A stretch of DNA of 32,000 nt, taken from NCBI GenBank assembly GCA_016432445.1, contig CP066689.1, positions 570,001 to 602,000 on the forward strand. Reading direction: 5' to 3'. This document shows positions 1 to 32,000 of this stretch, one piece after another. The stretch's first letter is position 1, and each line of letters begins with the position of its first letter. The DNA comes from Candidatus Saccharimonadota bacterium. Its GTDB lineage: Bacteria; Patescibacteriota; Microgenomatia; UBA1406; GWC2-37-13. The translations under genes and the position numbers were made by a program. The notes beneath the pieces were generated by a model. It ran no database searches. It saw only the letters and a program-made list of their open reading frames with translations, and was not told the origin of the DNA.

Positions 1-407
1 CTTTCTGCGCTGGCGTAATTTTTTTTGGATAACAAAGTTAGAGTTTCAGTGAAAAGTTCATCAAACTTTGAGGTTTTAGCAGACATTTCCTTTAAACTAA
101 GAAGCTGCTCATAAGTTTTGACGGCTTTACTGTAGGTATTTTGAATATTATTGATCTCTTCAGTATTTTTTTTATTTATTTTTACTTGATCTTGATTTTT
201 AAAATCGGTAAGTTCAGCTTTGGTTTGAGAAAGCTGCTGATTTAATTTTGACTTTGCGGAGCCCAAAGCCAGAAGTGAGGTTTTCAAATTTGTCGACTCA
301 AAAGCAAAATAACCGGCCAAAACTAAAAGAATTATTATCGGCAGTATCCGAAAAAAATGAAATAATTTTGACCGCTTTTTTAGAGTGTTTAAAAATGATT
401 TGATCAT
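1..407 (-). CDS. hypothetical membrane-anchored coiled-coil protein (3' end runs off the window)
   Basis: Absent from the ORF track because it is open at the window edge. My reverse-complement read from ATG 407-405 gives MIKSFLNTLKKRSKLFHFFRILPIIILLVLAGYFAF... (N-terminal TM helix). This is followed by K/Q/E-rich sequence with no stop down to position 1. Confidence 0.55.
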   Translation of the reverse strand, partial: MIKSFLNTLKKRSKLFHFFRILPIIILLVLAGYFAFESTNLKTSLLALGSAKSKLNQQLSQTKAELTDFKNQDQVKINKKNTEEINNIQNTYSKAVKTYEQLLSLKEMSAKTSKFDELFTETLTLLSKKNYASAE

Positions 408-471
408 GAGTTTTTTTTAAAAAAATATGCCGTTAAGAAGAAATTATTTTACGGCTAATTAAGTATGAATA

Positions 472-499
472 AGTATATCAAATACTATAAAACTGTCAA
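472..499 (-). promoter_or_regulatory. sigma70-like promoter for the 1..407 gene
   Basis: The minus strand reads TTGACA (499-494), a 16-nt spacer, then TATACT (477-472), preceded by TGa (extended -10). Confidence 0.45.
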
Positions 500-543
500 G
501 TTAAAATGTAGTCTATAGGATCACTTTCACTTGGGTATAATTG

Positions 544-813
544 TTACCTTCTTTTTTTAATCGTTGGGCTGCTGGCTGCGGATTTTTCAAAACTAGAATC
601 GGCTACGAGAGGTTTGCGTATTTCTTCAGCTCCGCTGTTTTCTAGGTGATTTTCCAAAGCCTTAGGGGATTTATTATCAATGCTTGATGTTATTCCATAT
701 GTGCCAACGCCAAATGGACTTTTATTAACTAGTTCATCAACTTTTTTTGCAAGATGAAAAGGATCATCTTCTACAGGCTTTATTACCCTTACTACACGTC
801 GTCTCTTTTTCAT
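544..813 (-). CDS. hypothetical small protein with basic termini (89 aa)
   Basis: ORF-track ORF. It has an MKKRRRVVRV N-terminus and a TIKKRR C-terminus. No recognisable family and no clear SD. Confidence 0.4.
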   Translation of the reverse strand: MKKRRRVVRVIKPVEDDPFHLAKKVDELVNKSPFGVGTYGITSSIDNKSPKALENHLENSGAEEIRKPLVADSSFEKSAASSPTIKKRR

Positions 814-942
814 AGAACCATGATAAAACTTAAGTTTAAGGTATACATAAGAATGATGTAATATTTCTGTAAAAGATAGTCCACTTACATTTTACGGCTA
901 ATCAACCTACGCGGTTGCCTAAAGAGGAGTATAATTATAAAT

Positions 943-2766
943 ATGGGTGATCAAGAAAAGTTCACAAACAAGGTGATTGCTCAGGTTCTCCGCTCTGTTG
1001 CTGCTGCTTATCTTCTTAAAGGGGAAAACCGTTTTAAAATAATAGCTTATGATAATGCCGCTGGTACAGTTGAGCATATGAACCGCGAACTTAAAGATAT
1101 CTGGCAGGAAGGAAAAATACATGATGTGCCTGGGATTGGTCCATCAATATCCGAACATCTGACCGAGTACTTTAAAAAAGGCCACTCCAGTCATTTTGAC
1201 CGGATCTTAAAAGGAATTCCGTCTGCAGTTTTTACCTTAATGAATGTTTCGTTTATAGGACCAAAAAGAGCTTTAAAACTTGTAAAAGCACTACATCTTT
1301 TTAATTCTGATACAGCCATAAATGACCTTAAAGAAGCTTGCCTAAGTGATAAAGTATCCAAGATTCCAACATTCGGAAAAAAGTCTCAGGATGACATACT
1401 TTTGTCGATTGAACTTTATGAGCAAAGCACTAAAAAAACCGAAAGAATGCCCTTGCCTTATGCTTCTGAGCTGGCTCAAGAAGTAGTGGAATATCTTAAA
1501 AAACTTCCATGGGTAATCCGAGCTGACGCTTTAGGTTCTTTACGGCGGATGGTGGCAACTGTAGGCGACATTGATGTCGCAGTTGCCGCTGAAGATAAAA
1601 ATGCCAGTTTGATAATTGATAAATTTATTAATTTCCCCCGAATGATAAGAGTTGATAATGCGGGCGGGAAAAAAGCTTCAATTATTGTTAGTCCAAACAT
1701 AAGAGTTGATTTAAGAACTCAATCACCGGCTACATACGGATCAATGCTTCAGTATCTTACCGGCAGCAAATCACACAATATTAAGTTAAGGGAGTATGCG
1801 CTAAAAAAGGGTTATTCATTATCTGAGTATGGTTTGAAACCTTTGAAGAAAATTCAAAATTCAAATGTCAAATTTCAAAATTACAATTCAAAATCCAAAA
1901 TTTTAGAGTTTAAGGATGAACCTTGGCTTTATAATTTTTTAGGACTGGATTATATTGAGCCTGAGCTCAGGGAAGGGACAGATGAAATAGATATAGCTTT
2001 AAAACATGATCTGCCTGTGTTAGTTAACACGGAAGATATTAAAGGAGATATGCATGTTCACTCTTCCTACGATCTTCAGCCGTCACATGATAGGGGTGCT
2101 AATAGTTTTGAAGAAATGATTGAAAAAGCAATAGAACTTAAATATAAGTATATTGGTTTTAGTGAACATAACCCTCGTCAGGGATTAGGAGCTGATGAGA
2201 TGATAAAAATTCTTAAAAAAAGAAAAGAGAATATTGAAAATATTTTCAAAAAGAAAAAATATAATTTAAATTATTTTATTGGGCTGGAAGTAGACATTTT
2301 GCCAAATGGGGAATTAGCCATTCCTAAAAAAGCTTTAGATTATCTGGATTATATTGTTGCTTCAGTTCATAGTTCCTTTAGGATAAATAGTAAAGATATG
2401 ACCAAAAGAATTCTTAAAGCTTTAAGCTTTCCGAAAGTAAAAATACTCGGTCATCCGACAACCAGGCTTTTGGGAAAGCGTGAGGGTATTGATGCTGACT
2501 GGGAACAAATTTTTAAAGAAACAAAGAAAAGAAATATTGCCTTGGAGATTAATTCTTTCTATGACCGCTTGGATCTTCCTGATACATTAGTTAAATTAGC
2601 TTTAAATAACGATAATTTGTTAATTATTAATACCGATTCTCACTTTGTTGAATCAATGGAATATATGGTGTATGGAGTTTCAGTAGCCCGCCGTGGTTGG
2701 GCAACAAAAAATGATATAATTAATACTAGAGAGTATAATGAAGTTAGAGAGTGGATAGGAGTTTAA
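943..2766 (+). CDS. polX: family X DNA polymerase with C-terminal PHP phosphoesterase domain (PolX)
   Basis: The Pol-beta-like core includes [17 protein letters not shown]. The PHP motifs are [17 protein letters not shown] and INTDSH. The 607-aa length is typical. Confidence 0.9.
1851..1904 (+). repeat. heptamer-periodic repeat arm (ANTTCAA type) read in-frame inside polX
   Basis: The units are aattcaa aattcaa atgtcaa atttcaa aattaca attcaaa atccaaa. They translate as [19 protein letters not shown]. The block resembles the left arm of the hairpin at 2765-2788. Confidence 0.7.
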
Positions 2767-2823
2767 ATCCAAATGTCAAAATTCAAATTTTAAACACTCA
2801 TTTGACATTTGTCATTTGGATTT
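2765..2823. repeat. AAATCCA/CAAAT-type palindromic repeat hairpin at the polX 3' end
   Basis: aaatccaaatgtcaaa (2765-2780) pairs with tttgacattt[gtcattt]ggattt (2801-2823); the right arm carries one extra heptamer. The element starts at the polX stop codon. Confidence 0.75.
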
Positions 2824-2843
2824 ATTATTTATTTATTAATACT

Positions 2844-3404
2844 ATGCCAATAAACACAACCTATATATTGCTTGGGGTAAGTGCAGTAATTGTTATATAC
2901 CTGATTGCGACTTACAATGGTTTTGTGGTTTTAAAAACCCGGATTCAGGAAGCGCTTTCCGGCATTGATGTTCAGCTTAAACGAAGAGCTGACCTTATAC
3001 CTAACCTTGTAGAAACTGTTAAAGGCTATGCCAAGCATGAAAAAGAAGTTTTTGAGAATGTGACAAAAGCTAGATCGGCTTTGATGCATGCAGGTTCACT
3101 ACACGAAAAAGCAGAAGCAAACAATATGTTAACTGATGCACTGAAATCGTTGTTTGCTGTTGCTGAAGCTTATCCTGCTTTAAGAGCCAGTGAAAACTTT
3201 CAGGAACTTCAAAGGGCAGTCGAAGATACCGAAGACAAAGTGGCTTACTCCAGACAGTTTTATAACTCGAACGTGATGGATTACAATGCGAAGCTTGGAG
3301 TTTTCCCAAGCAACATAATTGGTAATGTATTTGCTTTTAAGCCTTTTGAGTTTTTTGAAGCAGAAGGGGAAGAAAGAAAAAAAGTTGAGGTTAAGTTTAC
3401 ATAA
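2844..3404 (+). CDS. lemA: LemA family membrane protein
   Basis: It has an N-terminal TM helix followed by [54 protein letters not shown], which is typical of LemA. I start it at ATG 2844; the track start at 2751 lies inside the repeat hairpin. Confidence 0.88.
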
Positions 3405-4297
3405 TGACAGTCTATAACCAAATTTCAACAAATAAACTGAAGACGTACTTGATAATCTTTATTTTTATTCTGTTGATGTCAGGTTTCTTTTTTATAATTG
3501 GGAAATTTTTCCAAAATCCGGGTCTCTACTTTGCAATCGGTATATCTTTTTCTTTAATTTCGTCTCTTGGCAGTTATTTTTACTCCGATAAAATAGTGCT
3601 TTTTACAACAGGCGCAAAGCCAGCCAGTAAAAAAGAACACTTTAATTTTTATACCGTGACGGAAAATTTGGCTATTGCCACAGGCATGCCAATGCCTAAA
3701 TTGTATGTGATGGATGATCAGTCAATGAATGCTTTTGCGACAGGACGTGATCCTAAGCATGCGGTGGTAGCGGCAACTACTGGTCTTTTGGAAAGATTAG
3801 ACAGGGCCGAGCTTGAAGGAGTCATCGCTCATGAATTGTCGCACATAAAAAATTATGATATTTTGCTGGCTTCAATTGTCGCGGTACTTGTTGGAACTAT
3901 TGCTCTTGTTTCTGACTGGATTATGAGGAGTTTGTGGTGGAGAGGTAATGATGACCGAAGAGAAAACAGAAGTCCGCTACTATTTGTTCTATTAATAATA
4001 GCACTAATTTTAACTCCAATTGTGGCGACATTAATTCAACTTACCGTTTCAAGAAAGCGAGAGTTTTTGGCTGATGCAACCGGAGCTTTAATAACCCGTT
4101 ACCCTGAAGGATTGGCTCGCGCCCTTGAGAAAATATCAGGAGACAGGCATGTCTCAACTCACGCTACATCTTCAACCGCCCATCTTTTTATTGCTAATCC
4201 TTTTAAAAAAGGAAAAGGAACAGGCAGTTGGTTGGCTTCACTTTTTTCAACACATCCTCCAGTTGAAGAAAGAATTAGGATTTTAAGAAATCTATAA
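3404..4297 (+). CDS. htpX: M48 family zinc metalloprotease HtpX
   Basis: It has the HELSHIKNYD (HExxH) motif, multiple TM helices and the C-terminal STHPPVEERI motif. The start overlaps the lemA stop (TAATG). Confidence 0.9.
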   Translation: MTVYNQISTNKLKTYLIIFIFILLMSGFFFIIGKFFQNPGLYFAIGISFSLISSLGSYFYSDKIVLFTTGAKPASKKEHFNFYTVTENLAIATGMPMPKLYVMDDQSMNAFATGRDPKHAVVAATTGLLERLDRAELEGVIAHELSHIKNYDILLASIVAVLVGTIALVSDWIMRSLWWRGNDDRRENRSPLLFVLLIIALILTPIVATLIQLTVSRKREFLADATGALITRYPEGLARALEKISGDRHVSTHATSSTAHLFIANPFKKGKGTGSWLASLFSTHPPVEERIRILRNL

Positions 4298-4335
4298 CAA
4301 TTATAATTGTTATAACGATTATAACTGTTATATTT
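4293..4335. repeat. TTATAAC-type palindromic repeat
   Basis: There is a perfect 22-nt palindrome tataacaattataattgttata (4293-4314) overlapping the htpX stop, followed by acgattataactgttata. It shares the 15-mer gttataacgattata with 21194-21208. Confidence 0.75.
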
Positions 4336-4425
4336 TCCCCATAAAAAAAGCCCCGGGGAAGATAGAATGACGAAATGTGCGCCGCTGCACTGACTGCTAC
4401 ATTGCAGTCCTTTTCGTCGCTCCAA

Positions 4426-4632
4426 TCATGGGGGCTTTTCAGTGTGTATCTGCGCAGAACGACTATTAGTGTATCTTACCATTATAAGGATCAGTGCCGC
4501 AGCTGGAAGGAAAGCCAGCAGGTAATAAAGACCAATGTTTACCATGGTGATCTCAAACGGCGAGTACCAAGGTTTCAGAAGGACAACGATGAACATAAGG
4601 CCAGCAATGACTGCCGGCCAGAGAGAACTCAT
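4426..4632 (-). CDS. small two-TM membrane protein (68 aa), third gene of the G+C-rich cassette
   Basis: I use an internal ATG at 4632 preceded by AAGGAG (4647-4642). There is an ATGA start/stop overlap with the upstream gene. The sequence MSSLWPAVIAGLMFIVVLL...LYYLLAFLPAAALILIMV has two hydrophobic helices. Confidence 0.55.
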   Translation of the reverse strand: MSSLWPAVIAGLMFIVVLLKPWYSPFEITMVNIGLYYLLAFLPAAALILIMVRYTNSRSAQIHTEKPP

Positions 4633-4850
4633 AGTTTTGAACTCCTTTGGCGAGGTTGGGAGGAATGGTACCACAACAGAGCGCCGATTCCAACCGAAGC
4701 TGGGAAGTAGTAACTTACCCAGTCTTGTTTTAGCACATCAAGAGCTGAGATGCCAAGAGCTTGTAGGAGAAGCGCTAACACTATACCAAAAAGACTGGAG
4801 AATACCATTGCTGCTGCGAGCAGGAATTCGATGATTGTCAATCTTTTCAT
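4629..4850 (-). CDS. small membrane protein (73 aa), second gene of the cassette
   Basis: ATG 4850 is preceded by aaAGGAGttaaaacga. The sequence MKRLTIIEFLLAAAMVFSSLFGIVLALLL is strongly hydrophobic. The 145-aa track version adds an implausible R/S/P-rich N-terminus that overlaps the upstream gene. Confidence 0.55.
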   Translation of the reverse strand: MKRLTIIEFLLAAAMVFSSLFGIVLALLLQALGISALDVLKQDWVSYYFPASVGIGALLWYHSSQPRQRSSKL

Positions 4851-4912
4851 TCGTTTTAACTCCTTTAATTTACGTAAGTAAGGATGGGGCGGTTGGATTG
4901 GTACTGATCGAT

Positions 4913-5185
4913 CTAGACTAGTCGGTGAATCGACGTAAGCAATTTGCTTATGGCGGACGGAACTTTGATACCAAAAACTTTGATACCAAAAACCGTGGTT
5001 GTTCCATCGTCGCCTTCGAGCACTGCTGCCAGGTCGTTCACGAGCCGGACCTTTTGAATCGGGCAAAGAGCGCGGGGTTTGATAACCGGTAAACTTCTGT
5101 TGCGGGCTTCCTTGTCAAGATGTTCCTGGATCGTTCTGATAGCAACATCAATGGTGCGCGTTTCATCTGCAACAAAACCGCTCAT
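4913..5185 (-). CDS. hypothetical soluble protein (90 aa), first gene of the cassette
   Basis: ATG 5185 is preceded by AAGGAGG (5200-5194) with an 8-nt spacer. The product MSGFVADETRTIDVAIRTIQEHLDKEAR... contains a duplicated FGIKV pentapeptide. No family recognised. Confidence 0.5.
   Translation of the reverse strand: MSGFVADETRTIDVAIRTIQEHLDKEARNRSLPVIKPRALCPIQKVRLVNDLAAVLEGDDGTTTVFGIKVFGIKVPSAISKLLTSIHRLV
4963..4992. repeat. perfect 15-bp tandem duplication (ctttgataccaaaaa x2)
   Basis: Direct reading shows 4963-4977 is identical to 4978-4992. It is in-frame within the 90-aa ORF (FGIKVFGIKV on the minus strand). Confidence 0.9.
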
Positions 5186-5243
5186 TGAGTTTTCCTCCTT
5201 TCTTTGGATTTGATATTTAACAAGCTTCACTCCCGCCCCGTAA

Positions 5244-5376
5244 GTGAAGATTGCCAAACAAGAGAGATCTTTGATCTGAGATCTTAGATTCTGGATATTT
5301 GATTTTCGACTATCGAGTATCTAAGATCAAAGATCTAACATCTAAGATCTTAATTCTCTTCTTTGGCAGGCTTCAC
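5244..5376. repeat. long imperfect hairpin with an AGATCTN heptamer-repeat core
   Basis: The outer stem is gtgaagattgccaaa (5244-5258) paired with tttggcaggcttcac (5362-5376), 13/15 bp. The core 5265-5350 is built of agatctt/tgatctg/agatctt/agattct units and their complements. Confidence 0.7.
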
Positions 5377-5430
5377 GAAAGGGAGAGAGTTTATTTACAT
5401 TCTGCACAGTTTTTCAAAGTGCTCGATTTG

Positions 5431-5473
5431 CAAAAAATAAAGCCATAGAAAGCTTTTATCTAGGGCTTTTTTA
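5431..5473 (-). terminator. intrinsic (bidirectional-looking) terminator after the receiver gene
   Basis: The stem is agccatag (5441-5448) paired with ctagggct (5460-5467), with one mismatch. It is flanked by an A-run (5432-5437) and a T-run (5467-5472). Confidence 0.5.
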
Positions 5474-5498
5474 TATGCTTATAGGGTATTATAGCAGA

Positions 5499-5981
5499 TT
5501 AATAAGCTCTTTCACCGTTTATGCGAGGTTGTCCATTTTTTGTTTCTTTGTTAATTTCGTCGTTTAATTCCTGATCAGGTTCCTCGTTTACTAATTTAAT
5601 CAGATCATCAATGTCGAAAGGTTTACGAAGAATATAATCTTTAGTTTCAGCAGTCATCTTTTCTATTTCTTTTTCAACTAAAGCTGTTAAAATCACCACT
5701 CTTCTGTCTTTCATGCATGGTTTATCAGGATTTGTTGTTGATTTAAAAAAATCCCACATACTTCCAGATGTTGAATCGACTGACCATAAGATTACGTTAG
5801 GATCAAAGCTTAATATAAAAGCTTCATATTCCGCTTCTTTTCCTAAAAAATCGCTGGTCATTGCCGATTGAACATTGTACCCTTCTGTATTAAGTAACAT
5901 CTCAATCATTTCTATTTCAGCCGGGTTATTGTCAAATACGGCTACTTTTTTCGCCGCCATAGTCGGCTGGTTAGGATCCAT
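5499..5981 (-). CDS. stand-alone CheY-like receiver domain protein (atypical acidic pocket)
   Basis: Receiver landmarks are KKVAVFDNN (DN instead of DD), ILWSVD (candidate phospho-Asp), VVILTA and LRKPFDIDDL (conserved Lys). There is no output domain. Confidence 0.7.
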   Translation of the reverse strand: MDPNQPTMAAKKVAVFDNNPAEIEMIEMLLNTEGYNVQSAMTSDFLGKEAEYEAFILSFDPNVILWSVDSTSGSMWDFFKSTTNPDKPCMKDRRVVILTALVEKEIEKMTAETKDYILRKPFDIDDLIKLVNEEPDQELNDEINKETKNGQPRINGERAY

Positions 5982-6084
5982 GATTTAACCCTACATTAAA
6001 CAAGTTAGGAAAAAATAGCAATACTGTAAGAATTAAGAAAGAAATCAATTTTTATCGGGAAATATTGTTATAATAATGAACACT

Positions 6085-8790
6085 ATGTGTGGGATTGCGG
6101 GATTTTACGGTTTCAGAAATGATGACCTTATCAAAAAAATCTCCAAGGAACTCGAGCATCGGGGACCTGATGGCGAGGGCTTCTTAATTGATGAAAAAGT
6201 AACTCTTCTTAATAGGCGATTGGCTATAATTGACCGCAAGGGCGGAGATCAGCCAATCTACAATGAGGATAAAACCCTGTCAGTGGTTTACAACGGAGAG
6301 ATTTACAACTACCAGGCACTACGAAAAGAGCTTGAGGAAAAGGGTCACAAGTTTTCAACGAATTCCGATACTGAAATAATAGTTCACGGTTATGAAGAAT
6401 GGAAAGACGAATGTTTTGACAAGTTTAATGGTATGTTTGCTATTGCGCTATATGATTTAAAAAATCAGGAACTCATCTTAGTTCGTGATCATTTCGGAAT
6501 AAAACCGCTGTATTATTCGATGATTAATGAAAATAATTTAATTTTTTCATCTGAAATAAAACCAATCATAAATTCCGGATTAATTAAAAAAGAGCCAAAC
6601 GATAAGATCATATACCGGTATCTTAATTACAGGGTGCATGACGATCAAAAGGAAACTTTTTTTAAGGATGTGCACAAACTGATGCCGGGGGAGATGATGG
6701 TGATTCAGGATTCAGGATTCAAGATTCAAGAATTTTCTAGTTTAGAAAAGACACTTATGTCATTTCGAACCCCGAGTTTATCGAGGGGTGAGAAATCTAG
6801 CGATAGCGCTTCGCTGGATTTCTCGCCTTCGGCTCGAAATGACAAAGATAGCATTATTGAGTTTCGTAATAAACTAACCGAGTCGATACGCTTAAGACTA
6901 ATTTCTGAAGTACCTGTGGGAACATGCTTATCTGGAGGCTTGGATTCTTCAACTGTTGTTGCGATAGTTAACAAACTTCTTAAGGAAAAAGTAAAAGAGG
7001 CTGAGTCAGTCGGAAAAAAACAAAATACTTTTTCGGCTGTTTTTCCAAACTCTTCTAATAATGAGGAAAAATATATTGATACATTAATTTCAAATTTTAA
7101 ATTTCAAATTTCAAATTATAAAATTTATCCTAAGGCAGAAGAATTTTTTGTTGAACTTGAAGATTTTTTAAAGACTCAGGAAGAGCCGACTATAAGTACT
7201 GGTCCTTATGCTCAGTATAAGGTCATGCAAGAGGCGCATAAGCAAGTTACTGTTCTTCTTGATGGCCAAGGCTCAGATGAGATGATGGCTGGATATTTGC
7301 CATATTACTTTGTTTATTTGAACCAGCTAAAAAAAGAAGGAAAATTTTTAACGCTAGTTAAAGAGATTATTGGATCATTAGATATTCTTACGAAATTTTT
7401 TTATCAAAAAACATTATTTTTTATTGGTTTTAAAAAATATATCTTGCCAAGATTATTGATGAATAAAGAGTTTGCGGAAAGATATAAAGAGCAAAGATTT
7501 GTAATGACAAATGACAATCTCAAAAAGCGGTTGATTGAAGATATTTTTCACAATAGCTTACCTTCACTGCTTCGTTATGAAGATAAAAACTCAATGCGTT
7601 TTTCTATTGAAGGACGCGTGCCTTTTTTGGATTTTAATCTTTTAAAATATATTTTTAGCTTGGATGATAAGGCAATTATTGATGGAGGTTGGAATAAAAA
7701 TATCTTAAGAGGAGCTGTCAAAGATCTTTTACCTGAGATTATAACCAAAAGACGAAATAAGATAGGGTTTACTACCCCCGAACAGGAATGGTTTTTAAAA
7801 ATGAAAAATAGGATTTATTCACTTTTCATGAGTGAATCTTTTGCAAAAAGACCATATTTTAATCAGCCGGAGATATTAAAAAAATTTCAAAAGTTTATCG
7901 AGGGCAAGACAGATGACACCATGGTTTTTTGGCGGATACTTAATTTGGAAATGTGGTTAAGAATTTTCTTTGACCCATCTCCAATGATTCATAAGACAAA
8001 AGAAAGATCAATATTCTCTCCTAATGCGGGTAAGAAATTAGAAATTACGATAGGGACAGGCCGCGACCTGTCCGTACAGCAATCGTATTTCCGTTTTCCA
8101 ATCAAAACTGAAATTTTTCAAAAAGGCGATGATGTTTCTAAAAAAGTTATCAAACATATAAATATATTCTTGCGGCAGTTTGAAAATAAAGTTCAGTTTA
8201 AAAAATTGCAGGACAAAGATTGGTTTATAGTTTTATCAGAAAAGATTGTAGCCATTTCTCAAGGCAGGTCTTACTTTATCTGGGATATTAAACCGGGGTT
8301 TTGGGCTAAGACTTTATCAAGGTTTGTTAAGAGAACTCCTTATGGTATTGGGTTGGGAAGTCCGTGGACAATGCAGTTGGCAATAGGCGAGATTGGGGTG
8401 GTTAGGGTAATATTAGCGTCAATATTAGGGGTATTAGGAAGATTGGTGGGGGCTAGGGGGATTTTTTATATAGTTGCCGGTAATAATATTAGGGCGATTG
8501 ATGGGCCTACAGAATATTCTCTTTATCCATCAAATGTCTCAGCAAAACTGGCTCCAAAAAATCCTCAAAAAGCCGCAAAGGCTATTCATGAAGATGTTAT
8601 AAAATCTTTACCCAAAACAAAAACTAAAAACTTTCAAGGTATAGTAATAATTGACGCTAATGATTTAGGAAGAAACGTTTTAGGCAACTCTACCAGATAC
8701 AATGACAGATTAGTTGAACAGATCTTTAAAGATAATCCAATGGGGCAATCCGGTGAACAGACTCCATTGACAATAGTTTATAGTATTTAG
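6085..8790 (+). CDS. fusion protein: glutamine-hydrolysing asparagine synthetase-like (AsnB family) N-terminal ~640 aa plus CofE-like (F420-0:gamma-glutamyl ligase family) C-terminal ~240 aa
   Basis: The MCGIAGF Ntn-amidotransferase nucleophile requires Cys as residue 2, so I start at ATG 6085 rather than 6076. The PP-loop is CLSGGLDSSTVVAI. The C-terminal part carries KGDDVSKKVI, IVLSEKIVAISQGR, GIVIIDANDLGR and NPMGQSGEQTPLTIV, which match my recollection of CofE-family motifs. Confidence 0.85.
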   Translation: MCGIAGFYGFRNDDLIKKISKELEHRGPDGEGFLIDEKVTLLNRRLAIIDRKGGDQPIYNEDKTLSVVYNGEIYNYQALRKELEEKGHKFSTNSDTEIIVHGYEEWKDECFDKFNGMFAIALYDLKNQELILVRDHFGIKPLYYSMINENNLIFSSEIKPIINSGLIKKEPNDKIIYRYLNYRVHDDQKETFFKDVHKLMPGEMMVIQDSGFKIQEFSSLEKTLMSFRTPSLSRGEKSSDSASLDFSPSARNDKDSIIEFRNKLTESIRLRLISEVPVGTCLSGGLDSSTVVAIVNKLLKEKVKEAESVGKKQNTFSAVFPNSSNNEEKYIDTLISNFKFQISNYKIYPKAEEFFVELEDFLKTQEEPTISTGPYAQYKVMQEAHKQVTVLLDGQGSDEMMAGYLPYYFVYLNQLKKEGKFLTLVKEIIGSLDILTKFFYQKTLFFIGFKKYILPRLLMNKEFAERYKEQRFVMTNDNLKKRLIEDIFHNSLPSLLRYEDKNSMRFSIEGRVPFLDFNLLKYIFSLDDKAIIDGGWNKNILRGAVKDLLPEIITKRRNKIGFTTPEQEWFLKMKNRIYSLFMSESFAKRPYFNQPEILKKFQKFIEGKTDDTMVFWRILNLEMWLRIFFDPSPMIHKTKERSIFSPNAGKKLEITIGTGRDLSVQQSYFRFPIKTEIFQKGDDVSKKVIKHINIFLRQFENKVQFKKLQDKDWFIVLSEKIVAISQGRSYFIWDIKPGFWAKTLSRFVKRTPYGIGLGSPWTMQLAIGEIGVVRVILASILGVLGRLVGARGIFYIVAGNNIRAIDGPTEYSLYPSNVSAKLAPKNPQKAAKAIHEDVIKSLPKTKTKNFQGIVIIDANDLGRNVLGNSTRYNDRLVEQIFKDNPMGQSGEQTPLTIVYSI
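6702..6734 (+). repeat. GATTCAN heptamer repeat arm read in-frame (IQDSGFKIQEF)
   Basis: The units are gattcag gattcag gattcaa gattcaa gaatt. Positions 6709-6734 are identical to 12635-12660 in gatB (26 nt). Confidence 0.9.
7086..7127 (+). repeat. AATTTCA heptamer repeat arm read in-frame (ISNFKFQISNYKIY)
   Basis: The units are aatttca aatttta aatttca aatttca aattata aaattta. This is the same repeat type as 12327-12359. Confidence 0.85.
8041..8091. repeat. GC-rich nested palindrome at the AsnB/CofE domain junction
   Basis: The outer stem is gaaattacgat (8041-8051) with atcgtatttc (8082-8091). The inner stem is ggacagg (8054-8060), loop ccgcga, then cctgtcc (8067-8073). It is read in-frame as EITIGTGRDLSVQQSYF. 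Confidence 0.75.
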
Positions 8791-8805
8791 TATGATATTG
8801 GACTA

Positions 8806-9330
8806 ATGGGAGAAACTGCACGAATAAAAGGGAGCGAACTTCTTAAAACTATGCCTAGTGGAATCAAATCACAAGGAATTTTACTTGTTGATAATGATCA
8901 CGGAATGAATTTATTAAATAAAATGAGATTTGAGGATGAAGGACTTAATGTAGTTGGAGAGGTAGATAATTATTCAAAAGCGCAAGCGCATGTATCCTTA
9001 GGATTATTAGGCATTGCCGTCATAATCTTAGATAGAGATCTTAAGAGCCCAGAGGGGAATGGAGTAGATATATATAAGAAAGTTCAACAAAATCCTGAAC
9101 TAAAAGTAATAACAATAGCCTGTTGTGGTCTCATAGGAGGGGAAAAAGAACCAGGTTATGGAGAATTTTTTGTTCCTAAACCACATGATGAAGAGGATAT
9201 GTTTTTGGCTGTTGCTAATGCCTTGACAGCTGCGCATGTTCTTCAACAAAAAAATAACTCTCATCAATTGGCGGAAAGAAACGAACAAATAAATGCAAAT
9301 CAATCTTCGAGTGAGGGTCTCGTAGCTTAG
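8806..9330 (+). CDS. stand-alone receiver-like domain protein (atypical)
   Basis: Receiver landmarks are ILLVDNDHG, VIILDRDL, VITIA and FVPKPHD. There is no output domain. The start could instead be the internal Met (MPSGIK). Confidence 0.6.
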   Translation: MGETARIKGSELLKTMPSGIKSQGILLVDNDHGMNLLNKMRFEDEGLNVVGEVDNYSKAQAHVSLGLLGIAVIILDRDLKSPEGNGVDIYKKVQQNPELKVITIACCGLIGGEKEPGYGEFFVPKPHDEEDMFLAVANALTAAHVLQQKNNSHQLAERNEQINANQSSSEGLVA

Positions 9331-9373
9331 TAACTAAAAAAACTTCAATGAAAGATTAATGATGTGGTAATAG

Positions 9374-9402
9374 TTGACTTTGACGGTTATTAATCCTATA
9401 AT
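9374..9402 (+). promoter_or_regulatory. near-consensus sigma70 promoter
   Basis: TTGACT (9374-9379), an exact 17-nt spacer, then TATAAT (9397-9402). It lies 145 nt upstream of ATG 9548. Confidence 0.6.
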
Positions 9403-9547
9403 ATGACCCCATGGTATATTCAGGAGCAGGCTGTCAATTATAGAAATCTTGCTGTAGCTGCCTGTTCTATCTCAAAAATTATCATGATTCTTAAGAGAGA
9501 TTAACAAACAAATTATTTTTATAGCTCTAAAAGCGAGAGATTCACTA

Positions 9548-10231
9548 ATGGAAACTAAAAAAGCAAAAGGCGATACTAATCCAATTATTTATATTTGTGG
9601 GTTATCTAAAGGTTGGGGGTTGATGCCAGCCCCTGAGTTTGATGCCGCGAGTAAATTAGAAAAGGGCATACTCCTACCCATGAAATGTTTGAGTTTAGAT
9701 TTAACTCCAGAAGATCAAACTGTAATTTCAAGATACGCCGCTCTAGCTTCCCAAGCGCTGCTGGGTTATGTTGAGGAAGCACGCTCAAGGAATCCTTCAG
9801 TACTCGTAGATAATTTGTTGATTGACCGAGAAAATTTAGTAAAAGAAGATCAAGACTTGGCAGATTTACAAAGAGAAGAAATTTTAGAAGATATATATGA
9901 CCTAAGGTCTGGATTAAGAAATTGCGAACATAGAGTAGCAATTGACGAATATAGATCAACAAAAGATTTATCACCATTTTATAACGAGGTGGCTAGGGAT
10001 AAAGAATTAGAAAGATTTTGTAATATGCTGGGTGAAAATATAAAAGTAACGGAATATGATGATTGTAGCCATCCTATAATGATTCCAACAGGAATTGATG
10101 GGGTAGCTATAAAAGTGGAATTTTTTAGAAAAGAAAAAGGTAGAACCAAAGTAAATTACGGGATTACTTATGGCCAAAGCGCAATAGATATATTAAAAGA
10201 TATGCCTCGATTATTACCAATACTTAAGTAG
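9548..10231 (+). CDS. hypothetical protein (227 aa)
   Basis: A long ORF with acidic, coiled-coil-like central segments. No family recognised. Confidence 0.6.
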   Translation: METKKAKGDTNPIIYICGLSKGWGLMPAPEFDAASKLEKGILLPMKCLSLDLTPEDQTVISRYAALASQALLGYVEEARSRNPSVLVDNLLIDRENLVKEDQDLADLQREEILEDIYDLRSGLRNCEHRVAIDEYRSTKDLSPFYNEVARDKELERFCNMLGENIKVTEYDDCSHPIMIPTGIDGVAIKVEFFRKEKGRTKVNYGITYGQSAIDILKDMPRLLPILK

Positions 10232-10330
10232 TTTTAACATTAAAAGAAATCAACACCGTACGTTGACTGGCCGTAATTTGGAAGTGATTAATTGAAAGTT
10301 TTCTCCTTAAAAATACGCTATAATTGCTTC

Positions 10331-10621
10331 ATGGCGAAGAAAACACTTACAAAAGAAGAAATTATTCATCTTTCAAAATTAGCTAATCTTTCTTTAACAG
10401 AAGAAGAGATTGAAATTTACGGATCACAGCTTAGTGAGATCTTAAGTTATATTGAACAACTGGAAGAGGTGGATACTTCAAAAGTTTCTTCAACTGCTCA
10501 AGTGACTGAACTTAAAAATGTGACAGAAGAAGATGAAGTTAAAGAAGAAAGATCAATCAAAGATTTAGCCGGGCTCAAGGTCAATAAAGATAATTATTTT
10601 ACCGTTAAGAGAATTCGTTAA
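10331..10621 (+). CDS. gatC: Asp/Glu-tRNA amidotransferase subunit C
   Basis: MAKKTLTKEEIIHLSKLANLSLTEEEIEIYGSQLSEILSYIEQLEEVDT is the classic GatC pattern. I use ATG 10331; the track start at 10292 is a TTG extension. gatA follows immediately. Confidence 0.85.
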   Translation: MAKKTLTKEEIIHLSKLANLSLTEEEIEIYGSQLSEILSYIEQLEEVDTSKVSSTAQVTELKNVTEEDEVKEERSIKDLAGLKVNKDNYFTVKRIR

Positions 10622-10622
10622 T

Positions 10623-12002
10623 ATGGATATTTTAAAAGCTTCAATCTCTAAACTTAGACAACTAATAAAGGATAATAAAATATCTTCGGAAGAGATTGTT
10701 GCACAAATTTCTGAAAGAATAAATAAGGAAAATCCAAAATTAAATGCATTGCTGACAGTTGTTGAAAAGCCTGAGGTTAATGAAAACATGAAAGATAAAC
10801 CGCTTTATGGAATTGCTTTTACTTTGAAAGATACTTATGTCACAAAGGGAATAAGAACAACAGCCGGTTCAAGATTGTTAGAGAATTATATTCCTCAATA
10901 CGACGCAACAGTTTATAAAAAACTAAAGGAAGCTGGGGCTGTCCTTATTGGAAAAACCAACTGCGATGCTTGGGGGCATGGATCCTCGACGGAAAATTCG
11001 GATTTTGGTGTTACCAAAAATCCATGGAATCAAGATTATGTTGCTGGAGGATCAAGTGGCGGATCAGCTGCAGCTGTTGCATCTCATTTGAGTCCATTTA
11101 GCATTGGAGAAGATACAGGAGGATCAATAAGACAACCGGCTTCTTTTTGTTCAGTAGTTGGACTAAAGGTTTCTTATGGCTTAGTTTCACGATATGGATC
11201 TATTGCTTATGCGTCGTCTTTAGATACAGTTGGTCCAATCACAAAAACCGTTGAGGACTGCGCTTTGGTACTTGATGTTATTGCTGGTAATGATAATCAG
11301 GATGCCACTACAAATCCGGCTAAACCATCGCATTATAGTAAATCCATAAACAACGATATAAAAGGTTTTAAGATTGGCATTCCCAAAGAATACTTTGTAG
11401 AGGGCATTGATAAAGAAGTTGCTGAACAAGTGGAGAATTCAATAAAGTTATTTAAGAAAATGGGATGTGAGATAGTTGATATAACGATGCCAATGACAAG
11501 ATATGCTTTGTCAACATATTATTTGATCGCCACAAGTGAGACCAGTTCTAATCTTGGCCGTTATGATGGAATAAGATATGGTAACTCAAGAAAAGATTTT
11601 GGAGCTGAAGCTAAAAGGAGAATAATGCTTGGTACTTTTACTCTGTCTGCTGGCTATTATGACGCCTATTACAAAAAAGCTACAAAAGTAAGGACACTTA
11701 TTAAAAATGATTTTGACCAAGCGTTTAAAAAAGTAGATATCATTTTAGCTCCAGTTTCACCAACTCCAGCTTTTAAAATAGGTGAAAAGGTTAATAATCC
11801 ATTACAAATGTATTTATCAGATATTCTTACAATTCCAGTTAATTTAGCTGGTATTCCTGCACTTTCTGTACCTGCCGGATTTACAAAATACAAGTTACCA
11901 GTGGGTGTGCAGCTTATCGGTAATCGATTTGAAGAGGAAAAATTACTAAACATTGGTCATAAATTCGAACAAGAACGGGGAGAGTTACCGTCAATCGATT
12001 AA
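10623..12002 (+). CDS. gatA: Asp/Glu-tRNA amidotransferase subunit A
   Basis: It has the amidase signature GGSSGGSAAAVA and GEDTGGSIRQPASFC. Its size (459 aa) and position between gatC and gatB fit. Confidence 0.95.
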   Translation: MDILKASISKLRQLIKDNKISSEEIVAQISERINKENPKLNALLTVVEKPEVNENMKDKPLYGIAFTLKDTYVTKGIRTTAGSRLLENYIPQYDATVYKKLKEAGAVLIGKTNCDAWGHGSSTENSDFGVTKNPWNQDYVAGGSSGGSAAAVASHLSPFSIGEDTGGSIRQPASFCSVVGLKVSYGLVSRYGSIAYASSLDTVGPITKTVEDCALVLDVIAGNDNQDATTNPAKPSHYSKSINNDIKGFKIGIPKEYFVEGIDKEVAEQVENSIKLFKKMGCEIVDITMPMTRYALSTYYLIATSETSSNLGRYDGIRYGNSRKDFGAEAKRRIMLGTFTLSAGYYDAYYKKATKVRTLIKNDFDQAFKKVDIILAPVSPTPAFKIGEKVNNPLQMYLSDILTIPVNLAGIPALSVPAGFTKYKLPVGVQLIGNRFEEEKLLNIGHKFEQERGELPSID

Positions 12003-12004
12003 CT

Positions 12005-13399
12005 ATGTATAAATATCAGCCGGTAATTGGTTTAGAAATACACGTAGAGCTTAAGACAAAATCCAAAATGTTTTGTCAGGACAGCGCTGATTATTTTGGA
12101 AAAAAACCGAACACTCATGTTTGTCCTGTCTGTTTAGGCTTACCTGGAGCTTTGCCCGTACCAAACAAAAAGGCCATTGAATGGACTATTCTTATTGGTC
12201 AGGCTTTAAACTGCTCAATAAACAAAGTTTCTAAATTTGACCGTAAACATTATTTCTATCCTGATTTACCCAAGGGATATCAGATTAGTCAGTATGACGA
12301 ACCAATCGCCAGCAATGGCTGGCTAAAATTTCAAATTTCAAATTTCAAATTTCAAATTAAGGAAAAAAAATTTAGGATTCACAGAGTTCATCTTGAAGAA
12401 GATACGGGTAAATTGATTCATTCTGGTTCAGATACATTAGTGGACTTCAATCGTTCTGGCGTTCCATTGGTTGAGATTGTGACTGAACCTGATTTTGATA
12501 ATTCTGATGACGTTAAAAGATTCCTCGAAGAACTTCACACGATTATTCGTTACCTCGGTGTTTCTGATGCGGATATGGAAAAAGGGAGTATGAGACTTGA
12601 GCCGAATATCTCTCTTCGCAAAATTTCGATTCAAGATTCAGGATTCAAGATTCAAGAATTACCAAATTACAAAGTCGAGGTGAAGAATATTAATTCATTT
12701 AATTTTGTAAAACGGGCGATTGAGTATGAGATTAAACGCCAAACTGAGATTCTAGAAAAAGGGGAGACTCCAGCACAAGAAACCAGAGGTTTTGATAGCG
12801 TTAAAGGAATTACTTATAGCCAGCGGTCAAAAGAAGAAGCCCATGATTACCGCTATTTTCCCGAGCCCGACATTCCCCCGCTTGAGTTTACATATAAAGA
12901 GATTGAGGATATAAAAAAAAAGCTTCCCGAACTGCCAAGTGATAAAGAAAAAAGGTTGATAAAGGAGTATAGGTTAAAAGCTCAGGATGCGTTTATATTG
13001 ACAAGAGACTTGAGAATTGCAGATTACTTTGAAAAAGTTACTGATGAGTTTAATAAATTAATGCTGGTTCAGGATAAGGCATCAGTAGACATTGAAAAAC
13101 AACAATCATTAGGTCAAACTATTGCTAATTTAATAGTGAATAAAAGATTATCTACTTCACTAGATCCGGAAGAATTTGCAAAAAAAGCAATAACTTCAAC
13201 AGTAACTTATATTGCAGATAGAGAAAAAATGGATAAAGCAGTGAGTAAGGTAATCGATGATTTTCCTAAAGCAGTCGAAGATTATAAAGCAGGAAAAACA
13301 AATTCGATTATGTTTTTGGTTGGTCAAGTAATGAAAGAAATGAAAGGACAAGTAGACGCCAATACTGTTAAGAAAAAACTGATTAAAATATTAAAATAA
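12005..13399 (+). CDS. gatB: Asp/Glu-tRNA amidotransferase subunit B
   Basis: Conserved blocks are VIGLEIHVELKTKSKMF, KFDRKHYFYPDLPKGYQISQ, HLEEDTGK, DFNRSGVPLVEIV and DYRYFPEPD, plus the C-terminal GatB/YqeY tail. Confidence 0.95.
   Translation: MYKYQPVIGLEIHVELKTKSKMFCQDSADYFGKKPNTHVCPVCLGLPGALPVPNKKAIEWTILIGQALNCSINKVSKFDRKHYFYPDLPKGYQISQYDEPIASNGWLKFQISNFKFQIKEKKFRIHRVHLEEDTGKLIHSGSDTLVDFNRSGVPLVEIVTEPDFDNSDDVKRFLEELHTIIRYLGVSDADMEKGSMRLEPNISLRKISIQDSGFKIQELPNYKVEVKNINSFNFVKRAIEYEIKRQTEILEKGETPAQETRGFDSVKGITYSQRSKEEAHDYRYFPEPDIPPLEFTYKEIEDIKKKLPELPSDKEKRLIKEYRLKAQDAFILTRDLRIADYFEKVTDEFNKLMLVQDKASVDIEKQQSLGQTIANLIVNKRLSTSLDPEEFAKKAITSTVTYIADREKMDKAVSKVIDDFPKAVEDYKAGKTNSIMFLVGQVMKEMKGQVDANTVKKKLIKILK
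12327..12359 (+). repeat. AATTTCA heptamer repeat arm read in-frame in gatB (KFQISNFKFQIK)
   Basis: aatttca x4 followed by aatta; direct reading. Confidence 0.9.
12628..12660 (+). repeat. GATTCAN heptamer repeat arm read in-frame in gatB (IQDSGFKIQEL)
   Basis: The units are gattcaa gattcag gattcaa gattcaa gaatt. There is 26-nt identity with 6709-6734, in the same reading phase. Confidence 0.9.
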
Positions 13400-13402
13400 C
13401 TC

Positions 13403-13449
13403 GATTCAAGATTCACGATTCATGAATCTTAAATCTTGAATCATGAATC
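13403..13449. repeat. GATTCA-type palindromic hairpin between gatB and dnaE
   Basis: gattcaagatt (13403-13413) pairs with aatcttgaatc (13432-13442). The inner stem is gattca/tgaatc (13417-13428). An extra atgaatc unit supplies the ORF-track ATG at 13443. Confidence 0.85.
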
Positions 13450-13460
13450 AAAAAATAAAT

Positions 13461-16400
13461 ATGTCATTTGTTCATCTTCATGTTCATACAGAGTATTCAA
13501 TGCTTGACGGTATGGCCCGTATTTCTGATGTTTTGAAAAAGGCAAAAAACCTAGGAATGCCAGCGGTTGCTATCACGGATCATGGAGCGCTGTATGGAGC
13601 TTTTAAATTTTTTATAAAAGCAAAAGAGATAGGGATTAAACCCATTATTGGAGTTGAGGTTTATAAAGCAAAAAACTCGCGTCATGATAAACAGCCCGGC
13701 GAACATCGTGACCAATATCATTTAGTTCTTTTGGCCAAAAATCTTACCGGTTATCAAAATCTTTTGAAAATTGTTAGCATTGCTCATCTCGAAGGATTTT
13801 ATTATAAACCAAGAGTAGATTTTGAAGTTCTGGAAAAATATCATGAAGGGATTATTGCTTTGTCAGCCTGCATGAATGGCGAGATATCTTCATTACTCCT
13901 TGATAATCAAAAAAAAGCAGCGGAAAAACTGCTGGAAAAATATATCTCTATCTTTGGACATGATTTTTATATAGAAATACAAAGACATCCTAATGTTGAG
14001 AAGCTAGAAAGTCTGAATAAAGAATTAATAGCTTTATCAAGAAAGTTTGGTGTTCCGTTGGTGGCAACTAATGATGTGCACTACTTAAATGTTGAGGACG
14101 CTTACGCTCAGGAAATTTTGCTGTGTATTCAAACGCAAAGGGCAATTTTTGAAAAAAACAGACCTCTTTCAATGATTGATGTACCTGATTATTATTTCAA
14201 ATCAGCAGAGGAAATGAAAGGGCAGTTTCTAGACATTCCTGAGGCAATTGATAATACCATTAAAATAGCTAATATGTGTAATGTCGAGATACCTCATGGA
14301 AAGCTTATACTGCCGCAATTTCCTTTAGAAAAAAAACAAAAGCCTTCGGAATATTTAAGAGAAATGGTTAACAAAAAAAAGTCGCGGGTGGCTAATTTTC
14401 CTCAAGAAGAAATTAATAAACGCATTGATTATGAACTAAGCGTAATTTCACAAAAAGGATATGATAATTACTTTCTTATAGTTCAGGATTTTGTTAACTG
14501 GGCGAAAGAGCAGGGCATAGCTGTAGGGCCGGGAAGAGGTTCTGCCGCAGGTTCATTAGTATCCTATATTTTAGAGATAACCGATATTAATCCTTTCGAG
14601 TACAGTTTGCCTTTTGAAAGATTCCTAAACCCGGAAAGGCCATCACCGCCTGATATAGATATTGATTTTGCTGACATAAGGCGAGATGAAGTCCTAGAGT
14701 ATGTAAGGAAGAAATATGGAGAAGATAAAGTCGCACAGATTATCACTTTTGGCACCATGGAGTCACGAATGTCTGTGCGTGACGTATCTAGAGCTTTAGG
14801 TATGTCTTATTCACAAGGAGACAGAATAGCCAAGATGATACCTCCCCCAAAACAAGGCTTTCATTTAAGTTTAGATCAAGCAATAGTAGATACTCCTCAG
14901 TTAAAACTAGCTTACAATGGTGAGGCTGAGACAAAGAAAGTTCTAGATATTGCTATGAAATTAGAAGGTCTGCCGAGGCACTCATCAGTTCACGCAGCTG
15001 GTGTTGTTATAGCCGATCAGCCTTTAACAGAATATGTACCTTTACAAAAAGAATCAAAGGAAGGAAGAATTATTACCCAATATGATATGTACTCTCTTGA
15101 TCTTAATAGTGTGCCTGATAAAGCTTTAGGCTTAATGAAAATAGATTTTTTAGGACTAAGGAATTTAACTATTCTTGAGGAGGCTGTTGAGTATGCTTAT
15201 CAATCAGCAGGAAAAAAAATTAATATTCATCAGATTACAATGGATGATAAGAAAGCATATGCGCTGATAGCGCGAGGAGAAACAGTAGGCATATTCCAAC
15301 TTGAGTCACCTGGCATGAAGCGTTTAGCCAAAGATATTAAACCGACTAAAATAAGTGATGTTGTAGCTATGGTGGCTTTATATAGACCTGGTCCAATGGA
15401 CCTTATACCAACTTTTATTGAGTCAAAAAATAATGCCAAAAAAATAAGATATCTTCATAAAGACCTTAAACCAATTCTCGAGGAGACCTATGGTGTGCCT
15501 GTTTATCAGGAGCAGGTTATGTCTATTGCTCACGATATGGCTGGTTATTCTATGGGAGAGGCTGACAGCCTAAGGCGCGCGATGGGAAAAAAGAAAAAAG
15601 AATTGATGAAAAAAGAAAAAGAAAAATTTATTAAAGGAGTGATCACAAAAGGCTATACCAAAAGCCTAGCTGAGAATATTTTTAATTTTATAGAAAAGTT
15701 TGCGTCGTACGGTTTTAATAAACCTCACTCTGCCTGCTATGGTCTCATTGCTTACTGGACTGCTTACATGAAAGCAAATTATCCGATCGAGTTTATGACT
15801 GCTCTTTTGTCGGCTGAACTTCAGGGAGTGGCGGGGCCAATGAGAGAGCAAAAAATGGCTCAAGCTATTGAAGAGTGCCGCAGGATGGAGATCACAGTAT
15901 TCCCGCCCGATATAAATAAATCGCAGTATAGTTTTTCTATAGAAAATGATTCAATCAGGTTTGGTTTGTCAGCTATCAAAAATGTCGGACAAGCGGCTAT
16001 AGAGTCAATACTTGACGCCAGAAAAGGAGGCAATTTTTTAAATTTTAGCGATTTTCTGTCACGAGTTGATTTACGAAAAGTTAACAAAAAAACAATTGAA
16101 AGTTTAGTTAAAGCGGGCGCTTTGGATAAATTTGCAAACAGAGCTACTTTGTTATCAAACTATCCTCGTTTACTTAAAGAAATTTCTGATAAAAAAGCTG
16201 ATTTTGAAAAAGGACAATTCGCTTTATTTGGGCAAGAAAACACAGTAAACCAAGCAAAAGATGATTTTGTTGAGGTTGAAGAGTTCAGCGAGGAAGAGCT
16301 TAATTCAATGGAAAAAGAGATTATAGGATTTCTTATTACAAAAAATCCGCTGACTCAGTTTAAGCAAATTATGGATAAAAAAGTTAATAAGAAAATTGGC

Positions 16401-16682
16401 GATCTTCAACCATCTGACGCTAATAAAACATATATTTTAGGAGGTGTGGTCAGCGGAAAAAAGATAATCAAAACAAAAAAAGATGGACAGGAAATGGCTT
16501 TTTTTAATCTTTTTGATGAAACAGGTTCTCTTGAAGGTGTTCTTTTCCCTCGAATATATCAAAAGCTTAAAAATATGATAGCTATAAATAATGTAGTATT
16601 AATAAAGGGAAAGGTTAATGATAGAGAAGGTAGAATTAGTATACTGGTTGATAACGCAGCCTTGTTAAATGGCCGGAAATGA
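13461..16682 (+). CDS. dnaE: DNA polymerase III alpha subunit
   Basis: The PHP N-terminus MSFVHLHVHTEYSMLDG matches canonical DnaE starts, so I prefer ATG 13461 over the repeat-embedded ATG 13443. It also has the GPGRGSAAGSLVSY palm motif, an HhH region and an OB-fold tail. Confidence 0.95.
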   Translation: MSFVHLHVHTEYSMLDGMARISDVLKKAKNLGMPAVAITDHGALYGAFKFFIKAKEIGIKPIIGVEVYKAKNSRHDKQPGEHRDQYHLVLLAKNLTGYQNLLKIVSIAHLEGFYYKPRVDFEVLEKYHEGIIALSACMNGEISSLLLDNQKKAAEKLLEKYISIFGHDFYIEIQRHPNVEKLESLNKELIALSRKFGVPLVATNDVHYLNVEDAYAQEILLCIQTQRAIFEKNRPLSMIDVPDYYFKSAEEMKGQFLDIPEAIDNTIKIANMCNVEIPHGKLILPQFPLEKKQKPSEYLREMVNKKKSRVANFPQEEINKRIDYELSVISQKGYDNYFLIVQDFVNWAKEQGIAVGPGRGSAAGSLVSYILEITDINPFEYSLPFERFLNPERPSPPDIDIDFADIRRDEVLEYVRKKYGEDKVAQIITFGTMESRMSVRDVSRALGMSYSQGDRIAKMIPPPKQGFHLSLDQAIVDTPQLKLAYNGEAETKKVLDIAMKLEGLPRHSSVHAAGVVIADQPLTEYVPLQKESKEGRIITQYDMYSLDLNSVPDKALGLMKIDFLGLRNLTILEEAVEYAYQSAGKKINIHQITMDDKKAYALIARGETVGIFQLESPGMKRLAKDIKPTKISDVVAMVALYRPGPMDLIPTFIESKNNAKKIRYLHKDLKPILEETYGVPVYQEQVMSIAHDMAGYSMGEADSLRRAMGKKKKELMKKEKEKFIKGVITKGYTKSLAENIFNFIEKFASYGFNKPHSACYGLIAYWTAYMKANYPIEFMTALLSAELQGVAGPMREQKMAQAIEECRRMEITVFPPDINKSQYSFSIENDSIRFGLSAIKNVGQAAIESILDARKGGNFLNFSDFLSRVDLRKVNKKTIESLVKAGALDKFANRATLLSNYPRLLKEISDKKADFEKGQFALFGQENTVNQAKDDFVEVEEFSEEELNSMEKEIIGFLITKNPLTQFKQIMDKKVNKKIGDLQPSDANKTYILGGVVSGKKIIKTKKDGQEMAFFNLFDETGSLEGVLFPRIYQKLKNMIAINNVVLIKGKVNDREGRISILVDNAALLNGRK

Positions 16683-16703
16683 GTTACGCGTTTTGCGTAA
16701 CTC
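16681..16703 (+). terminator. perfect 9-bp stem-loop overlapping the dnaE stop
   Basis: The sequence is gagttacgc-gtttt-gcgtaactc. There is no downstream U-tract, so terminator function is uncertain. Confidence 0.35.
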
Positions 16704-16711
16704 AAAACGTA

Positions 16712-16740
16712 TTGACCTTTGTTATTAGGGTTGATAAAAT
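16712..16740 (+). promoter_or_regulatory. atp operon promoter
   Basis: TTGACC (16712-16717), a 17-nt spacer, then TGaTAAAAT, an extended -10 (hexamer 16735-16740). The ATG at 16746 lies 5 nt downstream. Confidence 0.5.
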
Positions 16741-16745
16741 AAAAA

Positions 16746-17042
16746 ATGAAAAAAAAGCAGAAAATATCTAAGATTGACAATGAAGGAAATATTGTAGAGG
16801 TAAAAAAAGAAAGTTCTAAAAGTAATACTTTGACTGCAGAACAGATTGTTAGATATGGAGATTACTTAAATTTAGGATTTTATTTAGTAGCGCCACTTTT
16901 AGTGGCAGTTTTAGCAGGATTTTATTTTGACAAATGGCTTAATACAAAGCCATTTTTTATTTTGTTATTTATTTTTTTAGGTTCAGTTGCGACTTTTTAT
17001 AACTTGATTAAATTAACTAAAGATAAAGATGCCCCACATTAG
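16746..17042 (+). CDS. AtpZ/AtpI-like small membrane protein preceding F-ATPase genes
   Basis: It has two TM helices in the pattern LGFYLVAPLLVAVLAGFYFDKWLNTKPFFILLFIFLGSVATFYNL, and it sits upstream of atpB. Confidence 0.6.
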   Translation: MKKKQKISKIDNEGNIVEVKKESSKSNTLTAEQIVRYGDYLNLGFYLVAPLLVAVLAGFYFDKWLNTKPFFILLFIFLGSVATFYNLIKLTKDKDAPH

Positions 17043-17766
17043 TATCAAAGCCGAATCTATTTTTAAGGTTTTTAATTTTCCTATAACCAACTCTTTTCTG
17101 ACCTCTCTTTTAGTTCTTATAATAACCTGCATTATTGCAATTCTTTATCACATAGAGTCAAAGAAAAAAAAGAAAAGCTTATTTTTTTATCTTGTAACTG
17201 CAGTAATTAATGAACTTTATAAGCTTTTTAACTCGGTTGTTGAAGATAAAATTAAAGTTTTTTTTCCTCTTTTGATTTCTTTTTTTATTTTTATTCTTTT
17301 GCAAAATTGGTTTGGACTTTTACCGGGAATAGGCAGTGTGCTTATTAAAGTGAAAGAACATGGAGAGCAGACATTCGTGCCGCTTTTAAGAGGAGGTTCT
17401 GCTGATTTAAATACGACTTTAGCTTACGCTTTTATATCTGTTTTCTTTATTCAGTATTATGGAATTCATACTTTGGGATTTATTCACTATGTTAAAAAAT
17501 TTATAAATTTCAGTAATCCAGTAACTTTTTTTATTGGAATATTAGATATAATATCAGAAATATCTAGGGTAATTTCTTTCTCTTTTCGTCTTTTTGGTAA
17601 TATATTTGCTGGAGAAGTACTTTTAGCAATAATTTCTTTCTTGGTTCCCTTTTTTATATCATTTCCTTTTCTTATCATGGAAATATTTGTTGGGTTTGTT
17701 CAAGCTTTAGTTTTTTCAATGCTGACAGCAGTGTTTTTAAAAATGGCCATATCAAAGTCGCACTAA
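17029..17766 (+). CDS. atpB: F0F1 ATP synthase subunit a
   Basis: It has the conserved Arg motif FRLFGNIFAGEVLL, is multi-TM, and sits at the expected operon position. Confidence 0.9.
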   Translation: MPHISIKAESIFKVFNFPITNSFLTSLLVLIITCIIAILYHIESKKKKKSLFFYLVTAVINELYKLFNSVVEDKIKVFFPLLISFFIFILLQNWFGLLPGIGSVLIKVKEHGEQTFVPLLRGGSADLNTTLAYAFISVFFIQYYGIHTLGFIHYVKKFINFSNPVTFFIGILDIISEISRVISFSFRLFGNIFAGEVLLAIISFLVPFFISFPFLIMEIFVGFVQALVFSMLTAVFLKMAISKSH

Positions 17767-17804
17767 AAGATATTACTAAATTCTATATAATATTAAGGAG
17801 GTGA

Positions 17805-18038
<234 letters not shown>

Positions 18039-18042
18039 TGAG

Positions 18043-18534
18043 ATGGAAAATTTAGGAATAGATATAAAATTACTTATTGCCCAAGTAATAAATTTTATAA
18101 TTTTATTTTTTGTTTTTAGGCGGTATTTAGCCAAACCGTTCATTAATTATCTTAAGGAAGAAAGGAAGAAAGATGAAGATAAAAGCAAGATTCTTTCTGA
18201 GCTTGAGACTAAACATGATCGCATGATTGAGGAAGAGCAGGAGTTCAGAAAAAAACTTAAACAAGAACAGGAAAAAATATTAAACGAAACCAAAAGAGCG
18301 TCAGAAAAATTAAAAGAAGAACTTATGAAAAAGGCAAAAGATGAGGCTGATGATATAATCTCAAAAGCAAAAAGACAAATAGAAGATGATAGGGAAGTAT
18401 TTTATAAGGAAGTTAAGAGCTATATTACTGATACAAGCATTTTTATGATTGAAAAGGCTTTAAAACAAAATTTAACAACTGAGGTTCAAAAAAAACTTAC
18501 TGAGCATGTTCTTAGTAATTTACAAAAGAAATAA
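18043..18534 (+). CDS. atpF: F0F1 ATP synthase subunit b
   Basis: An N-terminal TM helix (LLIAQVINFIILFFVF) is followed by a long K/E-rich helix. Confidence 0.85.
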   Translation: MENLGIDIKLLIAQVINFIILFFVFRRYLAKPFINYLKEERKKDEDKSKILSELETKHDRMIEEEQEFRKKLKQEQEKILNETKRASEKLKEELMKKAKDEADDIISKAKRQIEDDREVFYKEVKSYITDTSIFMIEKALKQNLTTEVQKKLTEHVLSNLQKK

Positions 18535-18540
18535 ATCTAT

Positions 18541-18822
18541 ATGGATGATGATTTAAGAAATCAGATTGATAAACTTAGTAAAGAAATTACTATTATTAAT
18601 ATCAAGGACAAAGTAACGATAATGTCTCCATATAAATTAGGTGATAACGAAATGCAAAAAATAAAAGATCTACTTCCAGTAATTAAGAATTTTGATATTG
18701 TCAATGTCGTTGACGAGAATATTTATTCAGGCTTAATCATAAAGATTGGTACCAAGATGATTGACTTAACCCTTAACAGTGCATTACAAAATTTAAGAAA
18801 AAAAATATATGAAGGTCATTGA
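18541..18822 (+). CDS. atpH: F0F1 ATP synthase subunit delta, C-terminal-domain-only (93 aa)
   Basis: The segment VTIMSPYKLGDNEMQKIKDLL...SGLIIKIGTKMIDLTLNSALQNLRKKI resembles the C-terminal half of delta/OSCP. It sits between atpF and atpA and overlaps atpA by 14 nt. Confidence 0.65.
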   Translation: MDDDLRNQIDKLSKEITIINIKDKVTIMSPYKLGDNEMQKIKDLLPVIKNFDIVNVVDENIYSGLIIKIGTKMIDLTLNSALQNLRKKIYEGH

Positions 18823-20302
18823 CCAATCGGTAAAAGAAATTGAAGAGGAAGTTAAAAAATTTGAATCTAAACCCAAAGAAGAAGAAATTGGATGGGCTAC
18901 GGAAGTAAGAGATCAGATAGTTCAGATTAAAGGACTAAAAAACGTGGGTTTTGGCGAAATTCTTGTTTTTGATGAAGGTGTGGAGGCGATGGTTATAGAT
19001 ATGACTGAAGATAGCGTCGGAGCTATTGTTCTTGGCGATTATCTCCTGCTTAAAGCAGGAAGTGTGACTAAAGCCACAGGTCGAACTCTTCAGATTCCTG
19101 TGACGGATGATATTTTAGGAAGGGTAGTTAATCCATTAGTACATCCAGAGGATGGAGGAAAAAATATTTCTTCAGATAAGCTAGCTCCGGTTGAAAGGAT
19201 TGCGCCTGGTGTCATTTACCGTAAATCAGTGACTGTACCGCTTCAAACTGGAATAAAAGCTATCGATAGTCTTATTCCTATCGGCCGAGGCCAGCGAGAA
19301 CTTATTATCGGCGACAGAGGAACGGGAAAAACTACTATTGCCGTTGATGCAATTCTTAATCAAAAAAAAGAAAACGCTATCTGTATATACTGTGCTATCG
19401 GCCAAAAAAATTCTACGATAGCTTCAATTATAGAGCTTTTAAGAAAAGGAAAAGCTCTTGATTATACTGTGGTTGTGGCTGCTTCAGCCTCCTCTCCAGC
19501 TACCCTGCAGTATCTTGCTCCTTATTCTGCAACAGCAATCGGAGAATATTTTATGGGGCAAGGTAAGGATGTGCTAATTATTTACGACGATTTAACTAAA
19601 CATGCTTGGGCTTACCGTGAAATATCGCTTATTCTAAGAAGGCCAGCCGGAAGAGAAGCTTTTCCAGGCGATATTTTTTATCTTCATTCAAGGCTGCTTG
19701 AAAGATCATGCCGGATAGATGAAAAATATGGTGGAGGTTCAATGACGGCGCTTCCTATTGTGCAAACTTTAGAGGGTGATGTGTCGGCCTATATCCCAAC
19801 AAACATCATTTCTATTACTGACGGACAGATATTTTTGGAAAGCGAACTTTTTAACGCCGGTGTAAGACCAGCCATCAATGTTGGTCTTTCCGTTTCTCGC
19901 GTAGGTAGCGCTGCTCAAACTAAAGCTATGAAACAGGTATCCGGAAGGCTCAAACTTGATCTGGCCCAGTATCGGGAGATGGCGGCTTTTTCTCAGTTTG
20001 AGTCTGATCTTGATGAAGCAACTAAAAAATTGCTTAATCGAGGTGCAAGAACAACTCAAGTTCTAATTCAAGGGAAAAATAAACCTTATGATTTAGCGTC
20101 AGAGATAGCGGTAATCTGGGCGGCCGTAAACGGACATCTTGATACTGTACCGGTTGATGAGGTGGCAAAGTTTGAAAAGAAGTATTTAGAAGATCTTAAT
20201 GCTAGAGGGAAGGCCTTAATGACTAGAATTAATAAAAATAAAACTCTATCAAAAGAAGATGAAGAAGAACTAAAGAAGTTTGTTAAAGATAATATTGTAT
20301 GA
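18809..20302 (+). CDS. atpA: F0F1 ATP synthase subunit alpha
   Basis: It has the P-loop GDRGTGKTT plus ILRRPAGREAFPGDIFYLHSRLLER and ITDGQIFLE. Confidence 0.95.
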   Translation: MKVIDQSVKEIEEEVKKFESKPKEEEIGWATEVRDQIVQIKGLKNVGFGEILVFDEGVEAMVIDMTEDSVGAIVLGDYLLLKAGSVTKATGRTLQIPVTDDILGRVVNPLVHPEDGGKNISSDKLAPVERIAPGVIYRKSVTVPLQTGIKAIDSLIPIGRGQRELIIGDRGTGKTTIAVDAILNQKKENAICIYCAIGQKNSTIASIIELLRKGKALDYTVVVAASASSPATLQYLAPYSATAIGEYFMGQGKDVLIIYDDLTKHAWAYREISLILRRPAGREAFPGDIFYLHSRLLERSCRIDEKYGGGSMTALPIVQTLEGDVSAYIPTNIISITDGQIFLESELFNAGVRPAINVGLSVSRVGSAAQTKAMKQVSGRLKLDLAQYREMAAFSQFESDLDEATKKLLNRGARTTQVLIQGKNKPYDLASEIAVIWAAVNGHLDTVPVDEVAKFEKKYLEDLNARGKALMTRINKNKTLSKEDEEELKKFVKDNIV

Positions 20303-21159
20303 ACATAAGACAAGTAAGAACCAAAATCAAGTCAATAGGAAATGTAAAAAAAATAACGAAAGCTATGCAGCTTGTTTCTTCAGTCAAGATGAGAAAAGCT
20401 CAGCAGCAGGCTCTAGAGGGAAGGCCTTATAGAGAAACGCTGGAAGAAATTATTGGGAGAATTTTACCGAAAGTTGATGCAAGAAGACTAAGATTATTGC
20501 AGGAACAGCAGATTAGTAAAAAAAAATCGCTAGGCGGCGGAAAAGAGTTAGTAATTCTAATCAGTTCAAATAAAGGATTAGCCGGAGCCTTTAATATTAA
20601 TCTTTTCAGGACTATTTTGAAAGACAGCAATTTTGAAAAGATAGAATTTGTTACTATGGGCAAAAAAGGCACAGAATTTGTCAGCCGAATGGGAAAGAAA
20701 ATTATCGCTGATTATACTGCTGGTGAATCCTTATCAGAAATTTCAGCAATTTTTAGCTTTGTACTTAAAAAATTTTTAGACAGAGAATATGTAACAGTAT
20801 CTGTAATATTTAATAGATTCATATCAACATTGCGATCTGAGACTGTAAAAGAAAAACTTTTGCCGGTAGAGGTTGGGACAAAGGAAAAACAGCAAAAAGC
20901 TGGAGAATATCTTGTTGAACCAACAGGTGAGGCTATTATTGAGAGTTTACTCAGCAATTTTGTTGAAGAAAAAATAAGAGGGGCTTTTTTAAACAGCGAA
21001 GCCGCAGAACACTCAGCCCGAATGATTGCCATGAAAAATGCAACAGACAATGCCAATGATGTCATTTACAATTTAACCTTGTTAAGGAATAAATTAAGAC
21101 AGCAAAAGATAACATACGAGCTGTTAGATATGATTACAGCCAAGGAATCAGTAGGATAA
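20299..21159 (+). CDS. atpG: F0F1 ATP synthase subunit gamma
   Basis: The N-terminus is IRQVRTKIKSIGNVKKITKAMQLVS and the C-terminus is SARMIAMKNATDNA...ITYELLDMI. Confidence 0.93.
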   Translation: MNIRQVRTKIKSIGNVKKITKAMQLVSSVKMRKAQQQALEGRPYRETLEEIIGRILPKVDARRLRLLQEQQISKKKSLGGGKELVILISSNKGLAGAFNINLFRTILKDSNFEKIEFVTMGKKGTEFVSRMGKKIIADYTAGESLSEISAIFSFVLKKFLDREYVTVSVIFNRFISTLRSETVKEKLLPVEVGTKEKQQKAGEYLVEPTGEAIIESLLSNFVEEKIRGAFLNSEAAEHSARMIAMKNATDNANDVIYNLTLLRNKLRQQKITYELLDMITAKESVG

Positions 21160-22620
<1,461 letters not shown>

Positions 22621-22624
22621 AGAA

Positions 22625-22678
22625 GATTCACGATTCATGAAACATGATTCATGAATCTTAAATCGTGAATCATAAATC
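22625..22678. repeat. GATTCA-type palindromic hairpin between atpD and atpC
   Basis: gattcacgatt (22625-22635) pairs with aatcgtgaatc (22661-22671). The inner stem is gattca/tgaatc (22646-22657). Confidence 0.85.
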
Positions 22679-22690
22679 AATTTTAAACAT

Positions 22691-23110
22691 ATGGCAAGTA
22701 TACATTTAAAAATAATTACACCTAGAAAAATAGTTATTGATGAGGAAGCAACGTCAGTAACAGTGCCGACAACTGAAGGAGAAATAAGTATTCTTCCACG
22801 TCATGTTCATTTACTTACACTTCTAACTGAAGGAATTATTACTATAAAAAAAAATGCTTCCGAAGACTCTTTAGCTATTGGGGGAGGATATTTGGAAACT
22901 AATGGAAAAGAGTTGAAGATATTAGTTTCTCGAGCCTACCATCAGGATGAGATAGATGAGGAGCAAACAAAAAGGGCAATAGAGGAGGCAAAGAAGATTA
23001 TCAGTGAAGGAAGAGATGAATCAGCAAGACATGAAGCAGCATCTATTATCCGCAGATCACTTGTTGATATGAAACTTCTTAAGAAAAAAAGAAGACATAC
23101 TTCTTTATAA
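22691..23110 (+). CDS. atpC: F0F1 ATP synthase subunit epsilon
   Basis: The pattern LKIITPRKIV...VTVPTTEGEISILPRHVHLLTLL is typical of epsilon, and it is the last atp gene. Confidence 0.9.
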   Translation: MASIHLKIITPRKIVIDEEATSVTVPTTEGEISILPRHVHLLTLLTEGIITIKKNASEDSLAIGGGYLETNGKELKILVSRAYHQDEIDEEQTKRAIEEAKKIISEGRDESARHEAASIIRRSLVDMKLLKKKRRHTSL

Positions 23111-23112
23111 TT

Positions 23113-25143
23113 ATGACTTTAATTATTGTTGAATCACCGACTAAGGCTAGGACATTTAACCGTATATTAAAAGGTGAGGACTACTATGTATTTGCAACCA
23201 TGGGACACATAAGAGACCTTCCAGCAAGCGCATTATCTATTGATTATGCCCATAAGTTTAAGCCTAATTACCAAATTATAAAAAATAAACAGAAAACCGT
23301 TGATCAGCTCATGAAACTGGCTAAACAAAATGATGAGATTATTTTAGCGACAGATCCTGATCGTGAAGGGGAATCTATCGCGTATCATGCGGCTTATTTA
23401 ATAGGTCTGATAAAAGAGAAGTGGCCTGAGTTTAAGATCGATAAAAAACATCCACTCAAAAGAATCGTTTTTCACGAGATTACTCCTCATGCTTTAAAAG
23501 AAGCGTTAGAGCATCCAAGCACATTAAGATTGGACTTAGTTAAGGCTCAGCAGGCAAGGCGGATCTTAGATAGGGTAGTTGGCTATGAGATCTCTCCCCT
23601 ACTTTGGAAAAAAATGGGAAAAAACTGGCTTTCAGCCGGTAGAGTTCAGTCAGTAGCTTTGCGGCTTGTTGTCGAAAGAGAGAAAGAAATTAGAGTCTTT
23701 AAGGACGAAGGTTATTATCAGATTTATGGAAACTTTAATAAAAAAGAACCATTAAAGGCGAAGCTTGTTTCAAAAGATCAAGTTCCTTACGAACAGAAAT
23801 TCACTTTGCATTTGTTTGCCGGAGAATATCAGTACACCAAAACAACAATCGAAAAATCTAATGTCGATGAAATTAAAAAGAACGCAGAGACTGATAAATA
23901 TATCGTAAAGGAGATTAAAGAAGAAATTAAACCTAAGTATCCTCCACCTCCGTTTACAACTTCTTTGCTTCAGCAGGAATCTTTTCACCGCTTTGGGTTC
24001 TCATCAAGAATGACTATGAGAATAGCTCAGGATCTTTATGAAAGAGGTTTAATTACTTATCATCGAACTGATTCTTTTAATTTATCAACTCAGTTTGTTT
24101 TTAAAGCGAAAGATTTTATAGAAAAAACTTTTGGCAAAGAGTATGCCCTTGAAAAACCAAGAGGCTTTCGAACAAAATCAAAGATGGCTCAGGAAGCGCA
24201 CGAGGCTATAAGACCAACGCATTTGGAGAAATCAGCTGACTCCATGGCAGTAGATAAAAAAATCACTCAAAACCATAAAAAAGTTTACAAACTTATATTT
24301 GACCGCGCTCTTTCGACACAAATGAAAGAAGCTCAAGTTAAACATATCAAAATAGTTATTGCCGGTAAAAAAGGATATGCGTTTGAGTCTGAGGTGCAGC
24401 AGGTTATTTTTGATGGTTTTTTAAAAGTTCTTAATCCAGAATATGCAGGAAAAAAACAAAGCTTAGCTCGTCTTAAAGAAAATGATCCAGTTGATTTGCT
24501 ATCATTGGAAGTTCAAGAATGTAAAACTAATCCCCCGCCGAGGTTTAATGAAGCCTCACTTATTAAAATATTAGAAGAAAAAGGAATTGGTAGGCCATCT
24601 ACTTACGCGCCTATTATTTCTCTTATTCAGGACAAAAATTATGTTGAAAAGGAGTTTAGATATTTCGTACCGACTAAACTTGGAGAGGTAATCTCGAATT
24701 ATTTGGCCGAGTCTTTTCCGGATATTTTTTCACTTGAGTTTACAGCCCAGATGGAGCAAAGCTTAGATGAAATTGCTGATGGGCAAAAAGATATGGTTCA
24801 AACCTTGTCTGATTTTTATAATCCTTTTGAGAAACATTTAAAGATTATGAAGCTTGACAAAAAAACAATAGATGTAGAGGAAGTGGTTGATGAAAAATGC
24901 GAGAAGTGCGCAAGTGCTATGGTTGTCCGTTATTCAAAGTTTGGTAAATTTATGGCCTGCAGTAAATATCCTCAATGTAAATTTACTAAACCTTTTTTGA
25001 ATTTTGTAAAAGATAAATTTTGCCCAGAGTGTGGAGGTAGGATGACAGCCAGAATGACTAAAACCAGGAAAAGATTCTACGGATGCGAAAATTATCCGAA
25101 GTGTAAATATTCGTCTTGGACACTCAAGCCAACAAAGAAATGA
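23113..25143 (+). CDS. topA: DNA topoisomerase I
   Basis: It has the Toprim motifs LIIVESPTKA and DPDREGE, the active-site Tyr context ITYHRTDS, and C-terminal Cys4 zinc ribbons (CEKC..C..C; CPECGG..C..C). Confidence 0.95.
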   Translation: MTLIIVESPTKARTFNRILKGEDYYVFATMGHIRDLPASALSIDYAHKFKPNYQIIKNKQKTVDQLMKLAKQNDEIILATDPDREGESIAYHAAYLIGLIKEKWPEFKIDKKHPLKRIVFHEITPHALKEALEHPSTLRLDLVKAQQARRILDRVVGYEISPLLWKKMGKNWLSAGRVQSVALRLVVEREKEIRVFKDEGYYQIYGNFNKKEPLKAKLVSKDQVPYEQKFTLHLFAGEYQYTKTTIEKSNVDEIKKNAETDKYIVKEIKEEIKPKYPPPPFTTSLLQQESFHRFGFSSRMTMRIAQDLYERGLITYHRTDSFNLSTQFVFKAKDFIEKTFGKEYALEKPRGFRTKSKMAQEAHEAIRPTHLEKSADSMAVDKKITQNHKKVYKLIFDRALSTQMKEAQVKHIKIVIAGKKGYAFESEVQQVIFDGFLKVLNPEYAGKKQSLARLKENDPVDLLSLEVQECKTNPPPRFNEASLIKILEEKGIGRPSTYAPIISLIQDKNYVEKEFRYFVPTKLGEVISNYLAESFPDIFSLEFTAQMEQSLDEIADGQKDMVQTLSDFYNPFEKHLKIMKLDKKTIDVEEVVDEKCEKCASAMVVRYSKFGKFMACSKYPQCKFTKPFLNFVKDKFCPECGGRMTARMTKTRKRFYGCENYPKCKYSSWTLKPTKK

Positions 25144-25217
25144 TTCACGATTCATGATGCATGATTCATGAATCTTCTTGAATCCTGAATCGTGAATCTT
25201 GAATCAAGTGTTTTTTT
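25142..25217 (+). terminator. GATTCA-type nested hairpin followed by T7: likely topA terminator
   Basis: gattcacgattca (25142-25154) pairs with tgaatcgtgaatc (25186-25198). The inner stem is gattca/tgaatc (25163-25174), followed by ttttttt (25211-25217). The element begins inside the topA stop codon. Confidence 0.7.
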
Positions 25218-25244
25218 CAAATTATTAGGGTATAATTTAAGATC

Positions 25245-26903
25245 ATGTCGAGAGGTAAATATATTTTTGTTTCTGGAGGTGTAATTTCGGGCATTGGCAA
25301 AGGCATAACTACAGCCTCTCTTGGACTTCTTCTTAAATCAGCAGGATACAAAGTCGCGACTATCAAATTCGAGAACTACCTTAATATTGATGCAGGAACT
25401 ATTAATCCCATTGAACACGGAGATCCTTTTTTATGCGAGGATGGAACAGAAGCAGATATGGATATTGGATCTTATGAGAAATTTCTGCATGAGGATATGG
25501 GCCGTGATAATTTTGTCACCATGGGTCAGATTTATAAAACAGTAATTGAACGTGAAAGAAGATTTGAGTATCAGGGAGAAGACGTGGAAGCTATTCCTTA
25601 CATAACTAATGAGATTATTGACCGCATTCAGTCATTAGCTAAAAAGAGGCAGGCGGAGATTGTCATTATTGAACTGGGGGGCACAGCCGGTGAGTATCAA
25701 AATGTTTTTTACTACGAAGCGTCGCGGATTATGACTTTGAAAAATCCGGGCGATGTCATTCATATTCATGTTAGTTATGTACCGACTCCGAATCACCTAG
25801 GTGAACCAAAAACAAAACCGTCCCAGCTTTCAGTCCGGACTTTAAATTCAATGGGTATTCAACCTGATTTTATTATTGCCCGTTCGGAAAAACTTCTGGA
25901 CAAAAGACGTAAAGACAGATTTGCCTTATTCTGCAATATGCATCCAGAAGATATAATCTCTAATCCCGATCTTCCTTCAGTTTATGAAATACCGCTGGTG
26001 TTACATGATCAAGCTTTGGAGCAAAAAATATTTAAAAAATTATCATTGACTCAAAAAGAACCTGATCTTAAAAAATGGAGCGATCTGGTTGAAAAGATAA
26101 AGTCTAAAAAATCTAAAACTTTGGAACTGGCGATCATTGGTAAATATTTTGGAACAGGTGATTATCAGCTGAGAGATTCTTATGCGGCTCTTTTTGATGC
26201 TATAGATCATGCTTCATGGGAATTAGGTGTTAACGTTAAGACCAAATGGATTGACGCGGAAAAAATTGAGAAGGATGGAACAGGGACAATAGGCAATCCT
26301 TGCGGTATTATTGTTCCTATTGGGTGGGGTGAAAGAGGAGCAGAAGGTATGGTAAAAGCAGCCAGTTATGCTAGAGAAAAGAAAATCCCATATTTGGGAT
26401 TGTGTTACGGTATGCAGCTTGCTGTTATTGCTTTTGCTCGAGATATTTTAGGCTGGAAGGATGCAAACACTACTGAAAATGTTAGAGAAACTAAATATCC
26501 TGTAATTCATCTGATTCCTTCACAAAAAACTCACATGGAAAATAGAGCTTATGGCGGTACCATGCGTTTGGGAAGCTGGGATGCAGTCGTGAAAAAAGGT
26601 ACTATGGCGTACTCAATTTATGATAAATATAATGGTTTTTTTGACAAAAACAAAGGTTTAACTTGCGAAAGACATAGACACCGCTATGAGTTTAATAACA
26701 AATATTCCAAAGATTTCGAAGATAAAGGTTTAGTTATTAGCGCCAGGTCAACAGTAGAAAACCTATGTGAGATTATTGAACTTTCCCAAAGTGATCATCC
26801 GTTTTATCTTGGAACTCAAGGTCACCCTGAATATAAAAGTCGGCCTTTAAATCCCCATCCTATCTTTTTAGCTTTTATAGAAGCTTGTAAAAAGAGAGAG
26901 TAA
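25245..26903 (+). CDS. pyrG: CTP synthase
   Basis: It has the motifs YIFVSGGVISGIGKG and GLCYGMQ (GATase Cys) and the HPEYKS tail. It is 552 aa. Confidence 0.97.
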   Translation: MSRGKYIFVSGGVISGIGKGITTASLGLLLKSAGYKVATIKFENYLNIDAGTINPIEHGDPFLCEDGTEADMDIGSYEKFLHEDMGRDNFVTMGQIYKTVIERERRFEYQGEDVEAIPYITNEIIDRIQSLAKKRQAEIVIIELGGTAGEYQNVFYYEASRIMTLKNPGDVIHIHVSYVPTPNHLGEPKTKPSQLSVRTLNSMGIQPDFIIARSEKLLDKRRKDRFALFCNMHPEDIISNPDLPSVYEIPLVLHDQALEQKIFKKLSLTQKEPDLKKWSDLVEKIKSKKSKTLELAIIGKYFGTGDYQLRDSYAALFDAIDHASWELGVNVKTKWIDAEKIEKDGTGTIGNPCGIIVPIGWGERGAEGMVKAASYAREKKIPYLGLCYGMQLAVIAFARDILGWKDANTTENVRETKYPVIHLIPSQKTHMENRAYGGTMRLGSWDAVVKKGTMAYSIYDKYNGFFDKNKGLTCERHRHRYEFNNKYSKDFEDKGLVISARSTVENLCEIIELSQSDHPFYLGTQGHPEYKSRPLNPHPIFLAFIEACKKRE

Positions 26904-26914
26904 ATGGTAAAATT

Positions 26915-26975
26915 GATTCAAGATTCACGATTCAGGATTCAAGAAGTTTTATTCATGAATCATTAATCATGAATC
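26915..26975. repeat. GATTCA-type imperfect hairpin between pyrG and rplS
   Basis: The left arm is gattcaa gattcac gattcag gattcaa. The right arm is ttcatgaatcattaatcatgaatc, which contains the ORF-track ATG at 26969. Confidence 0.75.
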
Positions 26976-26989
26976 TAGTTTCAAAAAAT

Positions 26990-27328
26990 ATGGCAAACTC
27001 AATAACATACAAAGATAAGCAGATGGCAGTCGGTGATACGATTTCCATCAACTACAAAATCAAAGAAGGAAGCAAAGAGCGTCAACAGCTTTTTGAAGGT
27101 ATCCTAACTAAGATAAAAGGACAGGACGGCCAAAATAGAATGATTACTGTAAGGAAAGTATCTAATGTAGGAATTGGTGTCGAGCGCATCATTCCTTTAA
27201 GCTCACCTTTTATAAGTGGTATAAAATTAGTAAAAAAGTCAGTTTACAGTAAAGCTAAACTTTACTTTCTCCGGAATCTTTCAGCACAGAAATTGCGCCA
27301 AAAACTCTACAAAACTACTGTAAAATGA
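26990..27328 (+). CDS. rplS: 50S ribosomal protein L19
   Basis: The motifs VGDTISINYKIKEGSKERQQLFEGI and VRKVSNVGIGVERIIPLSSP are typical of L19. I favour ATG 26990 (MANS...) because ATG 26969 lies inside the repeat arm. The start remains uncertain. Confidence 0.85.
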   Translation: MANSITYKDKQMAVGDTISINYKIKEGSKERQQLFEGILTKIKGQDGQNRMITVRKVSNVGIGVERIIPLSSPFISGIKLVKKSVYSKAKLYFLRNLSAQKLRQKLYKTTVK

Positions 27329-27332
27329 TTTC

Positions 27333-27698
27333 ATGACTTTGTATAGAAAAAGTCTTGGGTATACTGGTGAAGATCTGGCAGTTAACTATCTTCTTGAAAA
27401 ATCGTTTACTATCATTAACCGTAATTATCATACACGAATGGGCGAGATTGATATTATCGCCAAAAAAACAGATAAGCTTCACTTTATCGAGGTTAAAACT
27501 CGGTCTAATCTCAACAAAGGAAAACCCTACGAAGCAGTTAACCAGCATAAGATTCATCATCTTTTAAAAGCCGCTCAATTTTACCTCTTGAAAAACAAAA
27601 TAAAAGGTTGTAAGCTTTCGCTAGATGTGATTTCTATCTGGCTAAATAGTGATAACACTATTAAAGAAATTTTGTATTTTGAAAATATAACGATGTAA
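27333..27698 (+). CDS. yraN: YraN family (UPF0102) endonuclease-like protein
   Basis: The sequence is GEDLAVNYLLEKSFTIINRNYHTRMGEIDIIAKKTDKLHFIEVKTR. It shows the conserved rplS-yraN neighbourhood. Confidence 0.85.
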   Translation: MTLYRKSLGYTGEDLAVNYLLEKSFTIINRNYHTRMGEIDIIAKKTDKLHFIEVKTRSNLNKGKPYEAVNQHKIHHLLKAAQFYLLKNKIKGCKLSLDVISIWLNSDNTIKEILYFENITM

Positions 27699-27700
27699 AA

Positions 27701-27797
27701 AATTCCAAAATCCAAATTTCAAATATCAAAAGATTTTGTAATTTAGATTTTGAGCTTTGGATTTGTTTTGTTATTTGAATTTTGACATTCGGATTTA
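27701..27797. repeat. AAATCCA/CAAAT-type composite hairpin after yraN
   Basis: The left arm is ttccaaaatccaaatttcaaatatcaaaag, and complementary arms follow. Positions 27773-27796, reverse-complemented, match 2765-2788 at 23/24 nt. Confidence 0.8.
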
Positions 27798-27824
27798 ATT
27801 TTATCGAGGGGGGGTGAAAAAATA

Positions 27825-28475
27825 ATGATTGCGATAGTAAATAATTTTCTAAGTAATTTCTTGGCAAGATTAATTGACTATTTACCCAGTTTTTTTGGAG
27901 GTCTAATTATTCTTATCATTGGTATTGTTCTTGCAAGCCTATTAAAGAGAATCCTGATTTCACTATTGTCCTTCTTCAAGTTATCATACGTACTTCAAAG
28001 AACCAGATTGATGAATAAAAGTGAGGTTCGAGTCTGGGAGGAAGTATTAGCTGAAGTACTAAGATGGACTGTAGTAATATTGTTCTTGATCCCAACCTTA
28101 GAGGTTTGGGGACTCTCAAGAGCAACTGCAGTTATTAATCAATTCCTTTTTTATCTGCCAAACGTGATAGTGGCAGTGGTAATAGGATTTGTGGGACTTC
28201 TTGCTTCCAACTTGGTTTCTGACGTCGTCAAGCAAAGTTTCGCTGCAATGGGTGCAGGCTCAGCCAATACGTTATCAGCCCTTTCAAAATGGGTGATAGT
28301 ATTTTTTGCAGCTTTGGTTGTTTTAAATCAGCTTGGTGTAGCTCAGGACTTGATTAGAATTTTGCTTACAGGTATTGTTGCCATGCTGGCTTTAGCCGGA
28401 GGATTAGCTTTTGGTTTAGGCGGAAGAGATATGGCCAAAGATATACTGGAGCAAATGAAAAGCAAGTTAAAGTAG
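27825..28475 (+). CDS. membrane protein with repeated conserved TM-helix motif (MscS-N-terminal-like)
   Basis: It has four or more TM helices, with the pattern LIDYLPSFFGGLIILIIGIVLASLLKRIL repeated. There is a strong SD, GAGGGGGGTG, upstream of the ATG. Confidence 0.7.
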   Translation: MIAIVNNFLSNFLARLIDYLPSFFGGLIILIIGIVLASLLKRILISLLSFFKLSYVLQRTRLMNKSEVRVWEEVLAEVLRWTVVILFLIPTLEVWGLSRATAVINQFLFYLPNVIVAVVIGFVGLLASNLVSDVVKQSFAAMGAGSANTLSALSKWVIVFFAALVVLNQLGVAQDLIRILLTGIVAMLALAGGLAFGLGGRDMAKDILEQMKSKLK

Positions 28476-28495
28476 CTTGCTTAGAACTCTCAAAA

Positions 28496-28527
28496 ACATA
28501 TGCGCCTTTACGGTGCATATGTTTTTT
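28496..28527 (+). terminator. intrinsic terminator
   Basis: acatatgc (28496-28503) pairs with gcatatgt (28515-28522), followed by tttttt. Confidence 0.75.
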
Positions 28528-28566
28528 CTCCAAAATTTCTTACGTATTTAATTTATTCATTTCAGA

Positions 28567-28575
28567 TGATATAAT
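28567..28575 (+). promoter_or_regulatory. extended -10 (TGaTATAAT) upstream of the tRNA
   Basis: TG is at 28567-28568 and TATAAT at 28570-28575. The tRNA 5' end lies 13 nt downstream. The -35 is weak. Confidence 0.4.
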
Positions 28576-28588
28576 GAATATTCATGTT

Positions 28589-28662
28589 GCTCCCATCGTC
28601 TAGCGGCCTAGGACATCTGGTTTTCAGCCAGAGAATCAGGGGTTCGAATCCCCTTGGGAGCA
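28589..28662 (+). tRNA. tRNA-Glu (anticodon UUC)
   Basis: Hand-folded cloverleaf of 74 nt: acceptor gctccca/tgggagc, D stem gtct/ggac, anticodon stem tctgg/ccaga with loop tt-TTC-ag, and T arm agggg-ttcgaat-cccct. The discriminator is A and no CCA is encoded. Confidence 0.9.
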
Positions 28663-28762
28663 CTAATGATCGGCTACGTAGAAACTTCTTCGATCATGAC
28701 CTATAGTCATTTGATATTTGGTGATGTTTTTAGTACAATATGCCCATGAAATAAATCCAATC

Positions 28763-28786
28763 TAGCCATAAAGCATGGCTATTTTT
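28763..28786 (+). terminator. intrinsic terminator about 100 nt downstream of the tRNA
   Basis: tagccat (28763-28769), loop aaagc, atggcta (28775-28781), then ttttt. Confidence 0.6.
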
Positions 28787-28946
28787 GTGGCTTATTTTCA
28801 GCACTTTTACATTGTGCAGTATTATCCTTGCAGGCAGCTTTATAGGTATTTAGTTTCAAGTAGCTAGAAAGCAGCCTGTAAGGGTTGTGTTCTTATAAGT
28901 CTTGACATTCTTGAATGCAAGCCTAGAGCAGGAAGGGTGTATTATC

Positions 28947-29549
28947 ATGGCTAAGGATAGAACAGCTATTGGTACTGATCAAGAGAGGGTTTGCTCATTT
29001 TGCAAGCGTCCGGAGAGTGAGGTCGGAGCGCTTATTAGCGGAAAGAATGAGGCATACATCTGTCGTCATTGTATTACTCAATGGAGTCCTAGAACCGGGG
29101 CACCTACGATCTCAAGTGAAGTTGTTAAGTCTGTCTTCGGCGATATTATTGTCAAGATGGACAAGGCGCTATCACAGCGGTACCCTGCGCCAACTGATCT
29201 TGTTCCATTGACAAGTCTAGTGCAGACTTTAGGTACTCATGTTGAAAAACTGAGCAAACTTATGCGCGAGGACCAGCTCATTCGGCAGCTTGAGAAGCAG
29301 AAAGAAGAGATGGCGGCTCTTCTTACGGAGGAAGAGCTTCGAACGGCTCCGCTTGATTCTATTTCTCCAAAGCAGTGGGAAACGCTTTATCGACTGTGGG
29401 GTCTAAGAACTCGAATAGTTCTCAGACTAGTGCGGTATCAAATTCCTCCGCACTTCGTAGCCAAAGCTTCTCGGGATCAGCTCAAAGAGATTAAGGATTT
29501 AGGCGATCGGTACGTGGATGAAATAATACGCGCAAGGCCGAAAGCCTAA
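28947..29549 (+). CDS. ClpX-type C4 zinc-finger domain protein with coiled-coil and C-terminal HhH-like segment
   Basis: I start at ATG 28947, with GGAAGGG 9 nt upstream; the track start at 28902 is a TTG extension. CSFCKRPESEVGALISGKNEAYICRHC matches the ClpX N-terminal zinc-binding motif (CSFCGK..EV..LI.G....IC..C). The C-terminal LGDRYVDEIIRA resembles an HhH or RpoA-CTD-like element, with low certainty. Confidence 0.7.
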   Translation: MAKDRTAIGTDQERVCSFCKRPESEVGALISGKNEAYICRHCITQWSPRTGAPTISSEVVKSVFGDIIVKMDKALSQRYPAPTDLVPLTSLVQTLGTHVEKLSKLMREDQLIRQLEKQKEEMAALLTEEELRTAPLDSISPKQWETLYRLWGLRTRIVLRLVRYQIPPHFVAKASRDQLKEIKDLGDRYVDEIIRARPKA

Positions 29550-29570
29550 TTGCACAATGTGTGTCTAGAA

Positions 29571-29659
29571 GGCGCCAGAATTACTTAACAATGAAGTTAA
29601 GTAGATTCCGACAATAATGTCGGCGTTGATCCATGGTGGGTCGTTCTGGTGCTTTTTTT
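29571..29659 (+). terminator. branched (three-helix) terminator-like structure plus U7
   Basis: P1 is ggcgccagaa (29571-29580) paired with ttctggtgct (29644-29653). It encloses ttacttaac/gttaagtag and ccgaca/tgtcgg hairpins and is followed by ttttttt. Confidence 0.6.
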
Positions 29660-29666
29660 CCTATTC

Positions 29667-29695
29667 TTGACTTAAACCGTTTCTTCAACTAGAAT
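29667..29695 (+). promoter_or_regulatory. sigma70-like promoter of the hydrolase gene
   Basis: TTGACT (29667-29672), a 17-nt spacer, then TAGAAT (29690-29695). The ATG lies 9 nt downstream. Confidence 0.5.
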
Positions 29696-29704
29696 AGTTG
29701 CCTC

Positions 29705-30610
29705 ATGAACTACAGAATGGAAGGCTCTATGAGGTACAATCCGAAAGATTTAATTAGAACCGAAAGATATCAATCTGAAGGGTTTGATCTTTTTAAGTTT
29801 ACTCCGGAGACTCCTTCTTCAAATACTCCGGTAGTGTTAGCCCCCGGTTTTAATGCGGGACATGAGTCTTATGGATTGCTTATTCAGGAGTTATGCAAAA
29901 ATGGTTTTACGGTCATCTGCACCGAGTATCGGCCAGAAGCTCAAATTCAACCTCAAAAGTTGGGTTTTATACCTGACGTTGATAGAGTTAAACGGCACGC
30001 GATCAAAAGCGCCATCAATTTAGGAACTCTTGCAGGCGGTAAAGTTCATTTTGTTGGTCATTCTAAAGCCGCTATTGAAGGTATTCCTATTATTAAAAAA
30101 AATCCGGATAAGATCGAAGGCTGTATACTTATTGCTCCCCGGGGAATCTTAAAAAAGAAAAATCCAGTAGGAGCATTAGGCACTTTAATAGCAGGTGAAG
30201 TAAGAAATAGTTTAGGAAAAAGACGTTTAAAAAAAAGATTTCCTGAGCTGAAAGATACATTAAAACTAATAAAGAAAGCCGAAAAGCAATATGGTAAATT
30301 TGGTCCGAAATATCTTATAGAAATTTTATCCACGGTTACACAAACTATTCAAGATTCTTTTCGACAACTGCAGGAATACGGCGTTAGAGTAGTGGTCATG
30401 CCCCAGCAAAATGACGGGTATTATCCGCCTGAGCAAATGAGAAAAATATTAAAAGAAGTGGATTTTCCCGAAGAGGATCTATTAATTCTTTCTGGGATTT
30501 ACGGAGCTTTGCACGGCGCAGTTAAATATGACCCCACAGTGTGCCAGGACATAGTTGAGGCTCTAAAAGAGATTGAAGAAAACAAACATCATTCTCATTT
30601 TCTGGAGTGA
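29705..30610 (+). CDS. alpha/beta hydrolase fold protein
   Basis: It has the nucleophile elbow VGHSKAA (GxSxG-like) with VVLAPGF upstream, and candidate Asp (QQNDGYY) and His (GALHGA) downstream. Confidence 0.75.
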   Translation: MNYRMEGSMRYNPKDLIRTERYQSEGFDLFKFTPETPSSNTPVVLAPGFNAGHESYGLLIQELCKNGFTVICTEYRPEAQIQPQKLGFIPDVDRVKRHAIKSAINLGTLAGGKVHFVGHSKAAIEGIPIIKKNPDKIEGCILIAPRGILKKKNPVGALGTLIAGEVRNSLGKRRLKKRFPELKDTLKLIKKAEKQYGKFGPKYLIEILSTVTQTIQDSFRQLQEYGVRVVVMPQQNDGYYPPEQMRKILKEVDFPEEDLLILSGIYGALHGAVKYDPTVCQDIVEALKEIEENKHHSHFLE

Positions 30611-30623
30611 AAATGACTTCAGA

Positions 30624-31532
30624 TTAAGAAGTTTTCTTCATTTTTTGAAGCCGGTCGGCAAATAATTGTGCCCAACCAGCACCTTTATAAAAAGCAATTG
30701 ATCCAACTCCAAAAAGTATGTCGAATCGATAGGGGAATAACGGATAAGTAAGTAAATACAATATTCTGCCTATGTGAGTGTCTAACCCTACATGAACGAC
30801 CTTTTTTATATTTTTTCCTTCTGCAATATCATAAATTACTTGAGCCACTTTTTCTGGTTTTGTTCCAAAAGTATTTCTCCACCAGCTGGTTATTTTTTCA
30901 GCGGCCTTTATCTCAGCGGGATTTTTTCCTTCAGTCCAACTCGCGCGGTCGATCCTAGTTATAGTGTTTCCAGGACGAATATCTACTAATCTAACGTTAT
31001 AATTCTTCATATATGATTTTTTTGTTCTTCTTGTAACTCTTGAAAGACGGATTTTAGAGTCGTTATAGCCGCCATGATGAAGATCTGGCCAGTAACGTTT
31101 AGCTGAGGTTACGTTAATTATAGTTCCTCCACCATTTTGATCCATAATTCCTGAAGCGGCTGCTGTAATAAGAATAGGCGCGTATAAATTTACTGCAAGC
31201 ATATCTTCCAAAGCTTTTGTAGGCGTGAGATCTTTACCATACATTGTAGATAATGCGCCTTTAGTCATGATTCCTGCGGCGTTAACTACAATATCAAGTC
31301 TTCCCGACTCTGCGCTTTCATTAACCATGCTGATAACTTGGCAATGATCAGTCACATCAATTTTTAAGGGTCTAATATTTGAATATTTAGGTTGAGAGAA
31401 AACTTCATGAATAGCTGGGTCTTTATCGGCTGCATAAACTGTATATCTTCTATCTTGAGCAAATTTTTCAGCAGTGGCTTTTCCAATCCCGCTGGCTGCG
31501 CCAGTAACGATTGCAACTTTTCTTTCAGACAT
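30624..31532 (-). CDS. short-chain dehydrogenase/reductase (SDR) family oxidoreductase
   Basis: It has TGAASGIGKA (TGxxxGxG), NAAG and YNDSK (YxxxK), plus a hydrophobic C-terminal extension. Confidence 0.88.
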   Translation of the reverse strand: MSERKVAIVTGAASGIGKATAEKFAQDRRYTVYAADKDPAIHEVFSQPKYSNIRPLKIDVTDHCQVISMVNESAESGRLDIVVNAAGIMTKGALSTMYGKDLTPTKALEDMLAVNLYAPILITAAASGIMDQNGGGTIINVTSAKRYWPDLHHGGYNDSKIRLSRVTRRTKKSYMKNYNVRLVDIRPGNTITRIDRASWTEGKNPAEIKAAEKITSWWRNTFGTKPEKVAQVIYDIAEGKNIKKVVHVGLDTHIGRILYLLTYPLFPYRFDILFGVGSIAFYKGAGWAQLFADRLQKMKKTS

Positions 31533-31538
31533 TTCAAG

Positions 31539-31547
31539 ATTATATCA
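31539..31547 (-). promoter_or_regulatory. extended -10 (TGaTATAAT) 6 nt upstream of the SDR ATG
   Basis: The minus strand reads tgaTATAATcttgaaATG. Confidence 0.5.
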
Positions 31548-31562
31548 CAGATAGTTATAGGA

Positions 31563-31640
31563 TAAAAAAAAGACCTATGGGGTGGAAAAAATCAGCCAGC
31601 GGCTGATTGATGACAACATTGTCACCAGTCCATAGGTCTT
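31563..31640 (-). terminator. branched terminator of the upstream minus-strand membrane gene
   Basis: P1 is agacctatgg (31571-31580) paired with ccataggtct (31630-31639), a perfect 10 bp. It encloses atcagcc/ggctgat and tgac/gtca hairpins. The A-run 31564-31570 gives a U-run on the minus strand. Confidence 0.65.
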
Positions 31641-31695
31641 TCGATTTTGCACTCCATTGTGCGGATGACTAGATTAGTTTGGTTGCCATTACACC

Positions 31696-32000
31696 TCAGC
31701 TTGTGTGATTGACTCCGTTTTGCCGTATCACAGTGATAGCGGCTGCAGCTGCTAAAAGGATTGCTCCTGTAAGCAGAGACAGCATTATTAGGGTCTTAAA
31801 TGTGCTAGGTGACACGTAAGGTACGATTGTTACGACCAGCATGGGGAGTGCAATGAGCACGAGCGTTCCCAATCTGATCAACCTTGGGCTTCCGTCGGAT
31901 AATAGGATTGCGATTAAAAAAGTTCCAGCCACTATGATGGATGACACGATCAGGCTAAGGATTCTCCCAAGCGGTGAGCTTTCGTCTGAGAGGCCTGGAC
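31696..32000 (-). CDS. hydrophobic membrane protein (start uncertain; the frame stays open to the window edge)
   Basis: The track ORF starts at GTG 31947. My read of 31948-32000 in the same frame shows no stop, so the gene may begin outside the window. It has three or more TM helices. Confidence 0.55.
   Translation of the reverse strand, partial: PGLSDESSPLGRILSLIVSSIIVAGTFLIAILLSDGSPRLIRLGTLVLIALPMLVVTIVPYVSPSTFKTLIMLSLLTGAILLAAAAAITVIRQNGVNHTS

What the first reader, a model, noticed from the sequence alone, without database searches (positions are those of the whole stretch)
6702..7127. The same two repeat types, in the same phase, sit inside the asnB-like gene, with 26 nt identical to gatB
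6709-6734 (gattcaggattcaagattcaagaatt) is identical to 12635-12660 in gatB and is read in the same phase (QDSGFKIQE in both proteins). About 350 nt downstream, 7086-7127 is an AATTTCA-type block (ISNFKFQISNYKIY), like gatB 12327-12359. Two unrelated genes therefore each carry one copy of both repeat types, though in opposite order (GATTCA then AATTTCA here; AATTTCA then GATTCA in gatB). Nucleotide identity between unrelated coding genes points to recent DNA-level insertion, conversion or slippage rather than protein-level convergence.
Basis: seen in the sequence. Interest (0 to 1): 0.7.

Follow-up and report, generated by a model that had tools for sequence, protein, structure and literature searches.

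The report
In-frame 7-base repeats inside housekeeping genes
Two unrelated essential enzymes of an uncultured Roizmanbacteria bacterium carry short runs of the same 7-base repeats that also build hairpins between its genes, so a known kind of bacterial microsatellite is here being written, in frame, into conserved proteins.

Summary
The 26-nt identity extends to 33 nt with one mismatch (6702-6734 vs 12628-12660), in the same codon phase. AATTTCA-type arrays are in both genes.

It is not private to these two genes. The window (Candidatus Roizmanbacteria MAG) carries GATTCAN arrays at four intergenic sites, as inverted arrays that fold into hairpins. AAATTYC-type arrays also lie in a PolX-like gene and an intergenic region.

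Across 1.34 Mb from 80 related Microgenomates loci plus the window, period 7 dominates short tandem repeats (96 arrays, against 18 for period 8 and 1 for period 6). About 75% lie inside ORFs.

In GatB both tracts sit in loops of hypervariable length, +9 and +7 aa over the basal form. Many genomes carry arrays of other units at the same two sites.

In the AsnB-like gene neither tract is an insertion. Six of 23 genomes compared (the window and five orthologs) carry an array at the same position, register and length but with different units. Units are more alike within a genome than between genomes.

Best reading: a dispersed heptanucleotide microsatellite family (like cyanobacterial STRRs and Mrázek's LSSRs). 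It evolves in concert by slippage plus exchange between arrays and is tolerated in frame at hairpins and loops. DNA-level origin is supported; "recent insertion" holds only for gatB.

The parts
6076..8790 (+). AsnB-like ORF (904 aa): GATase_7 and Asn_synthase domains plus a C-terminal F420_ligase-like domain. Host of tracts A and B.
   Evidence: Pfam. Syntenic orthologs lie upstream of gatCAB in more than 20 loci. An identical protein is found in three Logan assemblies.
6702..6734 (+). Tract A: four GATTCAR heptamers plus GAATT (33 nt), encoding V209-F220 (VIQDSGFKIQEF). It covers a hairpin-length segment at the end of the glutaminase domain and adds no length.
   Evidence: Length equals that of all 22 orthologs and aligns to 7ylz 'PGTVIEFDRNGL'. 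Arrays at the same position with other units occur in L023, L021, L016, L002 and L007.
7086..7127 (+). Tract B: AATTTCA-type array (5.7 copies, 85% matches), encoding L337-Y351 (LISNFKFQISNYKIY). It is not an insertion (0-1 aa difference from orthologs).
   Evidence: The same position carries arrays of other units in L029 (AAAGTCA), L016 and L023.
12005..13399 (+). gatB ORF (464 aa).
   Evidence: Pfam. PDB hits 3h0l, 3al0 and 2df4 at E 1e-124 to 1e-101. 100% match to an NCBI Roizmanbacteria GatB.
12326..12358 (+). gatB site 1: AAATTTC x4.7 (33 nt, perfect), residues 108-118 (KFQISNFKFQI). It forms the tip of a beta-hairpin that is 9 aa longer than the basal form.
   Evidence: AF2 model: strands E102-112 and E118-132, block pLDDT 83-95.
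12628..12660 (+). gatB site 2: four GATTCAR heptamers plus GAATT (33 nt), 32/33 identical to tract A. It encodes residues 208-219 in a surface loop 7 aa longer than the basal 12-aa form.
   Evidence: AF2 model: coil 207-223, block pLDDT 66-85.
13403..13449 (.). Intergenic inverted GATTCAN / NTGAATC arrays between gatB and dnaE; hairpin.
   Evidence: dG -14.9 kcal/mol, z -3.75; family D1.
22625..22679 (.). Intergenic inverted GATTCAN arrays between the ATP synthase beta and epsilon genes; hairpin.
   Evidence: (dG -18.8, z -3.46).
25140..25205 (.). Inverted GATTCAN arrays starting at the topA stop codon (ORF ends 25143). The hairpin is followed by T7 and looks like an intrinsic terminator.
   Evidence: dG -30.4, z -4.83.
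26915..26975 (.). Intergenic inverted arrays between pyrG and rplS. The left arm (four heptamers plus GAAGT) is 88% identical to tract A.
   Evidence: (dG -23.6, z -5.67).
27699..27796 (.). Intergenic AAATTYC-type array followed by inverted copies. Same unit family as tract B and gatB site 1.
   Evidence: family D3, 88%. The fold is not significant (z -0.74).
1848..1902 (+). AAAATTC-type array (7.9 copies, 79% matches) in frame inside the PolX-like ORF 943-2766 ([18 protein letters not shown]). This is a third gene carrying the family.
5264..5350 (.). Intergenic inverted arrays of a third unit (AGATCTN); hairpin.
   Evidence: dG -34.7, z -3.85.

Best explanation
The tracts are members of a dispersed family of heptanucleotide simple-sequence repeats. 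This is the same kind of sequence as cyanobacterial STRRs and the period-7 'long SSRs' of Mrázek et al. 2007. Such repeats pervade Roizmanbacteria and other Microgenomates genomes.

Shown here:
- Period 7 is by far the commonest tandem-repeat period in this clade.
- Arrays occur between genes as inverted pairs that fold into hairpins. One of these looks like an intrinsic terminator.
- Arrays occur inside genes as single-arm, unstructured, in-frame tracts.
- Each genome has its own preferred units.
- Arrays at the same position in different genomes keep position, register and length but differ in unit.

Inferred:
- Arrays arise and turn over by replication slippage.
- Short-patch exchange between arrays of one genome (ectopic conversion or template switching) homogenises units genome-wide. 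This is how asnB tract A, gatB site 2 and four intergenic hairpins come to share GATTCAN.
- Selection then filters. Only the stop-free orientation survives in ORFs.
- Only total lengths that keep the frame survive, which freezes copy number in coding arrays.
- Only tolerant places survive, namely beta-hairpin tips and surface loops. There the A/T-rich units encode alternating polar and hydrophobic 7-aa periods such as NFKFQIS and DSGFKIQ.
- In gatB the arrays lengthened two hot-spot loops. In the asnB-like gene an old array occupies a hairpin of unchanged length and has been re-homogenised to the genome's current unit.
- The coding tracts probably have no function of their own. The intergenic hairpins plausibly act as terminators or REP-like mRNA 3'-end stabilisers.
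For: Period-7 dominance:
- TRF on 1.34 Mb (80 GatB-centred loci plus the window), arrays of at least 3 copies and score at least 40: period 7 = 96, period 8 = 18, period 9 = 16, period 6 = 1.
- TRF-independent count of perfect arrays of at least 3 copies: period 7 = 30, against 3, 5 and 4 for periods 6, 8 and 9. Shuffles gave 0.

DNA-level origin:
- 33 nt with one mismatch shared by asnB and gatB.
- The same unit occurs in four intergenic hairpins.
- Hairpins fold with z -3.5 to -5.7, while the coding tracts do not (z +1.1 and -0.5).

Genome-specific units:
- Array pairs with at most 1 mismatch: 22% within a locus against 11% between loci, 0 of 1000 permutations reaching this.
- Without the window: 20.9% against 11.1%, 0 of 1000. 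With matched GC count: 40% against 17%.

Concerted evolution at one position (asnB site A):
- Units are GATTCAR (window), AATTCAG x4 (L023), AATTMAG (L021), AATTMAA (L016), AAATTCG (L002) and AAAWTAA (L007), all in the same register and with the same length.
- The window differs from L023 by the same A-to-G change in every unit.
- Array-bearing orthologs group together in a poorly resolved NJ tree.
- The site-A unit matches another array in the same locus in 9 of 32 pairs, against 11.6% between loci (p = 0.009).

Independent replicate: in L029, asnB site B and gatB site 1 both carry AAAGTCA arrays.

Hot-spot loops: gatB sites 1 and 2 vary from 0 to about 40 extra aa. They carry arrays of unrelated units in many genomes.

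Structure: the site-1 tract is a confident beta-hairpin tip and the site-2 tract is a loop.

Orientation filter: 85 of 106 coding arrays have a stop-free sense unit, and for 46 of these the antisense unit contains a stop.

Background: heptanucleotide SSR excess and a polymerase-slippage hypothesis are described for other bacteria (PMC4679880 introduction; PMC4692102).
Against: - No copy-number polymorphism was seen. Three Logan assemblies encode an identical AsnB-like protein, and the two fetched match the window exactly in DNA, so slippage is inferred, not observed.
- Exchange between arrays is inferred only from unit sharing. Without the window, the site-A test is only suggestive (5 of 20, p = 0.07). 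Composition may inflate within-genome similarity.
- Slippage alone does not explain how asnB arrays replaced segments without changing length.
- Slippage alone does not explain why array lengths peak at 30-33 nt.
- The intergenic copies form a roughly 70-nt palindromic family (family D1). This looks more like a dispersed element than a plain microsatellite.
- Gene calls for the coding/intergenic split were crude ORF picks.
- Only 32 kb of a 1.1-Mb genome was examined.
Confidence: 0.6

Rival explanations
1. Active miniature mobile element. The unit of spread would be the roughly 50-70-nt intergenic palindrome (REP/REPIN- or MITE-like). The coding tracts would be half-elements, or roughly 33-nt cassettes, inserted by a dedicated enzyme.
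For: - Five intergenic copies form one 70-nt family that shares even its 'variable' positions (AAGATTCACGATTCATGA, family D1).
- The left arm of 26915-26947 has the same layout as the coding tracts, four heptamers plus GAAGT (88%).
- Array lengths peak at 30-33 nt.
- In L028 and L012 arrays are interrupted by small GC-rich palindromes, showing that these sites accept insertions.
- Contigs of independent assemblies break at the arrays.
Against: - asnB tracts add no length, which an insertion would.
- Arrays at one position differ in unit between genomes at constant length and register.
- No transposase, RAYT or reverse transcriptase was found among the 20 window ORFs scanned.
- No target-site duplication or conserved non-repeat termini are visible.
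- Insert lengths at gatB site 2 are not quantised.
Confidence: 0.17
2. Independent local microsatellite birth at each site by slippage only, with no exchange between loci. Shared units would reflect base composition and coding constraints.
For: - Heptamer SSR excess is widespread in bacteria and is attributed to polymerase slippage.
- GATTCAR arrays occur in many unrelated metagenomic organisms with GC 31-68%.
- Units are mostly A/T-rich, as is the genome.
Against: - A 32/33 identity that includes the pattern of variable seventh bases and the broken last unit GAATT.
- Seven GATTCAN sites in 32 kb, against about 0.2 pattern matches expected by chance (20 observed).
- Within-genome unit similarity persists after matching GC count (40% against 17%).
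- The same substitution appears in every unit at asnB site A.
Confidence: 0.13
3. The tracts are functional cis-elements in DNA or mRNA. Candidates are binding sites for a repeat-binding regulator, contingency (phase-variation) loci, or ribosomal frameshift or pause sites, since AAATTTC fits the X XXY YYZ slippery pattern.
For: - TAACTGA heptamer repeats in Beggiatoaceae were proposed to be sites for post-transcriptional regulators.
- The asnB site-A array has been retained as an array across species.
- Own knowledge: A AAT TTC matches the slippery-site pattern.
Against: - The host genes are essential housekeeping enzymes, where on/off switching would be harmful.
- Unit sequences are not conserved between genomes at the same site, which argues against a sequence-specific binding site.
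- The coding tracts have no structure.
- Many orthologs lack arrays altogether.
- There is no alternative ORF downstream in other frames.
Confidence: 0.06
4. Protein-level convergence or selection for similar hairpin peptides, or an assembly artefact.
For: Both tract types encode beta-strand-like alternating peptides, and they sit in hairpins or loops.
Against: - 7-nt rather than 21-nt periodicity, with identity at synonymous sites.
- The same units occur in non-coding DNA.
- Arrays are shorter than a sequencing read, and the frames are intact.
- Independent assemblies match the window exactly over asnB.
- Equivalent arrays occur in dozens of independent MAGs.
Confidence: 0.02

Closest known systems
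Heptanucleotide long simple sequence repeats (LSSRs) of prokaryotes (Mrázek, Guo & Shah 2007, as summarised in PMC4679880 and PMC4692102)
   Same: Tandem 7-nt units are the most abundant repeat period. Distribution between lineages is sporadic. A slippage origin is proposed.
   Different: In that survey, coding regions preferentially held units whose length is a multiple of three. Here about 75% of period-7 arrays lie inside ORFs, including essential enzymes, in frame and at positions shared between species.
Cyanobacterial STRRs and G-rich GGGNATC / GGGGAYT heptamer repeats of Xanthomonas and Nostoc (PMC4692102)
   Same: Genome-specific heptamer units and intergenic arrays, some arranged as inverted repeats able to form stem-loops. 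Length and sequence vary between close relatives at the same intergenic site.
   Different: Those repeats are G-rich, form quadruplexes and are intergenic. The units here are A/T-rich, do not form G4 and are mostly coding. They occur in a CPR lineage with a roughly 1-Mb genome.
TAACTGA direct repeats of Beggiatoaceae, Cyanobacteria and Bacteroidetes (MacGregor 2015, PMC4679880)
   Same: Heptamer direct repeats of 2-6 copies are dispersed through a genome. One orientation is excluded from ORFs by stop codons. A few in-ORF copies encode a cyclic 7-aa peptide (LSVISYQ).
   Different: That case is a single conserved unit, mainly just upstream of start codons. Its in-ORF copies sit at protein termini or in hypothetical proteins. 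Here there are many units per clade, inside the conserved cores of GatB, AsnB-like and PolX-like proteins.
REP / REPIN elements (PMC3116915)
   Same: The intergenic copies are short dispersed palindromes at gene ends or between genes of an operon. They are potential mRNA-stabilising or terminator hairpins.
   Different: No RAYT gene was seen and there is no GTAG-type conserved head. The arms are built from iterated heptamers, and single arms occur in coding DNA.
In-frame tandem repeats of Borg elements (PMC9879509)
   Same: Fast-evolving tandem repeats arise independently and add new segments to proteins.
   Different: From my own recollection of that paper, not checked here: in-ORF unit lengths in Borgs are divisible by three and give disordered regions. 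Here the unit is 7 nt, so the peptide period needs three units. The tracts replace or extend beta-hairpins and loops.

Membership tests
Prokaryotic heptanucleotide SSR / STRR-type repeats | Head-to-tail tandem copies of a 7-nt unit, at least 3 copies | tested here: met
   TRF: 6702-6728 x3.9, 7086-7126 x5.7, 12326-12358 x4.7, 12628-12657 x4.3.
Prokaryotic heptanucleotide SSR / STRR-type repeats | Period 7 over-represented relative to neighbouring periods in the genome or lineage | tested here: met
   96 arrays for period 7, against 1, 18 and 16 for periods 6, 8 and 9. Perfect arrays: 30 against 3, 5 and 4, with 0 in shuffles.
Prokaryotic heptanucleotide SSR / STRR-type repeats | Predominantly intergenic location | tested here: not met
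   106 of 142 arrays lie inside crude ORF calls, 25 are intergenic and 11 are at gene edges. Density per base is still about 2-3 times higher outside ORFs.
Prokaryotic heptanucleotide SSR / STRR-type repeats | Copy-number variation between strains (slippage) | tested here: inconclusive
   Independent Logan assemblies show no variation over asnB and over 26939-32000. No reads were available, and no relative closer than 67% GatB identity was found.
REP / REPIN | Extragenic palindromes dispersed in many copies | tested here: met
   Five-copy 70-nt palindromic family in 32 kb (family D1), with significant folds. This applies to the intergenic copies only.
REP / REPIN | Associated RAYT (IS200/IS605-like tyrosine transposase) | not testable with these tools
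   None among the 20 window ORFs scanned with Pfam. The rest of the 1.1-Mb genome was not available.
MITE | Terminal inverted repeats plus a target-site duplication flanking a discrete insert | tested here: not met
   The coding tracts are single-arm direct arrays without terminal inverted repeats. By eye, the flanks show no duplication. asnB tracts add no length.
Contingency (phase-variation) SSR loci | An out-of-frame unit in an ORF of a dispensable or surface function, with a variable copy number that switches expression | tested here: not met
   The hosts are GatB, an AsnB-like enzyme and a PolX-like protein. The asnB arrays have identical length in 23 genomes.
In-frame amino-acid tandem repeats (Borg type) | Unit length divisible by three | tested here: not met
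   The unit is 7 nt. The frame is kept only through the total tract length.

The most novel reading that the evidence does not exclude
Microgenomates may possess an active, genome-specific process that writes or overwrites patches of about 33 nt of heptamer array. Possible routes are template switching at the intergenic heptamer hairpins, or a dedicated recombinase or retroelement using a 'master' array. Such a process would make gene-end hairpins. It would also remodel beta-hairpins and loops of essential proteins without changing their length. That would be a previously unrecognised engine of protein-loop evolution in CPR bacteria, and a handle on why 7 nt is the favoured bacterial repeat unit.
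Probability: 0.15. Interest if true: 0.8.

Novelty: new variant of a known kind. Interest (0 to 1): 0.5.

Why it matters
Heptanucleotide repeats have been known since 2007 to be the commonest long microsatellite class in several bacterial groups, but their origin and role remain unexplained. They were thought to avoid coding DNA because 7 is not a multiple of 3.

This lineage shows the opposite. Arrays sit in frame inside highly conserved enzymes, and they recur at the same loops in many genomes. One example is retained at the same position across species while its unit changes in concert with the rest of the genome.

This gives a natural experiment on three questions:
- Slippage versus conversion, since frame-locked coding arrays can be compared with free intergenic ones.
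- A concrete source for the many unexplained insertions in CPR proteins.
- A caution for annotation and phylogenetics, because low-complexity 7-aa periodic segments in CPR housekeeping proteins come from repeat DNA and are not homologous between genomes.

Tried and rejected
- **Metagenome scan for GATTCAR x3.** It returned more than 120 hits from organisms with GC 31-68%. The unit is therefore not lineage-specific, and the scan gave no close strains.
- **Exact-protein look-ups.** GatB, the PolX-like protein and L19 found nothing, so no independent assembly covers the gatB tracts.
- **In-frame growth in +21-nt steps.** I considered this as an explanation for the 30-33-nt length mode. Extra lengths at gatB site 2 range from +2 to +42 aa with no preference for multiples of 7, so I dropped it.
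- **Error.** I counted the L012 array 6133-6167 as asnB site A, but it is site B. The statistic was recomputed without it. The region of L012 around site A contains a scaffold gap.
- **Search for copies of the asnB palindromic insert.** blastn-short against the window and 80 loci found no other copy at E <= 1e-3. The resemblance to inserts in L065 and L078 rests on visual comparison only.
- **Rfam at gathering thresholds.** Nothing was found at any array. The only hit was a tRNA at 28589-28662.
- **Terminator scan.** It flagged only the 13403-13435 hairpin, on the minus strand. The pattern requires loops of 3-8 nt and at least 3 G-C pairs, so it is poorly suited to these A/T-rich stems.
- **Elhai et al. 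2008.** This paper on small dispersed repeats nested in cyanobacterial heptamer arrays could not be read. Any comparison with it is from memory.
- **Literature searches.** They found no description of heptamer repeats in CPR, Microgenomates or Roizmanbacteria. Absence from this library is not proof of novelty.


Full report
**1. The observation**

The 26-mer GATTCAGGATTCAAGATTCAAGAATT is present exactly at 6709-6734 and 12635-12660. None is expected in shuffles of the window. The match is really 33 nt with one mismatch, 6702-6734 against 12628-12660, made of four GATTCAR units plus a broken unit GAATT.

Both copies lie in the same codon register of their ORFs and are translated as IQDSGFKIQE. 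TRF confirms period-7 arrays at 6702-6728, 7086-7126, 12326-12358 and 12628-12657.

ORF 6076-8790 is an AsnB-like protein with GATase_7 and Asn_synthase domains and a C-terminal F420-ligase-like domain. ORF 12005-13399 is GatB.

Three independent Logan assemblies from other runs encode the identical 904-aa AsnB-like protein. The two I fetched are 100% identical in DNA to window 5321-11790 and 5321-9958. The asnB tracts are therefore not an artefact of one assembly.

'Same phase' is weak evidence. Because 7 and 3 are coprime, every frame of a heptamer array gives the same cyclic 7-aa peptide. The antisense strand of both units contains TGA, so only one orientation can be coding.

**2. The tracts are not private to the two genes**

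- GATTCAN arrays also occur at 13403-13449, 22625-22679, 25140-25205 and 26915-26975. At each of these a direct array is followed by its inverted copy.
- AAATTYC-type arrays also occur in frame in a PolX-like gene (1848-1902), at 2763-2794, and in the intergenic region 27699-27796.
- A third unit, AGATCTN, builds an inverted array at 5264-5350.
- As RNA, the intergenic inverted arrays fold far better than shuffles, with z from -3.5 to -5.7. The one starting at the topA stop codon is followed by T7.
- The two coding GATTCAR tracts do not fold (z +1.1 and -0.5).
- No Rfam family matches any array.
- The five GATTCAN intergenic matches (four sites, one matched in two registers) form a single family of about 70 nt (family D1).

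**3. Source organism and relatives**

The GatB protein is 100% identical to one from a Candidatus Roizmanbacteria MAG (Microgenomates, CPR) on a 1.10-Mb contig. The next relatives are only about 67% identical. I fetched 80 GatB-centred loci from species-representative genomes of Roizman-, Gottesman- and Woesebacteria.

**4. A clade-wide property**

- In 1.34 Mb (loci plus window), tandem arrays of at least 3 copies are overwhelmingly of period 7: 96 arrays, against 18 for period 8, 16 for period 9 and 1 for period 6.
- A TRF-independent count of perfect arrays gives 30 for period 7, against 3, 5 and 4 for periods 6, 8 and 9. Shuffles gave none.
- Array density varies from 0 to 10 per 10 kb among genomes.
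- Of 142 period-7 arrays, 106 lie within crude ORF calls, 25 are intergenic and 11 are at gene edges. Per base they are still 2-3 times denser outside ORFs.
- Units differ between genomes (AAAACTC, AAAATTA, AAATTCG, AAAGTCA and others) but are more alike within a genome.
  - Pairs with at most 1 mismatch: 22% within a locus against 11% between loci, with 0 of 1000 permutations reaching this.
  - Without the window: 20.9% against 11.1%. With matched GC count: 40% against 17%.

**5. GatB: insertions at two hot-spot loops**

Against solved GatB structures, the site-1 tract lies in a segment 4-5 aa longer and the site-2 tract in one 8 aa longer.

Both sites are hypervariable in length among 120 homologs and 79 loci.
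- Site 1 has a basal 9 aa, against 18 aa here.
- Site 2 has a basal 12 aa in 28 of 79 loci, against 19 aa here. Other genomes carry up to about 40 extra residues.

Many genomes carry heptamer arrays of unrelated units at exactly these two sites. Examples are AAATTCG, AGTCAAA, AAAACTC, AAAAATC, AAAGTCG, AAATCCC, AAGCTCA and AAGTTCA.

An AlphaFold model (mean pLDDT 85) places the site-1 tract at the tip of a confident beta-hairpin, strands 102-112 and 118-132. It places the site-2 tract in a loop, residues 207-223.

**6. The AsnB-like gene: no insertion, but an old array that changes in concert**

Neither tract adds length relative to 22 syntenic orthologs (at most 1 aa at site B) or to PDB 7ylz/1ct9.

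Tract A (V209-F220) covers a hairpin-length segment that aligns with 7ylz 'PGTVIEFDRNGL'.

In five related genomes the same position, register and length is occupied by a heptamer array with a different unit. The units are AATTCAG x4 in L023, AATTMAG in L021, AATTMAA in L016, AAATTCG in L002 and AAAWTAA in L007. The array is decayed in L029 and L033 and absent in more distant orthologs.

The window differs from L023 by the same A-to-G change in every unit. Independent point mutation cannot plausibly do that. The derived unit is the one used by the window's intergenic hairpins and by gatB site 2.

Array-bearing orthologs group together in a poorly resolved NJ tree.

The site-A unit matches another array in the same locus in 9 of 32 pairs, against 11.6% between loci (p = 0.009). 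Without the window the result is only suggestive: 5 of 20, p = 0.07.

Site B behaves similarly. In L029, asnB site B and gatB site 1 both carry AAAGTCA arrays.

**7. Mechanism**

Shown:
- The periodicity is at the DNA level.
- One unit family is dispersed across coding and non-coding sites.
- Units are genome-specific.
- The array at asnB site A stays at one position across genomes while its unit changes in concert.
- Only the stop-free orientation occurs in ORFs.
- The tracts sit in hairpins and loops.

Inferred:
- Slippage generates and turns over arrays. This is the hypothesis of Mrázek et al. 2007, as cited.
- Short-patch exchange between arrays homogenises units within a genome.
- The frame constraint freezes coding arrays, because a change of one unit is a frameshift.
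- Selection leaves arrays only where a 7-aa periodic, alternating polar and hydrophobic peptide is harmless.
- The intergenic inverted arrays probably serve as terminators or REP-like 3'-end hairpins. One lies inside the ATP synthase operon, which favours a stabiliser or attenuator role over strict termination.

Still unexplained:
- The 30-33-nt mode of array length.
- How arrays came to occupy asnB segments without a change in length.

These two points, together with the 70-nt intergenic family, keep a mobile-element or active 'array-writing' mechanism alive as a rival.

**8. Comparison with known systems**

The closest known systems are prokaryotic heptanucleotide LSSRs, cyanobacterial STRRs, the GGGNATC repeats of Xanthomonas and Nostoc, and the TAACTGA repeats of Beggiatoaceae.

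Shared features are the unit length, genome-specific units, inverted intergenic arrangements and exclusion of one orientation from ORFs.

The differences are these:
- Most arrays here are coding.
- They sit in the conserved cores of essential enzymes.
- They recur at the same positions across species.
- They occur in a CPR lineage.

Literature searches found no description of this in CPR.

The tracts fail the defining features of three other families:
- Contingency loci: the hosts are essential and the lengths are fixed.
- MITEs: there are no terminal inverted repeats or target-site duplications, and no added length in asnB.
- Borg-type in-frame repeats: the unit is not a multiple of 3.

**9. 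Verdict**

A DNA-level origin holds. 'Insertion' holds only for gatB. For asnB the array is old and has been homogenised.

This is a new variant of a known kind of repeat. It is of moderate interest, chiefly as a tractable case for the unexplained bacterial preference for 7-nt repeats and as a source of CPR protein insertions.

Noticed in passing
window 6758-6848: An in-frame palindrome of about 91 nt lies inside the AsnB-like gene. Its ends are GTCATTTCGA...TCGAAATGAC, and the 116-nt segment 6745-6860 containing it folds at -49.4 kcal/mol as RNA. It encodes roughly SFRTPSLSRGEKSSDSASLDFSPSARNDK and is absent from all 22 orthologs. By eye, similar GC-richer palindromic inserts sit in GatB loops of L065, L078, L001, L036 and L041. 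This looks like a second, MITE-like class of in-frame insert.
   Followed up: partly
window 4293-4332 and 21160-21208: Intergenic arrays of a 9-nt unit TATAACNNT (18-nt super-period) lie after the M48 peptidase gene and between the ATP synthase gamma and beta genes. This is a separate two-site repeat family.
   Followed up: no
window 6076-8790; L002, L007, L016, L021, L023 and others: The AsnB-like protein is fused to a C-terminal F420-0:gamma-glutamyl ligase-like domain (Pfam E 6e-9). It is conserved about 3 kb upstream of gatCAB in more than 20 Roizmanbacteria loci. Its real activity may not be asparagine synthesis.
   Followed up: no
window 5321, 26939, 27798 (starts of Logan contigs L205, L201, L203): Independent short-read assemblies of the same population are 100% identical to the window, but three contigs begin inside or at the edge of heptamer arrays. 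The arrays therefore break assembly graphs.
   Followed up: partly
L028 gatB site 1 (~10315-10385); L012 asnB site A (~5756-5810): Heptamer arrays are interrupted by a small GC-rich palindrome (for example AAATTCG x3, then CCCGCCCTGAGCGAGGCCGAAGGG, then AAATTCG). From memory only, this resembles the small dispersed repeats nested in cyanobacterial heptamer arrays.
   Followed up: no
all loci; window arrays 6702-6734, 12326-12358, 12628-12660: Period-7 array lengths peak sharply at 30-33 nt, about 4.3-4.7 units (47 of 106 coding arrays and 9 of 25 intergenic). They do not decline monotonically with length. This is unexplained.
   Followed up: partly
window 13443-13464: The mechanical dnaE ORF starts at 13443, inside the hairpin. 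The conserved PHP N-terminus MSFVHLHVH starts at 13464, which is the likelier start codon.
   Followed up: no
window 12326-12358, 7100-7113: The unit AAATTTC has the X XXY YYZ form of -1 ribosomal frameshift slippery sites. I saw no downstream stimulatory structure or alternative ORF.
   Followed up: no

Follow-up and report, generated by a model that had tools for sequence, protein, structure and literature searches.

The window analysed here is a stretch of 32,000 nucleotides, in which an open reading frame at 12005–13399 on the plus strand encodes a GatB protein of 464 amino acids. The product is 100% identical to QQG43836.1 of Candidatus Roizmanbacteria, a CPR lineage. Pfam detected GatB_N (7e-114) and GatB_Yqey domains, the best PDB matches were GatB structures (down to 1e-124), and the AF2 model adopts the GatB fold with a pLDDT of 87.7. 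The protein has the catalytic cradle of GatB_N with the HxEED motif, the helical domain and the YqeY tail, and the gene follows gatC (10292–10621) and gatA (10623–12002) in the operon order gatC–gatA–gatB. Two tandem heptanucleotide blocks of 33 nt (11 codons) each lie within gatB on the plus strand. The first block, M1 (12327–12359), consists of four AATTTCA units plus AATTA and encodes KFQISNFKFQIK; TRF reported period 7, 4.7 copies and 100% matches. The second block, M2 (12628–12660), consists of the units GATTCAA, GATTCAG, GATTCAA and GATTCAA followed by GAATT and encodes (S)IQDSGFKIQEL (period 7, 4.3 copies, 91% matches). Direct reading of the sequence and TRF thus confirm the preliminary description, which placed two heptamer blocks in the gatB frame. 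It also attributed the 7-residue periodicity of the peptides to three 7-nt units making 21 nt, and this explanation is supported. Both blocks were said to leave the frame intact and to be flanked by invariant GatB motifs, and the columns of 120 GatB homologues agree: the flanking blocks contain the invariant residues Gly105, His129, Glu131, Glu132, Asp133 and Thr134, and further invariant columns are Asn201, Ser203, Lys227, Asn228, Ile229, Asn230 and Ser231.

The loops carrying the blocks are longer than in other GatB proteins. In the PDB alignment, the M1 loop (site 1) is four or five residues and the M2 loop (site 2) eight residues longer than in the Aquifex, Thermotoga and S. aureus enzymes. 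Among 57 diverse bacteria, collected by a contig scan with a GatB alignment and mostly from distant phyla (best identity 61% among the matches listed), the commonest length of site 1 is 16–17 residues, compared with 21 here, and site 2 has 10 residues in 39 of the 57, compared with 18 here. The loop extension claimed in the preliminary description is therefore borne out, and the unrelated orthologues, in which equal lengths would have spoken against it, are shorter at both sites. In the AF2 model, the M1 residues (108–119) span the turn of a β-hairpin in the cradle domain, together with the last part of strand 1 and the first part of strand 2. The two strands (102–112 and 118–140) have pLDDT values of 85–97, so that M1 sits at the tip of a confidently predicted, extended β-hairpin. 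The M2 residues (208–219) fall in the β11–β12 connection (topology according to PMC2811023), which AF2 predicts as a loop with a short helix at a low confidence (pLDDT ~70) in the monomer. The published elements of the U1–A72 pocket exclude the β11–β12 tip (PMC2811023), and both sites are predicted to lie away from the catalytic HxEED motif and from the 3_10-turn/U1–A72 pocket. No RNA structure was found for M1 (z +0.96) or M2 (z −0.27).

Both blocks have close counterparts in a gene located 5–6 kb upstream of gatB (6076–8790), which encodes an AsnB-like/F420-ligase-like protein. The M2 twin at 6702–6734 (plus strand) is identical at 32 of 33 positions, is read in the same frame as IQDSGFKIQEF and lies in the interdomain linker. 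The M1 twin at 7086–7118 (plus strand), in an array reaching 7126 within the Asn_synthase domain, is also identical at 32 of 33 positions but is read in another frame, as ISNFKFQISNY. Because the frame of M1 differs between the two genes, the homology resides at the DNA level. The M1 twin lengthens the AsnB-like protein by a net two residues relative to its orthologues. As the AsnB-like protein gains only these two residues and the GatB loops are only 4–9 residues longer, against blocks of 11 codons, native sequence must have been partly replaced. A third gene, encoding PolX (943–2766), contains an in-frame AAAATTC-type array of 7.9 units at 1849–1902 (plus strand), recognized by TRF, Pfam and structure comparison. 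It encodes 18 residues at the tip of a thumb β-hairpin, which is 15 or 16 residues longer than that of T. thermophilus PolX (3au2). Exact database look-ups of PolX and of ORF P0001 returned no identical record.

These coding arrays belong to a family dispersed over the window. With up to two mismatches, GATTCAAGATTCA occurs 31 times compared with 2.3 expected (the largest value in a shuffle was 6), and AATTTCAAATTTCA occurs 23 times compared with 3.0 expected. Among periods of 4–15, seven is the sole one with tandem arrays of at least three copies (3 vs 0, and 0 in shuffles). The family occupies 12 loci in the 32 kb, five of them coding; the other seven fall within the small part of the window that is intergenic, each directly downstream of a gene. 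M1 and M2 were introduced in the preliminary description as two different heptamers; they do differ, yet each is only one mismatch from a lineage-wide AAATTCA-type motif. As was also proposed there, both sequence types form arms of intergenic hairpins, as seen from pattern counts and folding. Inverted GATTCAN/NTGAATC arrays form a hairpin at 13403–13450, 4 nt past the gatB stop codon (−14.9 kcal/mol, z −3.8), and GATTCAN-type hairpins were found 5 nt past the atpD stop codon (22625–22678; −18.8 kcal/mol, z −3.5), overlapping the topA stop codon and followed by T7 (25142–25205; −30.4 kcal/mol, z −4.8) and 3′ of the CTP synthase gene (26915–26975; −23.6 kcal/mol, z −4.7). The left arm of the last one (26915–26947) matches M2 at 30 of 33 positions. 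An AATGTCA/AAATTCA-type hairpin begins 6 nt past the PolX stop codon (2772–2818; −17.2 kcal/mol, z −4.8), and a third heptamer type, GAGATCT/ATCTAAG, forms the hairpin at 5264–5350 (−30.3 kcal/mol, z −3.1 on the minus strand). The AAATTYC-type array with two inverted copies at 27700–27796, 2 nt past the stop codon of the UPF0102 gene, folds weakly (z −1.6). Apart from this array, the intergenic hairpins have z values of −3.1 to −4.8, and all begin 0–12 nt past stop codons, whereas the coding blocks do not fold. The gene-end hairpins probably serve as terminators or stabilizers of mRNA 3′ ends. Since GATTC is a GANTC site, methylation was considered as well; the idea was dropped, as GANTC sites show no depletion outside the arrays (91 observed vs ~115 expected in total).

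The arrays are supported by independent assemblies. The first four units of block 1 are exactly reproduced in two independent Logan assemblies, both AsnB-like twins were confirmed at 100% identity in the independent contig L088, and the hairpin at 13403–13450 is identical across six independent contigs. Contigs from at least six sequencing runs are 100% identical over the arrays starting at 6702, 7086, 13403 and 27700 and over block 1 up to unit 4, an identity of consensus contigs rather than of reads. At this consensus level, no unit-number variants were found among the contigs of the six or more runs. Block 1 is thus upheld through unit 4 and stable across samples. Block 2 is supported by one assembly, as the independent contigs leave out 12355–12822. 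The Logan contigs end within arrays (12354, 26939, 5321, 7088 and 22676), which indicates that the repeats disturb assembly, and contigs reached via gatA, dnaE and the last gene of the window terminate either at arrays or at the YRYFPEPD region, which is conserved. These contig ends would suit an explanation of the blocks as an assembly or polishing error, and A_AAT_TTC at 12340 matches, in frame, the X_XXY_YYZ pattern of a programmed −1 frameshift site; a third variant is that the blocks are intervening sequences excised from the RNA or the protein. Such an artefactual or non-expressed nature is almost certainly wrong, given the 100% identical independent contigs for block 1 (two contigs, four units) and the AsnB-like twins (one contig), arrays shorter than one read, an intact open reading frame and relatives from unrelated samples with arrays at the same sites. 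The 11-codon blocks lack features of inteins or introns, and frameshifting at 12340 was rejected because the −1 frame stops after six codons and no structure follows downstream.

Such arrays are not peculiar to gatB or to this genome, a point on which the preliminary description needs amending: besides the AsnB-like gene and PolX of the window, they occur in GT2, AsnB-like and gatB genes of relatives. In ~120 Roizmanbacteria-type GatB proteins, the lengths at sites 1 and 2 and at a third site vary widely; in 120 relatives, site 1 ranges from 12 to 38 residues (minimal in 11) and site 2 from 10 to 45 residues (minimal in 25). The identity at lag 7 in site 2 is 0.16, compared with 0.06–0.09 at other lags. 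A check at the DNA level revealed heptanucleotide arrays at the same GatB sites in six relatives, with motifs one or two mismatches from AAATTCA, and the same six also have arrays in the matching AsnB-like linker. The sites are thus recurrent hot spots, and the motifs at orthologous sites differ between genomes. In a pair of GatB proteins with 82% identity, the sole gap is a 15-residue indel at site 2, and the arrays at sites 1 and 3 are kept with substitutions. All 29 coding arrays from seven genomes are free of stop codons on the sense strand, while 22 of the 29 contain a stop on the antisense strand. Mismatches between motifs average 1.74 within genomes and 1.95 between genomes (p ~0.05), a marginal difference that is compatible with dispersal and with convergence alike.

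The occupation of three GatB sites in most relatives, the persistence of arrays between GatB proteins of 82% identity and the fact that both twin mismatches are synonymous might suggest that selection maintains the blocks because they themselves have a function, either a CPR-specific contact of the hairpin in GatCAB or the transamidosome, or a DNA or RNA signal such as a protein-binding array or a translational pause. CspB-type proteins bind heptamer repeats, according to a citation in PMC4679880. Such a function is highly improbable, as both the sequence and the length of the sites are hypervariable down to the minimal loops mentioned above, the reading frame of M1 differs between two genes, the motifs change among genomes at orthologous sites and RNA structure is absent; the low model confidence at site 2 would be expected of a floppy loop.

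Here, we propose an origin of the blocks based on these comparisons. With modest confidence, we regard the gatB blocks as in-frame members of a dispersed A+T-rich heptanucleotide family that were probably copied between loci, partly overwrote loop codons and are near-neutral. The family is probably genome-wide, with motifs one or two mismatches from AAATTCA, and its intergenic copies are inverted arrays with about 3–5 units per arm. Genes hold one arm orientation only. With a period of seven, an array passes through each of the three frames in turn, and most motifs have TGA or TAA in their reverse complement. Copies within genes are discrete units of ~33 nt (11 codons). Most likely, another array would serve as the template for such a unit, through template switching or through repair resembling gene conversion at sites of A/T-rich microhomology, and the copy would partly overwrite the native loop codons. 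Purifying selection would then retain net length changes divisible by three at structurally permissive places, which in GatB may be the tip of the cradle-domain β-hairpin and the β11–β12 connection. The F-K-x-Q-x-S-x peptides alternate hydrophobic and polar residues and contain turn-formers, and therefore would simply lengthen a hairpin or loop. Once fixed, the arrays seem to evolve as ordinary sequence, by point substitutions and occasional large indels, which suggests that they are nearly neutral passengers making new loop sequence rather than a regulatory device. The preliminary description had non-coding repeat DNA being absorbed into loops. The shared family and the preserved frame agree with this idea, and a direction from non-coding to coding DNA is plausible for the gatB blocks, but the event was not a simple insertion, as native codons were partly replaced.

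The twins are central to the case for copying. Since any two perfect arrays of one motif are necessarily identical, the weight of this argument falls mainly on the equal length and the shared end deviations: the terminal deviation GATTCAA-GAA is common to M2 in gatB, its twin in the unrelated AsnB-like gene and the hairpin arm. No donor–recipient pair or intermediate that would prove copying was found among the loci compared. Alternatively, the arrays may have arisen locally by slippage from A/T-rich native codons (rich in Lys, Ile, Phe and Asn), with no movement of DNA. The resemblance of the motifs would then reflect composition and the stop constraint, and it can largely be explained by A+T richness together with a TCA rule at the junction of T-run and A-run, since the need to avoid stop codons imposes an A(n)T(m)C pattern. 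The native flanks are already motif-like (KKFRI is encoded by AAA AAA TTT AGG ATT and ELPNY by GAATTACCAAATTAC), and in the relative L081 an AATTACC array abuts the conserved LPNY codons and seems to have grown out of them. These two observations favour local seeding. No target-site duplication or conserved end was found at four coding modules, and no conserved flanks were found among 81 metagenome arrays, as expected if no DNA was moved. Heptanucleotide repeats are known as the most abundant class of long SSRs, and their origin has been attributed to polymerase slippage (Mrazek et al. 2007, cited in PMC4692102 and PMC4679880), and the coding arrays cluster at ~4–4.7 and 6.3–7.9 units (1 mod 3), as if only +3k expansions of one seed survived. 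Nevertheless, we consider a purely local origin unlikely. Slippage by one unit shifts the gatB frame, so that a jump of three units in a single step would be needed each time; the twins agree in length (33 nt) and in end deviation across two genes and one hairpin arm; the intergenic arms, which are free of any frame, have the same motif and a similar unit number; and at least six samples are without unit-number variation.

The discreteness of the 33-nt modules also raises the idea of a small mobile element or of enzyme-driven writing (by a transposase or RAYT-like enzyme, a reverse transcriptase or a repair polymerase) of units of about four heptamers, the hairpin being the full element and the coding copy one half of it. 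The M2 end, GATTCA-A-GAATT, resembles the palindromic hairpin centre, GATTCA-T-GAATC, minus the TGA. Exact arrays of four GATTCAN units were found in more than 120 metagenome contigs with GC contents of 0.3–0.7, some of them in frame in IleRS-like, GyrB, AMP-binding, PrmC, QueG and TrpE genes whose flanks are unlike the motif. The spread of GATTCAN, the heptamer that was scanned for, may reflect collection size only, and the apparent preference for four units was left unused because it follows from the lower bound of the search pattern. Repeat ORFs of the FKFQISN/FKIQDSG type occur in distant taxa: a synthetic (FKFQISN)4(FKIQDSG)4 query against a protein database retrieved only short ORFs (44–88 residues) over long arrays in other taxa, in a search where short in-frame blocks fall under the E-value cut-off. 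Among the window ORFs, Pfam found no transposase, RAYT or reverse transcriptase gene adjoining any copy, and target-site duplications, terminal inverted repeats and conserved non-repeat ends are absent. A full element in a gene would carry stop codons, so insertion of a half-element would need a special mechanism. A mobile element is therefore very unlikely. The broader notion that an undescribed, sequence-specific process, perhaps a minimal mobile element or an activity of repair or reverse transcription, writes modules of about four heptamers (GATTCAN and AAATTCA-type) into bacterial genomes of many phyla is decidedly unlikely as well; if true, it would yield both the gene-end hairpins and a steady supply of new in-frame loops in essential enzymes, and in CPR bacteria such as Roizmanbacteria it would contribute heavily to variation in protein length.

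If the blocks were copied within the family, as we prefer, the locus illustrates how new peptide segments arise in conserved enzymes, through translation of non-coding-type repeat DNA at permissive loop tips, with a few loop sites re-used repeatedly across the lineage. This offers a concrete account of some of the odd variation in length among CPR proteins, and a natural map of where GatB, PolX and the AsnB-like enzyme tolerate insertions. The unit is not a multiple of three, so survival in an essential gene requires a three-unit change or the pasting of a block; the locus is thereby a tractable case for the old problem of how heptanucleotide repeats became abundant and spread in bacteria. For annotators of CPR genomes, short-read assemblies broken at arrays and spurious ORFs seeded by them are to be expected. 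Literature searches for heptamer repeats in CPR or Roizmanbacteria and for the literal repeat strings returned nothing relevant.

Several known repeat systems resemble the family in part. Rickettsia palindromic elements, reportedly described by Ogata and colleagues in 2000, are said to be palindromes of ~100–150 bp inserted whole, both between genes and in frame in conserved genes. As with these elements, the repeat DNA here lies between genes and in frame in unrelated conserved genes, with the same element in several of them, and adds a peptide segment, presumably at tolerated positions and with function kept. In contrast, the coding copies here are 33–54 nt long, single-armed, non-folding and 7-periodic, partly replace native codons and reside in a CPR host.

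Another close likeness is to heptanucleotide SSRs or STRRs, such as the Calothrix/Nostoc STRRs, Xanthomonas GGGAATC and Nostoc GGGGAYT (PMC4692102) and Beggiatoaceae TAACTGA (PMC4679880); an over-representation of heptamer SSRs was reported by Mrazek et al. 2007, as far as cited in these two sources. The shared features are head-to-tail 7-nt units of one motif family per genome at many dispersed loci, which lie predominantly between genes and in many cases only tens of bases away from a stop codon. For the SSRs and STRRs, polymerase slippage has been proposed as the origin. The motifs here differ in being A+T-rich, so that no G-quadruplex is possible, in forming inverted arrays and hairpins between genes, and in lying in frame at recurrent sites of conserved enzymes, whereas G-rich heptamer repeats are reportedly under-represented in coding regions and TAACTGA contains stops in one orientation. 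Unit-number polymorphism between samples was not seen at the consensus level in at least six runs. Phase-variable SSRs likewise have tandem units that are not a multiple of three inside an ORF, where slippage by one unit shifts the frame. The arrays here reside in core housekeeping genes, not in genes for surface or restriction functions; no unit variation was found in at least six samples, and the arrays are kept between species with substitutions, their lengths being preserved between the 82%-identical GatB proteins apart from the 15-residue indel at site 2. PARCELs (PMC2996958) are also translated repeat DNA in unrelated genes and taxa, but according to that source they are longer, occur in surface proteins and are coding on both strands, unlike the 7-nt arrays in enzyme loops.

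The four coding modules lack the terminal inverted repeats and target-site duplications of MITEs. The intergenic copies, and only these, resemble REP/BIME sequences as short imperfect palindromes present in many copies just downstream of genes and probably acting at mRNA 3′ ends; REPs are without heptamer sub-structure and are extragenic by definition, and no RAYT (IS200/IS605-like) transposase was detected by Pfam among the window ORFs. The hairpin of the gatB–dnaE spacer is clearly built of heptamers in the relative L082 (z −4.4); in L086 and L083 it is not.

The host lineage is Candidatus Roizmanbacteria (CPR/Microgenomates), and the GC content of the window is low (~35%). The gatB ORF (12005-13399, plus strand), which lies downstream of gatC (10292-10621) and gatA (10623-12002) and upstream of dnaE (13443-16682), matches Pfam GatB_N (7e-114) and GatB_Yqey. 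Its product is 100% identical to QQG43836.1, and the closest PDB matches are the GatBs of Aquifex, Thermotoga, and S. aureus (1e-124 to 3e-101). Block 1 (12327-12359, plus strand) consists of (AATTTCA)x4 and AATTA, read K F Q I S N F K F Q I K, and block 2 (12628-12660, plus strand) consists of GATTCAA, GATTCAG, GATTCAA, GATTCAA, and GAATT, read (S) I Q D S G F K I Q E L. The window DNA, TRF, and translation agree exactly with the preliminary description on the sequence and in-frame reading of both blocks. The window contains 31 and 23 occurrences of the double-unit patterns (13-14 nt, ≤2 mismatches), versus 2.3 and 3.0 in shuffles. Among arrays of at least three units with periods of 4-15, period 7 alone was found (3 versus 0; none in shuffles), and TRF detected 14 non-overlapping period-7 arrays as compared with 7 for the other periods of 5-12 combined. 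The period-7 density was highest in the window and its relative L081 among the 84 loci compared.

Three 7-nt units restore the reading frame, as had been proposed, and an array therefore runs through all three frames. Because all three are used, a cyclic unit that contains TAA, TAG, or TGA always introduces a stop. In the seven genomes covered, none of the 29 coding arrays examined has a stop on the sense strand, and in 22 of them the opposite strand has one. Stop avoidance forces TCA at the junction of the T-run and the A-run, which accounts for part of the common ...TTCA core. A candidate -1 frameshift site in block 1, A_AAT_TTC (12340-12346), fits the slippery pattern in frame, but it was rejected: the -1 frame stops after six codons, and downstream structure is absent.

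Both blocks have a 33-nt twin in the AsnB-like/F420-ligase-like gene (6076-8790), at 7086-7118 for block 1 and at 6702-6734 for block 2, each with a single, synonymous base difference. The twins of block 2 share the frame and the identical peptide IQDSGFKIQE. Those of block 1 are read in different frames, giving phase-shifted peptides, and the likeness is therefore at the DNA level rather than that of a selected peptide. Another in-frame array, of AAAATTC type (54 nt, 1849-1902), lies in PolX (943-2766). The AsnB-like gene encodes a conserved protein of ~900 residues, in which an asparagine synthase (GATase and Asn_synthase) is fused to a F420-0:gamma-glutamyl-ligase-like domain. It is upstream of gatCAB in the window and at two related loci (L081, 3158-5860; L085, 3532-6135), adjoining gatCAB in L085 and separated from it by two genes in the window and L081.

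Inverted heptamer arrays were found at seven intergenic loci (2772, 5264, 13403, 22625, 25142, 26915, and 27700). Hairpins with folding energies of -15 to -30 kcal/mol (z -3.1 to -4.8) form at six of the seven, whereas the blocks in gatB lack both a partner arm and any structure (z +0.96 and -0.27). The claim that the repeat types of the blocks also form hairpin arms held, and the left arm at 26915-26947 matches block 2 at 30 of 33 positions, with the ending GATTCAA-GAA common to both. Hairpins located 3' of plus-strand genes start 0-12 nt past the stop codon, and a T-run follows in some cases only. The hairpins may plausibly act as terminators or 3'-stabilizers. The stop codon of topA (TGA, 25141-25143) is inside the first unit (ATGATTC) of a heptamer hairpin followed by a clear T7 run, which is unique among the window hairpins. 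In an AAATTYC-type element (27734-27796), the right arm is duplicated as a 32-nt direct repeat with two copies of 80% identity. A separate, partly palindromic family of repeats whose period is 9/18 nt (TATAACTGT / TATAACAAT) occurs at 4293-4332 and 21161-21208; one copy overlaps the stop codon of an M48 peptidase gene, and the other starts 2 nt past that of atpG.

The arrays were compared at the consensus level with independent Logan assemblies of the same organism (SRR12113420-432). Contigs L088 (window 5321-12354) and L089 (7088-12354) match the window at 100% identity; both break off at the end of the fourth unit in block 1, and L088 covers both AsnB-like twins. L092-L097 cross the 13403 hairpin unchanged, and L087 corresponds to 26939-32000. 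Therefore, the arrays are real and not assembly artifacts at the loci covered by these contigs. No unit-number variants were found at the consensus level in the contigs compared, which leave 12355-12822 uncovered, and a contingency locus was rejected on the lack of such variation. The arrays break short-read contigs, which have termini within heptamer arrays, ending at 12354 (L088 and L089), 26939 (L087), and 22676 (L092) or starting at 5321 (L088) and 7088 (L089); possible causes of these breaks are shared periodic k-mers or hidden heterogeneity in length. L092 is chimeric, with nt 1-282 derived from the gatB of a co-occurring relative and joined at the conserved YRYFPEPD region.

Pairwise alignment with the three GatBs of known structure puts block 1 in the hairpin NGW...(K)RIRRxHxEED (site 1), which is 4-5 residues longer here, and block 2 in the segment that separates PNISxR from (x)VExKNxNSF (site 2), which is 8 residues longer. 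The preliminary description, which put these linkers at 20 and 21 residues against ~15 and ~13, was right that both are longer, but the measured lengths are 21 and 18, against the commonest 16-17 and 10 in 57 diverse bacteria. The gatB loops gain 4-9 residues relative to comparators, and the AsnB-like twin of block 1 only 2 net relative to two orthologues, although each gatB block spans 11 codons; native codons were therefore partly overwritten and some were added. The PolX array lengthens the thumb β hairpin by 15-16 residues compared with the T. thermophilus enzyme. An AlphaFold2 model of GatB (alignment of 120 homologues, pLDDT 87.7), whose fold was confirmed by Foldseek, shows strand 102-112, turn 113-117, and strand 118-140 at site 1 (pLDDT 85-97). 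Block 1 thus forms the outer end of a long β hairpin in the model, including its turn, and the catalytic His129, Glu131, Glu132, and Asp133 are at least 10 residues beyond it on the second strand. Block 2 is modeled as a loop that contains a single helical turn and joins strand 196-206 to strand 224-227 (pLDDT ~70). The U1-A72 acceptor-end pocket of S. aureus GatB comprises the 3_10 turn (183-186), α3, the β12-α3 loop, and the β13-β14 loop; block 2, in the β11-β12 connection, is not among these elements (PMC2811023). The equivalent of the 3_10 turn in the window is the unchanged DMEKG (190-194). From the topology, both tips probably point away from the active center.

Site 1 spans 12-38 residues and site 2 spans 10-45 in the best 120 homologues of GatB (63-69% identity; Roizmanbacteria/Microgenomates), of which 81 have more than 17 residues at site 1 and 95 more than 11 at site 2. 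Many of the homologues have a 7-residue periodicity with other sequences (VKSQKSIVKSQ, ITNDELRITN, FEIRNSRFEI, and KFKIQSSKFKV), and identity at site 2 is 0.16 at lag 7 versus 0.06-0.09 at other lags. In all six homologues with retrieved DNA, which are syntenic, gatB carries heptanucleotide arrays at one or both of sites 1 and 2. Four of the six also have one at a third site in the helical domain (~residues 341-368; L081 11087-11138, L082 11068-11087, L084 1983-2015, and L086 11023-11070), which has no array in the window gatB. Arrays of the relatives also occur at the matching AsnB-like linker and in GT2 genes. Their motifs are AAGTTCA, AAATTCG, AAAATCA, AGATCAA, AATTACC, and AAATCCC. All motifs, those of the window included, are 1-2 mismatches from AAATTCA, with a mean pairwise distance of 1.7-1.95 versus 3.5 for composition-matched random heptamers, and pairs within a genome are only slightly closer than those between genomes (p ~0.05). 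The gatB heptamers, described as two different ones, are accordingly two variants of one superfamily. Between two GatBs of 82% identity, the sole length difference is a 15-residue indel at site 2; the arrays at sites 1 and 3 are kept, with point substitutions. Inserts of non-heptamer type that look repeat-derived are present at similar sites: P0074 site 2, the L081 AsnB-like protein (gene 3158-5857; alignment A2, columns 154-182), and L021 site 1. Examples are ...IASSLSAPRNDN..., RQQISHSSGFPRARRGHPKSFETDVFDSH, and, in a Chloroflexi GatB, PLPPLPKGEGNRLLPSEGEGLGMR.

The gatB blocks belong to a dispersed heptamer family that can be translated in frame, recurs at hot spots, is constrained in orientation, and persists. 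For the mechanism beyond these five points, we infer and favor copying between arrays. Template switching or gene-conversion-like repair at A/T-rich microhomology would copy an arm-length module (~33 nt) out of a different array, and selection would then act on frame, orientation, and permissive position. Copying is favored because the twins are equal in length and near-identical and share end deviations. Alternatively, arrays may have been made in place by local seeding and slippage. Several points favor this route: perfect arrays of one motif resemble each other by construction, native flanks are similar to the array motifs, one L081 array seems to have grown out of conserved LPNY codons, and the unit numbers of coding arrays concentrate around 4-4.7 and 6.3-7.9, in line with a "+3k units" filter. 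Single-unit slippage in gatB would, however, shift the frame, which again argues for copying.

The Rickettsia RPEs are in-frame repeat insertions in conserved genes. The gatB blocks do not fit RPEs in size and palindrome, nor MITEs, since no TIR or TSD is present at the blocks. Heptanucleotide SSRs are a known but unexplained class (PMC4692102; PMC4679880). The gatB case is like both these SSRs and the RPEs, joining them in a CPR lineage; distinctive here are the hairpin-forming inverted arrays outside genes, the single-arm modules inside, and the reuse of the same loop tips. Literature searches found no published description of such CPR in-frame heptamer arrays.

With GATTCAN as the sole motif scanned, exact (GATTCAN)x4 arrays were found in >120 metagenome contigs with GC of 0.3-0.7 (e.g., L144 3839-3865, L123 1292-1318, L111 6860-6886 on the minus strand, and L117 1846-1879, among L098-L177). 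Their flanks have no conserved ends, only decaying repeat units. Twenty-nine of 88 arrays lie within stretches of 150 or more codons without a stop, and the Pfam-confirmed proteins with an in-frame array include an IleRS-like enzyme, GyrB, an AMP-binding enzyme, PrmC, QueG, TrpE, and a GT1. For the AMP-binding enzyme, the net change in length against a solved homologue is small; the GyrB alignment is uncertain. FKFQISN and FKIQDSG repeats also occur in short ORFs of Desulfonema magnum and Flavobacterium fontis, which belong to distant phyla. The annotated short ORFs of FKFQISN/FKFQVSS repeats (P0127 and P0147 from D. magnum; P0142 from F. fontis) correspond to long AATTTCA-type arrays and are probably spurious gene calls over repeats.
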